Below, piece by piece: positions 1 through 64,000 of a stretch of 64,000 bases of DNA. Location: IMG/VR virus record IMGVR_UViG_3300030061_003198. One strand, given 5' to 3'. A program made the translations under genes and the position numbers. The notes below the pieces were generated by a model. That model had not been told where the DNA came from and did not search any database. It saw only the letters and a list, made by a program, of their open reading frames with translations. How positions within the stretch are numbered: position 1 is the stretch's first letter; every line of letters begins with the position of its first letter. The stretch comes from a virus.

Positions 1-143
1 TGATCTAATTTCTTTTTTGCTTTCTGCATATTCAAGCCGTCATCATATTTTACTGCGATCATTAATTCCGTCGCCCAATAATCAATTTTCTCCTGATAAC
101 CATTTGTATAATTCCTTTTATAAAATGTACTTGCTCTTGTCAT
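1..143 (-). CDS. Hypothetical early protein (partial, runs off the window start)
   Basis: ATG at 143 just downstream of promoter 162-190; open frame MTRASTFYKRNYTNGYQEKIDYWATELMIAVKYDDG... Confidence 0.6.
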   Translation of the reverse strand, partial: MTRASTFYKRNYTNGYQEKIDYWATELMIAVKYDDGLNMQKAKKKLD

Positions 144-161
144 ATCTTTTTATTTTTCTAT

Positions 162-190
162 ATAATAAGAAGAATACTCCAAGAATCCAA
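162..190 (-). promoter_or_regulatory. Phage promoter TTGGAT-N17-TATTAT
   Basis: Recurrent motif with exact 17-nt spacer, short A-rich leader to ATG. Confidence 0.75.
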
Positions 191-244
191 CCTTTTTCTA
201 AAAAAACTTTACGCTGTATAGCTAGGAAACCTTATATAACGCAT

Positions 245-550
245 CTAAAAGCACATATTAGTCTAAAAGTAAATGTATATTATTCTAAAAATAAACGCAT
301 ATTGGACTAAAAATAAATGGGTATTGGACTAAAAGTAGCCACCATTCTAAAAGTATACTGGTATCGGACTAAAAATAAATGGGTATTGGACTAAAAATAA
401 ATGGGTATTGGACTAAAAGTAGCCACCATTCTAAAAGTATACTGGTATCGGACTAAAAGTAAATGGCATATTGGACTAAAAATAAATGGGTATTGGACTA
501 AAAATACTTCTAAAAATAAGCACGTATATTGGACTAAAAATAACTACTGG
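245..550. repeat. Tandem ~22-bp repeat array (TATTGGACTAAAA[A/G]TA...), iteron-like
   Basis: 14 CTAAAA[A/G]TA cores at 263,285,307,329,347,369,391,413,431,453,476,498,510,534; 300-374 is repeated exactly at 384-458. Confidence 0.9.
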
Positions 551-788
551 TCTTCTCCCCCATCTTCTAGGAGATATAGAAGGTATGCCCTATAAAAACT
601 TTGCTACGCGCCTGAAAGGAAGGTTTACTTTCTTGTCTAGCCTACCTACACACTCCATACCTTGATTACCCTAGTACCGTGAATTCTACTTGTACGGCAC
701 TTTTCATCTACCTTCAATATGGTTCCCAGGAGTACTACATACCATATGATTTCTACACCCGGTAGTACTTGATATGCATAATATACCA

Positions 789-808
789 ATATTAGTCTAA
801 AAGTAAAT
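789..808. repeat. Outlying 20-bp direct repeat of 255-274
   Basis: ATATTAGTCTAAAAGTAAAT identical at 255-274 and 789-808. Confidence 0.85.
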
Positions 809-995
809 CCGGATCAAATGTCTTAAGATAGTCATTGTACTTCAAATATAACTCTCTATGGGTTTCATTCACGACACCATATATAATAGCTTGTTTACAT
901 ATGCTTTGTCTCACTTCTAATACTCTATTCTCTACATATGCTATATGCTTCTTATACTTTAAATACTCTTTCAATATATATAGTCTTTTTTTCAT
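792..995 (-). CDS. Hypothetical protein
   Basis: 67-aa ORF on the coding strand. Confidence 0.5.
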   Translation of the reverse strand: MKKRLYILKEYLKYKKHIAYVENRVLEVRQSICKQAIIYGVVNETHRELYLKYNDYLKTFDPDLLLD

Positions 996-1117
996 CTTAA
1001 ACCGTCTGCTGAATTATTTTTTATTGCTATCCGGATCTTTTCTTCTTCTATCCATTTGCTATAGGCAAAAGCCTTTTTAATTAATTTTATAATTTTTTTC
1101 ATATTTCAATGTCTTTT

Positions 1118-1148
1118 ATAAAAAGGGGAAACATTGCAATTTCCCCTT
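1118..1148 (-). terminator. Intrinsic terminator
   Basis: AAGGGGAAA/TTTCCCCTT stem followed by T-run on the minus strand. Confidence 0.7.
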
Positions 1149-1347
1149 CTTAATTATTAATCTTAACTAAATGAACGCTATCTCAAGGACGACTAATCTG
1201 CGCCTGGCGACACAACCTCAACGTCTTGCGTTTATCCTCATACACTCTTGCAAATTTAATTGCTGCTAAGATATTTCCATATGGCTATCAAACCATTTCT
1301 CATCATTCTATGGACTGAACTAGCCTTTGATTAAAAGGCACGTGTCT

Positions 1348-1629
1348 TCATTTTACCCAATCTTGATATGCCATTTCAAAAGCTTCAACATAACCGTATC
1401 CTTCTTTCACATACTTTGCTGCTGTCTCTTTGACTTCCCATTCTAAACCATAAGCTGATGCTTCTTTTAAAATAAGAGTTGCATGTTCATAGTCACCTGG
1501 TGAAGGTTGTCCGGATCCTACTTCATCTGTGCCATATGCCGTTGGTGATGGTAGTCCGGAGTAATGACAATGCTCATCCGTCTTCTTTTTCTTGTCCATC
1601 CAATCCCATTCTCTTCCCGAATTTATCAT
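1348..1629 (-). CDS. Hypothetical phage protein
   Basis: 93-aa ORF; CHYSGLPSP and A(Y)GLEWEV motifs; ATGA overlap with upstream ORF. Confidence 0.65.
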   Translation of the reverse strand: MINSGREWDWMDKKKKTDEHCHYSGLPSPTAYGTDEVGSGQPSPGDYEHATLILKEASAYGLEWEVKETAAKYVKEGYGYVEAFEMAYQDWVK

Positions 1630-1808
1630 ACTCCGTAAGCTTTATTTGGTCCATAAAGATCTTCCATATCCTTAATTATCTTTAATTGCTCATCCTCAAT
1701 ATAATCGGATAACTGTTCTACCAACCAATCAAAGTCATCATGATTCTTGGTAGCTAGCAATCTAAATGATATTTCTTCTGCCAATTTAATTATTGTTTTA
1801 TCACTCAT
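1626..1808 (-). CDS. Hypothetical protein
   Basis: 60-aa acidic ORF coupled to neighbours. Confidence 0.55.
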   Translation of the reverse strand: MSDKTIIKLAEEISFRLLATKNHDDFDWLVEQLSDYIEDEQLKIIKDMEDLYGPNKAYGV

Positions 1809-2127
1809 AATTCATCTTTAAGTATTGTTGCAACGGCAAATATCATGATAAACATTATCATTACACTTTGCATTATAATTGGGTCATCCATACTCAATGT
1901 TATTTGGATTGTTTTGTTACTATGAATGCAACTATTGCTACTACTATAAACCAACATACTAAAATATTTACTGGTGTTACTGGTACTGACATTTATTTCC
2001 TTTTTATGTTATATGTCTCGTAGAGACGTACTAACGTACTATAAATTTTAATAAAACTATTCTTGCTATTCTTCTTGCTAACCGGTTCCTTCGTATCCTG
2101 AAGTAACGTTTAATTATTGAATCTATA

Positions 2128-2400
2128 TTATTCATTTGTTGTGTCTATTTTTTCTGATTCTAGTATGTACCATTCCAAGCTATCTATTTTATCATATAGC
2201 TGAGACGTTTCCTGTTCTAATTTTAATACTTCATCAAAGACGTGATAATATTCTTCGACTAAATCAAAATGTTCATCTACCATTTCTGCTGCTTTATTCT
2301 TTTGATGGTTCGAATGCATTAAGATTACTCCACAAAGTATCATTAATGTGATAGATATAATTCTATATGTTCTAATTGATGATTTCATTATAGGCTCCAT
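2128..2400 (-). CDS. Hypothetical membrane-anchored coiled-coil protein
   Basis: N-terminal hydrophobic helix then acidic heptads. Confidence 0.55.
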   Translation of the reverse strand: MEPIMKSSIRTYRIISITLMILCGVILMHSNHQKNKAAEMVDEHFDLVEEYYHVFDEVLKLEQETSQLYDKIDSLEWYILESEKIDTTNE

Positions 2401-2606
2401 GTTGGATTATCTCGTACAATTCTGTCAGTTGTACTAGTACCGCTAGATTTTAAATATAATTCATTAATATCATTTTCATCTAATATTATAACATCATGAT
2501 ACTGCTGGTGCCAGTATTTTCGTTTTTTATCTACCTCTTCTTTGGTTTTAAATTCTTCGATTTGTAAATTTAAATCACCTTGTAATCTATGTATTAGATA
2601 TTTCAT
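2388..2606 (-). CDS. Hypothetical protein
   Basis: 72-aa ORF in early operon. Confidence 0.55.
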   Translation of the reverse strand: MKYLIHRLQGDLNLQIEEFKTKEEVDKKRKYWHQQYHDVIILDENDINELYLKSSGTSTTDRIVRDNPTWSL

Positions 2607-2753
2607 TGGCTTGACTCTTTATTATTTTTATGCTTGTTTTTACGTGTATACTTTTTTTTATTTTTTTGTACTGAAGGACGCATAGCATCATATATTTCCT
2701 TCATGGTAACTTTAATTGATTTCATAATGATATATATATCACAGTTTTACTAA

Positions 2754-3041
2754 TCAATCAGACTTTTTTAATTTAATAGTCAAATCTCTCATTTGTGCTG
2801 CAGTCTCATAGTCTTCTGACTCAGCGGCTCTACGTTCTATTTCTGATAGCATTGCTTCTGCATCTCCATCAAACACTTCCATTAATACACGTCTAAACTT
2901 GTCTACTGTCTCTGCTTGACTTACAGACTGATATTCTTCTTTATTATCCATTTTTATTTTTTTAATTTTATTATATAACTCTACGTTAAAGTTATCCCAA
3001 TACATTTCATTAATCATAATCATAAACCGTTTTATATTCAA
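2754..3041 (-). CDS. UVR (UvrB/UvrC/ClpC-M) motif protein; true start may be 3023 or 2951
   Basis: C-terminal AAESEDYETAAQMRD matches the A..E.YE.AA..RD helical-hairpin motif. Confidence 0.65.
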   Translation of the reverse strand: MNIKRFMIMINEMYWDNFNVELYNKIKKIKMDNKEEYQSVSQAETVDKFRRVLMEVFDGDAEAMLSEIERRAAESEDYETAAQMRDLTIKLKKSD

Positions 3042-3243
3042 CGTCTATGTCGATATACTCTAACTCATCTAAAGCTTTTTGTAATTGATCTTTCAATTGT
3101 GTAACCATATCATTTAATGATGTTTTCCTTACACAATTATCTATCTCATATTTTTCTTCCCGGAGGCCTTCTAGGATATCTGCTACCTCTTTTAGTTCGG
3201 GTACGCAATCCCACCCGTCTGTGTTTGTTTTTATTGTTCTCAT
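3010..3243 (-). CDS. Hypothetical protein
   Basis: 77-aa acidic ORF, ATGA overlap. Confidence 0.6.
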   Translation of the reverse strand: MRTIKTNTDGWDCVPELKEVADILEGLREEKYEIDNCVRKTSLNDMVTQLKDQLQKALDELEYIDIDVEYKTVYDYD

Positions 3244-3476
3244 ATTTCTGAAGTTAAAAGGTAATTTTTAGAGTCTGAACGGTCATTTGTTAAAGGATCT
3301 ACTTTGCCTGTATATAAATCATATGCCATCCTTTTATTCAACCAAAACTTAAGGGTTGAAAAGGCTTCTTGTATTCGTTCGTGTGAATAATTTATTGGAG
3401 CACTATGAAGTGCATTATTCAATTCATTTTGTGCATCTAAGAGACGCTCTTGTATTAATTTACCACTTTCTTTCAT
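3240..3476 (-). CDS. Hypothetical protein
   Basis: First ORF after promoter 3493-3521. Confidence 0.6.
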   Translation of the reverse strand: MKESGKLIQERLLDAQNELNNALHSAPINYSHERIQEAFSTLKFWLNKRMAYDLYTGKVDPLTNDRSDSKNYLLTSEI

Positions 3477-3492
3477 ATCTTTATTTTTATAT

Positions 3493-3521
3493 ATAATAAG
3501 GAATTAATTTCAATAATCCAA
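3493..3521 (-). promoter_or_regulatory. Phage promoter TTGGAT-N17-TATTAT
   Basis: Recurrent motif. Confidence 0.75.
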
Positions 3522-3528
3522 GTTTTTA

Positions 3529-4845
3529 TTATACATTTCTTCCATTTTCATAAACATGTTTTACGGTTGGGAATCTTAAGCTCATTCCGCCTTCTTGATT
3601 CATTGTCTCTTCAAAGTATTGAACGGTAATTGTTTTACCTAACAATTGTTCTGGATTTGCTTGGTACCGTATTCTTTGTTCTTGATTCCATCCGGATCCA
3701 ACTGCAACTTTGTAACCTTTATGTTCGATCCATACATTAGCTAACATTGGTATTACAACTTCTTTACCTTCTCTAATTACACGAAGGTCATTAAATTCTA
3801 TGTCTAACACTTCATATTCTGCATCAAAGAATTTTTTACATTTCAATAAGTTTTTAGATCTCTTGCCTTCGTATGGACTATCTTTTCTTAGCATAACGCC
3901 TTCATGTCCTAGATATTCAGCATTGCTAATCATATCTGATAATTGTTGATCGGTATCAATTGGATATTGTTCTAATACACTCAATGTTTTTGTGTCGCCG
4001 AGTATTCCATCGTATGATGGTAATCTTTGTAGCCTTTCTGATAAATTGATATGTCCTTCTTTTGAATCAAATTCTTCAATTGACATACAATCAAATATAA
4101 TGTACTTTGGATTCTCTATAGTATGATCTTTTCTTTTAATTTGTTTCATGATGCCTTGGAAGTTTTCATTTCCATAGTTATCCATAAGACAAATTTCCCC
4201 GTCTAATACAAAATCGCCAGACATATTTGTTATATCAAAACTTATTTCATCACCGATATATTTAACATCATCTAATACTTTCTGTAAGGTTGTAAACTCA
4301 TTTCCTTGCCTAGAATAAGCAGTTATCTTTTTGCCTTCTTTTCGGATAATACATCTCACTCCATCTAATTTCCTAGATGCATACCATTTTTCTGTTTCGA
4401 AATCACAGAACCTAGGCTCATACTTAGTTGCTAATGCAACATCGAATGTTGGAATTAAATTTGGTATAACTTTATTGATAACCGAATCGGATGCTCTAAT
4501 CTCTAAGTTTCTATCTATAATAGAAAAAATTAAATCTTCATATTGTTTATTCTCTAAAATAAATCTATTCACATTTGCGATTGCATCATGACCTGTACAA
4601 ACTCGGTTTACCAAATCATCTAATAAAGTAAAGATACTACCATATGTATTTGAATGACCTAGCAAATCTTTATTCTTTTTACATGTTTTGCTGGTTACAT
4701 AATACTTTTTGTAAGGATCATATGTATAATTTAATGACGATGTAATGAACTCATCATTCTTTATTGAATCTATAATAACTTTTTTTTCAATGAGTGATGA
4801 AGTGGATTTCATTTCATCAACAAATTTTTGTAATCTCTCTAGCAT
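3529..4845 (-). CDS. lig: ATP-dependent DNA ligase
   Basis: Motif I KLDGVR, LDGEI, EGVMLRK, LLKCK, OB-fold end SLRFPT. Confidence 0.95.
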   Translation of the reverse strand: MLERLQKFVDEMKSTSSLIEKKVIIDSIKNDEFITSSLNYTYDPYKKYYVTSKTCKKNKDLLGHSNTYGSIFTLLDDLVNRVCTGHDAIANVNRFILENKQYEDLIFSIIDRNLEIRASDSVINKVIPNLIPTFDVALATKYEPRFCDFETEKWYASRKLDGVRCIIRKEGKKITAYSRQGNEFTTLQKVLDDVKYIGDEISFDITNMSGDFVLDGEICLMDNYGNENFQGIMKQIKRKDHTIENPKYIIFDCMSIEEFDSKEGHINLSERLQRLPSYDGILGDTKTLSVLEQYPIDTDQQLSDMISNAEYLGHEGVMLRKDSPYEGKRSKNLLKCKKFFDAEYEVLDIEFNDLRVIREGKEVVIPMLANVWIEHKGYKVAVGSGWNQEQRIRYQANPEQLLGKTITVQYFEETMNQEGGMSLRFPTVKHVYENGRNV

Positions 4846-4848
4846 ATC

Positions 4849-5040
4849 TTAAATATTATAATGTGATAATTTTTCTTTTAACCGTTTCATATGTTTACAT
4901 GGAGTATATGGACTAAACTCTCTAGCTTTACATTCGCAATCAGATATCTTATGATCTGTCACTGTAACGTTATAGTATGACAACTTGCCGGTCTTTTTAT
5001 TACGGCTGCCCATCTCTCTAAATTTCCAACTTTGGCTCAT
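4849..5040 (-). CDS. SWIM zinc-finger protein
   Basis: CxC...CxH (CECK...PCKH). Confidence 0.75.
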   Translation of the reverse strand: MSQSWKFREMGSRNKKTGKLSYYNVTVTDHKISDCECKAREFSPYTPCKHMKRLKEKLSHYNI

Positions 5041-5056
5041 GATTTATTTTTTCTAT

Positions 5057-5085
5057 ATAATAAGAAAACAATTTCATTTATCCAA
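5057..5085 (-). promoter_or_regulatory. Phage promoter TTGGAT-N17-TATTAT
   Basis: Recurrent motif; near-identical to 5968-5996. Confidence 0.75.
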
Positions 5086-5367
5086 GTTATTTGTATAGTA
5101 ATTTATTTCTCTAGTAATATTCCATTTGCCTCCAGCTAGACACTTAAAGTGTCTCCACTCTCTTCGAACAGTGTTTCCATTTCGTGTTTGGGTAGTAAAA
5201 GACCACCAATCAACATCAACTACATGATATATACCATTACGATTATGAAGATGTACATTATCTCCTAGGTAACAAGGTTTTAGTTTTTTTTGATGTACAT
5301 ACTGGGTATCGCCATATTCTCTAATAGCATAATACCATTTACTAGGTACCAATTTAGATATATTCAT
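5074..5367 (-). CDS. Hypothetical protein
   Basis: 97-aa ORF; last codons overlap the next promoter. Confidence 0.6.
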   Translation of the reverse strand: MNISKLVPSKWYYAIREYGDTQYVHQKKLKPCYLGDNVHLHNRNGIYHVVDVDWWSFTTQTRNGNTVRREWRHFKCLAGGKWNITREINYYTNNLDK

Positions 5368-5374
5368 CTTTGTT

Positions 5375-5560
5375 TCAAGCTATTTGTGAAGCATACCAAT
5401 TGGCGCATATATCGTCAAATTCATCATTAGTTAATATAATGCCTTGTCCAAGGCCTTGGGCTGCTTCATCTAATAGATCCCTAGCGTCGTTTATATCTTC
5501 TACATCATATACTTCAACTGGAGTTGTGTATTCCGGGTTATGTTTAATTATTACTTTCAT
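5375..5560 (-). CDS. Hypothetical protein
   Basis: 61-aa acidic ORF. Confidence 0.55.
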   Translation of the reverse strand: MKVIIKHNPEYTTPVEVYDVEDINDARDLLDEAAQGLGQGIILTNDEFDDICANWYASQIA

Positions 5561-5696
5561 CGTTATATATTAGTTTTAATCTTTCTGGTAATACTACTGT
5601 CATATTGCAATCATCACAACAGCTTCCTTCTTCGGCTACTGGGTACGGATTGTTCCCATATCCATATACTGGATCATTACAAATTACACATTCCAT
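5544..5696 (-). CDS. Small Zn-finger protein (50 aa, below ORF-track cutoff)
   Basis: MECVICNDPVYGYGNNPYPVAEEGSCCDDCN...: CxxC...CxxC. Confidence 0.7.
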   Translation of the reverse strand: MECVICNDPVYGYGNNPYPVAEEGSCCDDCNMTVVLPERLKLIYNDESNN

Positions 5697-5953
5697 CCTG
5701 TAAGTGTTTTTGTGCATTCGTTATTGAAATCTTCGAAGTCATCTCCTGCTTGGACTTTATTACCAGATCTTAATTCTGCTATTGCTCCCCACAAGTATCC
5801 AGCTTCACGATGATAATTTACATCTTCAAACGAATGATATAGTTCTTTTAAATCTTCGATAGGCCAATTAATATTAGCCTCCATACCTTTTTGTAACATT
5901 CCATCATAGTCAAAATCTGATGACCATGAGTCTCCTAATTGATATTCTTTCAT
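5684..5953 (-). CDS. Hypothetical phage protein
   Basis: WSSDFDYDGML...FEDVNYH; first ORF after promoter. Confidence 0.65.
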   Translation of the reverse strand: MKEYQLGDSWSSDFDYDGMLQKGMEANINWPIEDLKELYHSFEDVNYHREAGYLWGAIAELRSGNKVQAGDDFEDFNNECTKTLTGWNV

Positions 5954-5967
5954 AACTCTTTTTCTTT

Positions 5968-5996
5968 ATAATAAGAAAACTATTTCATTTATCCAA
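5968..5996 (-). promoter_or_regulatory. Phage promoter TTGGAT-N17-TATTAT
   Basis: Recurrent motif. Confidence 0.75.
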
Positions 5997-6140
5997 GTAT
6001 TCTTGCCAAAGCTTTTCTTTATCTGTTTTACTTAACTTATTAAATTTTTTATCTATAAATGAAGCAAATCCAATTGATTCTCTTTTTATTTGAACTGTAT
6101 GCAATAATTCTAATGCATACACAACATCCTTTTCACTCAT
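5985..6140 (-). CDS. Hypothetical protein (51 aa)
   Basis: MSEKDVVYALELL...WQEYLDK; ATGA coupling with upstream ORF. Confidence 0.55.
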   Translation of the reverse strand: MSEKDVVYALELLHTVQIKRESIGFASFIDKKFNKLSKTDKEKLWQEYLDK

Positions 6141-6307
6141 CTTTGTTCTAATTGGTTTTCATTAAATATATGTAACATCATATTATTATCCATTTCTCCA
6201 ACTATACGCACTTCTCCTGCTAGAGTTTCAAATATTGATACAATAGTACATGGAAATTTATACCCTTTTGGCTTGTATGCCTTGTCGCCTACTTTAAATT
6301 TACTCAT
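6137..6307 (-). CDS. Small SH3-like protein, DfrB/R67-like pattern (56 aa)
   Basis: MSNLKVGDKAYKPKGYKFPCTIVSIFETLAGEVRIVGEMDNNMMLHIFNENQLEQR. Confidence 0.5.
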   Translation of the reverse strand: MSKFKVGDKAYKPKGYKFPCTIVSIFETLAGEVRIVGEMDNNMMLHIFNENQLEQR

Positions 6308-6318
6308 TCCTTTATCCT

Positions 6319-6699
6319 TTATTGTTTTGTTGTGTTAGTTAAATCATCATTAATTGATAATAAACAATGATTGGGTTCGATCCAATCTAATATTATTCGT
6401 AGGCCATTTCCCACCTTTGTTAATGTTTTTAATACTTGATTCTTCCCTAGTACAGATGATATAGTTTCTTGTTTATTCCCGAATTTATATCCGCCTGACT
6501 TAATTAATATATCATTAAATAATTCAGAAGCTTCTACATTAGCAAATACATCGATTGATCTTGCTGTCCTACAAGCCCAAACGGTGATCATTCGTTTCTT
6601 ACCGGTTAATAGATATTTCAGTAACATATAAATAATTACAACTGGAAGTAGTATAATCAATAATATAAATGCAATCAATAATAATAGTATCTCTGTCAT
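6319..6699 (-). CDS. Membrane-anchored phage hypothetical protein
   Basis: N-terminal TM; SID..ANV...FGN..ETISSVLGK...HC pattern. Confidence 0.7.
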   Translation of the reverse strand: MTEILLLLIAFILLIILLPVVIIYMLLKYLLTGKKRMITVWACRTARSIDVFANVEASELFNDILIKSGGYKFGNKQETISSVLGKNQVLKTLTKVGNGLRIILDWIEPNHCLLSINDDLTNTTKQ

Positions 6700-7202
6700 A
6701 TCTCGTATATAGTTTTATAGTTTCTACAATGCCCGTTCTCATCGTCTAATCCATATCCTATTACCCATTCATCTGCAATTTCAATGACATTATAATGATT
6801 ACTAATAACAGGTGAGTCGTTACGTTTTAATAATGTAACTATAGATATCTCAGATGGGTTTTTAACTTGTAAATATCTTATAACAGCTTGTACTGTATTA
6901 CCCGTGTCATATATGTCATCTACAATATATACATGTTTACCTTTAATAGATGTTTCTAAGTCTTTTGTTATTTCAACATCGCCTTGTTTCTTTTTCCCAA
7001 TATATGATTTTACTCTCATGAAATCACATTCCATATCAAATGTAATATTTTTTATAAAGTCAGAATAAAACATAAAACATCCATTTAACAGTCCAACAAA
7101 GACTACTGGAGTCTTGTCGCCTCGATGTTTATCGTTAATTTGTTTAGCTACAATCTTACTTTGTATATCTATTTCTTTTTCTGTTATTAACTGTTTCATC
7201 AT
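6696..7202 (-). CDS. hpt: Hypoxanthine-guanine phosphoribosyltransferase
   Basis: GLLNGCFMF, VKSY, PRPP-binding IVDDIYDTGNT, VIGYGLD. Confidence 0.92.
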   Translation of the reverse strand: MMKQLITEKEIDIQSKIVAKQINDKHRGDKTPVVFVGLLNGCFMFYSDFIKNITFDMECDFMRVKSYIGKKKQGDVEITKDLETSIKGKHVYIVDDIYDTGNTVQAVIRYLQVKNPSEISIVTLLKRNDSPVISNHYNVIEIADEWVIGYGLDDENGHCRNYKTIYEI

Positions 7203-7456
7203 TCTCCGTATAAATTAAACTTCTTTGGTTTGGGTTGTTCTACTTGTCGTTCTTCATATCTAATAGCATATAATTTACTATCCAATGGAGCTAATCTAAA
7301 CTCTACCTTTTCACCAGCCATACTAAACCAAGCTTCTAATGCATCAGTTAAACTTGGATGTACTGTGTCAGCTGAATCATCTACTAGGATCCAATTATCA
7401 CCTGGTGGTACTCTCCTAGCTATCAATTCATTACGTTCTATTTGTTCTGTCTTCAT
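7199..7456 (-). CDS. Hypothetical phage protein
   Basis: IARRVPPGDNW...LTDALEAWF; first ORF after promoter. Confidence 0.7.
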   Translation of the reverse strand: MKTEQIERNELIARRVPPGDNWILVDDSADTVHPSLTDALEAWFSMAGEKVEFRLAPLDSKLYAIRYEERQVEQPKPKKFNLYGE

Positions 7457-7461
7457 AATTT

Positions 7462-7490
7462 ATTATAATTATTTTTTTGGAATTTCCCAA
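7462..7490 (-). promoter_or_regulatory. Phage promoter TTGGGA-N17-TATAAT
   Basis: Variant of recurrent motif. Confidence 0.6.
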
Positions 7491-7627
7491 ACCGTTTTGC
7501 GTTTTTTTCTTTGTCTTAAATCTAAGATCCAATTGTGCGAAAGGTACATTAATGTTAATGCACCTATACACGCTAATCCAATAAATAATGACCAACCTAT
7601 AACTTGTAATAATGTTACTTCTTCCAT
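7469..7627 (-). CDS. Small membrane protein (52 aa)
   Basis: MEEVTLLQVIGWSFIGLACIGALTLMYL... one TM plus basic tail. Confidence 0.55.
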   Translation of the reverse strand: MEEVTLLQVIGWSLFIGLACIGALTLMYLSHNWILDLRQRKKRKTVWEIPKK

Positions 7628-8170
7628 TTATAATTCTACCTTCGTTGCATACTTTAATAACATTTCAGTATTGGTTCTTGTGTAACTTTTTTTGCGTTTT
7701 CCTTTGCCTTCTAGTTCCATGTCACGATAAAACATTACGTCATATGTATTACAATATTTATCATGATTTAATGCTACATGGTCATAAAATATTTTAGAGT
7801 CTATAACATAAATAGCGTTCTTAGCTGGATGATGAAATGATATTGTATCGCATTTGCCTCGCTTATTCTCACCTAATCGTTTTGCTATTGCAGTTGTCTT
7901 AGTACCCGTAATGACTAATTTCTTATGTTCATTTTTAATACCATTAGTAAATAAATGATCATATCCATCTGCATCTACTACTTCGCCTTTACATCCAAAA
8001 TGGGTTTCTAGATAAGGAAGTACTACTTGCTCTGATATTCTTCCTGCGTTAACAGACATTGCTTTGCCTGACTTTAGGAATAATCTAATCATTTCGTCTG
8101 TTATATGATTACTAACATATACTGGGAGAGTAATGACTCTCCCATCTTTTTGTTCTCTTTTTGTTACCAT
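7628..8170 (-). CDS. Hypothetical protein, possible PD-(D/E)xK nuclease
   Basis: E...DGYD...NEHKK spacing resembles restriction-endonuclease-fold catalytic motif. Confidence 0.4.
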   Translation of the reverse strand: MVTKREQKDGRVITLPVYVSNHITDEMIRLFLKSGKAMSVNAGRISEQVVLPYLETHFGCKGEVVDADGYDHLFTNGIKNEHKKLVITGTKTTAIAKRLGENKRGKCDTISFHHPAKNAIYVIDSKIFYDHVALNHDKYCNTYDVMFYRDMELEGKGKRKKSYTRTNTEMLLKYATKVEL

Positions 8171-8176
8171 TTTATT

Positions 8177-10189
8177 TTATATTGATTCTGATAATTCTAA
8201 AAACTTGTTATTCATTGATTTTGATATTTGAGTAAGATTACATGTATCTATAAATTCTGAATTCTTACCATACATTCTTCTAAAATAATCTGCTGAATAT
8301 CCGTCTGATTTGCCATCAATATAATATGATAACACACTAATACCCAGCTCTTTCATTTCATTTACAACTTTTTTAGTAAATTCAATTCCACTATATCCCC
8401 AAGCAGCTCCACTTACTGAACTTGGACATCCATCTGAATAATTAATAAAGATAGACTCATCGCCTTTTGCATCTGCTTTTATATAAGGTAGTATACTTTT
8501 AAATGACAACCCTTCTGGAGTGCATCCAAATGTTCTAAGGTATGGAAAATAACTTTTAATCTTTGACATTTTGTCTACTGCACTATCATATGCATATACC
8601 GTAACTGTCTTTTCTGTATTACCATTAAGATGACTTGTTCCTCTCAAAGAGATTTGAACTCTAATACCTGTTGTCATAGATGCGGCTTGAGCAATTGCTA
8701 CCGCTGACTTAATAGCATTTTGAAATCTTTGTCCTCCCATTGAGCCTGATGCATCAATTGAAATATGTATAAAGAAATTCTTATATCTATCAGTTACTAT
8801 TCTATGAAACACATTGGCATTTTGAAATCCTAATTGAGATATCAATCTTCTATCAATCTTACCCGTATTCAATCTTGTCGACTTCAATGACTTTTCTTCA
8901 TTTCTCAATTGTAACTTTTTACCTAACTGTTTACCTAAAATAATACCTTCTTGTACTCCTGTTCCAGGCCCGTAGTAACTTTTAGATTCTGAGCCTCTTT
9001 GTAAACTATATGAATCAAATATTGTATCCATATGACACATAACTGAATAAGTCATTTTCTTTATAACGATACAATCTACATTATACATTGGACCTGCTGA
9101 CATATTAGTATTAACTGGATTATTTTCTGTTCCTGAGTCTTTAAGACTTTTTACAATTTGGGTATCCTTCTTAGAAAGCCTACCAATTTTCTTAGTATTA
9201 CCATTAACAAAATCTTCTTGCTTTGCAATCTGCTTTACAAGTCTTTCTTTTTCTCTTTGTGATAATTCATCATTTTCGGCTTTTGTATCAGCTGCTCCAC
9301 AGTTACCATTTTGTGAACCTTTTGTCTTTTGTTCTTTCCCTTTACAGTCTCCCGGATTAGATCCGACAGGCGTCTTGGTTTGCTTCTTACTTTGACTTTC
9401 ATTAACTTGCTTTCTAATTAGCTTATAAACTTCTATTGCTACATTTAAAGCATCTTCAGATGTCTTAAGTCTATTAATATTTTTAAGATCAATTAGATCC
9501 CATATTTGGGGTAATACTTCTAACGCATCCACTCTTCTATTAGGATTAGTTAAATTAATAATCCTAAACATATATGAGTCCCAATCCTCATCTGTCTTTT
9601 CATTAGACTTCAAAGCTTTGTCTACAATCTTTGCATTGAAATATTTTTCATACATAGATTCATAATATTTTCTGTAACCTGGAGCACTTGTATAAATATG
9701 GTAGTCAATTCTTCTGTCTTCTACCCAATTAAATAAATCCTTAACCTTTAAGATATCAGATTCAACCATATCCATATCAGGATCTCCGCCTCTCATAGCT
9801 ATATGACTATGGAATCTACTTCCAATTGATAAACTGTCTAATAAATTAAAATTAGTTAATGCAATATGAGAACCTTCATGTAATGCTAAACCAACGGTTG
9901 AATCAAAATTCTTATCTTCTATTTTAGATCCTATAGTAACTGACCTGCCATCAGTATAGCTATCTCCATTATTTTGAAAACGTACTGGGATTTGTTTACC
10001 TGTTACAATATTAACAAAATTACCTATAGCTCTTTGTGCTGAGGCCAATTTTGTATGATCTACATGTCGTTTGTTATTGACTTTATAATTAAAATCCGTA
10101 TCAATAGCGTCAAACCAATAGCTAGATGCAGACGTTTGATATGTTTTGATTGGATTTGCTGTTGTCTTTCTAATTCGTAATTTTTTCAT
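8177..10189 (-). CDS. Metallopeptidase-like (HExxH) + vWA domain protein (CobT-like MoxR partner)
   Basis: LHEGSH, NWVEDRRID, MIDAS IDASGS, TPEG, NYSDG. Confidence 0.88.
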   Translation of the reverse strand: MKKLRIRKTTANPIKTYQTSASSYWFDAIDTDFNYKVNNKRHVDHTKLASAQRAIGNFVNIVTGKQIPVRFQNNGDSYTDGRSVTIGSKIEDKNFDSTVGLALHEGSHIALTNFNLLDSLSIGSRFHSHIAMRGGDPDMDMVESDILKVKDLFNWVEDRRIDYHIYTSAPGYRKYYESMYEKYFNAKIVDKALKSNEKTDEDWDSYMFRIINLTNPNRRVDALEVLPQIWDLIDLKNINRLKTSEDALNVAIEVYKLIRKQVNESQSKKQTKTPVGSNPGDCKGKEQKTKGSQNGNCGAADTKAENDELSQREKERLVKQIAKQEDFVNGNTKKIGRLSKKDTQIVKSLKDSGTENNPVNTNMSAGPMYNVDCIVIKKMTYSVMCHMDTIFDSYSLQRGSESKSYYGPGTGVQEGIILGKQLGKKLQLRNEEKSLKSTRLNTGKIDRRLISQLGFQNANVFHRIVTDRYKNFFIHISIDASGSMGGQRFQNAIKSAVAIAQAASMTTGIRVQISLRGTSHLNGNTEKTVTVYAYDSAVDKMSKIKSYFPYLRTFGCTPEGLSFKSILPYIKADAKGDESIFINYSDGCPSSVSGAAWGYSGIEFTKKVVNEMKELGISVLSYYIDGKSDGYSADYFRRMYGKNSEFIDTCNLTQISKSMNNKFLELSESI

Positions 10190-10206
10190 ATATCTCCTTT
10201 TTATAT

Positions 10207-10235
10207 ATAATAAGAAAAGTAATTCATAATTCCAA
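10207..10235 (-). promoter_or_regulatory. Phage promoter TTGGAA-N17-TATTAT
   Basis: Recurrent motif; followed by AAGGAG before the vWA ATG. Confidence 0.7.
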
Positions 10236-10242
10236 GAAAAAA

Positions 10243-10619
10243 GTTGGGTTCTTTGAAGATTAATTTACTTTATTTTATCTGCAAATCTAGTATGCTTAGT
10301 TCTTGCTTTAACTAAGTCCACTATTTTTGATTCTGTTTTATCAAATCTAGAATCCATTGTTCTATATACATCATCTACATTTTCATGTAATGCTCTGTCA
10401 ACGTTTTCTATCATATGATCTACTTGGTTTTTAAATTGATCTAAACTACTGTATATATCTGTGTTTAAATCTGAGAAATTTCTGTTTACCCTATCAAAAG
10501 ATACCTTTACCCTATAAGCAAAAAATGCCAATAAAGCTACAGTACCAGCTCCGATAAGGATTCCTAATAACATATTTGTTTCCATATGCTTCCTTTCTTA
10601 TTATGTCAAAGAACCCAAC
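10243..10619. repeat. 14-bp perfect inverted repeat enclosing one ORF
   Basis: GTTGGGTTCTTTGA (10243-10256) / TCAAAGAACCCAAC (10606-10619). Confidence 0.85.
10265..10585 (-). CDS. Membrane-anchored coiled-coil protein
   Basis: N-terminal TM, heptad region, DSRFDK motif; AAGGA upstream. Confidence 0.75.
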   Translation of the reverse strand: METNMLLGILIGAGTVALLAFFAYRVKVSFDRVNRNFSDLNTDIYSSLDQFKNQVDHMIENVDRALHENVDDVYRTMDSRFDKTESKIVDLVKARTKHTRFADKIK

Positions 10620-10625
10620 AATACT

Positions 10626-10725
10626 TTAAAAAGGGAGTCAGCGCTGTCCGTATACAGATGGCAGTAGATCGATCTACTTTGACTCCCTTAAGATATGAAA
10701 GATGCTATTTGACGCATAGCTGCGT
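10626..10725 (-). other. Structured intergenic RNA / multibranch terminator
   Basis: 10-bp stem AAGGGAGTCA/TGACTCCCTT enclosing two hairpins, followed by U-run; upstream ACGCA-GCTA-TGCGT hairpin. Confidence 0.6.
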
Positions 10726-10736
10726 ACTTTTTAATA

Positions 10737-11876
10737 CTACTCTTCTTCTACTTTTTCTTCTCCTACATTAAAGATATCTTCTTCTGCGGTACCTAAATGT
10801 TTCTGAATAACTTGCTTAACAAATAATCTTTCAGAGTCGCCTCCGCCCGATGCATCAAAGAATGGAAGGATGCCTACCTCCGCAGCTTCTTCTAATGTAA
10901 AGCCATCTGCTAACAACTCACAAATTCTAACTGTCATACGTGTCGATATCATTGTGCTTAGTTTGCCTTCATCTGATCTCCACTCTTTTCTAGTTACATC
11001 AGCTATATCTGCTACAGATTCTAATAAGCTATCTTCAACCTTATTACCAAATCGTTTACTTAATAAAACATGTTCTCTTTCTTTAGATAATATGTCTACT
11101 TCAATAACTTCAAATCTATCCATTAATGCTCTATCTAATACTCTAGTAGATGTATATTCTGTACCAATATTAGCCGTTGCAATAAATGATACTCCTTGAG
11201 CTACGTTGACTAATGGTGCATCGATATTCTCATCTAATCTCAAATATCGTTGTCCTTCATCCAATACAGTCATTAATATATTCCATGCTTCAGGATGCGC
11301 TCTAGACAGCTCATCTAAAAGGATTACTGCATTTTCTGTCTTTATCGCCTTAATGAATGCCGATTCATCAAACATTGTCTCATTGTTCTTAAAATGCGTA
11401 TTACCAATTAATGTTGATCTAGGATCTTGCGTAGCACCTAAGTTAAAATAAAAGAATGGTCTATCAGTTGCCGTAGGCAATGCCTTTGCTGCTTCTGTCT
11501 TACCTGACCCTGCAGGTCCAACCATCATAATATTTTTACCTCTAACTGCTGACCTAATTAGATACTTCCATTTGATATCTGTAATTTCTAAATGATCTGG
11601 CTTAATTGCAGGAGCGTTACTAATGAATGCCAATACTGGATCTTCATCTTTAACTACTTCTTTTTTCTTAGGAGTTGGATTAGGCAATTGATCTGGATCG
11701 ATCCTTTTAGCTCTGCCGGTTTCTTCATTATATTTTAATGCTTCACCATTTTCATATGCTATCTTGATCATATCATCTCTGAATAGATCTGTAATGTCAT
11801 CACCATTGGTACTAACTACTTTGATAAACTCTCCGTCTTCTGTGGTAACGGAACCATAAACTTCTACTTCTTTCAT
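10737..11876 (-). CDS. MoxR-family AAA+ ATPase (CobS/NorQ-like)
   Basis: Walker A GPAGSGKT, Walker B LLDE, ATAN, LDRALMDRF, ISTR. Confidence 0.92.
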   Translation of the reverse strand: MKEVEVYGSVTTEDGEFIKVVSTNGDDITDLFRDDMIKIAYENGEALKYNEETGRAKRIDPDQLPNPTPKKKEVVKDEDPVLAFISNAPAIKPDHLEITDIKWKYLIRSAVRGKNIMMVGPAGSGKTEAAKALPTATDRPFFYFNLGATQDPRSTLIGNTHFKNNETMFDESAFIKAIKTENAVILLDELSRAHPEAWNILMTVLDEGQRYLRLDENIDAPLVNVAQGVSFIATANIGTEYTSTRVLDRALMDRFEVIEVDILSKEREHVLLSKRFGNKVEDSLLESVADIADVTRKEWRSDEGKLSTMISTRMTVRICELLADGFTLEEAAEVGILPFFDASGGGDSERLFVKQVIQKHLGTAEEDIFNVGEEKVEEE

Positions 11877-11901
11877 ATCTTATATTTTATTTATTTTCTA
11901 T

Positions 11902-11930
11902 ATAATAAGAAATTAAGATATGATATCCAA
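11902..11930 (-). promoter_or_regulatory. Phage promoter TTGGAT-N17-TATTAT
   Basis: Recurrent motif. Confidence 0.75.
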
Positions 11931-11933
11931 CCT

Positions 11934-13334
11934 TTATTTAATTATTTTTTGTATATCTCCATTATCCCAAATTAATATACTAATACCAGAATATAATTCA
12001 TCTACCTCCTGGCCTAATAAATTTGTTCTACTTATCACTTCTTTCCTTTCTGGTTTAATAGTAACTGCAATTGGATTAAATGTTTCAAATACGCCGTCAA
12101 AATCTGTTTGAGTTAATCTATAATAATTGTGACCTATATTAGGATTTTCATCATATGTTATATAAGTCATTACTTGGTTTGTATTTCCTGCTCCATATTG
12201 CATAGATATTTCTTCCCAATCATAAGCATCTAATGATTTTTCAATTGTATAATAATCGTTATTTACTTGAGATGCAACTACCCATTCTAACTTAACATAA
12301 TTCCCTAGATTTTCTCCTTCGAATGAAACTAACACAATCGGCAAAGAATTTCCAGTGCTGAATCCGAATCGTGTATTAGGTCTATATGAATTTCTGTATC
12401 CTATAGACGGAGGGAAGCTTCCATCATCATAATTATATACTACTGAATTAGCTTTGCTAGTATATTGAAATTCAGGATAACTAGAAGCCCAAGATCCATG
12501 ATTATTTACTACTTTAATTAATAAGTTTTCCGATCCATTAAAATTAAAAGGAAGGTTTAAAACTATCTCGTTCCATCCTGGTGAGAATGGTAAACTTCCA
12601 CTGAAAACTTTAACAAACCCATTCCAAGGACCATTACCTACATCTGGCATTGTACCGTCAGGAAATTCTTCTTCTAGAGTATGAGCGATCCATATCTCTT
12701 GATTATTTAAAGTCATCGAATTTCCATTAGTGACATTCCAACTAATTTTTTCTATTGTTCTAGGGAATCCGCCTAATTCAGTTGCAGTATATATTGCTGC
12801 ACTCCAACTATAATCATAATATCCATAAGCAGGAACTCTGCCGTTTTGTAAAGTAGAATTAGGATCTCCAATAGTAACTTCATCAGTACTTCCGCCGGCG
12901 ACAGGAGTTTTATATATCCTTACTTCTGTAGAAGTAGAATTAGAAGCGCAGTTATATTCATTTAAGTGTACATATAAAACGCCTGTATAAGTAGCTGTAT
13001 ATTTAATATAAGAAGTCAAACCACAACCACTAAAATCATCATTAAAATCTACAACTGATCCTAACTCATCTATAAGAGTTAACTGAGTATCATATGTAGC
13101 GGTAACTCCACCATAACTCGAACATGTAGAAAATTGGTATTCATCTCCTGAAACTATGTTAACTTTAATAATTTCGCCGGCATAATTATAAGTAGTAGCA
13201 GACCCCCAAATGTTATCATCTGGAGTATATACAGTACTAGGATAATAATTAGTACCATTGTCACATTGAGAAATTCCTAAATTAGATAAGAATATTATAA
13301 CTATTAATAGTAGTGTAGTAAATTTAATGTTCAT
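11934..13334 (-). CDS. Secreted beta-rich protein with Bacteroidota T9SS-cargo-like C-terminus
   Basis: Signal peptide; LPIVLVSF...W..ASQVNNDYYTIEKS...GAGN...YYRLTQTDFDG Ig module; CTD-like NLLGQEV...KIIK end. Confidence 0.8.
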   Translation of the reverse strand: MNIKFTTLLLIVIIFLSNLGISQCDNGTNYYPSTVYTPDDNIWGSATTYNYAGEIIKVNIVSGDEYQFSTCSSYGGVTATYDTQLTLIDELGSVVDFNDDFSGCGLTSYIKYTATYTGVLYVHLNEYNCASNSTSTEVRIYKTPVAGGSTDEVTIGDPNSTLQNGRVPAYGYYDYSWSAAIYTATELGGFPRTIEKISWNVTNGNSMTLNNQEIWIAHTLEEEFPDGTMPDVGNGPWNGFVKVFSGSLPFSPGWNEIVLNLPFNFNGSENLLIKVVNNHGSWASSYPEFQYTSKANSVVYNYDDGSFPPSIGYRNSYRPNTRFGFSTGNSLPIVLVSFEGENLGNYVKLEWVVASQVNNDYYTIEKSLDAYDWEEISMQYGAGNTNQVMTYITYDENPNIGHNYYRLTQTDFDGVFETFNPIAVTIKPERKEVISRTNLLGQEVDELYSGISILIWDNGDIQKIIK

Positions 13335-13412
13335 TGTGCTCCCTCGAAATAAAGATCTATTTATATATAAATATAGATCTAGTCTAAGTTACACATTTAT
13401 CGGGAAGTATTA

Positions 13413-13769
13413 TTAATTTGTTAGCATCAATTTTCCGCAGATAATACCGAATGCTCCAAAGGTAACAAGTAATACTAATCCTAACCAAGAACCTTTGGTT
13501 GCACGTTGAGAGTTCATAGCAAAAGCAAGATAATATAATCCAGCAACTACGAATAAAGCTATATTTGATTGCCAGCTTGATTTTGATGGATCTGTGTATA
13601 TAACTATTACAGATGCTAAAAATGCTTGTGCAAAAGGAAAGAATGCTGCTAGGAATATAGTATAAGGCTTTTCAAAATTAATTTTAAGCCATCTAGTAAA
13701 GATCCTTGTACGCCTTTCTAATAATCTTCTACGTACTTCTTTAGGTATTTTTCTTTTATAATTTTTCAT
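13413..13769 (-). CDS. Membrane protein (3 TM)
   Basis: Basic N-terminus then three hydrophobic segments. Confidence 0.65.
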   Translation of the reverse strand: MKNYKRKIPKEVRRRLLERRTRIFTRWLKINFEKPYTIFLAAFFPFAQAFLASVIVIYTDPSKSSWQSNIALFVVAGLYYLAFAMNSQRATKGSWLGLVLLVTFGAFGIICGKLMLTN

Positions 13770-13962
13770 TATATTTTAAATATGTAGTATCTGGAAATAC
13801 TACCATGAGATCTTCAAGATAATTTGTACCGTCATGACTTTGATATTGAGAAATTTCTAATCCTTTATAATATTTACAATTTGAAGTTGAAACAATGATA
13901 TACTCATTCTTACAATTTGTAACTAAAAATAATGCTAATAATATTATAATAACTTTTTTCAT
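13756..13962 (-). CDS. Small lipoprotein
   Basis: Signal peptide ending LVTNC followed by KNE. Confidence 0.5.
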   Translation of the reverse strand: MKKVIIILLALFLVTNCKNEYIIVSTSNCKYYKGLEISQYQSHDGTNYLEDLMVVFPDTTYLKYNEKL

Positions 13963-14154
13963 ATTAATAATTATATCAATATGATTTAAAGAACATTAAT
14001 TTAATATTAAATTTGTATTAAGTTTAATATTCAAATACGTCACCATATGGGTGATCTGTATAATCTTCGTCGTTTGGATCTATCATGATTATATATACTG
14101 GTTGTTATACATACGTATATTAATAATAACGTTACTAGTAAAAAGTATAATATT

Positions 14155-14316
14155 CTATTGATTCGAAATTTCATCGAAAGCTTGTTGGTATGCTGTAGCT
14201 TTACCGATTTTAGGATTGTCAATTAATAGTGTTTGTGCATATCCCATCACTTCTTCTTGTATATGTAATGAATGTGATTTAAATAATATTTCTTCTATTA
14301 TATCTGAATTTGTCAT
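14155..14316 (-). CDS. Hypothetical protein
   Basis: MTNSDIIEEILFKSH...AYQQAF. Confidence 0.6.
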   Translation of the reverse strand: MTNSDIIEEILFKSHSLHIQEEVMGYAQTLLIDNPKIGKATAYQQAFDEISNQ

Positions 14317-14327
14317 ATCGTTCCTTA

Positions 14328-14771
14328 TTACCATTTTCTGCATGACCAATATCTAGCTTTATGTCTAGGGCCTGGAGAGTCGCAATTATGTCTTGCTCTA
14401 AAACTTTTTCTAGCTTTTGGATTAGACTTTCTTATTCTCATAGTTTTTTGTCCTGCTTTCTTTGCAGAAGTACCACCATGACCAAAATTAACTTTAACTA
14501 CATTACCTTTTGGATTCTTAACATATACTTTAAATTTTTTAACATCACCACGCATTGGTTTGCCTAGCTTGACTTTACGGCCTCTGTATTCAGCTTCTTG
14601 GATGCTTGGTTTATATTCACGTATAAATTCTATAAATTCTACAAGATCTTGACGATTTTCTACATCATATTCTTCTACTTTTATACATTTGTCTTTACCA
14701 TCAGATGTTCCACCATATCGGTATCCTTTCCAACATTCTTTTCCATCAATACCTTTTATTTTTCCGGGCAT
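14328..14771 (-). CDS. Basic T4-like-phage conserved protein (CWKGY and RARHNC...YWSCR modules)
   Basis: CWKGY; AEYRGRKVKLGKP...KVNFG...RKSFRARHNC...RYWSCRKW typical of large myovirus hypothetical proteins. Confidence 0.75.
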   Translation of the reverse strand: MPGKIKGIDGKECWKGYRYGGTSDGKDKCIKVEEYDVENRQDLVEFIEFIREYKPSIQEAEYRGRKVKLGKPMRGDVKKFKVYVKNPKGNVVKVNFGHGGTSAKKAGQKTMRIRKSNPKARKSFRARHNCDSPGPRHKARYWSCRKW

Positions 14772-15379
14772 AAATTTAACTCCTTTGCTTTGCTTAACCA
14801 TATGGATTTAATAGATTCCATATCACTTTCTAATAAATATGTTTCATCTAAATATTCATACAATTTTTCTAAAAATGGTTTACGTTCTTTTTTTGCTTGA
14901 GTATGTAATCCATGTAGCATTGCTGGTATTTCTTTATCTAACAAATGATATTGCGCATTTGTTGCTGTTTCTCGTAATTTTTGATCATCAGGCAAATACT
15001 TTCCTGGTAATGTATTCAGTCCACTTTGAGTGATATGTTCTATTTCATGTCTTAATGTGTTACCTAATCGTAATGCAATATGACTTAAATGGGTTTTCTC
15101 TCCAGTAGTTTCAATTGAAACTTCTATATAAGGTATTTGATCACTTACTGGTTCTGTAGGATTATATGCATCTCCTGTAACACAAAGATTAGTTGAATAT
15201 TTTGTTTGCAGACCTAAATAAAAATGTAATGGAATGTCTCGATTAATAATCTCTTTGAACATTACTACTTCATAACTTAATCGTTTGTGTTTAGATACTT
15301 TAATTTGCCGTAAAACCAAACGTGACAGCTGTGTTACTAAATTTCTGTACTTACCTGATATTTCTATTGTCTCATGCAT
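14756..15379 (-). CDS. HExxH metallopeptidase-like protein
   Basis: LRHEIEHITQ...Y...EIPA. Confidence 0.65.
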   Translation of the reverse strand: MHETIEISGKYRNLVTQLSRLVLRQIKVSKHKRLSYEVVMFKEIINRDIPLHFYLGLQTKYSTNLCVTGDAYNPTEPVSDQIPYIEVSIETTGEKTHLSHIALRLGNTLRHEIEHITQSGLNTLPGKYLPDDQKLRETATNAQYHLLDKEIPAMLHGLHTQAKKERKPFLEKLYEYLDETYLLESDMESIKSIWLSKAKELNLCPEK

Positions 15380-15930
15380 TATTCTAATAAATTATAATTC
15401 CAAAAATGCTCTTTATCTTGATTAAATGGATTTCCAACCTGCATATAATAACAATTTAAACATAACATTTGTAAATTTTCAATGCGATGATTAGTTGTGT
15501 CACCATCAATATGATCTAATAATAATGGAGTAGTGTCATCAGTTACACGTCGTTCTTGATACCCACAACATGAACATTTTTCTTCAAATATACCCAATGC
15601 CAACAATCTATTTCGTAACTTCCATGTTGGATAATTAGGATGTTCTCCTTGTAGTATTTTATCAATTGTATATGGACCAGAATTAGCTTTTACTACATCT
15701 TTTCGTATACCTTTACCAGCTTGATTTTTATGTAGATCCCATAATGTTTTATCAGTCGCTGAATCAGTATACATTTTTGCATATTTTTTATATGTTGTAA
15801 ATGATACTTTGAGAAATCTAGCTGCTTCTGAATTTGACTTTGTGTTTTCCATTGCATAACGTATATCATTTTCAGTAAAGTTTAAAGATTGTTTGCCAAT
15901 GCCATAGATATATTTAAAATCTTTTTTCAT
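15379..15930 (-). CDS. HNH endonuclease with N-terminal HTH
   Basis: SNSEAARFLKVS HTH; CxxC...LDHIDGDTTNHRIENLQMLCLNC. Confidence 0.85.
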   Translation of the reverse strand: MKKDFKYIYGIGKQSLNFTENDIRYAMENTKSNSEAARFLKVSFTTYKKYAKMYTDSATDKTLWDLHKNQAGKGIRKDVVKANSGPYTIDKILQGEHPNYPTWKLRNRLLALGIFEEKCSCCGYQERRVTDDTTPLLLDHIDGDTTNHRIENLQMLCLNCYYMQVGNPFNQDKEHFWNYNLLE

Positions 15931-16320
15931 TTAGATCCAAATAATTCCTTCTTTCCTTAACAACTCTAATGCGTCTCTAGGTAACATTTTAGTGTTAAAT
16001 AGTTCTGTAAGTCTTTCTTTATGATTTGATACTTGATCTATAAATGTAGTATGATATTGTCCTGATATTTCTTCAAGCATATAAAACCAATCGATATAAC
16101 TAGTATATTTCCTATCAAATTTTTGAGCTGTAGTTTGATTTTCCCAATATTCAATTTGATCTTTTAATGGCCATAAGTCCATCGGTACGTCTTTTGCTTT
16201 TCTTCGAGCAGGAAGGCGTTCTTTGTATTTTTCTTTTTTATCTGACCGTTGTATAAATTTATCAATAATATTCATTGATCGATCTTTTGGCGACATTCCA
16301 ATTGTTGCTTTTTTACTCAT
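15931..16320 (-). CDS. Hypothetical protein
   Basis: 129-aa ORF in operon. Confidence 0.65.
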   Translation of the reverse strand: MSKKATIGMSPKDRSMNIIDKFIQRSDKKEKYKERLPARRKAKDVPMDLWPLKDQIEYWENQTTAQKFDRKYTSYIDWFYMLEEISGQYHTTFIDQVSNHKERLTELFNTKMLPRDALELLRKEGIIWI

Positions 16321-16498
16321 TTGTTTCCTCGTATTTTTTTGATATTAATATTACTTTTCTCCATGCATCTTCTGCTTTATAAATATATTTTTTAAATTTA
16401 TATATATTTTTTACATCTTTAGCTTTAACTGCTTTCTTATAATTTCTATGATAAGATGCATGATACAGCCCTAGCTTTATTTTGTCAAACAATTTCAT
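16313..16498 (-). CDS. Hypothetical basic protein
   Basis: 61-aa ORF, ATGA overlap with clpS. Confidence 0.6.
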   Translation of the reverse strand: MKLFDKIKLGLYHASYHRNYKKAVKAKDVKNIYKFKKYIYKAEDAWRKVILISKKYEETNE

Positions 16499-16761
16499 TT
16501 TTTATTTTTTTTACTAACAATTACAACGGTTAGACCAGCTTGAGCCAAGTCGTCAGAAATTTCATAACATATATTATATGGACCAGTAAAAACATCACAC
16601 TTTCCGTTAGAGTGTATGATAGTAGTACATTGTATTGCTTGGTAATGGTTATGTCCACATACATCACGCAATTGGTTTATTACATGATCGATGGTGTTTA
16701 CATTATCATCAAATACGAATACAGTGTACTTGCCTCTTTTATTGTATTTCTTTTTGGACAT
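16495..16761 (-). CDS. clpS: Clp protease adaptor ClpS (Bacteroidota type)
   Basis: VFDDNVNTIDHVI..L..VCGH...QAIQC..IIH..GKC.V..G. Confidence 0.85.
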   Translation of the reverse strand: MSKKKYNKRGKYTVFVFDDNVNTIDHVINQLRDVCGHNHYQAIQCTTIIHSNGKCDVFTGPYNICYEISDDLAQAGLTVVIVSKKNKK

Positions 16762-16945
16762 CTAATATAATTTGACAACGTTCATATTCTTGTTTTGTTT
16801 CTAACCATGATAAACACTCTTTAAGAAAATATTTCTTTTGTGTGGTAGTCCAATTAGATGGCCAGGTCCAGTCAGACGTTTCCATTGAATCAATTGCACT
16901 ACAAATTAATTTGTCGGTATAATCTGTTTCGTTATTAATTGTCAT
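16739..16945 (-). CDS. Small helical protein with UVR-like E.YE.C motif
   Basis: C-terminal WLETKQEYERCQIILD; overlaps clpS start. Confidence 0.6.
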   Translation of the reverse strand: MTINNETDYTDKLICSAIDSMETSDWTWPSNWTTTQKKYFLKECLSWLETKQEYERCQIILDVQKEIQ

Positions 16946-16950
16946 AATAT

Positions 16951-16979
16951 ATTATAATAATTTTTTAGGAATTATACAA
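16951..16979 (-). promoter_or_regulatory. Phage promoter TTGTAT-N17-TATAAT
   Basis: Variant of recurrent motif. Confidence 0.65.
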
Positions 16980-16984
16980 CCTTA

Positions 16985-17779
16985 TTATTTTGAAAAATAA
17001 TTATATAATTCAATTGCAGCGCCTTGCCGCCTGCTTAAGCTTTTTTGAACATCGGCTCCGGCTCTCTCTACCTTTGCAGCAAACCCATGTGTCTTATCTT
17101 CAACACTATCTCCATATGCCATCGCTCGCTTAAACATTAATGCTTCGTATTTATTAAATTTTGAATCTGTTAATTCTTTAGTTAAAAAATCTAATTGTGC
17201 TGATAATGAGTCTTTGGTTAATTTGTTATCTTCAGTATATTTAATAAATGATTTATATCTACTTCCTAACCATTGTGCGATACCATATGCTTTAGAAGAA
17301 CTATTAATAGCAGTCGGAGAGAATTTAGATTCAACCCAAAGATTGCCGGCAATAGCACAAGACTCCTTTAAAGAAAATCCACGACTATTTAATCCTTTTA
17401 CAATTGTTATGCCATTATTAAAATCAGACTCAGCTTTAATCCAATCACGTTGTTTTTTTGGTTCAGCAACTCCTAGTTTTATCATTGTGTTTTTACCTAA
17501 TGAAAATGATGTTAAGTCTTTTGGATCTTTGATATCATTAACAATTGCTATAGCTCTAGATGTATTATCGCCAAATGAGTTATCAGGCTTTGTCATTGGC
17601 GGTTTCATATTTTTTGCATCGTCTGGATGTTTTGATATAAATAATTTTTGAAATAAATTTAAAGGTCCGTTTATTATTTGTGATTCACCGTGCTTAATAG
17701 TTTTATTCTTATGGAACATATCACTTAATGTAACGTCGGATCTAGTATTCTCAAATAATATGTTTTTTAATTTAATCAT
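16985..17779 (-). CDS. Virion-associated lysozyme (phage tail lysozyme 2 family)
   Basis: AIAGNLWVES..SP...YGIAQW.G.R...QLDFL; N-terminal MIKLKNILFE leader. Confidence 0.85.
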   Translation of the reverse strand: MIKLKNILFENTRSDVTLSDMFHKNKTIKHGESQIINGPLNLFQKLFISKHPDDAKNMKPPMTKPDNSFGDNTSRAIAIVNDIKDPKDLTSFSLGKNTMIKLGVAEPKKQRDWIKAESDFNNGITIVKGLNSRGFSLKESCAIAGNLWVESKFSPTAINSSSKAYGIAQWLGSRYKSFIKYTEDNKLTKDSLSAQLDFLTKELTDSKFNKYEALMFKRAMAYGDSVEDKTHGFAAKVERAGADVQKSLSRRQGAAIELYNYFSK

Positions 17780-18237
17780 TCGTGTTTCCTTCCGAAAAAC
17801 TGTTGAGAAGATAAATCAATTTTATATGTGCCAGCTGAGGCAGAATTTATTGTTTCTGCTTGTTCTCTTGTAATCTTATAAGGCTCTCTCCCTGGTGTGC
17901 GAGTCCAATCCCACCCATCGATTTCTATATATTTAGAACCTATAAATTTAACTCTAAATTCTTGATTCCAATTTGGATGCTCATCATGCGTCCAAAACTT
18001 TCTGTCATTTGAATAATAATAAATCTTAGCATCCTTAATAATACTATTTGGTGCAATATAATCTGCCGGAGTGTTTCCGAATTTATCTTGTATATTTAAC
18101 CGTAATTCAAATCGACTTTTGTGATATTGTTCAGAAACAATATTGCTACTCACAATTGCAAATTCACCCGGCTTCAGTTTTGGCCATTTGATATCTAAAT
18201 TTGGATTTTCTTTTAATATGTCTTTGAGTTTAATCAT
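17776..18237 (-). CDS. Putative internal head protein
   Basis: MIKLKDILKE leader shared with neighbour. Confidence 0.6.
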   Translation of the reverse strand: MIKLKDILKENPNLDIKWPKLKPGEFAIVSSNIVSEQYHKSRFELRLNIQDKFGNTPADYIAPNSIIKDAKIYYYSNDRKFWTHDEHPNWNQEFRVKFIGSKYIEIDGWDWTRTPGREPYKITREQAETINSASAGTYKIDLSSQQFFGRKHE

Positions 18238-18256
18238 TGGTATTTCCTAAAGTTTA

Positions 18257-18808
18257 TTAGCCACGTGGCTCTCGTGGATCAGATCCACGTCGACGTGGAT
18301 CCATGGGAGCTTTACCGTATTTTGATATCATCTTCTGAAGTTGACTTTTTAATTTAGCTTTTTTATTTATTAAGAAATTATCTGGAGGGATTGTAAATTC
18401 TATTGCTTGGTGATCCATATGGAAGATCTTCTCATCATGGCCATATGTAGATGTTCCCGGGTCCATATATTGACGGAATTTGTTAGGGTCTATTTCTCGT
18501 TGGCTTAGATCTGCAACTGGAATTATTTTTACAGTGGCTTCGCTTTCAGACGGGGGACTTGCGCTGCCTCTTACATGCATATCATAGGCTAAGAGGCATA
18601 TTAAAGTCAAAAGTCCTTCTGAGTTACGGTATTCATACACATCCCATGGATGATCGAATAGGTAATAGGTAAATCCTTGTTGTTTTAATACATCATCATA
18701 TGCTTTAACAACTGGGTCTAACATTTTTTCTTTACTTTGTTCTGTTAATTTTTTTAGATTCTTGGTACCGAATCTTCTCATATTTTCTTTTAATTTGTTT
18801 GTTTTCAT
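18257..18808 (-). CDS. Putative internal head protein
   Basis: NKLKENMRRFGTKNL leader shared with 63340..63834. Confidence 0.6.
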   Translation of the reverse strand: MKTNKLKENMRRFGTKNLKKLTEQSKEKMLDPVVKAYDDVLKQQGFTYYLFDHPWDVYEYRNSEGLLTLICLLAYDMHVRGSASPPSESEATVKIIPVADLSQREIDPNKFRQYMDPGTSTYGHDEKIFHMDHQAIEFTIPPDNFLINKKAKLKSQLQKMISKYGKAPMDPRRRGSDPREPRG

Positions 18809-18969
18809 TTTTTATCCTTTTTATATGGAAACATTTTATTTAATTTTTCTTGCCTGGCATCGCATCCGCAATCACTAGAAGTTAGTTTTGCTATTTTTTC
18901 TGCTAATTGATCTAATTTAATAGCAGATGTAATTTTTTTTATGTCGTCACCTAAACCTCTCGATTTCAT
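18805..18969 (-). CDS. Small conserved phage protein (54 aa)
   Basis: MKSRGLGDDIKKIT...DCGCDARQEKLNKMFPY; ATGA-coupled on both sides. Confidence 0.75.
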   Translation of the reverse strand: MKSRGLGDDIKKITSAIKLDQLAEKIAKLTSSDCGCDARQEKLNKMFPYKKDKK

Positions 18970-20117
18970 TTTTTATCCTTATCTTGTTTGTCGTAGTAGT
19001 CTTTTGGATGAAATTTCATTTTTACTACTTTTCCATCTGTTTTTATACTTTTACCATCAACAATAATTTCAACCGGATAAGGTTTGTCTGGTTTGTCATA
19101 CCAATATGCCATTTCATATCCGCCGTTATCTAAAAGTTTAACTAATAGACCTCTGTTATAATCTGCATCTTCTGCTTTTAATACTTTTTGTTGGCCTCTT
19201 GGTAGTACCATATCTATTTTACTAGACTTTTTATCTTTTTTTTCTTTTATATAACCCGTGCCTTTAGTTGCTTCATCTTCGCCTGGTTTATCAATTTGCC
19301 AATCCTTAGCTCTTTTATATGAATCGCCAGATTCGTCTGCATAGTCATCTTTCTTTCCAAATGGTCCTGATGGCCATGACTCTTCATCATCTGCAGAAAA
19401 TATATTATTATTTTCTTTTATTTCTAGCCTAGGAGATAATTGTATCATTGTTATATCTTTTTCCAAGTCACTTAATTTTTCTAAATGGCCTGAATTTCTT
19501 AATGATTTAAAAGCTAGATTTTCTATAGAATATTCGCCAACTGTTTCTAGACCAGTCTGTCTAAGTTGTTTTAAACGAGACTTGAGCTTTTGAATTTTAT
19601 CTAATAAATTATTGTCATATGGATCTAAATCATCAATAGCATATTCATATGGTTTTGATTTTGTACTGATATCAGCGTCTTCTACTGATATAACCCTAGC
19701 GTCTGGCTTTTTTATCCAGGCATCATTAAATAATGAATATACGCCTGATGAAGTATGTGGTTCATTTAAGTCTTGTGCATATAACTCTATATTCATTCCT
19801 TTGAATTCTATAGGATATGTATTATTCCATATATTCTTTTTAGCTTGCATTAATTCTCGAACTAATAATAAATTATCATTGATATCATAATAATTAATAA
19901 TTAAATGTAAATCAATATCAGAATGTTTAGTCCAATTATAATTTGCATTACTACCTGTTAATGTAACATCTTTTATTTCTGCATCAGTACCTAGGAATTT
20001 ATAAAAGGCCCTTGCAATTTTAAGCAGTTGTATGCGTAATTTGGGATTGAATTCTCCATCAACCCATAATTTAGGATTCAATTCTGTTTGTGTTTGATAT
20101 TCGTTAATTTTCATCAC
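18966..20117 (-). CDS. Pol-beta-superfamily nucleotidyltransferase with C-terminal extension
   Basis: LTGSNANYNW...SDIDLHLI...IELYAQD (hGS..DxD..E). Confidence 0.85.
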   Translation of the reverse strand: MMKINEYQTQTELNPKLWVDGEFNPKLRIQLLKIARAFYKFLGTDAEIKDVTLTGSNANYNWTKHSDIDLHLIINYYDINDNLLLVRELMQAKKNIWNNTYPIEFKGMNIELYAQDLNEPHTSSGVYSLFNDAWIKKPDARVISVEDADISTKSKPYEYAIDDLDPYDNNLLDKIQKLKSRLKQLRQTGLETVGEYSIENLAFKSLRNSGHLEKLSDLEKDITMIQLSPRLEIKENNNIFSADDEESWPSGPFGKKDDYADESGDSYKRAKDWQIDKPGEDEATKGTGYIKEKKDKKSSKIDMVLPRGQQKVLKAEDADYNRGLLVKLLDNGGYEMAYWYDKPDKPYPVEIIVDGKSIKTDGKVVKMKFHPKDYYDKQDKDKK

Positions 20118-20122
20118 TATAG

Positions 20123-22240
20123 TTATACCTGTTTATAAACTTCCCAAGCCATTGTTAAGAATTCCCATGTACTTGCTGAAAACTCTGAAGCGTGGGTTGA
20201 TAAGTAATTCCATTTTTGAGATGCAGTAGCTACAGAAGCTTCGATCTCTCGTCCATCTTCTTGCAATCCAGGAATATCATCATATACTGTTGCTTTAATC
20301 GCCTTGGCGCCGGCCTTTGCGTTTTCTGGAGTTGCATATTTACTAGCTAGTTGACTAAGTTTTGTTTTTACTGGTGATAATATTGGTTTAATATTGGTCT
20401 TTCCGAAATCTTTAATAGCTTCCATGTCTTCGCCATCAATTGCACCAGCGTATCGTAATGCTATAACCAATGATTGTAATATTACTCCCTGCGCATCATC
20501 GGTATCATTTAATCCTAATTTATCTCCTGCATCTTGTATCTCATTACTTAATACATCTAACGTCTTAACGCCTTTCGTATTAGGCCAATCATACCATGGC
20601 TTTGCATCCCACGCTCCAGCAAATTTAAGGCCAGGGGAAGTTCCTGCTGACCAATTAATTACTTCATCTTTAATAAATGTATTATAGTATGGGTTGCCTT
20701 TTTTTGCTGCTATATCACTAACATCTTTTACTAAATTTTTATAATCTCCTGCAGAAAAATTTAATGTATTATTTTTTTGTATTAATGACTTTAATATGTC
20801 TTCAATTTCTTTAACTGGTTTTTTATGTAAATCTGTTAATATATCAAGTGTATATGGATCTAGATTTTTAAAGTATTTACTACCACCGAGTACATTGCCA
20901 TTTGTTTTTATCATATTAGCTAACAATAAAGGACTAGCAGCAAGTTTACGTTTAAACAATGATCGTACTGCTCTTTCCATATCAGCTATATTATCTCCAC
21001 TTTTACCAACAAATCTTTTTAATAAACTAGTCGATCCTTTTCCAAGATTGCCTGTTACAACTCTTATTGATGCTTTAAGCATTGACGCTGGAATTGTTAT
21101 TGGAGATAAAACTAAACGTAGTGGTAACCCAACAATTCTTTTACCAATATTATATGTGCCTTTAGCAGTTGTTTTAATAACTTTTCCTGTACCTTTAGCT
21201 ATTTTTGCCATTGTAGACAGTGTCTTTTCTTCTGGTACGATCGTTCTTATAGTGTTAGCAATATTATCCATTTGTCTATATGCTACGTCTGGAACTGGTA
21301 TCCCGGCTTTTTCTAATTTTCTAACACTTTTTGTTAATAATCCGGCTACTTGATCTCCTGCTTTAGCAAATTGTTTTAATGTAGCTCCATCAATATAACC
21401 ATCTTTCAACATCGTTTCCCATATTTTCTGCATATCTCCAGGATTACCTTTTGTAGCTTTACGTAACGCTCTAGTAACTTTACCCATTCCGATTGATTTA
21501 AATGCTACTTTTAAACTACTACTTAAAATACTTCCTGCTACTGGTATTACTGCTATTGATGATAAGACACCATCTATATATTTGCCTCGTCCAAAGTATA
21601 TTGCGGCATTAATAATATCTAATATATCTCCAAACCCAGGAATAAATCCTGCGAAGTCTAATACTGTTTGAAAATAGTCTATTGCTGTCCATTCATCTTC
21701 ATCTTTAATCTTAGCTATAGGATGAACAAAATTCCATCCTTCTGGATCATTATTAGATTCTGCAGAATCTATATTAGTAACATCCTTTGCTAACATGTTA
21801 CCTTGACTTGATGCACCGTTATATTGAATATGAAAATGAGGACCAGTTGCGTGTTCAGTCGGTGTTTCATATTCGTCTAAATATGAAAAATCTGAATTAG
21901 ATGATTTAAATTGTTTTAATGCTTGTGCTACTTTGGCTTTATCTGCAGAACTACTAGTAACTACAAAATCTAATGCTTCTCCTGTATTATGGCTTGAATT
22001 ATATTTATCATGAAATTTATCATGTCCTGCAGTAATTTCTATAGATACTTCTGGATATTCTTTTTTTAGAAATTTAAAAAATTTAATAAATAATTTTACT
22101 GCATAGATTGACATTTCTCCGCCAGAATCAATTTCTTTGTTTTTTTCTTTATATCCGGCCGGTAATCCTTGTCTAAGCTTATACGCTGCTTGTTCTTGTA
22201 GCTTAGAATATTCTTCTAATATTATTTGTTCTATGTTCAT
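20123..22240 (-). CDS. Large virion protein: M15-like peptidase + pre-toxin TG-like hydrophobic domain
   Basis: SSH..G.ALDF...HATGPHFH (Zn peptidase); LDFAGFIPGFGDILDIINAAIYFGRG...AVIPVAG. Confidence 0.7.
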   Translation of the reverse strand: MNIEQIILEEYSKLQEQAAYKLRQGLPAGYKEKNKEIDSGGEMSIYAVKLFIKFFKFLKKEYPEVSIEITAGHDKFHDKYNSSHNTGEALDFVVTSSSADKAKVAQALKQFKSSNSDFSYLDEYETPTEHATGPHFHIQYNGASSQGNMLAKDVTNIDSAESNNDPEGWNFVHPIAKIKDEDEWTAIDYFQTVLDFAGFIPGFGDILDIINAAIYFGRGKYIDGVLSSIAVIPVAGSILSSSLKVAFKSIGMGKVTRALRKATKGNPGDMQKIWETMLKDGYIDGATLKQFAKAGDQVAGLLTKSVRKLEKAGIPVPDVAYRQMDNIANTIRTIVPEEKTLSTMAKIAKGTGKVIKTTAKGTYNIGKRIVGLPLRLVLSPITIPASMLKASIRVVTGNLGKGSTSLLKRFVGKSGDNIADMERAVRSLFKRKLAASPLLLANMIKTNGNVLGGSKYFKNLDPYTLDILTDLHKKPVKEIEDILKSLIQKNNTLNFSAGDYKNLVKDVSDIAAKKGNPYYNTFIKDEVINWSAGTSPGLKFAGAWDAKPWYDWPNTKGVKTLDVLSNEIQDAGDKLGLNDTDDAQGVILQSLVIALRYAGAIDGEDMEAIKDFGKTNIKPILSPVKTKLSQLASKYATPENAKAGAKAIKATVYDDIPGLQEDGREIEASVATASQKWNYLSTHASEFSASTWEFLTMAWEVYKQV

Positions 22241-22276
22241 GATATATATATCCGTTTTATTTATATATAAATATGT

Positions 22277-22624
22277 TTATTTCCAAAACAATTGAATTAT
22301 TATAATTGAAAATGCTAATAATAATGAAGTAGCAGTTTTTAATGTTATAGCTTCGCCTTTAAACAAGTAAGTAAATAATGTAAAAATAGTAATACCACAA
22401 ACAAATGCAACAAATCTACCAGGCCAAAATAAGCCTTCAAACCCTTCAATTGTAAGTCTTGTAGCTTCCATGAATATATAAGTTATTGGAATACCCATAA
22501 TGGCTAATAAAAATTTATATTTTTTTAACATTGGCCAAAGTATTGGGCCATTTAATTGCATCCAAACAAATATATGTCCTAATAAAAATAATAATACTGA
22601 AAATGTGATTAATCTATAACTCAT
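22277..22624 (-). CDS. 4-TM membrane protein (DMT/SMR-like size)
   Basis: Four hydrophobic helices, WPGRF motif. Confidence 0.7.
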   Translation of the reverse strand: MSYRLITFSVLLFLLGHIFVWMQLNGPILWPMLKKYKFLLAIMGIPITYIFMEATRLTIEGFEGLFWPGRFVAFVCGITIFTLFTYLFKGEAITLKTATSLLLAFSIIIIQLFWK

Positions 22625-22629
22625 AACTT

Positions 22630-22658
22630 ATTATAATAAAAAAACATAAATTATCCTA
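22630..22658 (-). promoter_or_regulatory. Phage promoter TAGGAT-N17-TATAAT
   Basis: Variant of recurrent motif. Confidence 0.6.
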
Positions 22659-22694
22659 GTTATTTTTTGCTAACCTTATCTATATTCAATTATA

Positions 22695-23072
22695 TTAAAA
22701 TTTCTCTAAAAATAGTTCGTCAATTGATTTTTGTATTTCTTCGAAGGTAGCATCTAATTCTAACATAATATTACCTTTGAATTTATTTTCTACATAACCA
22801 TTTTGAAATATTAATATCGTAGGATAAGAATATATTTTATATTTCTTTTTTAAATCAGGACTTCCTTGTATACAGACTCTATAATAATGACAATGTTCTA
22901 ATCTTTTCCACTGTGCAAAATTATTTTGTTTATTAAATGGAGCATTAAATTCAACAACTGTAACTCCTTTTTGTGTTTTTGTTTTGAAATTTGTTGATGT
23001 AATGGTTTCTTGTGCACTAATAGCACCTAAGCTAGGAAGTAATGCTAATAATAATATTTTAATTATTTTCAT
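22695..23072 (-). CDS. Secreted thioredoxin-fold protein lacking CxxC
   Basis: Signal peptide; VVEFNAPFN replaces VxFxAxWC; KYKIYSYPTILIF cis-Pro motif. Confidence 0.7.
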   Translation of the reverse strand: MKIIKILLLALLPSLGAISAQETITSTNFKTKTQKGVTVVEFNAPFNKQNNFAQWKRLEHCHYYRVCIQGSPDLKKKYKIYSYPTILIFQNGYVENKFKGNIMLELDATFEEIQKSIDELFLEKF

Positions 23073-23371
23073 CGTCTTTTTCCATTTCTAATATAATCAT
23101 CGATTTTATCAATTTTAATTTTAATGTCTTGTACATCTTCTTGTGTCGACATTATTGTTTGTCGTATAAGTTGATCTTTTAAATCATATTCATCTCTAGA
23201 GATTACAGGATCAGGTAATTTTTTTGCTTCTTCAATTTCACTTCTGATGTCATCTAGATCTGATTGAAATGCAAACCAGAAACTTACTACTGTAGTAATT
23301 CCTATTGCTATGGCTATTAGAGTTTTTATTGTTATTTTAAACCCAGTGTCTTCGTCTAATTGTTTTCCCAT
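23069..23371 (-). CDS. Single-TM coiled-coil protein
   Basis: TM then EAKKLP...EYDLKDQLIR heptads. Confidence 0.7.
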   Translation of the reverse strand: MGKQLDEDTGFKITIKTLIAIAIGITTVVSFWFAFQSDLDDIRSEIEEAKKLPDPVISRDEYDLKDQLIRQTIMSTQEDVQDIKIKIDKIDDYIRNGKRR

Positions 23372-23376
23372 GATAT

Positions 23377-24489
23377 TTACTTAAATTGATAATTAATACC
23401 CACTTTACTAGAATATACTACTCTATCCCAATACTTCAAATAGTTTCCTTCTAAAAATATGCCTAATCCTTTGCTTATCTTAGCTCCAAACATTAATCCT
23501 ATATTATAATCAATCCATTGTGTCTGGCCTAATGTTTCTGGATTTCTGGATACAAATCGAGAATAACTAAAATTTTCGTCTCCATATATATGTTTATGCC
23601 TAGGTATTATATTAGCCCAAGCATGACCCCATACTCTTTCATTTTTAGCGTAATGATACCAATCGATTCCAATAACTGCGGATAATGTAAATAAGCCGCC
23701 AACTTCAGATAATTTTTCGTTTTGAAAATCATTTACAATATCTCCATAATAATGTGTTCTAAATTCTTCATCGGAACTTGCTATTTCATTGCCGTCTGGA
23801 TCTTTCCACATCCAATCAATTATAGTATCAGGTTGTGCACTAGTAAAGTCGATTAATTGATATGGTTGATCTGTGTAGTTATATTGATACGCTAATGTCC
23901 ACCAAGCATTATCCCGAAGATATATACCTATAGGATTGTATCCATATGGACCATGAGATCTTACTAAGCTTCCAATTGATAAATTTAAATGCTTTCCAAT
24001 TGCCCATCTAAATCTTAAATCGGCTTGAGCATATTTTAAATCAGCTACACCGAATTCATTAAACTTAATTGATCCTACCCACCAATTGCCTAGATATCTT
24101 AAAAAATAACTTTGATTGTTAAAGTTATCTCCCCATTGCCTTACCCAATCTCTTGCAAACAAGTATTCAAACCCTTTGACTGCTCCTATATTAGATTTCC
24201 ATCCAACATTTTCTTCTGAGCCGTCGTAAAATACATTAGGTTTAACTTCATAATCAAATCTAGCTATTTTTCTAATGCCAACAGAAATTCTATAATCAAA
24301 CGGGTATACTTCAGTTACATCAGTTAAACGACTATCTTGTGTTACATACCAATCTTTGTTAGATTCTTGCAGTGGCTGGCCTATATTACCAGATGCATAT
24401 ATTGTTGAGTACTTGAAAAACTTTTTAACAAATTGAGAGTTTGCATTAAAACTTATTATACATAAAAATATTAATAATAGTTTTTTCAT
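23377..24489 (-). CDS. Predicted outer-membrane beta-barrel protein
   Basis: Signal peptide, amphipathic aromatic-rich strands, C-terminal VGINYQFK beta-signal. Confidence 0.7.
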   Translation of the reverse strand: MKKLLLIFLCIISFNANSQFVKKFFKYSTIYASGNIGQPLQESNKDWYVTQDSRLTDVTEVYPFDYRISVGIRKIARFDYEVKPNVFYDGSEENVGWKSNIGAVKGFEYLFARDWVRQWGDNFNNQSYFLRYLGNWWVGSIKFNEFGVADLKYAQADLRFRWAIGKHLNLSIGSLVRSHGPYGYNPIGIYLRDNAWWTLAYQYNYTDQPYQLIDFTSAQPDTIIDWMWKDPDGNEIASSDEEFRTHYYGDIVNDFQNEKLSEVGGLFTLSAVIGIDWYHYAKNERVWGHAWANIIPRHKHIYGDENFSYSRFVSRNPETLGQTQWIDYNIGLMFGAKISKGLGIFLEGNYLKYWDRVVYSSKVGINYQFK

Positions 24490-24776
24490 TCTTGTATTTC
24501 CTCACCGGGATTTGATTTCCCAAAAATTTTGCCAGCTTCTGATATTCCGAAGCTTCCTAAAGTTATCCATAAAAATGAGTTATAAATAAATTCGTTAACA
24601 TGTAATGGATTTCCGGTCCAACCTGTAACTATATCTGCAATTGCGAATAGTACCATTACTGCAAATGATGCAAATCCTACAACATTTTTTTCATTTATAT
24701 CATTATTGTCTTTAAACATGTCTCTAAAGGCCATGAGTCTTTTCCTTGCTTTTAGCAATAACTTGTTTGTATTCAT
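24486..24776 (-). CDS. Holin-like 2-TM protein
   Basis: Two TMs, immediately downstream of the endolysin candidate. Confidence 0.55.
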   Translation of the reverse strand: MNTNKLLLKARKRLMAFRDMFKDNNDINEKNVVGFASFAVMVLFAIADIVTGWTGNPLHVNEFIYNSFLWITLGSFGISEAGKIFGKSNPGEEIQE

Positions 24777-24789
24777 AATAACTTTTTAA

Positions 24790-25404
24790 TTATTTGTTTA
24801 TATCTTTACTCTCTAGTAATGTGTATGTAAATGAATTGCCCCAAATTGCTCTAGCTTTTCTCATTATCTTCATGAACGCTGTCCAATCATCATTAGCAGC
24901 TATTACTTGACAACCAGCTGACCATTTATCTATTTGTGATGATTTTCTTCCAGCATATTTAGTTGCTCTGTGTATGTTAATACCATAAAGGCCTTCCATT
25001 ACATTTTCTTCGGATAAATCATATTTACCGTCTAAATTCTTATCTCTGTAAACTTTTACTGGTTTTTGTTGTCCTAACGCTTCATATCTTCCGCCATGAA
25101 GTCTTATTTTATGAGAACTTCTATATTGACCTGGTTTTAAAATAGCAACGCCATGCTTATTCATTATATTTTCTACCCAATGTTTTCCAGGATCTGTTGT
25201 AGCATCATAACAGTGAAATTGCCATTCACTATCTATTTTATATGATACTGTGATTTTATCGTCAAATTTATTAGTAACTTCGTTATCAGTTTCAGAATTT
25301 CGAATTCCTACTATATTAACGTCATAGCCTAGATTTTTATGATCTTCAAACCATTTATAACCTTTTGCCTTAACAGCTGTTTCTATAGCTTCTTTTGTAT
25401 ACAT
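24790..25404 (-). CDS. Putative endolysin, L,D-transpeptidase/YkuD-like active site
   Basis: GINIH...WSAGCQV (H-xn-S-x-G-C). Confidence 0.65.
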   Translation of the reverse strand: MYTKEAIETAVKAKGYKWFEDHKNLGYDVNIVGIRNSETDNEVTNKFDDKITVSYKIDSEWQFHCYDATTDPGKHWVENIMNKHGVAILKPGQYRSSHKIRLHGGRYEALGQQKPVKVYRDKNLDGKYDLSEENVMEGLYGINIHRATKYAGRKSSQIDKWSAGCQVIAANDDWTAFMKIMRKARAIWGNSFTYTLLESKDINK

Positions 25405-25443
25405 ATTTACCTTTTTTAATAAATATATATCAAAACTAATAAC

Positions 25444-26199
25444 TTATATAAATTTTAAATTATTTTCTGGGTTGTGTTTTATATAATTGCCCCATTTATA
25501 TTTAGCATATTCATGTCCTAATTGTTCAGCTTGTTGTCTCTTCTCCCCATTTGCTGAAACAGACGCAAAGTGATAGAAATGACAATTATATATTCTAGAT
25601 GAACCTATACCCGATAAATTACATTTTAAAAAGAAATCCCAATCTGCAACCATACCTAATTCATAGTTTTCATCCCATCCACCTATTCTAATAAAATCTT
25701 TCTTTTTCATATAAATAGGTAATGTGGATCCTGTTACATCTATTATTTTTTTTGCGATTGTATTTTCATATCCCCAATAATTATCTAAATTAAATATTTT
25801 AGGATCAGATCCGAAATCTTTTATATGGAATTGGGGAAATATAGATGGATTAGGTTCTATTTGATTTGGCACAATCATATGATTATCTTGAAGTTTCCAA
25901 TAGTTTAATTGGATATCCCATTCTAAAGGAAAAACATTGTCATCATTTACAATTAAAATATTATCATGTTTTGCATTATATACTCCTAAGTTAGTTCCTC
26001 GACATAATCCTACGTTTTGTTCTAAATTTAAGATATCTATATTATCTTTCCATTTTTCTAAAACTTCTTTATTTAAGTCATAAAAACCATCTACCACTAC
26101 TATAATTTGATTTTCATCATCTTGCCCTACAATTGCTGATTCTAAGCATAGATCTAGATATTCTGGTGATTTATATGTTGGTATAATAACACTAATCAT
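25444..26199 (-). CDS. GT2 glycosyltransferase
   Basis: ISVIIPTY, IIVVVDG, VNDD, GGWDE, ADWDF. Confidence 0.9.
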   Translation of the reverse strand: MISVIIPTYKSPEYLDLCLESAIVGQDDENQIIVVVDGFYDLNKEVLEKWKDNIDILNLEQNVGLCRGTNLGVYNAKHDNILIVNDDNVFPLEWDIQLNYWKLQDNHMIVPNQIEPNPSIFPQFHIKDFGSDPKIFNLDNYWGYENTIAKKIIDVTGSTLPIYMKKKDFIRIGGWDENYELGMVADWDFFLKCNLSGIGSSRIYNCHFYHFASVSANGEKRQQAEQLGHEYAKYKWGNYIKHNPENNLKFI

Positions 26200-26885
26200 A
26201 CTTTACTCCAATCTGTTAAAGGTGATAGCCATTTGGTCTCTCCATGGGTTGCATAGCCTGGTAATGGTGTTATAAGTAACTCTCCTTGTTCTCGTAATTC
26301 TAAAAACATATGAAAATCATTCGGATGTGTAGTTGATGTATGTTTTCGTAGTATCGGTTCTACCCGTTTTAATGTAGATACTTTTGCAGCAAATGTCATA
26401 GTAGTTGAATTAGTTATTTTCCAATGACATGAATCTGTTAGATAAACTCTTGTATCTTCTCCGCCGCCTTCGCAATACGGATTGCCGCCTTTGCTTGGAT
26501 CTAAATATTTATCTGGATGATCATATAATGCTACAAATGATGCTCCTAATTTGATTCCTTCTTCTAATATTTTTTTTGAGTTTGGTTTATGTAAATAATC
26601 ATTCTCTATAAAATAAACTATATCGTCATCATTATAGGTTAATGCTTCATCTAATGCTAAATTAAAAGTAGCGGCTCCATTTCCCTCACTAGCATAACGA
26701 ATATGATCTTTTGATTTATACTTTTCAATCATACCGCTAGTCTCTTTAGACACATTATCTGCTATAATAGACCATTCAGCATCTTTAAATACTTTAGTAG
26801 CATTAGCTAAACATTTTTCATTGGCTATATATTCTGGCTTTTCTTTTTTATAGCCAGCGTCGGATATTCTATATATTATTTTCAT
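26196..26885 (-). CDS. GT-A glycosyltransferase
   Basis: IADN, YFIENDYLH (ExD) motif. Confidence 0.75.
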   Translation of the reverse strand: MKIIYRISDAGYKKEKPEYIANEKCLANATKVFKDAEWSIIADNVSKETSGMIEKYKSKDHIRYASEGNGAATFNLALDEALTYNDDDIVYFIENDYLHKPNSKKILEEGIKLGASFVALYDHPDKYLDPSKGGNPYCEGGGEDTRVYLTDSCHWKITNSTTMTFAAKVSTLKRVEPILRKHTSTTHPNDFHMFLELREQGELLITPLPGYATHGETKWLSPLTDWSKV

Positions 26886-27607
26886 ATAACTTCAAATTCA
26901 TAATTATTAACAAAACATTTACCATTGAATGGCCTAGAGAATTCTTCTTCTATTAATGATACCCAATCCTTATCTGTATTGTGTCCCCATGCTTTAACCT
27001 TTTGTATCATTTGTTCTTTTGTTCGAACCCAACTATAATGATGTAATAATGGCTTTCCATCTTGTAATATCATTCGTTGTTTAGGAACATTTAATACTTC
27101 ATGTAACTGTTCTCGTTCAATTTGTAAATTATTAGGATCGATATGTACTAAATGTTTACGAACTAATACAGGAGAATCTTCATATGTCTTTGATCTAATA
27201 TTCATTTCTCGAAAATACCAATAACATCCTAATTTATAACTATCATGATCATCAATTGTTTCATTATTAATAAATTTTGTAAATAATTCAACATCGATTA
27301 TTTCATCAGAATCAATAAATAACACCCAATCGATATTATTTTTTAATAAATGGTTTCCAATAATACGAGACATATTGTGCCAATATCTAGGATGATATCC
27401 CGGAGTCCAATCAAATGTTGTAAAATTAACATTTGGGTATTCTTCTGATAATTTTTTTATTGACTCTAAATCTTCGGGCGTACCGTCATATAGATGAGTA
27501 CTAATAGGCACTATAACTTCATCGCTAACTTGTATTGCTGCATCTATACAATCTCGTATAAACGACTCATCATTTGTACAATAACTTATAACTGTTCCTA
27601 ATTTCAT
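26882..27607 (-). CDS. GT-A (GT2-like) glycosyltransferase
   Basis: WVLFIDSDE; HHYSWVR. Confidence 0.8.
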   Translation of the reverse strand: MKLGTVISYCTNDESFIRDCIDAAIQVSDEVIVPISTHLYDGTPEDLESIKKLSEEYPNVNFTTFDWTPGYHPRYWHNMSRIIGNHLLKNNIDWVLFIDSDEIIDVELFTKFINNETIDDHDSYKLGCYWYFREMNIRSKTYEDSPVLVRKHLVHIDPNNLQIEREQLHEVLNVPKQRMILQDGKPLLHHYSWVRTKEQMIQKVKAWGHNTDKDWVSLIEEEFSRPFNGKCFVNNYEFEVI

Positions 27608-27610
27608 AAT

Positions 27611-28159
27611 TTACTTAAAAATAACTAATCCTGTTCCAGACCAATGTCCCATTGAGGTAATATCATACTTTTCATTATCAATTTGATTCCAAAATTCTTT
27701 CATTGGAGCATTTAAATGAATATCGTCTAATAACAGATATCCTTTCCAATTAATATCTTTTAGATATTGATATGCTTTATGTTCAAATGGTCCTTCGTGA
27801 TCTGTATCTAACATTATTAATGGAGATTTCATTAATAGATCTTTATACTCACTATCGGTAAAATCGCCTAGTATATAATCTATATTATCTAAATTTTTAG
27901 ACACTCGTTTATAATCTCCTAGATCAAATGATTTAACTTTATTATTAGTATTATATGATAATGCTAATGATGAACATCCTTTATATGTACCAATATCTAA
28001 TAAAATTTCATTTTCGAATAACGTGCTAAAGTATGCTAATAACTTATAATGTTCACGTCCTCCGTCAGATACAAAATATTGTTTAAATTCTTGTTCTGTT
28101 ATTATATCTCCTAATTCTGATAAATTAATATCATTGATCTGTTTTAAATCTAATTCCAT
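27611..28159 (-). CDS. Class I SAM-dependent methyltransferase (sugar O-methyltransferase-like)
   Basis: LDIGTYKGCS, MLDTDH, LLDDI. Confidence 0.85.
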   Translation of the reverse strand: MELDLKQINDINLSELGDIITEQEFKQYFVSDGGREHYKLLAYFSTLFENEILLDIGTYKGCSSLALSYNTNNKVKSFDLGDYKRVSKNLDNIDYILGDFTDSEYKDLLMKSPLIMLDTDHEGPFEHKAYQYLKDINWKGYLLLDDIHLNAPMKEFWNQIDNEKYDITSMGHWSGTGLVIFK

Positions 28160-28160
28160 A

Positions 28161-28919
28161 TTATATTTCCTTTATCCATTCTAACATTGTTTCATGATTG
28201 CGATAAAATTTTGCTCTGCCATTCTCCCCGGCAACATAAAAATTTGGTAAATGATGTATTATATTATCTTCAAATTCTGAAATACATATAACTTTTTCCC
28301 AATTACTAAATTCAAATAAATCAGTATTTACTCTACATTTTACACTATAATTCATAGTTTTAGTATCAGGGGAACATAAGTTTTCAAAGTACTTTGGATT
28401 GTATTGAATTACTCTGTATAATTGTTCTTTTGTTATAAAATAACTTGCTTGATGTACATTTGATAATCTACAAAATTCTAAATCTGAATGTTTTTCTTTT
28501 GATCCCTTAATAAAATGATTATCTAAAAATGCACAATAAGATTTATCACCATTAGGTGTTTCTTCATATTGAATCAATCCTGGTATTCTATTTTCTGGTA
28601 ATAATTCTGAATATCGTATATGATTATCTAAATGATGTTCTTGCCATAAATGATCATTTTCTGTATAAATAAAACCATCAAACTCATCTTTATAATGGTG
28701 TATTACTTGTTTACATGTTGCTGGCAAATGCTGATAATCATTTAGTCGTACTTCATTAACATAATCAATCCCTGCAATATCTAATTTAACATTACTATTT
28801 ACTATTATAGTAACATTATATTTTTTAAATGATTTTAATTCTCGAACTACTTGTTCTAAATATTGGAGTTGATCTTCTCCATAATTTACTATAACTGCTA
28901 ATACTTTAAGCTTTTTCAT
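28161..28919 (-). CDS. GT-A glycosyltransferase-like protein
   Basis: FIYTENDH; IHHLPN. Confidence 0.65.
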   Translation of the reverse strand: MKKLKVLAVIVNYGEDQLQYLEQVVRELKSFKKYNVTIIVNSNVKLDIAGIDYVNEVRLNDYQHLPATCKQVIHHYKDEFDGFIYTENDHLWQEHHLDNHIRYSELLPENRIPGLIQYEETPNGDKSYCAFLDNHFIKGSKEKHSDLEFCRLSNVHQASYFITKEQLYRVIQYNPKYFENLCSPDTKTMNYSVKCRVNTDLFEFSNWEKVICISEFEDNIIHHLPNFYVAGENGRAKFYRNHETMLEWIKEI

Positions 28920-29886
28920 AATATTCAATCCAATAGTTAATCATTTCATCTAACATAGACTCAAATGTATATTTATGTTTCCAGTTAAGTTGCTTCTGTG
29001 TTTTTGAACAATCTCCTTTTAAAAATTCTAACTCTTCTGATCTATAATATTTTTTATCCTGGGTAACATAACATTCATAATCCATTCCTAATTTATTAAA
29101 TACATATTCAACTAAATCCCTTACTGTATGTGATACTCCGGTTGAACATACAAAATCATCTGGTTTATCATGTTGTAACATTAACCACATTGCATATACA
29201 TAATCCTTTGCGTGTCCCCAATCTCTACTAGCATCTAAATTACCAAGTAATAACTGTTTCGATAATCCTAATTTAATTTTGACAGCTTCTTTTACTACTT
29301 TGTTAGTTACAAAATTTGTGCCGCGCCTTGGAGATTCATGATTAAATAATATTCCATTTGATATAAACATATTGTATGCATTCCTATAATTTCTACATAT
29401 GTTATATCCAAATACTTTTGCACAGCCATATGGAGATACTGGATTAAGAGGTGTTGTTTCTCTTTGGTATCCGTCGGCATCTATAGTATTACCAAACATC
29501 TCCGAGCTACTTGCTTGATACATTTTTGCGCTTGGACAAGTTAGCCGTATAGCTTCTAACAAATTCAGCGTACCCATTGCAATAGAATCTGTCGTATATA
29601 TTGGTTGATCAAAACTAATTCTTACATGGGATTGAGCAGCTAGATTATATATTTCATCAGGTTTACATAATTGCAATACTCGAATAAGTGATGACATATC
29701 TGTCATATCAGCATATTCTAATTTGACTTGTTTAAATAATCTGTCCGGAATCCTAGCTGTTTGATTTTCTGCTACAGAGTTACGTTTTAGTATTCCCCAA
29801 ATTTCATAACCTTTTTCCACTAATAGTTCTGACAGATATGATCCGTCTTGGCCATTTATTCCAGTTATTAATGCTACTTTACTCAT
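28906..29886 (-). CDS. gmd: GDP-mannose 4,6-dehydratase
   Basis: ITGINGQDGSYL, NLAAQSHV, QASSSE, SPYGCAK, GILFNHESPRRG, RDWGHA. Confidence 0.96.
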   Translation of the reverse strand: MSKVALITGINGQDGSYLSELLVEKGYEIWGILKRNSVAENQTARIPDRLFKQVKLEYADMTDMSSLIRVLQLCKPDEIYNLAAQSHVRISFDQPIYTTDSIAMGTLNLLEAIRLTCPSAKMYQASSSEMFGNTIDADGYQRETTPLNPVSPYGCAKVFGYNICRNYRNAYNMFISNGILFNHESPRRGTNFVTNKVVKEAVKIKLGLSKQLLLGNLDASRDWGHAKDYVYAMWLMLQHDKPDDFVCSTGVSHTVRDLVEYVFNKLGMDYECYVTQDKKYYRSEELEFLKGDCSKTQKQLNWKHKYTFESMLDEMINYWIEYYEKA

Positions 29887-31033
29887 ATTTGTTTATTATG
29901 TCTATTATTAAGTTCATATCTTTTTTCGTTAAATCTTGATGATTAGGAATATAAAATCCTGACTTATCTAATGATTCGCAGTTTGATAATGATGGTATAT
30001 CATTTTCATTATACCACATCGGTTTATTTGCCATGTTACCTGCGATTAAAGGTCTAACTTCAATCTTGTTATCTTGTAATTCTTTAATAATTTCATCTCT
30101 TTTTGAATGTAATATAGGAATAGCAAAACTAGAAACAAAATCATTTTTATTTTCTTTTAGTTCTAATTCATTATTTTTTATTAAATTTATATAATGTTTA
30201 AAGTTAACTCTACGTCTTTGAGAATAATCATCTAATTTCTTTATAGCTCTTAAACCTATAAATGCTTGTAAGTCAGTTGATCTTACGTTCATTCCTGGTA
30301 CATAAAAATTATACAAAGAATTGAATTCTGTGCATTTATACTTATCTCTTAATTCTTTTTGTTTATCTTTAGGTAAATCTCTATCCCATCCATGGCTTCT
30401 AATCATTAACAATAAATGATATAAATCTTCATCATCGGTATTAATAAACCCTCCTTCTATTGTGGATAGGTGATGACCAAAATACATTGAGTAAAAAGAT
30501 GCTAATCCAAAACTTCCTAGGTACTGTTCTTGGTATTTAGATCCCATGCTTTCACATACATCTTCTAAAAGTAATACATCATATTTTTTGCATAGGTCTA
30601 CCACTCTCTTCATATCAGGTACTAAACCTAACGGCGAAACTAAAATAAATGTAGAAGGATTATGTTCTTTAAATAATTTTTCTAAATGATCTAAGTCACA
30701 AGATAAGTCTTCTAAATTACAATCACACATATAAGTTTCATACCCTAACAACATAGGTGAGCTAACATCTGTTGCCCAGCTTAATGCAGGTACTATAATT
30801 TTATTGTTCTTTAATTTATTTGAATACTTTAAAGCAGCTAAGGTTAATAAAATAGAAGAAGATCCTGAATTAACAAATACAGAATATTTTGTTCCTATTT
30901 TCTTAGCCCATTTTTCTTCTAACCGCTTGGTTAATTCGCCTTTAGTAAGTCTTGGTATTGGATCTTGTTGTAACCATTCGACAAGCGCTGTTATATCTTG
31001 TTTATCTATTGTATCGCTAACTAATTTTATCAT
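29879..31033 (-). CDS. colD: GDP-4-keto-6-deoxymannose 3-dehydratase (ColD-type PLP enzyme)
   Basis: VNSGSS, EDVCESMG, SMYFGHHLSTIEGG (His at the PLP-Lys position), RSHGWDRDLP; no E1-type Fe-S cysteines. Confidence 0.8.
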   Translation of the reverse strand: MIKLVSDTIDKQDITALVEWLQQDPIPRLTKGELTKRLEEKWAKKIGTKYSVFVNSGSSSILLTLAALKYSNKLKNNKIIVPALSWATDVSSPMLLGYETYMCDCNLEDLSCDLDHLEKLFKEHNPSTFILVSPLGLVPDMKRVVDLCKKYDVLLLEDVCESMGSKYQEQYLGSFGLASFYSMYFGHHLSTIEGGFINTDDEDLYHLLLMIRSHGWDRDLPKDKQKELRDKYKCTEFNSLYNFYVPGMNVRSTDLQAFIGLRAIKKLDDYSQRRRVNFKHYINLIKNNELELKENKNDFVSSFAIPILHSKRDEIIKELQDNKIEVRPLIAGNMANKPMWYNENDIPSLSNCESLDKSGFYIPNHQDLTKKDMNLIIDIINKYE

Positions 31034-31904
31034 ATACTTTTTTTATGCCTTCTTCATATGAAGTAAATTTGAATTCCGGAAATAATGATAGCATTTTTGT
31101 TGTATCAACATCTTTACGATATTGGCCATCTAGCTCTGGATTATTATATTTAATATAATAATTTTTCTTTAAAGAACCTAATGCTTTTTCAGCTAAGTCA
31201 TTAATTGATTGATTTTTTGGATATGCAATATTGAAACTTTCAGTAACATCATTTTCAATAGTTAACTTAATAACCTTAGCAAGATCTCCGGCATACATAA
31301 ACTGACGAAGTGGCTTTCCAGTACCTAATAAATTTAATTCACCATTACTCGTTTTAATCTTTTTTAACAAAGCGGTAATAAAATGCATTTTATTATCATT
31401 ATCAAAATTATCATATTCACTATATAAATTACATGGTGTAATATAATTATACGCCGTACCATATTGCTTATTATATGCTTCGATCTGTACTGCTAATGCT
31501 CGTTTAGCATATCCATAACTAAAATTAGTAGGAGTTGGCGGGCCGGCAAACATTACTTCTTCTTTCATAGGATATGAATCTACCTTATCTGGATATATAC
31601 ATGTACTTAATATTCCAATAAATCTTTTGACCTTATATTCATGAGAAACTTTCAATATGTTAGTATTCATTAATATGTTATCATCAAAGTATTCTGCAGG
31701 TTTAGCAATGTTATCTTGTATGCCGCCAACCTTAGCAGCTAAATGAACAACTATATCAGGTGTATATGATGATATCAACCACCTAACCATTTTTATATCT
31801 GTCAAATCACAATCAGTGCTACTAATATAAATTGCATCAGGTAATATTTCCTTAAGATGCTTGCCTACCGTACTTGTGCCGCCTGTAACTAATATTTGTT
31901 TCAT
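31017..31904 (-). CDS. fcl: GDP-fucose/GDP-colitose synthase (epimerase-reductase)
   Basis: HLAAKVGGI, STCIYP, YGYAK, PCNLY, HFITALL, GTGKPLRQF. Confidence 0.9.
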   Translation of the reverse strand: MKQILVTGGTSTVGKHLKEILPDAIYISSTDCDLTDIKMVRWLISSYTPDIVVHLAAKVGGIQDNIAKPAEYFDDNILMNTNILKVSHEYKVKRFIGILSTCIYPDKVDSYPMKEEVMFAGPPTPTNFSYGYAKRALAVQIEAYNKQYGTAYNYITPCNLYSEYDNFDNDNKMHFITALLKKIKTSNGELNLLGTGKPLRQFMYAGDLAKVIKLTIENDVTESFNIAYPKNQSINDLAEKALGSLKKNYYIKYNNPELDGQYRKDVDTTKMLSLFPEFKFTSYEEGIKKVYDKIS

Positions 31905-32740
31905 TATATAATTCCCATTAAAGTAAAAATATTCTCATACATCCAATCTTCTGACAATATATATTTTTTTGCAGTTTCGAAATTTTCTTTAGCATATGGT
32001 AATTTTTCATTATATAAATCTTGTCCTAATGATGCATATATATTAGGAAATTCTTCTATATCATTCATTATAATCATCCCGCGCGTATCAAAATAATCTC
32101 CAATTGACGGCATACCCCAATAGATTGGAATTGTTCCGGTCATAATAGGATTAATTAATTTTTCGGAAAAATGTAGATCTCGCCGTTGATTTTCCATTGC
32201 AATATGAAATGCATAATCTTTTAATCCAGTAGTTATACTATCAATTGGATTATATCCTCTACCCATAACATCAATAACATTGCCCCATCGTTGTATTAGT
32301 TCATGCCTTTTTAAATGATCAGGAACATTGCTTTTTCCTGATGCGATAATACTTACTATTTTAGTTTTATTATGAAACATTCTATTTTCTGGTTCTATCC
32401 AGCATCCGCCAAAAGGATAATAAATGAAATTTTCGCCTTTATCTAGTAATTTTTTTTCATTAGTTAATACATAATCAAATAAATGATTGTTATTTAATAC
32501 CCATTCATAACAATCGGGTTGTTTAACATATGGTTCTATTAACCATGCTATTTTTTTGCGGTGGCCCGATTTATCGCCTTTCATAATATCGCTGTCGGTA
32601 TAAAATACTAAATCTTCATTATGAGATACGTTTCTATCCCATTCTATATTATCTGAAAAAGATACAGGTGGCATAGGATTATTACTATATTCACAATGAC
32701 AAAACGTTTGTTCTATTATTTTTAATTTTAATTTACTCAT
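31904..32740 (-). CDS. GT10-like alpha-1,3/4-fucosyl(colitosyl)transferase
   Basis: YAFHIAMEN...FSEKL...GTIPIYWG. Confidence 0.8.
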   Translation of the reverse strand: MSKLKLKIIEQTFCHCEYSNNPMPPVSFSDNIEWDRNVSHNEDLVFYTDSDIMKGDKSGHRKKIAWLIEPYVKQPDCYEWVLNNNHLFDYVLTNEKKLLDKGENFIYYPFGGCWIEPENRMFHNKTKIVSIIASGKSNVPDHLKRHELIQRWGNVIDVMGRGYNPIDSITTGLKDYAFHIAMENQRRDLHFSEKLINPIMTGTIPIYWGMPSIGDYFDTRGMIIMNDIEEFPNIYASLGQDLYNEKLPYAKENFETAKKYILSEDWMYENIFTLMGII

Positions 32741-33480
32741 ATTACTAACCAATCTTTACAATATAAATCAGTTGGATCTAATTTTTTATTAGGACCAAAC
32801 CAATTTTTAGGAGCAATTACTGTTTTATTATTATTTTTATTTAACCATGCCCCCCACCAGCTAAATGATGAATTTGCAATTATATTATGATTGCATAATG
32901 ACATTAACCACAAATCTATATAATCTTCTTCTCCTTCGATAAATATAAATTTATCGCCTACAAAATTATTTTTACACCATACTATATCATCACTAAATAT
33001 AAGAAAATTATCACAATTATTGAAATATGTCATAGCTGAATTATAATAATTTATATCCTGTACAGGATGTTTATCTTGTTTATTTAAATAATCACCCCGT
33101 CGTACATGAATAGAAACAGAATTTGATAACATATTAGCATATTTAGTTTGTATATATGTATTTGAAGCTTTATCAATTGAATATAAATCTAATATTTTTA
33201 TCCTATCTAGATATTTTTCACTTTGAAAATATCCGTTGAATAGTATGTTATTATATGTAGGTAGTGGTTGATATGTAAAAGATGGTTCATCATACTCATA
33301 TTGCAATCCTTCAACATTTTGATTTATTTTTCTAAATATATTTCTAAGATACTTTTTAATATTGCCATGCACTTGTGTAGCATCTTGGATATTAAAACCT
33401 ACATCTTCAGACAATGAGTACATTGCAGCTACTTGAAATAAGTAGTTACCTAAACCTCCTTGTAGTTTACAGCTAATCAT
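32737..33480 (-). CDS. GT11 alpha-1,2-fucosyl(colitosyl)transferase
   Basis: GGLGN.LFQ, GYFQS, HVRRGDY, FSDD, NSSFSWWGAWL. Confidence 0.93.
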   Translation of the reverse strand: MISCKLQGGLGNYLFQVAAMYSLSEDVGFNIQDATQVHGNIKKYLRNIFRKINQNVEGLQYEYDEPSFTYQPLPTYNNILFNGYFQSEKYLDRIKILDLYSIDKASNTYIQTKYANMLSNSVSIHVRRGDYLNKQDKHPVQDINYYNSAMTYFNNCDNFLIFSDDIVWCKNNFVGDKFIFIEGEEDYIDLWLMSLCNHNIIANSSFSWWGAWLNKNNNKTVIAPKNWFGPNKKLDPTDLYCKDWLVI

Positions 33481-34162
33481 TACTATCCTCTAATATTGAA
33501 TTCCAAGATTGTGATAAATTATAATTTACAACTTTCTGCTCTATATCACTATAATCATCTGCTTGATCTGTTAGGCAAGGATAACAACCAAATATATTAT
33601 AATTAGGATTATGATGTATTTCAGAAAGATAATAAAAATCAATATTTACACGGCTAGGACCTGACCATATGGTATTATCATAAAAGTTAACGTTATCATA
33701 TTTGTTTAGTATAGTATCATACATACTTTCATAAACAATGTATGAATGAGTTGTTTTTGCTCCGCCTATTCTAAATAAATTTTTATCGATCTTTTTATTA
33801 GTTTCAACATATCCAGTTAATAAATTGCCGCCTAAATAAAGCATATGAGGACTTAGATTATTTGTTTCAATTTGTTGTAATGATGCTAATAAAGTAGATT
33901 TAAATGTAGAAGGATTAGTAATAGTAAAATCATCTTCAAATATTAATATATTTTTATAATTATTTTCTTTAGCATGCTTTACTATATTATAATGTGATAA
34001 TGTACAACCTCGTATACCGATATTATCTTTAATAGCTGGAACTCGGTAATAATTAGTAATATTTACACTATTAAGCGCTTCTTCACATTTAGTACGCCTG
34101 TCTTGTCTTTCGTCTAGATTTATATAGACAATACAATCAATATATTCAGATAGCCAACTCAT
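33473..34162 (-). CDS. GT25-like glycosyltransferase
   Basis: YINLDERQDR, GCTLSH, ILIFEDD. Confidence 0.85.
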   Translation of the reverse strand: MSWLSEYIDCIVYINLDERQDRRTKCEEALNSVNITNYYRVPAIKDNIGIRGCTLSHYNIVKHAKENNYKNILIFEDDFTITNPSTFKSTLLASLQQIETNNLSPHMLYLGGNLLTGYVETNKKIDKNLFRIGGAKTTHSYIVYESMYDTILNKYDNVNFYDNTIWSGPSRVNIDFYYLSEIHHNPNYNIFGCYPCLTDQADDYSDIEQKVVNYNLSQSWNSILEDSND

Positions 34163-34791
34163 TAAATCGTTTCGTAATATTCGTTTTGACGTTCTTGTTT
34201 ATCTATTGTCTTTGGATGATGTAATGCTAATTCTTCATTAGGTGGCACTTGAGATAAAGCTTTATGCCCTTCTATTCTTTCATGTACTTTTCCTACCCAA
34301 TTTATATTTTTGTCTCGTTTATATATTCTACCTTGATAATCAGGCCAATTGACCCATCCTTCGTTATTAACTTGCCATTCCCATTTTTCTATATGAGTTT
34401 GAGTTAAGCCTTCAACTGTATTTATTCTTGGTATGTATATTAATTCGACACTAGGATTCATTTCTAATATAGGATGTAAATTATTAACTAGAATCTCAGA
34501 AGGTATCTCGTCTGCATCCAATTGAAATATCCAATCACAATCACGGAATAATTCATAGCCAGTATTTTTAAATGTAGCAAAATCATTATTTAATGGGGCA
34601 TATGCTAATCGAATTGAATCATCGGGAAGTAAAAATTTCTCACATAATTCCCGAACTTCATCAGTATGATTTGTCTCATCTAATAATATTCCTATACAAT
34701 CAGTATCAGAAATATTTGTTTTTAGCATTAGTAATAATCTTGCCAATTCTTCAAATTCATTACAAGCTGTTATAAAATATCCTATTTTCAT
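34162..34791 (-). CDS. GT2 glycosyltransferase
   Basis: WIFQLDADE, PRIN, WPDYQGR, VHE. Confidence 0.88.
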   Translation of the reverse strand: MKIGYFITACNEFEELARLLLMLKTNISDTDCIGILLDETNHTDEVRELCEKFLLPDDSIRLAYAPLNNDFATFKNTGYELFRDCDWIFQLDADEIPSEILVNNLHPILEMNPSVELIYIPRINTVEGLTQTHIEKWEWQVNNEGWVNWPDYQGRIYKRDKNINWVGKVHERIEGHKALSQVPPNEELALHHPKTIDKQERQNEYYETI

Positions 34792-36101
34792 ACTTTGTTC
34801 AACTTTGGTAATTTAATATTTGTATTTCCGGAATTAGGTAAACTAGATTTTGTTGTTTTATTTATTTTAGGCAACGATAATTTAGGTAACTGTAATTGCG
34901 TTGTATCAGGTATATGTTTAGTTCCAATATCAATAGTTTCAATTAACTTACTATATTTTTCTTTCATTGAATTTCTAGTGAATTTTTCATTAACAAATTT
35001 TTTCTGAGCTCTAGAACCTGGTAAAAATTTATTATATTGTTTATGAACTTCTTTTAATGCTTTTTTTGCATATCCATAATCCGGAGTAAACCATTTAGCT
35101 TCATTAATTAAAAATGGATTCTGTGCTGATTGGTGTATTGGTGTTAATCCTCCAATTAATGCAATAATATTTTCTTTTTGTAAAAAATCAGCTTGTCCCG
35201 AATAATGTGGAGCTATAATAGGCTTACCTGTTGTTGCAAACTCTAATAATGGACGACCAAACCCTTCAGCTTTAGTAAATGATATCATTGATTTAACCTT
35301 TGTATGATTATAAAGTAAATTCATTTCATCATCAGTTAAGTCTCCATGTAATAGATAAACATTAGGTAATTTTGTTTGTTTAGGGTATAGTGCACGAATT
35401 TGATTAATCTTATGTTCAATTGCATGCTTGTCAGTTACTGAATATGTTGCTCCTCCAGTTTTTAATATTAATCCTGGAACATTTGTTTTATTTTTAAATG
35501 TTTCAAAAAATACGTTAATTAGGCCACTAATATTTTTTCTATCTTCGCCCAATTGGCCTTCTAGCCAATGGCCAACAAATAAATAACAAAACTGTTCATG
35601 AATATCATTTAATATTGTTAATGATTTGTCTTTAATTGGTTTATATATAGATTGATCAAAATATTCTGATATGACTTGTATATCAGTAGATATCAACATA
35701 TTATGTTTTTTAGCAGTATTTATAAAAGTTTGTTTAGTAAACTCAGATGGTACAACAATAACATCCATTCTATTAATACATTCAATCCATTCTTTTGGAC
35801 CTACATCGCCTTCGGTACCAGCTGTTACCCCAATATTATATCTACCAACTTTTTGAAATTCATTTGGTACTGTTATCTGAACCCATATATCTGGTTGTTC
35901 TGATAATGGAAGTGGAACAAATTTACTTTGCCATTCTGTTGGTACTGGATATGTAAATGGGGTGTTGCCCCATGGCATTGAAAGTAATTTAATATCCCAT
36001 TCTGTTTCTTTTTGTTCTATTATATGACTAATAAATTCTCGCGCGTGATGTCCGTACCCCGATTGTGTAGCTACTGGACTTGAAATAACACATTTTTTCA
36101 T
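34788..36101 (-). CDS. GT-B (GT4-like) glycosyltransferase
   Basis: SGYG, DRKN, EGFGRPLLE (Ex7E). Confidence 0.88.
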   Translation of the reverse strand: MKKCVISSPVATQSGYGHHAREFISHIIEQKETEWDIKLLSMPWGNTPFTYPVPTEWQSKFVPLPLSEQPDIWVQITVPNEFQKVGRYNIGVTAGTEGDVGPKEWIECINRMDVIVVPSEFTKQTFINTAKKHNMLISTDIQVISEYFDQSIYKPIKDKSLTILNDIHEQFCYLFVGHWLEGQLGEDRKNISGLINVFFETFKNKTNVPGLILKTGGATYSVTDKHAIEHKINQIRALYPKQTKLPNVYLLHGDLTDDEMNLLYNHTKVKSMISFTKAEGFGRPLLEFATTGKPIIAPHYSGQADFLQKENIIALIGGLTPIHQSAQNPFLINEAKWFTPDYGYAKKALKEVHKQYNKFLPGSRAQKKFVNEKFTRNSMKEKYSKLIETIDIGTKHIPDTTQLQLPKLSLPKINKTTKSSLPNSGNTNIKLPKLNKV

Positions 36102-37555
36102 ACTATACCCATTTCTTTATATGTTGTTGATTCTACTTTATTTAATGTATATTTTGGTCTTTTATCTTTAGGATAATCGAATAAAAAGTCGATCATTTCG
36201 ATCATTTTATTACCCATTTGTTTTGATGTTAATCCATGAGATAAACAAAACTCCCTGCCAGCTTCGCCACATTCTTCTCTCTCTTCTGCTGGTGTAAAAT
36301 ACCATGCTGCAATTGCATCTGATACTTCTTCATATTGACATCTGTCGTCAAAAATATATGGAGTTTTAGGTGAACCTTGCATAGATCGATTAGATGGAAA
36401 TACTGGTTGTACCCATTTGCCATGCTTTTTAAAATTACCTTTATGATTGGTAGAAAATTCTCCGTTAAATCTTAACCAATTACCATCAGCATCTTCAAAT
36501 CTACATTGATCTTGTAATCCACCTGTAACATTATTAATAATTGGAGTACCTGATAACAATGATTCTGTACTACTCAATCCCCATCCTTCGTTAGACGCAA
36601 TATTAATAGTTACGTCTGCAACATTATACATTGCATTTAATTCTACTGAAGATATTCTGGCTTCTGAAAATAATATTTTACAATCTGGTGCAATATTTTC
36701 ATGTATTGTTCTAAGGTCTGTGCCATTATTATCTACAATTTGAGTATGCATTAGCAACCCTACTGTATCTTGTTTATCTTTTGGTAAATTATCTCTAAAT
36801 TTCTTGAATGCTAATATTACATCTCCAGGCTGTTTTCGCCTGATATTACGATTATTCCAAAATACTAAAAATTCAATTCCATTTTTAAGTTTTATATCAT
36901 CATGAAACTTTTTATATGTTGTATCTGTTTCGGATATAGGTTTATATATATTATGGTTCAACCCATGCGGAACATATCCAGTAATTACTTCATCCCATTC
37001 CAAATTTGGATCTGGCTTTTTAGTGTTGTCTTCTGTATCAAAGTCATACACCCCAAATCCGTTCTGTTCCAACACCTCTCGATGTATATTATCAGATTGT
37101 TTCGAAATTCCCATTATTAAGTCACAGCTACCGTAAAATGGGGCATTCCACATTGGATATGGTAGATCGTCCCAAATTGAATAATATATCAATGGAATAT
37201 TAAATGATGTTTTAATTTCATGTTCTAATGCGTATAACCATTCCCAATATCTCGGATCGGTAAAGTGGAATATAGCGTCTGGTTTTTCTGATTGAATTAT
37301 TGCAAATAATAAATTTCTATTTCCATATCCATCAGATGGTATAACTTTTACGTCTGCATCTTGAACGCCTGTTTCCCGACGAACATCTGCAGATAAATCA
37401 AACATTTTTCCAGTATCTGGATGTTTAACTGCTGCTCCTATTTGTACCCAATCATATTTGTGTACTGTATTTAAAATAATTTCTTTTGAAATGGTTCCAA
37501 TTCCAGAAGGTAATCTAAAATCGTCTGCTAATAACAGAATTTTCTTTTTTTTCAT
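36098..37555 (-). CDS. GT-B (GT4-like) glycosyltransferase
   Basis: NNRNIRRK, EGWGLSSTE (Ex7E), TGGLQDQ. Confidence 0.9.
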   Translation of the reverse strand: MKKKKILLLADDFRLPSGIGTISKEIILNTVHKYDWVQIGAAVKHPDTGKMFDLSADVRRETGVQDADVKVIPSDGYGNRNLLFAIIQSEKPDAIFHFTDPRYWEWLYALEHEIKTSFNIPLIYYSIWDDLPYPMWNAPFYGSCDLIMGISKQSDNIHREVLEQNGFGVYDFDTEDNTKKPDPNLEWDEVITGYVPHGLNHNIYKPISETDTTYKKFHDDIKLKNGIEFLVFWNNRNIRRKQPGDVILAFKKFRDNLPKDKQDTVGLLMHTQIVDNNGTDLRTIHENIAPDCKILFSEARISSVELNAMYNVADVTINIASNEGWGLSSTESLLSGTPIINNVTGGLQDQCRFEDADGNWLRFNGEFSTNHKGNFKKHGKWVQPVFPSNRSMQGSPKTPYIFDDRCQYEEVSDAIAAWYFTPAEEREECGEAGREFCLSHGLTSKQMGNKMIEMIDFLFDYPKDKRPKYTLNKVESTTYKEMGIV

Positions 37556-37595
37556 TAATAACCTTTATAAATATATAATAACTTTATTATAAATA

Positions 37596-37997
37596 TCAAC
37601 CTAAAATAACAACAGGCTTTTTTAATTTTTTTATTTTATTATATGCTGTTTTTAATTGCGGATTCAAATTATTTTCATTATTCATAATTATCATATAATC
37701 ACAATTTTCTGCCAATAATTTCATTCTATGTAATAATTGCGAAAAGTGATATTTCTTTCCATAATATGACTCTGGTAACATTGAATATAAATTTCTTCCT
37801 GTATATGATGGATTATATTCTTGATATGATATTCCAAATTCTAATGCAAATTTTTTAACCATATGATTAGCTCCTTCAGAGCCTCCACCAGATACAATAA
37901 TTAATTCTTGTTTAAATTTTTGTTTTAATTCTGAAAGTACTTGTTGTACTTTTCTTTTATTTTGCCATTCTTTATTTCCAATAACAGCAATTTTCAT
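37596..37997 (-). CDS. SLOG/YspA (DUF2493-like) protein
   Basis: MKIAVIG...IVSGG..GA...A; degenerate RN motif. Confidence 0.75.
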   Translation of the reverse strand: MKIAVIGNKEWQNKRKVQQVLSELKQKFKQELIIVSGGGSEGANHMVKKFALEFGISYQEYNPSYTGRNLYSMLPESYYGKKYHFSQLLHRMKLLAENCDYMIIMNNENNLNPQLKTAYNKIKKLKKPVVILG

Positions 37998-38246
37998 TTA
38001 TCCTTTGATAACTGTTTTTGTGGTTGGAGTTTTAGCATCTGTGGTATGTGCTAACATCATTTTTAGTGCGTCTAATTTACCTTGTGCATCTGCAAACTTT
38101 TCTATAAACTTATCTATTTCTGCAACTAAATCTGGGTGTTCGCCTATTCCAACTGCATTGTTTAAATAAACATCTAACTTTGCTACTGCTACTGCTTTTT
38201 GTGCATGGTATTTTGCATATAAAGCGTCTAATAATAATCCATTCAT
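37998..38246 (-). CDS. Conserved phage hypothetical protein
   Basis: YLNNAVGIGEHP motif. Confidence 0.75.
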   Translation of the reverse strand: MNGLLLDALYAKYHAQKAVAVAKLDVYLNNAVGIGEHPDLVAEIDKFIEKFADAQGKLDALKMMLAHTTDAKTPTTKTVIKG

Positions 38247-38262
38247 ATTTTCCTTTTTATTT

Positions 38263-38291
38263 ATTATATTAAAAATTATTGACGAATCCTA
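38263..38291 (-). promoter_or_regulatory. Phage promoter TAGGAT-N17-TATAAT
   Basis: Variant of recurrent motif. Confidence 0.55.
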
Positions 38292-39229
38292 TCTTCTTTG
38301 GGACAATTATCATAATCCATCTTAAATGGACACCACTTACAATGTTTAGATCCTTTACCAGCAATAGATAGATAATTTTGTTCTACTCGCTTCTTGCCAG
38401 TTTCATCAAAACAAAATTCTATAAATGAGTCAATATCACGTTGAATCTTTTTTCTAGTAATTGATCCAGAAGCCGGATTAAGTATCTGTATACGCTTTTG
38501 TGGAAACATTGATTCTTCTAGTAACTTTCGTTTCACTATAAAGAATTCAATATCAATATTGTCAATTGGAGTTCCAAATTGGTCGGAAAAGTATTTTTTA
38601 TAAGCAACCAATTGTGCTGCTTTAAGCTTATCAGCTTTTTGCCATTTGTTCCAGCCCATTCGGCTAGTTTTAATATCTATTATTTTTATTGTATTTAATA
38701 CAGTATCTCTAACTACAATATCTATAAATCCGTACCAATAAACATTTTTATTAACTGATGATGCTGGTACTCCTAATTCTACTTCTATCCCAACTAGTTC
38801 CATATTTTTAGTAGAAAAATATTGAGATCTTCTTTTTTTGAACCAATCTAATATTTGTACTCCATCATTTAAATGTTCTGCTAATTCAGTTGGGGTTGAA
38901 AAATGTTCTCCATTATTTGCTTTTACTCCTTTGCTATATTCTAACTTCAAATATGTTAATAGCAAATCGTGAAGATTTATTTCATTTGCTGCCTTGACTG
39001 AATCAGTATATAATACAGTTAAATATTCTTGCAATGTTTCATGGAAGGCAGTTCCAAAACATGTTGCAATACTATGAGTAAATGGAGCTAACTTATCAAT
39101 ATATGAAAGCTTCCATTGTTTAGGACATTTTGAAAACATTGACCATTGTGAATATGATATCTTAGCCGGAACTTTTGATACATCATTTAATGATAATTTA
39201 TATATTGGGTTTATATATCCGGTTTTCAT
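38276..39229 (-). CDS. PD-(D/E)xK exonuclease, Cas4/AddB-like with 4 Cys
   Basis: SYSQ...CP, GTAFH, GFIDIV...IIDIKT, QL..Y, CKWC...C. Confidence 0.88.
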   Translation of the reverse strand: MKTGYINPIYKLSLNDVSKVPAKISYSQWSMFSKCPKQWKLSYIDKLAPFTHSIATCFGTAFHETLQEYLTVLYTDSVKAANEINLHDLLLTYLKLEYSKGVKANNGEHFSTPTELAEHLNDGVQILDWFKKRRSQYFSTKNMELVGIEVELGVPASSVNKNVYWYGFIDIVVRDTVLNTIKIIDIKTSRMGWNKWQKADKLKAAQLVAYKKYFSDQFGTPIDNIDIEFFIVKRKLLEESMFPQKRIQILNPASGSITRKKIQRDIDSFIEFCFDETGKKRVEQNYLSIAGKGSKHCKWCPFKMDYDNCPKEDRIRQ

Positions 39230-39231
39230 AA

Positions 39232-39816
39232 TTATGGGTAGATTAAAAGGCCTTGTTTACACTCATTTATAAGATCATCTTTTATTTCAGAAATTTTATC
39301 ATAAAAATTTTCAACTGCTTCATCATAAGCATATTGATCTTTATTTTCTATAAAATCGTCTTCATCTGGATATTCTGGAAGATCTTCATCATCACAAATA
39401 AAATCAGATCCATTATGATTTGCATAACCTCCTGATACATGTAAATATGCTTCATCTTCACTTCTAGCTTCCATTTCGAATTCACCACGCTTTGTAAACC
39501 AATCTGCTAGTTCATGAAATAATTCTTCTGGTGGATACCATGCTGAATCAAATGTTAAATCAATTATATCGTCATCTATATGCCAATCGTGTACAAAACA
39601 CCATTTTGCTCCTACATTTTCAATCATCCAATCTCTAGTTAAATTGTCTTTAGGATAATCTTTATATAATAATCCATATAAGTTATCAGCTATTATACTA
39701 CTTTTAAGTTGCCAATCAGCTTCTTCTACTTCTGGAGTAAATAATTTGTCTGCGAAATTTTTTAGAACTTCTACAGATGATTCTATACTTACAACAGTAT
39801 ATACGTTATTTGCCAT
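39232..39816 (-). CDS. YubB/DUF1281-like ferredoxin-fold protein
   Basis: MAN, W...N.GAKW, FDSAWYPP. Confidence 0.7.
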   Translation of the reverse strand: MANNVYTVVSIESSVEVLKNFADKLFTPEVEEADWQLKSSIIADNLYGLLYKDYPKDNLTRDWMIENVGAKWCFVHDWHIDDDIIDLTFDSAWYPPEELFHELADWFTKRGEFEMEARSEDEAYLHVSGGYANHNGSDFICDDEDLPEYPDEDDFIENKDQYAYDEAVENFYDKISEIKDDLINECKQGLLIYP

Positions 39817-39830
39817 AATATTTTTATTAT

Positions 39831-39859
39831 ATTATAAGAAATTATTCGGATTGATCCAA
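39831..39859 (-). promoter_or_regulatory. Phage promoter TTGGAT-N17-TATAAT
   Basis: Recurrent motif. Confidence 0.7.
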
Positions 39860-40069
39860 ATGTTCAGTAAGATAAATATCAATTAAATCCTTTGACTTTT
39901 TTAGATCTTCTTCGAATGATCCTTTTTTTCTGCACCTAACTATACGTTTAAGTATGTCAAACTCATATGAGTTTAAGTCCCATTCTTCTGCAAATTTGTA
40001 TAGACTCGATTTACCAACATAATGATATTGAGTATTAATTGATCCTGTATTTGTTGATTCAAATGTCAT
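39842..40069 (-). CDS. DUF3310-like protein
   Basis: HY...ILKRIVRCRKKG..EEDLKK. Confidence 0.65.
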   Translation of the reverse strand: MTFESTNTGSINTQYHYVGKSSLYKFAEEWDLNSYEFDILKRIVRCRKKGSFEEDLKKSKDLIDIYLTEHLDQSE

Positions 40070-40509
40070 TTCTTCCCTTTTAACATTGTTTTAATTTCTT
40101 TTGTATTATATCCATACATTGATAACAAAGTACTGCAACTATCTTTAGGCATTAATTCAATGTAATCAATGGCTTCTGTTTTACTTACTAGATAGTGGTC
40201 TGCAATTTGTGAAACTAAATCAGTATTATACTTATCTTCCTTTTTTCCTTTAATGTACTTAGCAAAGGTTCTCTGGGCTGGTAATAAGCCGTGATAGAGA
40301 CGATAAGTATCTCTAGGCGATAATAACCCAATTGTATATTTTTGTAACTGATTAATTACTTCAATTAGTTCCATTTTCATTGATAACCATCTATTAACAA
40401 TAAAAGGAGAGAATTTCTTTTTGTCTATATCTGTATATTTAGACCATTCTTTCTTTTCATGTGTCATTCCGTTAATAAAATCGAAGATAGTTGCAGGTTT
40501 CTTTGTCAT
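40066..40509 (-). CDS. Clamp loader small subunit (T4 gp62-like)
   Basis: FDFINGMT..K...FSPFIVNRWLS...AKYIK; near gp44-like gene. Confidence 0.8.
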   Translation of the reverse strand: MTKKPATIFDFINGMTHEKKEWSKYTDIDKKKFSPFIVNRWLSMKMELIEVINQLQKYTIGLLSPRDTYRLYHGLLPAQRTFAKYIKGKKEDKYNTDLVSQIADHYLVSKTEAIDYIELMPKDSCSTLLSMYGYNTKEIKTMLKGKK

Positions 40510-40718
40510 AGTTTATATTTTTGTTTATATGTGTCAATAAATGATTCGCCGATTGCTAATTCTAGTATTACCGCATTGTCAGGTACGCCCGGCATTTTCT
40601 TTCCATTAACAATGTCAATATTTTTGTTTTTAAATACTTTCATTTTGGTTTTAGCATTTTTTCTATTAGATGATTTAAATACTAAAACAACGGGGAGTTT
40701 TGGGTAAGGAGCTCCCAT
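40506..40718 (-). CDS. Hypothetical protein
   Basis: VLVFKSSNR...GVPDNAVILELAIG; likely start MGAP. Confidence 0.6.
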   Translation of the reverse strand: MGAPYPKLPVVLVFKSSNRKNAKTKMKVFKNKNIDIVNGKKMPGVPDNAVILELAIGESFIDTYKQKYKL

Positions 40719-40930
40719 TATCTTACCTCTGGTTGAAATTCTTCTGGAACATGGCCACAATCATCGCATCTAAATACCGGTACTGGGATAACAGTGTCTT
40801 TATCATGTCCTGTTATGAATCTAGATAATTTATTAATGCACATTACTTGTCTAAAATACATTCCGCTGCAATTAGAGCATATCATTGGCTCAGCATCAGC
40901 TGGATTAATATTTGGTTGATTTTTGTTCAT
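40718..40930 (-). CDS. Zn-ribbon protein
   Basis: CSNC...CDDCGH. Confidence 0.75.
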   Translation of the reverse strand: MNKNQPNINPADAEPMICSNCSGMYFRQVMCINKLSRFITGHDKDTVIPVPVFRCDDCGHVPEEFQPEVR

Positions 40931-40939
40931 AATATTCCT

Positions 40940-41866
40940 TTATAATTCATTCATTAACTTAACAAACATTGCCATGGTATTAATTTCTTTATCAACTACG
41001 CTAGTATCTGTATATTGAGATTCTGCAATAATTAATATACATGCTGCTATACTACCAGTTGCAAATTCATCTAAATTATCAAATAAAAATGTATATAATG
41101 GTGTAAAATCTTTAACTTTACTATCTGCAATAATTTGTCGTATCTGCTTAAAAGATTCTTTTTTATCTTTAATATTTTTTAAAATATTTAATAATTCAGT
41201 CATATAATTAGCTTGAACAACACTATTTTTGTCTAATACTAATTTGCCTTTCACAACATGACTTTGTGCTGCATTAATTGCTCTACGAATATCTGGATAT
41301 GAAGAATTAATAATAGCTGCTACATCTTTTATTTCATATTCAACTTGTTTCTCTTCTAACACAGTAACTAATCTTTTTGCAACGTCTGCTTTGCCTGGAG
41401 GTGCGATTCCAAATGTCTGACATCTACTTTGTATTGGATCTATAATCTTTTCAACATAATTACATGTTAATATAAATCTTGTAGTCTTACTATATGTTTC
41501 CATTAAGTTTCTTAATGCTGCTTGTGCATTAGGGGTAAGATAGTCAGCTTCATCTAATATAACAATTTTCCATCGTTTAAATCCTACTGTAGATGCATAT
41601 CTTTTTATTTTATCTCTTACTGCGTCTACTGAGTTTTCGTCAGATGCATTAATATACATTAAATCAGCATCTACATTATTTGCAATGATCTTTGCTAATG
41701 TAGTCTTACCTGTGCCTGCTCCACCATAAAATAATAAATGCGGAACATCGCCATTTTCAATGAATATTTTGACTTTATCAATAATATGTTCATTACCAAT
41801 ATATCCGTCTAATGTATCGGGTCTAAATGATTCTACCCAAAGTGTATTTTCTGTTACTCCAAACAT
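40940..41866 (-). CDS. Clamp loader ATPase (RFC-small/T4 gp44-like)
   Basis: WVE..RP, GGAGTGKT, INASD, LDEAD, QSRC. Confidence 0.95.
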   Translation of the reverse strand: MFGVTENTLWVESFRPDTLDGYIGNEHIIDKVKIFIENGDVPHLLFYGGAGTGKTTLAKIIANNVDADLMYINASDENSVDAVRDKIKRYASTVGFKRWKIVILDEADYLTPNAQAALRNLMETYSKTTRFILTCNYVEKIIDPIQSRCQTFGIAPPGKADVAKRLVTVLEEKQVEYEIKDVAAIINSSYPDIRRAINAAQSHVVKGKLVLDKNSVVQANYMTELLNILKNIKDKKESFKQIRQIIADSKVKDFTPLYTFLFDNLDEFATGSIAACILIIAESQYTDTSVVDKEINTMAMFVKLMNEL

Positions 41867-41869
41867 AAT

Positions 41870-42298
41870 TTATTGTTTTCCTGTTGAACCAAAGCCTCCA
41901 GAACCTCTTGTAGTGTCAGCTAATGCTAATACAGGATTCCATTCTATTTGTTCAACTTTATTTAATACTAATTGTCCTATTCGTTCGCCTTTTTCTAAAG
42001 TAACCGTTGATAATCCATGATTAATTAAAATTACTCCAATTTCTCCTCTATAATCTGCGTCTATAGTGCCAGGAGAATTCAAAACTGTTATTTGTTTTTT
42101 ATATGCTAATCCACTTCTAGGTCTTACTTGTATTTCATACCCTACTGGAATTTCAACATATAATCCGGTTTTAATTAATGTACTCAAACCTTGACCTATT
42201 GTTGCTGAATGAGTTGATCTAACATCGCACCCCGCACTTCCTAATGTTTCATAGCTAGGAAGATCATTATCTGATTTATTTATTACTCGCACTTCCAT
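41870..42298 (-). CDS. dut: Trimeric dUTPase
   Basis: AGCD, RPRSG, GTIDADYRG, RGSGGFGSTG. Confidence 0.96.
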   Translation of the reverse strand: MEVRVINKSDNDLPSYETLGSAGCDVRSTHSATIGQGLSTLIKTGLYVEIPVGYEIQVRPRSGLAYKKQITVLNSPGTIDADYRGEIGVILINHGLSTVTLEKGERIGQLVLNKVEQIEWNPVLALADTTRGSGGFGSTGKQ

Positions 42299-42300
42299 AA

Positions 42301-43008
42301 TTAATTTTGTAATTGAACTAACCAATAATTTGAATCAAAGTCAGTACCAGTAAAATCTATTCTTGCTAATCCATTTGATGATATATGCATTATACCTTTA
42401 TCGCCTTTGTTTGCAGTTAATACTTCCTTTAGCTTATCAGCTGAAAAACAAATTGGATCTAAATCATTCGCTGTACCGCCTATTTCAAAGGTAACATTGT
42501 CTGAATTAATAGTTGTATAATTAATAATAAATTTAATTTTACCATTTTGAACTTGTACTGCAAAATTCTTTGCGTCTGGTAATGCATTTTTAGCTTTAAT
42601 AAATTTATTAACAAATAGTTCGTCAATATCAATTGTAACCTCATATTCAGGTTCTGCATTAATTGATGGGACTGCAGGTATAACAGAAGTATCAGCTAAC
42701 ATAAAAGTCATTGTTGTGCTTCCTTCTTTTATCTTCATTGCATAATTCTTGCCTTGTGCATCATTAACTTCAATGTCAATTTTCTCGCCTACTGCAGATA
42801 ACATTTTAGTTAACGCACCAGTATGATTAATACCTAATTCTCCTGACATAAATGGATCTGTTTTCCATTTAACTTTACCTACTACGGTTTGATCTACATC
42901 TATTAATTCACAATTAACAGATTCGCCATTTGCTTTAACAGTTACAGCTTCACAGTTGCCTGCTAAGTAATATCTGTTTATAAATGATTGTAATTTACTT
43001 TTTTCCAT
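42301..43008 (-). CDS. DNA sliding clamp (gp45/PCNA-like)
   Basis: 235 aa, two-domain beta pattern, adjacent to clamp loader; F..DKLKEVL.AN, Y.LV end. Confidence 0.8.
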   Translation of the reverse strand: MEKSKLQSFINRYYLAGNCEAVTVKANGESVNCELIDVDQTVVGKVKWKTDPFMSGELGINHTGALTKMLSAVGEKIDIEVNDAQGKNYAMKIKEGSTTMTFMLADTSVIPAVPSINAEPEYEVTIDIDELFVNKFIKAKNALPDAKNFAVQVQNGKIKFIINYTTINSDNVTFEIGGTANDLDPICFSADKLKEVLTANKGDKGIMHISSNGLARIDFTGTDFDSNYWLVQLQN

Positions 43009-43020
43009 TTTTCTACCTTT

Positions 43021-44271
43021 TTATATTTTAAAAAACTTATTAAATTGATTTGCATCAGTAGTTGATATACTATCACCACCAAATTTCTTATATGTTTTCT
43101 TGTATGTTGCATAAACATTCATTGCATTATCAGGATCTTCAAACATTGCATGCAATGATAATATAACATCATATAAGTCCTTTGGAATTGCTGTTTCTAA
43201 CAATTCAACATGATTATTTACTAGTTTGCTAACATCTTTAGCAATATTTACATATAAATGAGTATTATGTATAACCATTCTTGGCATTCCTTCTTGACTA
43301 TATCTATCTAATCCGGCTGCTGTTTGTCCACCTAAGTAATCATATGTAAAGTCTTTACAAGCTGGACAATCTATACTACATGGTACATGTCTCGATGTAT
43401 CAATATTAACTACAGGGTTTGCCATATTTGCATGTTTTTTTCTTCTATACTCATTATTCTTCGGAAAATATAACTCAGTAAATGTTTGAGTTTTATAATT
43501 ACCAGAATGAAGATATGTTCCAAATACAGGATATTGTCCTGGAGAGCTAGAATCTGTTGAAAACAATACTCTATCATCAGTTAACTTATTAACTAGCTTT
43601 TGTAATGTTGCTAATATAAAGAAGTCTGATATTTTTGATATACCTAATAAGTGTATATACTTTATATGTTTCTTTTCAAATTCTCTCTCTTTAAGCATTA
43701 ATGCTATAACATACATAAAGTCTACTAATTTCTTAGGGCCTCCAATACACCATCCATTAAATGCAAAATCTTTAAATTTATGATACCATTGTGCATATTC
43801 TTCATGATATGTACCTTGAATAACATTTAAGAAGTCTGTTTTACCTGTTTGTTTAGATTCAAAATATTTAAAGTTATCAAAACTTATATCCATTGATTCT
43901 GCGAATCGGTTTTCGTATTTTGCTCTAGGTGGAATATCTAAATTTGCTGCTACGTCTGAGTTATGTTCTAACCATTCAAATATACGCTCACGAATTGTAC
44001 TATCCCATTTTAAAGCTCCAGTTGCTATTTGGAATCCTCCTGAATCTCCAAATACTAATACCTCGTCATCTAACCCCATCTGATCCCGAAAGTCCATTTT
44101 TTTGAAATGGTGTCCTGCGGTGATTAAGAAATATGGATGTCTCCATTCTTCTGGATACTCTTTTGAAAAGAATCTAGTTGTAGTTCCATCTTCAAATTTT
44201 GTATTTTTCTTGAATGCAGATACCATACTCCCAGCCGATAATGACGGATAATATATAAAATTCTTATCCAT
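43021..44271 (-). CDS. dpdA: DNA 7-deazaguanine transglycosylase, DpdA2-like (TGT fold)
   Basis: DSGGFQ, LDIPP, NVIQG, GWCIGG, IHLLG, STDSSS, Zn site CSIDCPAC...HN; embedded in the replication operon. Confidence 0.82.
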   Translation of the reverse strand: MDKNFIYYPSLSAGSMVSAFKKNTKFEDGTTTRFFSKEYPEEWRHPYFLITAGHHFKKMDFRDQMGLDDEVLVFGDSGGFQIATGALKWDSTIRERIFEWLEHNSDVAANLDIPPRAKYENRFAESMDISFDNFKYFESKQTGKTDFLNVIQGTYHEEYAQWYHKFKDFAFNGWCIGGPKKLVDFMYVIALMLKEREFEKKHIKYIHLLGISKISDFFILATLQKLVNKLTDDRVLFSTDSSSPGQYPVFGTYLHSGNYKTQTFTELYFPKNNEYRRKKHANMANPVVNIDTSRHVPCSIDCPACKDFTYDYLGGQTAAGLDRYSQEGMPRMVIHNTHLYVNIAKDVSKLVNNHVELLETAIPKDLYDVILSLHAMFEDPDNAMNVYATYKKTYKKFGGDSISTTDANQFNKFFKI

Positions 44272-44450
44272 TAATCTACTATCTCCCATGGCTTTTCGCC
44301 TAATTTTGAAAATTGTTCAAATATAAACGTTACTATTTCAGTAGTTTGTTTATCTAAACATCCTTTTTTATCTAGTTGCTCTGCTAGAGCTTGAAATGGA
44401 GTCTCTATAGTCGACTTTATTTCTTGTATTCCTTGTACATCAATTTTCAT
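44271..44450 (-). CDS. Small protein (59 aa) coupled to dpdA
   Basis: MKIDVQGIQEIK...KPWEIVD; GAGGA upstream; TAATG overlap with dpdA. Confidence 0.65.
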   Translation of the reverse strand: MKIDVQGIQEIKSTIETPFQALAEQLDKKGCLDKQTTEIVTFIFEQFSKLGEKPWEIVD

Positions 44451-44452
44451 GT

Positions 44453-45619
44453 TTATTCCTCGTTTTTATTTAATAAATGTTTACAATATTCAGCTTCATG
44501 CCAAATATTAATTTCTTGGTCTATTCCATTTGATACAATATATCCTTCCATCTGCCTACCTAAATCTGCTAGATATGCTATATTGTAATTTGGTTGTTTT
44601 ATTTGCATTACTTCATGCAATCTAATAACTGCAGATCCTACGTTAAATGGTGTATATAATTTATCTGCTGGTATAAATTCTGGAAATGATCTAAAATTTG
44701 GAAATACCATATCACAACCAAATGCAGTCGACTCTAATACAGTCCATGATACATAATCTTGTAATGATGAATTAAATTGTATTTTTGCTTCTGCTAATTC
44801 TTTATAATATTCTTGTTTAGTCAAATTCTTTAATAATTTAAAATTAGGCATCTCATCTGCTAATTTATACAATGCATCTATTACTCCAGGTAACATTGAC
44901 TTGAACTCTTTACCAGATGTTGTTACGTGCCATTCTGCACCAGGAAACTCTGTTAAATATTGTTTAGCAACAGCCATCATGAAAAACGGATTTTTTTCTT
45001 TATCTAATCTACTAGAATATACAACTATTGATTTCTTTTTTGCTTCTTTATCATATTCTGGATATTTATCAAGAGTCATTTCTAAATGCAATGGCAATGA
45101 CACAACATGTATAGGAGATTCAAATCCTGCTTCACGCAATTGATCTTTATGAATTGTCGAACCTACAAAGATACCGGTCATTCTTTTATCTAATCCTAAT
45201 TCAAAGCCTCGCATCCAACTTCTCATTGGATATGTAAAATCATATTCATCTACACTTTGAGCATGTAGCATTGCATATATATCTACCTTTATTCCATATA
45301 AATCTAATGCATATAATATTGATTCAATACCCGGATGCCAATAATCTTGTAAAAATATTACATCGCCATTATTAACTTCGTCTTTATTTAACATATCAAG
45401 AAAATTGCTACATTGACTCATAGCAAACTTACCTCTACCGACTGCATCTAATACAGCTCCTACCTTTATTTGCTGATCAGGATCAAATTCTCCTTCAACA
45501 TCAATAAATTCTACTTTATCTGAATATGGCTCGAACGTTGCCGGCATCCATTCTTTTGATAACTGATATGTATATCTTGCCTTTAAAGGCTCTAGTCCAA
45601 AATAAAATACTTTTTTCAT
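44453..45619 (-). CDS. GT-B glycosyltransferase within the deazaguanine cluster
   Basis: LEPLKARYT, HAQS.D.YDF, SRLDKEKNP, SSLQDYVSWTVLE, PNFRSFPE; ATGA-coupled to dpdL. Confidence 0.82.
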   Translation of the reverse strand: MKKVFYFGLEPLKARYTYQLSKEWMPATFEPYSDKVEFIDVEGEFDPDQQIKVGAVLDAVGRGKFAMSQCSNFLDMLNKDEVNNGDVIFLQDYWHPGIESILYALDLYGIKVDIYAMLHAQSVDEYDFTYPMRSWMRGFELGLDKRMTGIFVGSTIHKDQLREAGFESPIHVVSLPLHLEMTLDKYPEYDKEAKKKSIVVYSSRLDKEKNPFFMMAVAKQYLTEFPGAEWHVTTSGKEFKSMLPGVIDALYKLADEMPNFKLLKNLTKQEYYKELAEAKIQFNSSLQDYVSWTVLESTAFGCDMVFPNFRSFPEFIPADKLYTPFNVGSAVIRLHEVMQIKQPNYNIAYLADLGRQMEGYIVSNGIDQEINIWHEAEYCKHLLNKNEE

Positions 45620-45957
45620 CTTTCTATTATTGCTCCATTTTCCCAATCTTCCCAAACCTCTACTTTATATAGATTATCATTTTGTTCTAATAACCATTCG
45701 CCTATATCTTCACAACTCATTCTACCAAATTGTAATATATTTCCATCAAAGTTAGTTCTCAATTGTTTTTTTAATTTTCTTTGCATTAAGATAAATTCTT
45801 CATCTCTATCTGTATGTGTTACTTTTGCATAACAACGAAATCCGAACATATGCCTATGACTATCGGATAAAAATCCTACTTCTGGAAATATTTCTTTAGC
45901 TTCTGGCCAACAATGGAACCCTTCTAAGCTAAATGATACTACTACTGAATATTTCAT
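45616..45957 (-). CDS. dpdL: QueD-paralogous T-fold protein, DpdL-like (putative CDG decarboxylase)
   Basis: EGFHCW, LSDSHRHMF (LxxxHRHxF), RD.EF, SCE, V.ED.ENGA. Confidence 0.72.
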   Translation of the reverse strand: MKYSVVVSFSLEGFHCWPEAKEIFPEVGFLSDSHRHMFGFRCYAKVTHTDRDEEFILMQRKLKKQLRTNFDGNILQFGRMSCEDIGEWLLEQNDNLYKVEVWEDWENGAIIER

Positions 45958-46472
45958 ATTTTTTCTTTATTAACATGTAAATATTTTAAATATTTTTCAT
46001 TCATATTATTATAATAACTTGTTTTCATTAAATTATCATGTGCTTCATTTAAAACAGATGCTTTAGCTATATTAATTAAAAAATATGGTGCTAAACTTCT
46101 TGCATTAAATCCATTTATATTTAATTTATCATTTGGATTGAAACAAATACACTTTAAATGTTTATATCCATTTTCACGCAAAGTTTTATTAATAAAATCT
46201 TGATAACCAGCTGTATCTTTTTGTTTTAACTCAATATCAGAAACTTGTACAAATAATGCACTATCGTAATCTGTATTTTCGAAGCTTTCTACCATTTCTA
46301 TTAATGTATTTTGAATTGGATCAAATTTTTCTATTAATAATTTATTTTTATCTAGTTCTCCTCCAACAAATGGACAAGGAGGCATATTACCATATTCTTC
46401 CCTAGGAGTTCTTAGTATATTAATATAATCTAACACCCGAGTTTTAAAGTTTGTATATGGGCATTTACTCAT
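45954..46472 (-). CDS. Hypothetical protein (PPCPF motif)
   Basis: CPY...MPPCPFV; ATGA-coupled to dpdL. Confidence 0.65.
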   Translation of the reverse strand: MSKCPYTNFKTRVLDYINILRTPREEYGNMPPCPFVGGELDKNKLLIEKFDPIQNTLIEMVESFENTDYDSALFVQVSDIELKQKDTAGYQDFINKTLRENGYKHLKCICFNPNDKLNINGFNARSLAPYFLINIAKASVLNEAHDNLMKTSYYNNMNEKYLKYLHVNKEKI

Positions 46473-46924
46473 TAAATTTCTTCGTCAAATTTATAGTTAT
46501 CTGGACTTATTTCCATCATATTGCATTTAGTTACTTGATGAACTCTATACCAGCCTGCGTCAATTGATAATGTGTCAGTGTCTTTAAGCATTTCTAAATA
46601 AGGATCACTGATTCTATAAATAATATGACATCTATTAAATAGATCCGGCTTAATTGTATCTAATGTGTCTTTAGTAGCTTCTATAGTAACAGCACTTTTA
46701 GATTCATTTAAAATACCTCTAATTGTTTCTAGATATTTTTCGTCCTTCATAGACTTTTTCATAAATTCAATTGTAAAATAATAATGAGGATATGATATTA
46801 TAGATTTTACTTCTAAACCATAAGTGCTTCGCATATTATGATTTAAATCTCTTACGAAGAAAGTCATAAGATCTGAATATCGACCTTCTACTTCTCTCCC
46901 TTTCCATTGATGTTTACCGTACAT
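46472..46924 (-). CDS. Hypothetical protein, first gene of the dpd operon
   Basis: W.GREVEG...TFFV...HYYF...Y..DE; follows promoter 46936-46964. Confidence 0.7.
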   Translation of the reverse strand: MYGKHQWKGREVEGRYSDLMTFFVRDLNHNMRSTYGLEVKSIISYPHYYFTIEFMKKSMKDEKYLETIRGILNESKSAVTIEATKDTLDTIKPDLFNRCHIIYRISDPYLEMLKDTDTLSIDAGWYRVHQVTKCNMMEISPDNYKFDEEI

Positions 46925-46935
46925 ATTTTTTCTAT

Positions 46936-46964
46936 ATTATAATTAATTTTATTGAATTATCCAA
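46936..46964 (-). promoter_or_regulatory. Phage promoter TTGGAT-N17-TATAAT
   Basis: Recurrent motif; -35 overlaps polB stop. Confidence 0.75.
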
Positions 46965-49476
46965 ATGAAAAGAATTTATTCATATTATTATTTTCAGGAA
47001 GTTTATCCCAATTCATAGATGCATAAAAATCATCTAATTTGCCACGAATCTCTCTATCAAATATCTTATTCCTATCAATATATTTTTCTACAAATTCTGT
47101 TAATTCTCTTGGATCATCATAACCACGAAGGGCAATAGAATCAAACCCCATAGCGTTTGTTTTAAGATATGCCCATTTAATTTTATCTCCATTCTGAATT
47201 TCAGGAATTACTTTACTTCTTCTATTAATACCTAAATGTTTTAACATATCATTGTAATTAATTGCAGATTTAACATGAATCGGAGTTCCAGACAGATATC
47301 CAGATAATGGCTTTCTACCTTTTGTATACTTTGTGACATTTTTAACACCTGTATTCTTCATAACATCTAATATTGGAGAATCTTGTATTTTGTCTTTAAA
47401 ATCCATTATTAAATTAGTTGTGTCATTTTTTGACTTTTCTTTGAGTACATACCATAATGTTTCTTTCATTATAGTTTTAAACTCTGTAGGGAAAGATGAT
47501 CTTACTACGTCTAGACCTTTAATATCCATTTTATCTGTGGGTTTTCCTTCTTTAAAGATTACCCATTGAGCATATCTCTTTTTTGCTATCCATAGACCAG
47601 ATTTAGCAACATATTCTTGTTTAATTTGCCATCGATGATCAAATGTATTATGAAAGTGAACTGCATATTGATCATACATTTTGTTAACATGAGCTTGTAT
47701 CTCAGACGCAATGTCATTTGTTTTTTCAATCATAAACTTTTCATCTGATTCATCAAATCCGGGATATCTTTTTTCTATAAGAGGTAAACTAGATACAAAT
47801 GTTGAATCTGTATCCGTATAAAATGAAAATTCGGCTTTGTTGCCATTAGCGTTAATAAAATAATCTTTGCCAACTTCCTTTTCATAATATTTATTAATAA
47901 CTTTTGCTGAAAATTTAATAACACTTTGGCCAGTTGCTGTAATAGCTCCTGCATTGTCTAAGTCATGAAATCTAAATGTCTTTAATCCTAATACTCCATA
48001 AAATGAATTTAACAATACTTTTTGTGTTAATTGCATTGCATCATAAAATTTATACTTATCACTACCAACTTCATGATTATCTCGCTCATTCTTAAATTTA
48101 ACACGTTCGTCAAACCATTTCTCTAATATCTTTGGTAAGAATCCTTTACTTCTTGTATCATATACTACTCCGTTACTTGCAACAGTAAATTTATTATCAA
48201 TTAACCATTGTTTAATATCTGGTATAGTTTGGCCATTACATTGTACACTAACAGCTTCTTTACTTAATAATGATTCTTGTTTCCAATTTGGAATAACGCC
48301 TATTTTTGTTTCTGGAGATATATTAAGACTCATAATAATTGAAGGATACAGAGAAGTTAAATCTAAATCATATATCCATTTATATAATCCTGGAATTGGA
48401 GGCATAACATATGCGCCTGCTAATTTATTCTGCTCTTCGTCTTCAACAAATCTAAATTGTTTATTTGGAGCTACCAGCCCGTTTCTTTTTAAATCTACAA
48501 TAGCGGCGCCGTCTAGATATTTAGATGCATAATAAACGTCTTCATATGGAACATGGCCTTTGTGACATATTGTTCTTGCTAAGTTAATTAATTGTAATTT
48601 TTCATCTAACTCATATACAAGATCAACATCCGTCATATTATATTCTATAAACTTGTTAATATCTGAAACAAATAAATCGTCTAAGTCGCCATCATATTCA
48701 ATTTTACCTTTGCCTAATTCTGTTTTACCTACAGTGTCTAATCTATAATTAGGAAGTTCTGAATATGTAAAGTTCTTATATAATTTAATATAATCTAAAC
48801 TCGATACGCCAAATATTTTATATTTTTCGCGATGCTTATTCCATTCTACAATCCCAGCTGGTGATAATTTATTTGCAGACTTAGGACCTAACACTTTTTT
48901 AATCCTATTAATAAGATAAGGAATATCATATCCATCAGTATTCCAACCAGTTATAACAGTAGGTTGTATTTCTGAAAAATAGTTAATAAATTTAATTAAT
49001 AAGTTAGCTTCATTGTCAAATACCTCAACAGTATAGTTATCACCATATATAATATCATCAGATAATCTATTTTCTTTGTCTAATACTAATACTCTTCTAT
49101 CTTTACCAACTTTGTCATAATATGCTATCGATGTTATTTCGGTTCTAACATCTTGCGGAGTAGAATAACCATCTGCGTCTTTTGCTGTTTCAATATCAAA
49201 GAAGAAATCAGCATGGCCAGTCGAGACTAAATCAGATTCATAATATAAGTCTATTAATGTTCTAACCTCTTCATTTAAGTCAGATTCATATGCATCTGAA
49301 TTATCTCTATGATTACCTGGAGTCTTTGCTAACTTAGTTCCATTTAATGATATATATTCTCCACTCGGATCTGGAATATACCCATATGGCTTAAACTTAA
49401 AAGTTTTATGACCTAATTCGTCATCCCATACGTGCATTGTGCTTGTTTTTTTATGATATGCTATATTCTGATACAT
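46957..49476 (-). CDS. polB: Family B DNA polymerase with 3'-5' exonuclease
   Basis: FDIET, GWN..YD, DLTSLYPS, KVLLNSFYG, YTDTDS, KKRY; C-terminal PIP-like MNKFF. Confidence 0.97.
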   Translation of the reverse strand: MYQNIAYHKKTSTMHVWDDELGHKTFKFKPYGYIPDPSGEYISLNGTKLAKTPGNHRDNSDAYESDLNEEVRTLIDLYYESDLVSTGHADFFFDIETAKDADGYSTPQDVRTEITSIAYYDKVGKDRRVLVLDKENRLSDDIIYGDNYTVEVFDNEANLLIKFINYFSEIQPTVITGWNTDGYDIPYLINRIKKVLGPKSANKLSPAGIVEWNKHREKYKIFGVSSLDYIKLYKNFTYSELPNYRLDTVGKTELGKGKIEYDGDLDDLFVSDINKFIEYNMTDVDLVYELDEKLQLINLARTICHKGHVPYEDVYYASKYLDGAAIVDLKRNGLVAPNKQFRFVEDEEQNKLAGAYVMPPIPGLYKWIYDLDLTSLYPSIIMSLNISPETKIGVIPNWKQESLLSKEAVSVQCNGQTIPDIKQWLIDNKFTVASNGVVYDTRSKGFLPKILEKWFDERVKFKNERDNHEVGSDKYKFYDAMQLTQKVLLNSFYGVLGLKTFRFHDLDNAGAITATGQSVIKFSAKVINKYYEKEVGKDYFINANGNKAEFSFYTDTDSTFVSSLPLIEKRYPGFDESDEKFMIEKTNDIASEIQAHVNKMYDQYAVHFHNTFDHRWQIKQEYVAKSGLWIAKKRYAQWVIFKEGKPTDKMDIKGLDVVRSSFPTEFKTIMKETLWYVLKEKSKNDTTNLIMDFKDKIQDSPILDVMKNTGVKNVTKYTKGRKPLSGYLSGTPIHVKSAINYNDMLKHLGINRRSKVIPEIQNGDKIKWAYLKTNAMGFDSIALRGYDDPRELTEFVEKYIDRNKIFDREIRGKLDDFYASMNWDKLPENNNMNKFFSFG

Positions 49477-49704
49477 TTATTTCTTTTGCGCTTTTTTTAT
49501 ATTATACATTCCATATACATTAATCGATATAATGACAAAACTTAATACTAAATGACTAAAGTTATCAATAAAGAAATCATATACTATCCATCCAGTATCT
49601 CCTATAATCCAAGCAATCATTGCAATATATGTTAACTGTCGAGCATTACATATGTAACCTAATAGTACTAATGCTGTACTAAACCATCCTAAAAATTCTA
49701 TCAT
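49477..49704 (-). CDS. Small 3-TM protein (PnuC/SemiSWEET-like half transporter)
   Basis: LGW...G...NA...W...D..W..Y...N.YG pattern. Confidence 0.55.
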   Translation of the reverse strand: MIEFLGWFSTALVLLGYICNARQLTYIAMIAWIIGDTGWIVYDFFIDNFSHLVLSFVIISINVYGMYNIKKAQKK

Positions 49705-49706
49705 AT

Positions 49707-50741
49707 TTATATTATAAGTAATTTTTTTTGTTTTTCCAATACCGGTAAAATAGCTAACTCTTTTGCTTTAGCTTCTACAACGATGTCTAGATTTTCAACG
49801 TTATAAGTATTAGGAGTATTCACAATATAATCTGCATGAGCAGGCTCTTTGATCTTGCTAAATATTTTGTATTCTTTTTCAAAGGTCGGCCATAAGTGTA
49901 ATTCTGATAATGGTATATTATTATGATTCAACATTTTTTCTATCAATAACTTTTGCTCTTGTCGTCTAGACTCAGAGTAATGAGTACATTGAGTAACACC
50001 ATGTTTATCCCAGGTAGACTTTGCCATAAAGAATGCTTGACGTTCTGTTAAATCGCCTGTACAGAAGGTATGATGCCAATAGTCAAATGTAATAGGAATA
50101 CCAATTTCTTGGTGTATAAGGTCGTATAGATGCCTTACGCTGTACATAGATGCCTTGTCATCGTTTTCTAAAACTAATCTAGCTTTTAGGGAGTCAGATA
50201 GTCGTTGCCAAGTCTTGATCCACCGCTTAGCAGTAGCTTCACGATCACCATAAGCACCAGCTACATGAATATTGATCTTGTTATGAAACGATGGCTCATA
50301 CCCCATAAGATCAAACATTTCAGAATGTCGTTCTAAGCCAATAATACTTTTTTCTACAACATCTTGTCTAGGGGAACCTAATACATGGAACGGACCAGGA
50401 TGTGTAGTTAATCTATGACCATGTTGCCTAGCAAATTCACCTGCAGCGAATAAGTGCTGAGCAATTTCTTCGTAGTCTGGAAGATCATGTAATTCGTATT
50501 GATCATGCCATGGAAATAATTCAGAGCCTACACGAAATAACGTAATACCATGCTCTTCATTCCATTTGAGATAAGTGAGTAAATCTTTTGCATTGTCTAA
50601 TGCTTTGTCACTAATAAGTTGTAAATTATTAGGATACCAAGAAGCTTTTCTAGCCGTACGGGAAGTAGTAACTCTACCGCCTAATTTCTTGGGTCTATTC
50701 GTTAGTGTTGCGTTAACGCACGCATAGCCATATCTAATCAT
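49707..50741 (-). CDS. uvsE: UV-damage endonuclease
   Basis: GYACVN, FRVGSELFP, HPG.F, NIH, LENDD, FDYWHH, HAD, EAKAKE. Confidence 0.95.
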   Translation of the reverse strand: MIRYGYACVNATLTNRPKKLGGRVTTSRTARKASWYPNNLQLISDKALDNAKDLLTYLKWNEEHGITLFRVGSELFPWHDQYELHDLPDYEEIAQHLFAAGEFARQHGHRLTTHPGPFHVLGSPRQDVVEKSIIGLERHSEMFDLMGYEPSFHNKINIHVAGAYGDREATAKRWIKTWQRLSDSLKARLVLENDDKASMYSVRHLYDLIHQEIGIPITFDYWHHTFCTGDLTERQAFFMAKSTWDKHGVTQCTHYSESRRQEQKLLIEKMLNHNNIPLSELHLWPTFEKEYKIFSKIKEPAHADYIVNTPNTYNVENLDIVVEAKAKELAILPVLEKQKKLLII

Positions 50742-50751
50742 ATTTTATTAT

Positions 50752-50780
50752 ATAATAAGAAATAATTTTAAATTATCCAA
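50752..50780 (-). promoter_or_regulatory. Phage promoter TTGGAT-N17-TATTAT
   Basis: Recurrent motif. Confidence 0.75.
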
Positions 50781-50782
50781 GT

Positions 50783-51445
50783 TTATGAGTAAGATTGTAA
50801 TAATCGTAATACTTCATTTAATGCAGAATGTCTATGGTTGTCTTTTAAAGTAACAGCATGAACAAAATTAGATCCTTTAACTTTAGGTACATCATGTATT
50901 GCCGAATCATTACTAAATTTTAAATCAATTTGTTGCGGGTCTCCTGTTAATATCATTGTGGATCCTTTACCTAATCTACCTAATACCATTCCTAACTGTT
51001 GTTTGGTTAAATTTTGAAATTCATCGATGATTACACACGAATTTTCAAAAGTTCTTCCTCTAAAATGAGATAATGATACTAATTCAATATTTTCATCATT
51101 TTCCATTTTTTCTAATATTTGAGGTTTATTATATACCTTTCTCATATTAGACCGAATTGGAACTAACCATGGCTCCATTTTTTCAGTTAATGAGCCTGGT
51201 AAATACCCATTATCTTCATTTGATACAGTTGGTCTGGTAATAATGATTTGATTAACACTCCTTTTGAAAAACATATCCAATGCAACTTGAACTGCTAACA
51301 ATGTTTTGCCACTTCCTGCTTTACCTATAATAAAATTATATGGATGCATTAATATTTCAGCTTTTGCTAATTTTTGTTCTTCCGATAATGAAATTGAAAA
51401 TCTTACATTACCTTTCGGTGGAGTCTTATCTTTGTTATCTGGCAT
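50783..51445 (-). CDS. phoH: PhoH-family ATPase
   Basis: GKAGSGKT, ITRP, GYLPG, RGRTF, DEFQN, GDPQQID. Confidence 0.95.
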   Translation of the reverse strand: MPDNKDKTPPKGNVRFSISLSEEQKLAKAEILMHPYNFIIGKAGSGKTLLAVQVALDMFFKRSVNQIIITRPTVSNEDNGYLPGSLTEKMEPWLVPIRSNMRKVYNKPQILEKMENDENIELVSLSHFRGRTFENSCVIIDEFQNLTKQQLGMVLGRLGKGSTMILTGDPQQIDLKFSNDSAIHDVPKVKGSNFVHAVTLKDNHRHSALNEVLRLLQSYS

Positions 51446-51446
51446 A

Positions 51447-51989
51447 TTATATACTTTTTATTTTTATTTTTATATCATGGGGAGCTGTTTCAGTTCCGCC
51501 AAAATACGGCCATGTATAATATTTAGAATTGTTAGATCTGGAACATGGTCTATTAATAAATATTTGAGTGTTGTCTATTACAATTTTATATTCTGCATCT
51601 GTGAATTGTATACTACAATTAATTATGGTATTTAAATCTACACATTTAATTTTATCAAATTCAAAATTACCATCATGTTTAAACCAATGTAGTTCCAAAC
51701 TATCATTTAACCAGCGCCAACCAATTCGAATTGATGACTCGGTATGAAAATCGCCACAATCGCTTAGGCCATATAATTTATTAATATCAAATTGATTTAT
51801 AGGATCTGTGGTTGTATATATAGCAGATGAATCAAATATTACTTGAAAATTTAAACAATTTGATCTAGTAAATTTCATTCCATAGTTTGATTTATGATTT
51901 CCTTGCTTAATGGTATATGTTTTAAACCCATTTTCATCGATTTTCTTACATCCAACAAGTATTAGAAATAATATGATATAATTTTTCAT
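51447..51989 (-). CDS. Lipoprotein (beta-sandwich)
   Basis: Lipobox ILVGC followed by KKIDE; DINKLYGLSDC...RIGWRW...PYFGG.E.AP. Confidence 0.7.
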   Translation of the reverse strand: MKNYIILFLILVGCKKIDENGFKTYTIKQGNHKSNYGMKFTRSNCLNFQVIFDSSAIYTTTDPINQFDINKLYGLSDCGDFHTESSIRIGWRWLNDSLELHWFKHDGNFEFDKIKCVDLNTIINCSIQFTDAEYKIVIDNTQIFINRPCSRSNNSKYYTWPYFGGTETAPHDIKIKIKSI

Positions 51990-52000
51990 TTAACCAAAAT

Positions 52001-52300
52001 TTAGTTTGACACCATTGATATTTCCATTTCTCTTACTAGAATATAGTCAATGTTATCAAATTTTACTTTTTTCTGTGTACCTAAATTATTTTTACTAATT
52101 AATACAACGTCATCTTTTGAGACTGACATTGGTATTCTATTTCCTGTTTGTGTAAATAATCCAGGTCCAACTGCGATTACATCGGCATATACAAATTCTT
52201 CGTCATACCCAGCATCTACTAATATAATTCCAGATTCTGTTTTATCAGATTTTTCTTGTTCTCGGATCAATACTTGATCTCCCATTGGTTGCATTTTCAT
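52001..52300 (-). CDS. groES: Co-chaperonin GroES
   Basis: PMGDQVLI, TESGIIL, VIAVGPG, LVREMEI. Confidence 0.9.
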   Translation of the reverse strand: MKMQPMGDQVLIREQEKSDKTESGIILVDAGYDEEFVYADVIAVGPGLFTQTGNRIPMSVSKDDVVLISKNNLGTQKKVKFDNIDYILVREMEISMVSN

Positions 52301-52309
52301 AACTTTTCC

Positions 52310-52441
52310 TTATTTTGTGTTTTCTAATATATTTCGTAATTTATCTATCATTTCCTGAACTTCATCAGGATCCATTGTTATTGCACAACAAATATTAACA
52401 TTTTCTTCTATCTCATTTAATAGTTCTAATGCTTCATCCAT
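52310..52441 (-). CDS. Small protein (43 aa)
   Basis: MDEALELLNEIEENVNICCAITMDPDEV...; TAATG overlap with queE. Confidence 0.55.
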   Translation of the reverse strand: MDEALELLNEIEENVNICCAITMDPDEVQEMIDKLRNILENTK

Positions 52442-53226
52442 TATACTCCTCTTTCAGTGTCATATGCTATAATATGATCTCTTCCTGTCATATTATAGCC
52501 ATGTTCTGCTACCATTTCAAATACTATAGGATACATCTCCATTAATGTTTTTCTAGTATCTCCAGCCGGCATTACATAAGTTTTATGTTTAGGAATATCC
52601 ATTTCAATTCTAAATTCTTCTATTTCTTTTAGATTCTTTTCAGTGCCATCCCATACAGGTTTAAAATGATAATCTTTATGATAATCTAATGTCTTACGCA
52701 TTGCATCTTTATTCATTCTTAATCTATTATGAACTTTAATCATTCGTTCATCTGTAACTGATCCATTAGGAGTTATTGCACCTAAGACAGGAACTGAATT
52801 AGAAAATTTAGGAGATAAAGATATTAAGTCAATTGGATAATCAGTTTCGAGAAAATGACTTCCTTCTGTTTCAATAGTAACTAATATTCCCCTTTCGTTT
52901 GCAAAGTGCATAATTTCATTTACTAATGCTGGATGCATTGTTGGTGATCCACCAGTTAACATCATTTCTTTTACATGAGGATTTTCATCATATATTTTAA
53001 TAATATCATTAAATGTAAATGTACCTTTTTCTGGATGAATACTTGTATACCAACTATCACACCAACCACCTTCTCCAAAGTAGCATCTATGTGTACATCC
53101 TGTTGTTCTAACTGCTATTGTGGGTCTTCCAAATCTTGACCCTTCTGATTGAACACATCTATATATTTCTAATACAGGAATTGTTTTATTATAATCTTTA
53201 AGTCTTTTTAATTTTTTATTCACCAT
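52441..53226 (-). CDS. queE: 7-carboxy-7-deazaguanine synthase (radical SAM)
   Basis: EIY..VQSEG...GRP...VR..GCTHRC...WCDS, LTGG.P, IETEG, SLSPK. Confidence 0.92.
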   Translation of the reverse strand: MVNKKLKRLKDYNKTIPVLEIYRCVQSEGSRFGRPTIAVRTTGCTHRCYFGEGGWCDSWYTSIHPEKGTFTFNDIIKIYDENPHVKEMMLTGGSPTMHPALVNEIMHFANERGILVTIETEGSHFLETDYPIDLISLSPKFSNSVPVLGAITPNGSVTDERMIKVHNRLRMNKDAMRKTLDYHKDYHFKPVWDGTEKNLKEIEEFRIEMDIPKHKTYVMPAGDTRKTLMEMYPIVFEMVAEHGYNMTGRDHIIAYDTERGV

Positions 53227-53680
53227 AATATGCTGCATTTTTACCGTGCTCCATGAACTTAACTTTTGTAACTCTTACTCTGTTATCTGTTTCTGTTTTA
53301 ACAAAGTCATTTAACTTGTTATAAATATATTCAGCAAACTTTTCGGCGCCTGTTGCTTCGATCCATCTCAATTGTATAATACCTCTTTCATTCATTTCTT
53401 CTAAAACATCAACTGCAGGATCGTCTTTTGCTGCTACTACAGTATGGTCAAACATATAATCCATCCAAGCTTTAGGTTGCATTCCATCTATAAGAGTTTT
53501 AGCTCTTTTCATTCCTCCAAAGTCCCAAACCCAATTTCTGTGGTCTAATTCACCTTCAAAATATACTTTAAATGATATTCCATACCCATGTAAAAATCTA
53601 CAATGTGTATTTTCTGCTTTCCATTGACGAAACACTGTACTAAATCCGTCAAAAACTTTACTTGATTGATGTTTTCCCAT
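53216..53680 (-). CDS. queD: 6-carboxy-tetrahydropterin synthase
   Basis: HCRFLHGY, WDFG, FDH, AE, EHGKN.A. Confidence 0.9.
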   Translation of the reverse strand: MGKHQSSKVFDGFSTVFRQWKAENTHCRFLHGYGISFKVYFEGELDHRNWVWDFGGMKRAKTLIDGMQPKAWMDYMFDHTVVAAKDDPAVDVLEEMNERGIIQLRWIEATGAEKFAEYIYNKLNDFVKTETDNRVRVTKVKFMEHGKNAAYYGE

Positions 53681-53835
53681 TATACTAATTCTTCTAAAAT
53701 TCCTATTCCTTCGCTTATTACTAAAGTTACTGCGGCTATTACCATATCAAATGGTAACATACAATATCCTAATATTCGAACAAATGATTTAATAAAACTT
53801 ACTATTTGGTGCTTTTTTGCGTCTGGATACTTCAT
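53680..53835 (-). CDS. Small membrane protein (51 aa) between folE2 and queD
   Basis: MKYPDAKKHQIVSFIKSFVRILGY...SEGIGILEELV; TAATG overlap. Confidence 0.65.
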   Translation of the reverse strand: MKYPDAKKHQIVSFIKSFVRILGYCMLPFDMVIAAVTLVISEGIGILEELV

Positions 53836-53836
53836 G

Positions 53837-54856
53837 TTATGATATATGTATTAAGCTTGACCATAATTCATGCGGAATATCACTAGAAAATTTGCTATTA
53901 GGTGCTAATATTACTGATACTGCGTCATGTGAGTGTAGCGATTCTTGATGTGAGCAAATAACTCTAAAATCTTTAATTCTTTTATCCTCAATTAATTGTT
54001 CATACAATAATCTAGCTGCATCTTCAACAAATTTTAAATATGATCCATTTAATTCAGCAAATGCCATTTCATCTTCACGTTTAACAACAACTTGAGTTTC
54101 AGTACGTAAAGCTTTTTCACAAATTTCTTGTAGATCTTCAATCCATACTAATTCATCAAACTCTACTGATATTCTTGCAACAGATCTTTGTGAATGTGAT
54201 ACTGTAGCTTTATTCCTATATTTTCTAGCATATTCTGCTAATTCATATGAACAAGGACATGCAGATGAATATACAAAGTCAAAGTGAAGTATCTTTTTAA
54301 AAGTTCCTTTGTCGTCAATATTGCCTTCTAATGTTACATTATAATATTGATATCCAGCATTATCAGATCTTAATGATGGTTGTAATATTGGATATGAAAA
54401 ATGTAATCCAATCTTAGCATCAAATGATTCTAAATCATCTTTATACTTTAATAAAATAGTATCTAATTCTCCGAAGACATAATCATCTTTAAACTTATAA
54501 AATGATCGCATAATACGAGACATGTTAATACCTTTTTTATGTGCTGCTAAAGAAACATTTCCAGTTACTTTAGTTTCTAATTCAATATCACCGCCATCAC
54601 GCTTTTTATATTTTAAAGGAAGACGAAAATTATGAATACCAACTTGTTGAATAGCTACAGGAGCTCCTTGTATTAAAGAAGAAGGGCCATTTTGTAAATC
54701 TGGAAATGTTTCTATATCATTTTTAGTTGGTTTATAGTCTGAATCATAATCTCGTTCAGGTTCATGATAATTTACTGAATGTTTATTTTCTTCTGCTATT
54801 TTATGAGATTCGACATCATCGAACCACTCATATTTAGTATTATTTTTTTCTGCCAT
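53837..54856 (-). CDS. folE2: GTP cyclohydrolase IB
   Basis: PDLQ, QVGI, KGINMSR, SACPCS, HSQRS, VKREDE, FVEDAAR, ESLHSHDA. Confidence 0.95.
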   Translation of the reverse strand: MAEKNNTKYEWFDDVESHKIAEENKHSVNYHEPERDYDSDYKPTKNDIETFPDLQNGPSSLIQGAPVAIQQVGIHNFRLPLKYKKRDGGDIELETKVTGNVSLAAHKKGINMSRIMRSFYKFKDDYVFGELDTILLKYKDDLESFDAKIGLHFSYPILQPSLRSDNAGYQYYNVTLEGNIDDKGTFKKILHFDFVYSSACPCSYELAEYARKYRNKATVSHSQRSVARISVEFDELVWIEDLQEICEKALRTETQVVVKREDEMAFAELNGSYLKFVEDAARLLYEQLIEDKRIKDFRVICSHQESLHSHDAVSVILAPNSKFSSDIPHELWSSLIHIS

Positions 54857-54857
54857 A

Positions 54858-55172
54858 TTATTTACTATCATGTTTTAATTTTAAGCTACTTAATAATTCG
54901 GATACTGATTTAACAGTTTCTAAATTAATTGTTAACCATTTTTTATATTTTTTTTGTTGTATAATCAATTGACTACATTTTTCATATTCTTCAAGATGTT
55001 CTCCTACTGAGATTAAATATGATAAAAATTCATCTAGGTTTTTATTATAATCGAGTAAAACAGCGTCATTGAGCATATGTAGCTCTATACCATCTTTATC
55101 TGACAATGTATTTACACATTTGTAAAACATATTTCGGTCAACTTTATTTGGATCTAAAAAACTAAAACTCAT
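54858..55172 (-). CDS. Hypothetical protein with E.YEKC helical-hairpin motif
   Basis: GEHLEEYEKCSQL. Confidence 0.6.
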   Translation of the reverse strand: MSFSFLDPNKVDRNMFYKCVNTLSDKDGIELHMLNDAVLLDYNKNLDEFLSYLISVGEHLEEYEKCSQLIIQQKKYKKWLTINLETVKSVSELLSSLKLKHDSK

Positions 55173-55183
55173 TCTTTTATTTT

Positions 55184-56836
<1,653 letters not shown>

Positions 56837-56838
56837 TT

Positions 56839-56867
56839 ATTATAATAAATTTTTATTAAATATCCAA
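56839..56867 (-). promoter_or_regulatory. Phage promoter TTGGAT-N17-TATAAT
   Basis: Recurrent motif upstream of groEL. Confidence 0.75.
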
Positions 56868-56905
56868 ACCATAATATAATCTTGTTATCCAATCATCTGC
56901 TCTCA

Positions 56906-58765
56906 TTATTGTATCTCACAAGCTCCACCAGCACAAGCTAATTCTCCTGATAAATCGGTATTATCATCTAGTTCAATAATATTTGAAACATCTACTTCTT
57001 TTAACGTTTCCATTAATCTATTATATGTTTCTTCTGAACAATCTTCGAATGGTGCTTGAGTATAACTACCGCCATCATAATTTAATACTGATAACCCGTT
57101 ATAATGTTTTCTGTTATCCCACATCCATTCGCCAGCATCTTTCCATTCTGTATCTTTCAAGCTGACAGTTGCAGACACGTTGTGAGTGTTACTACCATTA
57201 CGATGACCTGGGGCTACCCATTCCATGGCTACTTTTTTAATTCTTTCTAATAATTGAAAAGGAGACTCTGTTCTCATTATAGCTCCATCTGGTGCTTTTT
57301 GTGGTACACTAATTACTGCAGTGTCATGGGGTCTAAAATACTCATCTTCTACTAATTCAGGGTGGTTTTCAACTAAATACTTATATATTGATTCATTTTT
57401 ACCAACTCTAACTCTTCTAATATAAAAATCATTATGCCATGCATGAATACCAGACGATGTTCCCAATGCTAAAGATGTAGTTCCAGCTGGTTTAACGGTT
57501 GTACAACGTGCTGCTCGGTTAATACCAATTAATTTAGCTACTCTTGTATTTTCTCGCTTAACAACATCGGCTCCTTTTTTCATATCATAGCCTAATACTG
57601 TTCCTGATCCTATACCGGTCATTGATACTCCAATTAACGCATCTTTTTCTGTAGTTTCTCTCCATACATCTCTTAAATAATGAAAGTCGGTATATCCTGC
57701 TTGTAATGTTCCTATAAATGCAGCTCCTTTTACTCTAGCATTAAAATCTTCTTGTGATTCTAAGTCAGATGCATTTACTTCACATAAGTTGCAAAATTGA
57801 TATGGTCTTAATGCTATTTCGCAACAAGGATTAGTACCCCAATCTTTATCATTATTAAAATATATACCTGGTTCTCCAGCTCCTGATAATTCAACTCGTT
57901 TCCATAGATCCATAAAAAATGATTTAGTAATTTTATGTCTCATTAATACTGCAGAGTTATTTGATCTACCTCTTTGGGGATCTGTTTCCCACCAGTTACC
58001 AGCTTTACATCCAATCATTTGATCATCATCTGCACTAAATAAACTAATTAATGCTGCTCTCCTAATTCCTCCGGCTAAAACTGCGTCTGCAATATGACAA
58101 ACTATATCATGTACTTCTAACGTTGATAGCTTATCGCCGTCTTCTCTAGCATCTAATATACCTGTTACTTTTAGAATGCATTCTTTTAATGGTTGTGGGC
58201 CTGGAGCTTTCCCTCCTGATGTTACTAATTGAGCTCCTTTGGGTCTAACGTCAGAATAATCAAATTCTATTCGTGAGCTTTTACCATTTAAATATGATTT
58301 CATTAACACTTTGATAGCGTCTGCCCAACCTTCAATTGAATCGCCTATTAAAAATCTACGTTTTCTTTTAGCGTAAGGTTTGTTAACAGGTGGTAATTTA
58401 GCTACATGATGTTTTTGTACTGAATAACCTACTCCGGTACCGCCTAATAATAAGAACATTATCTCACTAAATGAGTCAATATGATCTAATGGTAAATAAG
58501 CACAATTATACACCCGATTAGGTGATATTTCAATTGGTTTGCCGCCAAATTGTAATGATCTCATTGATGGCAATATTTTTTTATTATAAACCATTTTATA
58601 AACATCTTCAATTTCATCTTTTAAGTTTGGGTACCTTTTAATATGCATATTTTTGTTTCGTGTAACGAGCTCGTCCCATGTTTCTCTCCTATTAAATTCT
58701 GGGATGTATTTGGCATATTTCATATGCACTGTTATATCTGATAAAATTTTGTTTGAAATGTTCAT
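56906..58765 (-). CDS. nrdJ: Class II (adenosylcobalamin-dependent) ribonucleotide reductase
   Basis: NCAY, GGIRRAA, TNPCCEI, VKPAGT, C-terminal CAGGAC; no beta subunit adjacent. Confidence 0.92.
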   Translation of the reverse strand: MNISNKILSDITVHMKYAKYIPEFNRRETWDELVTRNKNMHIKRYPNLKDEIEDVYKMVYNKKILPSMRSLQFGGKPIEISPNRVYNCAYLPLDHIDSFSEIMFLLLGGTGVGYSVQKHHVAKLPPVNKPYAKRKRRFLIGDSIEGWADAIKVLMKSYLNGKSSRIEFDYSDVRPKGAQLVTSGGKAPGPQPLKECILKVTGILDAREDGDKLSTLEVHDIVCHIADAVLAGGIRRAALISLFSADDDQMIGCKAGNWWETDPQRGRSNNSAVLMRHKITKSFFMDLWKRVELSGAGEPGIYFNNDKDWGTNPCCEIALRPYQFCNLCEVNASDLESQEDFNARVKGAAFIGTLQAGYTDFHYLRDVWRETTEKDALIGVSMTGIGSGTVLGYDMKKGADVVKRENTRVAKLIGINRAARCTTVKPAGTTSLALGTSSGIHAWHNDFYIRRVRVGKNESIYKYLVENHPELVEDEYFRPHDTAVISVPQKAPDGAIMRTESPFQLLERIKKVAMEWVAPGHRNGSNTHNVSATVSLKDTEWKDAGEWMWDNRKHYNGLSVLNYDGGSYTQAPFEDCSEETYNRLMETLKEVDVSNIIELDDNTDLSGELACAGGACEIQ

Positions 58766-58792
58766 ATATATGACTCCTTTTTTTATTTTAGA

Positions 58793-58823
58793 CAAAAATA
58801 GGCCTCCATTTGAAAGGCCTATT
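58793..58823 (-). terminator. Intrinsic terminator-like hairpin between helicase and nrdJ
   Basis: AATAGGCCT/AGGCCTATT stem followed by T-run. Confidence 0.65.
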
Positions 58824-58847
58824 ATTAATTTATTATAAATATGATTA

Positions 58848-60203
58848 CTACCCTAAACTTCCGCCTAGATCTTTAAACTTTTGTGCTAAATTTTTCTTAA
58901 CTAATGTTTCGCCTGTCTTCATTGTTTGAGTTGTTTGTCTACCTTGAGTAGTCTGCGGTTCAAAGAAATTAAACTGACCGTTATTTGTATTTATTTTACT
59001 TGGTAATGTAATACCATCTGGACCAAATCTGTTTTTAATAACATGACCTCTACCTGTTCCTGATAACTTATCTTCTACTTTTCTAGACAATGACATTAAA
59101 AAGTCAGCTACCATTACTTTACCATATGAAGAAGCAATTTTATCAGCTTCTATAATATCATCTTCCAATGCAGACCTACCTGCTTGAGATGCTGTCCAAA
59201 CTGGAATATTATATTCGCCTGCCATGCCTCTCATTTCTTCATATAATTCTTCTAATGCTTCATGCTTATCTTTTTTAGTATTAACCTTTAAAAGATCGCC
59301 ATAATCTACTACAATTAAATCTGGAGTATTTCCTAGCATTATAGTTTTTTCAATATGAGCTTTAATACCCATTACACCTGTAGATTTTGTTGGATAATAT
59401 TTTATAATCAACTCACCTGGAAGTGTTTCTAATTTTTCTTCTATATCGTCTGTGTGATGTTTTAAGTTTTGAGCTGCAATACCAGTTACTACACTATCAT
59501 ATCGTTGACCTACATAATTATCGTTTAATTCTAACGTATAATGTATAACTGTTTTTCCTTGCTTTACAGCATTAGCTCCAATATTAATAAGCATCCATGA
59601 TTTACCAATTCCTGCAGGAGCCATTACTACGCCTAATTCGCCGGGAGCTAATCCGCCATCCATTAAATCGTCAATTACATCCCATCCAGTGCTTATAGTA
59701 TGCCTAGCTGATTCGGTATATCTTGCTACAACATCTTTTTTATATTCATGGCCAATATCTGTGTCAGCTCCAGCTTTCATTGCAGAATCCATTTTGCTTT
59801 TTATTTCATCATAACTACCTAATTTTAGTAGTCCAACTGAATCCATAATAGCTCGCTTAATTTCTTGATTCTTACAAAATTTTAGTATTTCATTTTTTAC
59901 AAAGTCTAAATCATCTGACTCCATATATCGAAATACATCTTTTAATTGTTCTAAAATTGCTGCTTTAAGAATATCATTGTCTATTTCAGTAACTTTAACT
60001 TTTAAAACGTCTTTTGAAGGGGGCGTTTTATATTCTCGAAAATGTTCTATTAATATATCTAATAACCAACTATTAGCATCAGATTCAAAATAATCTGATT
60101 GAATAATATCAGCAATCTGTTGAAGAAATGTTCTATCCACAAACATAGCTGCCAAAACTTTAACCTGAAAAGACCATCCATACTCACTTAACTTATCTGT
60201 CAT
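58848..60203 (-). CDS. Replicative helicase (DnaB/T4 gp41-like)
   Basis: APAGIGKS, YTLE, VVDY.D, WTASQ, KNRFG. Confidence 0.95.
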   Translation of the reverse strand: MTDKLSEYGWSFQVKVLAAMFVDRTFLQQIADIIQSDYFESDANSWLLDILIEHFREYKTPPSKDVLKVKVTEIDNDILKAAILEQLKDVFRYMESDDLDFVKNEILKFCKNQEIKRAIMDSVGLLKLGSYDEIKSKMDSAMKAGADTDIGHEYKKDVVARYTESARHTISTGWDVIDDLMDGGLAPGELGVVMAPAGIGKSWMLINIGANAVKQGKTVIHYTLELNDNYVGQRYDSVVTGIAAQNLKHHTDDIEEKLETLPGELIIKYYPTKSTGVMGIKAHIEKTIMLGNTPDLIVVDYGDLLKVNTKKDKHEALEELYEEMRGMAGEYNIPVWTASQAGRSALEDDIIEADKIASSYGKVMVADFLMSLSRKVEDKLSGTGRGHVIKNRFGPDGITLPSKINTNNGQFNFFEPQTTQGRQTTQTMKTGETLVKKNLAQKFKDLGGSLG

Positions 60204-60208
60204 AAACT

Positions 60209-60237
60209 ATTATATAAAAAATAAATATTAAATCCAA
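60209..60237 (-). promoter_or_regulatory. Phage promoter TTGGAT-N17-TATAAT
   Basis: Recurrent motif. Confidence 0.75.
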
Positions 60238-60238
60238 T

Positions 60239-61288
60239 TTATTTTGTTTTTTGTGCGAAGGCACTCAATGATAACCATGTATTGTTTAACCAATCAGGCA
60301 TATTTTTCATAACGGACCACATCTTATCTTCCATAAATAGTTTTCTAAATTCTACTTTATTTAATTCAGATACAGTCGATTCCATTATTTTTCTAATATT
60401 ACTTTTTGTTTGTGCTGGAATATCTAATAGTTTTAGATTCATTAGTTTCCAATTGTCAGATATTATATTTTCATTATCTAATATCTTTTTATATGTTTTA
60501 GATTCATCAATGTTTTTGTTACATGTTTCCCAAAGATTATCTAATTTATATTCTTGTTCTTGATTCAAATTAGGAACATGTTTTAATAATGTCTTTGGCC
60601 CTATACCCATTACACCAGGAATATTATCTGACTTATCTCCTGTAAATGCTCTATATAATACATAGTTTTTAGGGTGTACTTGAAATTCATCTAATAATTT
60701 TTCTGTATCATACAATTTCTTTTTAATAGGTGACCAAATTTGAATTTTATCATTAATTAATTGATAAAAGTCTCTGTCAGTTGATACAATTGTTATTTTT
60801 TTACTTTTAGCTTCATACATTTCAGTAATATATGCAATAGTATCATCTGCTTCAATTCCATCCATTGATAAAAAGGTAACTGGTAATGCATCTAAATATG
60901 AAACTAATCTGCTGAATTGATGTCGCATAGCTTCTTGCTCATGCTCAATACTAGGCATATGATGATCATGTCTTCGTAACCTTGTTTTATTAACACGATT
61001 ACCTTTATAATCTTTGTAAATCTTTTTTCTTCGCTTAGATCCACCTACACCATCAAAAACAATAATACACCTAGATGGTTTAAAATCTCTAACACATTTT
61101 CCAATGCTATATAAAAATCCAGTAATGCCTCCTATATGTTCTCCATCTTCATTGGTAGATGGCGTTGCAGAAAAACTTCTAATAAAAGTATTCAGGCCGT
61201 CAAAAATCATTAAATGATCGTCAGGCCCTTGTGGAATACTTTCTTTTTCAATTTGAAGTTGCTTAAATAATTCTTGATATTTATTCAT
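60239..61288 (-). CDS. 5'-3' exonuclease / flap endonuclease (T4 RNase H-like)
   Basis: FDGLN, YKGNR, EADD, STDRDF, GDKSDNIPG. Confidence 0.95.
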   Translation of the reverse strand: MNKYQELFKQLQIEKESIPQGPDDHLMIFDGLNTFIRSFSATPSTNEDGEHIGGITGFLYSIGKCVRDFKPSRCIIVFDGVGGSKRRKKIYKDYKGNRVNKTRLRRHDHHMPSIEHEQEAMRHQFSRLVSYLDALPVTFLSMDGIEADDTIAYITEMYEAKSKKITIVSTDRDFYQLINDKIQIWSPIKKKLYDTEKLLDEFQVHPKNYVLYRAFTGDKSDNIPGVMGIGPKTLLKHVPNLNQEQEYKLDNLWETCNKNIDESKTYKKILDNENIISDNWKLMNLKLLDIPAQTKSNIRKIMESTVSELNKVEFRKLFMEDKMWSVMKNMPDWLNNTWLSLSAFAQKTK

Positions 61289-62445
61289 TATCCTTCTTCG
61301 TTTATAACTTCTTCATCAACTACTACATCATCAATACCGCCATCTACACCAGCACGATATTTAAAAATATATGCTTCGCAAATTCGATTGTACAATCTGT
61401 CTTTCATTTCTGTGTTTTCTATTACTTTTTCTATAAAATCTTTACTTTGAAATTTAACTGTACTTAGAACTTCTCCCGTGTCTGGATCAACATCGTCTAA
61501 TGAATACCAAGCTCCTGATTGTGAAACTAATTTAAAATTTTTCATGATATTTAACCAACCACCATAGTTGTCAATTCCACTATCATAATATATTTCATAA
61601 TCAATTTTTCTATTAGGAGGACCCATTCTATTCTTTACAACATGTACATTGGTTTTATTTCCAACAACCTGATCAGCTCCATTTACTCTAGCTTTAATCA
61701 TTCCGGTATTTTTCAAACGAAGTCTAACTGATGAGTGAAATGGTAAAGCTTTTCCTCCTGCTGTTGTCCATGGGTCTCCAAACGATACGCCTAATTTAGT
61801 TCTTAACTGATTAGTGAATATTAAACATATTCTTTCTCTAGCTATCCAATTGGTAACTTTTCTCATAGCTTTACTTAATATAATAGATTTAGAAGTTGCA
61901 TATCCATCCTTATCATATTCCATAGCCATTTCAATTTTAGTAGATGCACCCATGACTGAGTCGACTACTATAGTTACTAATCTATCTTTGTCAGACTTTC
62001 TAACATTTTCAACAATAGTCTCAATAGTTTCAAATATTTCTTCGATTGTTTCTAATGGAACATATAGCATAGTTTTTAAATCTACACCAATTGCCGTTAA
62101 AAATTCTGCGCTACTTGCTGATTCTGTATCGATATATACTGCTAATCCGCCTCGCTTTTGTGTCTCTGCTAAGGTATGAGCTGCTAACAAGGATTTACCC
62201 GAAGCCTCAAGTCCTGTTATTTCAGTAATTCTACCAACAGGAAAACCTCCATTTGGACGATTTGAAATAGCTAAATCTAACATTGAACATCCGGTAGATA
62301 TCCATTCATTAACATTTGTCGGAGCATCGGCATCTCCATCTAAGAAGAATGCCGATTTATAATTTTGCCCTTTAAATTGTTTATTAATGCTATCTGCAAG
62401 AGTTGAAGCTAATGAATCTTCCAGTTCGCTCTTTTTCTTTGCCAT
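61288..62445 (-). CDS. recA: RecA/UvsX recombinase
   Basis: GLEASGKS, YIDTE, VVDSV, NQLR, GGKALPFH, KNR. Confidence 0.95.
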   Translation of the reverse strand: MAKKKSELEDSLASTLADSINKQFKGQNYKSAFFLDGDADAPTNVNEWISTGCSMLDLAISNRPNGGFPVGRITEITGLEASGKSLLAAHTLAETQKRGGLAVYIDTESASSAEFLTAIGVDLKTMLYVPLETIEEIFETIETIVENVRKSDKDRLVTIVVDSVMGASTKIEMAMEYDKDGYATSKSIILSKAMRKVTNWIARERICLIFTNQLRTKLGVSFGDPWTTAGGKALPFHSSVRLRLKNTGMIKARVNGADQVVGNKTNVHVVKNRMGPPNRKIDYEIYYDSGIDNYGGWLNIMKNFKLVSQSGAWYSLDDVDPDTGEVLSTVKFQSKDFIEKVIENTEMKDRLYNRICEAYIFKYRAGVDGGIDDVVVDEEVINEEG

Positions 62446-62456
62446 AATAAACTTTC

Positions 62457-63233
62457 CTAATTATTGAATAAATCGTTAAATGCGTCTGCTACATCAGTCT
62501 TTGTTTCTGGTGTTTTTGTTGCAGTGTCTTTCGATTTTGTTTCAGTTGAAGCTGCTGGAGCAGCACTTGTATCAGAGTCAGCACTTTCTGGATTCATCCA
62601 ATCATTTAATGCTTGCTGTAATTCTTCATATGTCGGCTCTGGAAATAGATCTGTTATTTTAGGTTGATCTAATATTGATTTTGCAATTGCTTTATCTTCA
62701 GTAGCTGCAGATGTATTAGGTTTAACTCTAATAGCAGTCTTTGGATATTGTCCAGGTCCTTCTGATGGGGTAAATTCAATATCAATGTCTCTACCATTCA
62801 TTAAGTCTGTAATGTCGCCATAATCAGGATCTGCTATAATAGATAATAATTCAGAATAAATTGTTTTTCCGAATCCCCAAAATTTAACGCCTTCTGATTC
62901 TTTTCCTCTTACGATAACAGGAACATATGTTCTCATTTTAGGCTCAATTTTTCTACCCATTAACCAATCGTCTTTATCGCCAGTTTTCTTTAATTTTTCA
63001 GCAAACTCTACTACTGGATCTGCATTACCAAATGTGATAGGCGAAAGCATACTACGCTTTGCAATATCATAATGAAAATACATTTCTAAAAAAGGGTTTT
63101 CTTTGCGGTGAACGTAAGGGACTATTCTTACTCTTTGCTTACCAGGTTCTGGTCTGAAATAATTATTTTTTCTGTCGTTAGTCGTGTTTAATTGGTTAAG
63201 TTTCGCTCTAATGGCGTCTAAATCTAAACTCAT
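62457..63233 (-). CDS. Single-stranded DNA-binding protein (T4 gp32-like)
   Basis: VRIVP...NPF...FHY, FWGFGK, DYGDITD...GRD, acidic tail DAFNDLF. Confidence 0.88.
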   Translation of the reverse strand: MSLDLDAIRAKLNQLNTTNDRKNNYFRPEPGKQRVRIVPYVHRKENPFLEMYFHYDIAKRSMLSPITFGNADPVVEFAEKLKKTGDKDDWLMGRKIEPKMRTYVPVIVRGKESEGVKFWGFGKTIYSELLSIIADPDYGDITDLMNGRDIDIEFTPSEGPGQYPKTAIRVKPNTSAATEDKAIAKSILDQPKITDLFPEPTYEELQQALNDWMNPESADSDTSAAPAASTETKSKDTATKTPETKTDVADAFNDLFNN

Positions 63234-63339
63234 TGTTTTTCCTTTAAGTGTTTAATTGTTATTATTTGTTTTATTTATTAATTATATTATAAGTAATTAA
63301 TTCGTTAATTCAAAGTTAATTGTTTAATTTTTTATTTTA

Positions 63340-63834
63340 TTAATCCATTCGGCTACCAGGTGGATAAACCTGATTTGAAAAATTCTTATAGGTTGTTCCA
63401 GCTGTTCCGCTGTTTTTAGAATAATCCCATTTAGGAGAAGTAGTTCCCATTCCTGTAGAAGCTTGTATAAATTCGCCTAGAGTGGATATTAGAGTTACCT
63501 TATCACCGACATATCCTCCAATCATATACGTGTTATTTGTTCCTCTGTACATTCCATATCTTTTGAAAACTGAATCGGCATTCCCTGTTGCATTAAATGC
63601 ATTGATCATTTCTTGTTTTAATTTTCCCCAGGTTGTACCACCACGTACAGGAAATGAATCTTGATATTTACTAGGAGAATTAGCACTTGATAAAGAGTTG
63701 AGCCATTCTTCAAACTTATTATTTTCGCTAGTAGATTCAAATTCGTCAGGATAGCCATTATTATTAGAATCTAGATCTTGTTCATTTAAATTCTTGGTAC
63801 CAAACCTTCGCATATTTTCTTTTAATTTATTCAT
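63340..63834 (-). CDS. Putative internal head protein
   Basis: MNKLKENMRRFGTKNLNEQ leader shared with 18257..18808. Confidence 0.6.
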   Translation of the reverse strand: MNKLKENMRRFGTKNLNEQDLDSNNNGYPDEFESTSENNKFEEWLNSLSSANSPSKYQDSFPVRGGTTWGKLKQEMINAFNATGNADSVFKRYGMYRGTNNTYMIGGYVGDKVTLISTLGEFIQASTGMGTTSPKWDYSKNSGTAGTTYKNFSNQVYPPGSRMD

Positions 63835-63846
63835 AATACCATGTTC

Positions 63847-64000
63847 CTAATATAGATAATCTTGTAGTCGTTGATATACCCAATCATGCTCATTCATCAT
63901 AAGCCATTCCATTTGATCATCGTTTAATGGATCTCCATTTTCAAATTCAGCATATGAAATAAATGCATCTGTAAATTTTGGATATTGTTTTGGATCAATG
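63847..64000 (-). CDS. Hypothetical protein (partial, start beyond the window)
   Basis: Open frame IDPKQYPKFTDAFISYAEF...QDYLY-stop. Confidence 0.6.
   Translation of the reverse strand, partial: IDPKQYPKFTDAFISYAEFENGDPLNDDQMEWLMMNEHDWVYQRLQDYLY

Follow-up and report, generated by a model that had tools for sequence, protein, structure and literature searches.

A GT4 glycosyltransferase linked to DpdL- and DpdA2-like genes in phages, and a candidate sugar-bearing 7-deazaguanine in DNA

A deazaguanine cassette between polB and the sliding clamp

The window that we analyzed, a stretch of 64,000 nt, is from a T4-like marine phage whose host is probably a flavobacterium. Six tightly coupled genes lie on the minus strand between polB and the gene for the sliding clamp. 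In order, they encode p150, p172, a DpdL-type T-fold protein, a GT4 glycosyltransferase (GT), a 59-amino-acid protein, and a TGT-fold protein. The genes for FolE2, QueD, and QueE are 6-8 kb upstream. The features are:

53837..54871, minus strand: FolE2-type GTP cyclohydrolase I, the first step towards 7-carboxy-7-deazaguanine or CDG (PF02649, E = 3e-69)
53216..53680, minus strand: QueD, 6-carboxytetrahydropterin synthase, a T-fold protein (PF01242, E = 3e-13; 66% identity to QueD of Cellulophaga phage phiST)
52441..53238, minus strand: QueE, radical SAM CDG synthase (PF04055; 61% identity to QueE of phiST)
46936..46963, minus strand: sigma-70-like consensus match, a candidate promoter (TGGATA-16-TATAAT, 10/12, in the 32-nt spacer between polB and p150)
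46472..46924, minus strand: p150, conserved and of unknown fold, which accompanies the GT and DpdA2-like genes (55 of 80 related IMG/VR loci)
45954..46472, minus strand: p172, an insert at a variable position, specific to its lineage (3 of 80 related loci)
45616..45957, minus strand: DpdL-type QueD paralogue, a predicted CDG decarboxylase, 113 amino acids (phrog_17812, E = 3e-22; 40% identity to DpdL of phiST)
44453..45619, minus strand: GT4 (retaining GT-B) glycosyltransferase, 388 amino acids, whose ATG overlaps the dpdL stop (AF2 pLDDT 96.6)
44271..44450, minus strand: acidic 59-amino-acid ORF (14 related loci, 56-68% identity, closest relatives only)
43021..44289, minus strand: DpdA2-like guanine transglycosylase with a TGT fold (PF01702, 28.4 bits; AF2 pLDDT 85.6)

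A first-pass annotation of this DNA had described a deazaguanine cassette with a glycosyltransferase between dpdL and dpdA, and we confirmed this. All six ORFs are present on the minus strand as listed, and the flanking genes that it named (polB, sliding clamp, dUTPase, and clamp loader) were identified. The overlapping junctions are also as described: TAATG for p150/p172, ATGA for p172/DpdL and for DpdL/GT, and TAATG for the 59-amino-acid ORF and the TGT-like gene. The GT and the 59-amino-acid ORF are separated by 2 nt, and the TGT-like gene and the clamp gene by 12 nt. The genes around the module serve replication and nucleotide metabolism (dUTPase, RNR). Separately, the window has a large glycan island that encodes GDP-sugar enzymes as well as several GTs.

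Two details needed revision. The GT had been started at TTG 45655, but its homologues align from residue 13-16 of that version, so we place the start at ATG 45619. And what had been called the one promoter, at 46936-46964, is a 10/12 match to the sigma-70 consensus. Such matches are no more common in this region than in shuffled sequence (50 observed versus 56 expected), so the match is not evidence of a promoter.

We did not find QueC in five related records (three of them at least 95% complete), and DpdL is present in all five. The window's 113-amino-acid protein has LSDSHRHMF, which is the LxxxHRHxF motif of DpdL, and no QueD was matched by the DpdL family HMM. The first-pass annotation had connected DpdL with CDG decarboxylation in a Cellulophaga phage. 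This is correct: the phage is phiST, and the role is a published prediction, not an assay (PMC10516641).

The two genes at the start of the cassette, which had been suggested as additional pathway components, differ in their distribution. p150 has the motifs GxEVEGR, YPHYYFTIE, VTIEA, NRCHIIYR, and PDxYKFD. It has no Pfam or Atlas family match; it is similar to small GT-adjacent ORFs of BCSR5, X1, ACP17, and locus L078 (hhalign 95.7%, E = 8.6e-9). p172 has Atlas feature matches to DUF1415/DUF6875 clusters (score 0.95) and a weak match to phrog_28122. In other relatives, its slot holds a cytidylyltransferase-like gene (13 loci) or nothing. The 59-amino-acid ORF is missing wherever the GT gene directly overlaps the DpdA2-like one. 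Judging from these distributions, p150 is a conserved component, and p172 and the 59-amino-acid ORF are local extras.

The TGT-fold protein resembles DpdA2

The TGT-like protein is 422 amino acids as called, and it most likely starts at 44271 (416 amino acids) because its homologues start there. Its motifs GDSGGFQ and TDSSSP are invariant, and both catalytic Asp motifs are kept. A tblastn search with the window's protein did not reach the far-diverged DpdA2 of phages VH7D and nt-1. By hhalign, it matches an alignment that includes both of them (98.1%, E = 1e-13), with both Asp motifs aligned, which supports the earlier label of "DpdA2-like." On this profile evidence, the protein is distantly related to the DpdA2 enzymes, whose DNA transglycosylase activity has been validated by experiment. 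VH7D and nt-1 DpdA2 are similar in length to the window's protein and are also encoded next to folE in T4-like phages. However, those phages have QueC (with QueF or ArcS) and neither DpdL nor a GT. Their DpdA2 systems place preQ0, preQ1, mdPreQ1, or G+ in DNA, and they act on DNA after replication.

The nearest fold to the model is that of tRNA-guanine transglycosylases (Z = 24.2 to human QTRT1 and 22-23 to bacterial TGT). This would also fit an enzyme that works with the GT on host or phage tRNA, to form a queuosine-like glycosylated base there instead of in DNA. To our knowledge, no 7-deazaguanine derivative in nucleic acid is known to be glycosylated other than queuosine, by QTMAN and QTGAL. 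QTMAN is GTDC1, a GT4-class enzyme. QTMAN and QTGAL modify mammalian tRNA (PMC11755703), and put the sugar on the cyclopentenediol hydroxyl of queuosine; the N-terminal domain of GTDC1 (DUF3524) is in 0 of 93 members of our GT family. Also, the TGT-like protein lacks the zinc cysteines of ArcTGT/TGT, and the profile groups it with DpdA2, whose members insert bases into DNA. In PA5oct, which carries the trio of DpdL, GT, and DpdA2-like genes, G is modified in the DNA itself, and the DNA resists cutting at G-containing restriction sites (PMC12191111). We give tRNA as the substrate very little credence.

Fold and family of the glycosyltransferase

The model of the GT is a confident, canonical retaining GT-B/GT4 fold. 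The structure search gave Z = 26.5 to BshA and Z = 22-26 to MshA, SPS, SenB, and BH4-glucosyltransferase. R204 and K209, the R/K pair that binds the diphosphate, are invariant, and the conserved Glu is E296. From the fold, the R/K pair, and the conserved Glu, the GT looks active. Of 93 relatives, 57 have a Glycos_transf_1 domain match. At 50% identity, the family comprises 989 representatives, and it is essentially restricted to phages: among 185,579 species genomes, we found it only in 4 short MAG contigs.

The first-pass annotation had compared the GT to the alpha- and beta-glucosyltransferases of T4. The analogy is one of function only: these are also phage GT-B enzymes that put sugar on a non-canonical base and help to evade restriction. 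The GT has no specific similarity, in structure or in sequence, to T4-type DNA glucosyltransferases, and in our viral fold search an annotated DNA alpha-GT ranked 37th, amid generic GT4 matches. Furthermore, the acceptor in T4 is 5-hydroxymethylcytosine, whereas here it would be a purine without a hydroxymethyl group. The GT is acidic (pI 5.1, or 4.8 for the N-domain; the family median is 5.75), and its nearest structural neighbors act on small molecules, which argues against direct action on DNA but would still fit an enzyme that modifies the free base.

The glycosyltransferase is linked to deazaguanine genes across phages

We considered a locus to be well-flanked if it had at least 3 kb on both sides of the GT. 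In the window's IMG/VR clade, the GT is beside DpdL and/or the DpdA2-like gene in all 33 well-flanked loci, and the DpdA2-like gene is within 300 nt of the GT in 66 of 80 loci. In a second deep clade, whose GT is about 30% identical, all 57 well-flanked loci have both DpdL and the DpdA2-like gene. Since the GT is clearly conserved beside dpdA/dpdL in relatives, the linkage stands.

Among 14 lineages of cultured phages with DpdL, the GT and the DpdA2-like gene are both present in 7 and both missing in 7. DpdL, GT, and an A2-type TGT occur together in ACP17, PA5oct, Phosso, BUCT-ZZ01, BCSR5, and X1, where the GT is again linked to the deazaguanine genes. The complete DpdL-bearing records of phiST, D479, MA9V-3, Roos, Bakedbeans, RHph_I1_18, and Ahp1 have neither the GT nor an A2-type TGT. 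Conversely, by tblastn, DpdA2 phages with QueC (pf16, nt-1, and VH7D) have no GT or DpdL. From this pattern, the GT is not a passenger: it belongs to the deazaguanine gene set, both here and in other phages.

GT4 acceptors are very diverse, and the GT's own acceptor is putative. The GT might glycosylate a protein of the phage or the host (the transglycosylase itself, for instance), or else a base in tRNA or a DNA base other than the deazaguanine; its place in the module would then serve only co-expression with replication genes. The GDP-sugar enzymes and GTs of the glycan island would fit this. However, the GT stays linked to DpdL and DpdA2-like genes in clades with reshuffled gene order and unrelated hosts, and the GT and the DpdA2-like gene are present or absent together in an all-or-none pattern. 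Also, the closest complete relative does not encode a hydroxymethylase of the thymidylate synthase family, which could have supplied an hmC or hmU acceptor. We consider such an unrelated acceptor to be unlikely.

A proposed pathway to a sugar-bearing deazaguanine

We tentatively propose that the cassette supplies the tailoring and insertion steps of a 7-deazaguanine DNA-modification pathway that has no QueC, and in which the GT puts a sugar on the deazaguanine and the sugar-bearing base ends up in virion DNA. From the established functions of their families, FolE2, QueD, and QueE would form CDG, which DpdL is predicted to convert to the 7-deazaguanine core. By homology to the assayed VH7D and nt-1 enzymes, the DpdA2-like transglycosylase would swap guanine in DNA for the deazaguanine. 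With an NDP-sugar as donor, the GT would glycosylate the deazaguanine, either as the free base or in DNA, and p150 may be an additional partner. The product would block restriction, and its sugar would vary among phage lineages. The modified G of PA5oct and the resistance of its DNA to restriction are compatible with this proposal. Of the first-pass interpretation, this keeps the linkage, the statement about DpdL, and the DpdA2-like label, but it takes the T4 analogy as one of function only and, of the two ORFs suggested as components, retains only p150. If the proposal is correct, phage DNA would contain a sugar-bearing purine; we found no description of a glycosylated deazaguanine in DNA in the searchable literature.

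The acceptor, the identity of the sugar, and its attachment point are putative. Plain 7-deazaguanine has no hydroxyl, so the product would be a C- or N-glycoside, or an acyl glycoside on CDG, or there would be a prior, unseen hydroxylation.

The case of phiST counts against a sugar on the deazaguanine. Like the window, phiST has FolE, QueD, and QueE without QueC, a DpdL with the LxxxHRHxF motif, and deazaguanine genes that adjoin DNA polymerase genes. But phiST has a short DpdA3 (259 amino acids), an ATPase-like gene between dpdL and dpdA, and MazG, and its record has no GT, p150, or DpdA2-type enzyme. Its DNA contains plain 2'-deoxy-7-deazaguanosine (dDG) at 100% replacement (PMC10516641). 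Perhaps the synthesis of plain 7-deazaguanine or its insertion by a DpdA2-type enzyme requires the GT (with p150), and no sugar stays in the DNA: the glycosylated base could serve as a short-lived carrier or an activated intermediate, or its sugar could be taken off after insertion. This would fit with the restriction of the GT to phages whose DpdL has a DpdA2-type partner and not a DpdA3-type one, with its acidity and its resemblance to small-molecule GT4 enzymes, and with the missing hydroxyl. Also, E. coli with just dpdL and dpdA, from either ACP17 or phiST, did not make dDG (PMC10516641).

A discarded sugar is hard to reconcile with the sugar-tailoring genes of related modules, which vary by lineage. 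In the second clade, 59 of 80 loci have an SDR sugar epimerase/dehydratase (within 1.5 kb of the GT in 51 of them) and 26 have cytidylyltransferase-like genes, as do 12-13 loci in the first clade. The module of locus L112 includes an NDP-hexose C-methyltransferase, and those of BUCT-ZZ01 and loci L066/L067 include a second GT. In BCSR5 and X1, an LmbE/PIG-L-like protein with APHVDDE and HDDH motifs adjoins the GT (its Pfam match is below the curated cut-off, at 24.3 versus 28.2 bits). This is reminiscent of MshA/MshB, BshA/BshB, and PIG-A/PIG-L, in which a GT4 GlcNAc transferase is followed by an LmbE-family deacetylase, and our GT is structurally closest to BshA and MshA (Z = 24.6-26.5). However, the window has no such deacetylase, and the acceptor here is not a thiol-cofactor precursor. 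As we also did not find a sugar-removing hydrolase, we think it decidedly unlikely that the sugar is lost, and we prefer a sugar that stays on the base.

Phosphoribosyltransferase (PRT) genes are within the modules of PA5oct and BUCT-ZZ01 and directly upstream of polB in loci L071 and L076, which hints at a nucleotide-level route. The PRT would make a deazaguanine nucleotide, the GT and other enzymes would act on precursors, and the polymerase would incorporate a modified dNTP, with a secondary role for the TGT-like protein. A PRT is present in 4 of 5 related genomes, and dUTPase, RNR, and replication genes surround the module. But we found no PRT in the cassette itself or among those ORFs of the window that we scanned, and in the closest complete relative it is far from the module. 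We consider this route to be very unlikely, as the DpdA2-like gene is the gene most tightly linked to the GT, its catalytic motifs are intact, and the DpdA2 enzymes of VH7D and nt-1 work after replication.

Organization of the cassette

The window is AT-rich (GC about 30%), and every gene in the region that we studied is on the minus strand. Its replication genes are T4-like: polB, sliding clamp, clamp loader, dUTPase, gp32-like, RecA/UvsX-like, DnaB-type helicase, RNR, and GroEL/GroES. Between polB and the sliding clamp lie six coupled ORFs, which encode proteins of 150 aa (p150), 172 aa (p172), 113 aa, 388-400 aa, 59 aa, and 416-422 aa.

The cassette and its flanks
46957-49476, minus strand, polB (upstream flank)
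46472-46924, minus strand, p150
45954-46472, minus strand, p172
44453-45619, minus strand, glycosyltransferase (GT)
43021-44289, minus strand, TGT-like (DpdA2-like) protein
42301-43008, minus strand, sliding clamp (downstream flank)

The first-pass annotation described a tightly packed run of six ORFs, and this is what we see: neighbouring ORFs overlap (TAATG or ATGA) or are 2-12 nt apart. The promoter that it placed ahead of the run is a candidate only: the site matches the consensus at 10 of 12 positions, and such matches are no more common than in shuffled sequence. The GT and TGT-like ORFs are both real, but their starts should be revised. Because its homologues align from residue 13-16, we moved the start of the GT to position 45619, an ATG that overlaps the stop codon of DpdL. 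For the TGT-like protein, the probable start is 44271, where it overlaps the stop codon of the 59-aa ORF. A DNA-level search of GenBank phages with the cassette gave no match.

Candidate enzymes for deazaguanine supply and insertion

The TGT-like protein groups with DpdA2, and we infer from this that it is a putative exchanger of guanine for a 7-deazaguanine in DNA. Its predicted structure (pLDDT 85.6) is a TGT TIM-barrel (Foldseek E = 6.5e-10, probability 1.0) that aligns to human QTRT1 with a VIA Z of 24.2 (311 residues, rmsd 3.7) and to bacterial TGT with Z of 22-23. Against an alignment that includes DpdA2 from VH7D and nt-1, hhalign gave a probability of 98.1% (E = 1e-13, 174 columns), which agrees with the original label of "DpdA2-like". 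The DpdA2 proteins of VH7D and nt-1 were experimentally shown to put deazaguanines into DNA. Jackhmmer also connects the window's protein to proteins from phages ACP17, X1, BCSR5, BUCT-ZZ01, and PA5oct, and the ACP17 protein is 34-36% identical to DpdA2 from nt-1 and VH7D. That PA5oct DNA is modified at G speaks indirectly for activity on DNA. The motifs GDSGGFQ (D82) and TDSSSP (D246) are invariant in 23 TGT-like sequences, and the two aspartates correspond to D76 and D266 of the DpdA2 alignment, both invariant there. By analogy to TGT, D82 and D246 would be catalytic. Of the TGT/ArcTGT zinc site (CxCxxC...H), only the HNL motif is kept, with no conserved cysteine in the aligned region. Searching PDB sequences with the single sequence gave nothing meaningful, and the family profile gave one marginal match to ArcTGT and nothing else.

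The 113-aa protein is, by sequence, of the DpdL type: a predicted decarboxylase of 7-carboxy-7-deazaguanine (CDG) that is separate from QueD. It matches phrog_17812, and its full-length alignment to DpdL from the Cellulophaga phage phiST shows 40% identity. The DpdL signature LxxxHRHxF (Cui, Hutinet et al., PMC10516641), which replaces the CxxxHGH motif of QueD, is present as LSDSHRHMF. The link that the first-pass annotation made between this signature and CDG decarboxylation in a Cellulophaga phage is correct, as a prediction of that paper. An HMM for the DpdL-type family matched zero QueD ORFs. CDG decarboxylation by DpdL was tested in E. coli with a negative result: dpdL and dpdA of phiST or ACP17 gave no 2'-deoxy-7-deazaguanosine (dDG), and the authors proposed that further enzymes are needed (PMC10516641).

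The genes for CDG supply (FolE2, QueD, and QueE) are 6-8 kb upstream of the cassette, and the window's QueD and QueE are 61-66% identical to their phiST counterparts. We found no QueC in five related IMG/VR records, of which three are at least 95% complete, and all five contain DpdL.

In Vibrio phage Bakedbeans (L096, 6221-7372), in MA9V-3 (L094, 6452-7333), and in locus L079 (9135-9992), DpdL is the C-terminal part of a longer ORF (286-383 aa). The N-terminal parts, which have no Pfam match, could be pathway partners joined to DpdL by fusion.

Between the CDG genes and polB, the window also encodes a UvdE UV-damage endonuclease (49707-50741) and a PhoH-like ATPase (50783-51445). A GroES/Cpn10 gene (PF00166, 52001-52300) is directly downstream of queE and is followed by a 180-aa ORF (51447-51989) to which no family was assigned. 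The window encodes a GroEL-type chaperonin as well (PF00118, 55205-56827).

Association of the glycosyltransferase with deazaguanine genes

We propose that the GT is very probably a functional member of the deazaguanine pathway. In the 80 IMG/VR loci of the window's own clade (clade 1), the usual order is polB, p150, a variable slot, DpdL, GT, sometimes the 59-aa ORF, DpdA2-like, clamp, and dUTPase. In 66 of the 80 loci, no more than 300 nt separates the DpdA2-like gene from the GT, and a DpdL or DpdA2-like gene is present in every one of the 33 loci that have 3 kb or more on each side. (In one subgroup, DpdL is not at the locus but elsewhere in the genome.) In a second clade, whose GT is about 30% identical to the window's, the order is reshuffled (polB, clamp, DpdA2-like, DpdL, GT, QueD, QueE), and both partners are present in 57 of 57 well-flanked loci. 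The first-pass annotation had staked its proposal on conservation of the GT beside dpdA and dpdL, and that conservation is found in both clades.

The trio of DpdL, GT, and DpdA2-like protein also occurs in cultured phages whose hosts are unrelated: Acidovorax ACP17, Pseudomonas PA5oct, Sinorhizobium Phosso, Synechococcus BUCT-ZZ01, Burkholderia BCSR5, and Xanthomonas X1/BUDD. Whole-record searches of seven other phages with DpdL (phiST, D479, MA9V-3, Roos, Bakedbeans, RHph_I1_18, and Ahp1) found neither the GT nor an A2-type transglycosylase. Across 14 DpdL lineages, including the window's clade, the GT and the A2-type transglycosylase are both present in seven and both absent in seven (p ~ 3e-4, Fisher's exact test, treating lineages as independent). 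In pf16, nt-1, and VH7D, which have DpdA2 and QueC, we saw neither DpdL nor the GT. Together, these patterns imply that the GT marks the combination of DpdL and a DpdA2-type enzyme without QueC. For the more distant representatives of the GT, genomic context was taken from IMG/VR only.

Fold and family of the glycosyltransferase

Judging by its AlphaFold model (pLDDT 96.6), which has two Rossmann domains, the GT is a canonical GT4-type retaining glycosyltransferase of the GT-B fold. The best 50 structure matches from VIA are all GT4-type enzymes, including BshA (Z 26.5, rmsd 3.0 over 312 residues) and, with Z of 22-26, MshA, sucrose-phosphate synthase, SenB, LmbT, and tetrahydrobiopterin glucosyltransferases. 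Across 93 sequences of the family, R204 and K209 never vary, and conservation of E296 is at least 90%; we take these to be the Arg/Lys pair of the C-domain and the Glu with which GT4 enzymes bind the NDP-sugar. Conservation does not extend to the second Glu of the classic EX7E motif. The window's GT itself lacks a Pfam match, but PF00534 (Glycos_transf_1; best E = 4.5e-10) is matched by 57 of 93 family members. A single-sequence search of PDB sequences with the GT gave nothing meaningful.

The GT is acidic (pI 5.1) and resembles GT4 enzymes that act on small molecules, which favours the free base before insertion, rather than DNA, as its target. No T4-type DNA alpha- or beta-glucosyltransferase is among the best 50 PDB structure matches. 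In BFVD, an annotated cyanophage DNA alpha-glucosyltransferase ranks 37th (E = 1e-8), which is indistinguishable from generic GT4 enzymes. DUF3524, the N-terminal domain of the queuosine mannosyltransferase QTMAN/GTDC1, matches none of the 93 family members.

At 50% identity, the GT family has 989 representatives. One of them (P0313, 726 aa) is split by an intein-like splicing domain (PF14890, E = 9e-6, below the cut-off). Scanning 185,579 prokaryote genomes with a 17-sequence alignment of the GT identified it on four short MAG contigs only. Three short contigs assigned to archaeal MAGs (L100 and L101, labelled Candidatus Nitrosopelagicus, and L103, labelled Altiarchaeales) encode the phage GT at 39-94% identity and are most likely mis-binned phage contigs.

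Small proteins of the module

The first-pass annotation suggested that the two uncharacterized ORFs at the head of the cassette were pathway components. This seems to fit p150, which is present in 55 of the 80 clade 1 loci, but not p172, which has DUF1415/DUF6875-like features in Atlas and is confined to close relatives. (The 59-aa ORF is also confined to close relatives.) By profile comparison, p150 is related to small ORFs adjacent to the GT in BCSR5, X1, ACP17, and locus L078 (probability 95.7%, E = 8.6e-9). The ACP17 ORF belongs to a 172-aa family that is sited between DpdA2-like and DpdL in 54 clade 2 loci. Direct comparison of p150 to this family was weak (hhalign probability 24%, E = 8e-4), so their kinship rests on the transitive link through ACP17. 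No Pfam family matches p150 (every E > 0.01), and Atlas gave no family at a usable score. We also considered whether p150 might be a stripped-down QueE. The hhalign match covers just 21 columns, at the QGEG..F.R motif, with a probability of 1% (0.2% for the clade 2 equivalent), so the sequences do not support this.

Sugar-nucleotide enzymes in the modules

An SDR epimerase/dehydratase is present in 59 of 80 clade 2 loci, and in 51 of them it is within 1.5 kb of the GT. A cytidylyltransferase-like gene is found in 26 clade 2 loci, where it is fused to a cupin-type domain, and in 12-13 clade 1 loci, where it sits in the slot that is held by p172 in the window. The L112 module includes an NDP-hexose C-methyltransferase. 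In BCSR5 (L006, 6158-7525) and X1 (L007, 6338-7526), a PP-loop ATPase and an LmbE/PIG-L-like protein are encoded immediately ahead of the p150-like gene and the GT. The PP-loop ATPase is of the PAPS_reduct family, in the same superfamily as QueC. The LmbE-like protein, whose Pfam score is below the cut-off, contains APHVDDE and HDDH motifs and is a putative deacetylase. The syntheses of mycothiol, bacillithiol, and GPI anchors follow this pattern, with a GT4 enzyme acting first and an LmbE deacetylase next. These genes suggest carboxylate activation and an amino-sugar in the BCSR5 and X1 lineages. Such lineage-variable tailoring is easier to explain if the sugar is kept in the final product.

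A second GT is present in the modules of BUCT-ZZ01 (L003, 5010-6353 and 8001-9167) and of loci L066/L067 (in L066, 9956-11173 and 15194-16312). Two GTs per module would permit a disaccharide or two alternative sugars.

Possible product of the pathway

We know of no glycosylated 7-deazaguanines besides mannosyl- and galactosyl-queuosine, and to our knowledge, DNA glycosylations are all on hydroxymethyl-pyrimidines. The data do not support hmC or hmU as an alternative acceptor: the closest complete relative has no member of the thymidylate-synthase family. Mannosyl- and galactosyl-queuosine are found in mammalian tRNA (PMC11755703). The eight described 7-deazaguanines of phages are all small, sugar-free bases, and phiST, which lacks the GT, has 100% plain dDG in its DNA (PMC10516641). 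Our full-text literature search found no paper that ties a glycosyltransferase to deazaguanines in DNA. As 7-deazaguanine has no hydroxyl, attachment of a sugar would be unusual; the linkage might be a C- or N-glycoside.

That the DNA contains a sugar-bearing deazaguanine is a serious possibility, which we would put just short of even. Slightly more tentatively, we propose that a glycosylated 7-deazaguanine is present in the DNA of hundreds of aquatic and soil phages (including PA5oct, ACP17, X1, BCSR5, BUCT-ZZ01, and Phosso). A dedicated module of four parts (DpdL, GT4, DpdA2-like, and p150-like) would make it, with the sugar varied from one lineage to the next by NDP-sugar tailoring enzymes within the module. 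Among the bases known in DNA, it would be the first purine to bear a sugar, and it would represent a new class. It would account for the failure of dpdL and dpdA alone in E. coli, and it would offer new substrates and tools for studies of restriction, glycosylase defence, and sequencing. For the jumbo phage PA5oct, already tested against defence systems, it would also define how G is modified. PA5oct DNA resists several restriction enzymes with G-containing sites and is a target of END nucleases, which sense G modifications, although the base was not identified in that study (PMC12191111). Marine and freshwater viromes contain the module in abundance, so it would also affect the recovery, cutting, and sequencing of such DNA. 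Since several carriers are in culture, the prediction is open to direct testing.

Phosphoribosyltransferase genes lie inside or beside the modules of PA5oct (L004, 10339-10773), BUCT-ZZ01 (L003, 3093-3554), L076 (6523-7044), and L071 (6299-6814), and four of the window's five related genomes contain phosphoribosyltransferases, a hint that the deazaguanine base may also be converted to a nucleotide. These genes would fit an alternative in which the modified G is made by a nucleotide-level route, which we consider quite improbable; we still favour base exchange by the DpdA2-like protein.

A nearby glycan island

A large glycan island (23377-37555) is 7-20 kb downstream of the cassette.

Features of the glycan island
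25444-26199 and 26882-27607, GT2 enzymes
28906-29886, GDP-mannose 4,6-dehydratase
29879-31033, DegT-type aminotransferase
31017-31904, epimerase/reductase
36098-37555, GT1-family enzyme

The island could be the source of a GDP-deoxy- or amino-sugar donor, both for the GT of the cassette and for a virion glycan.
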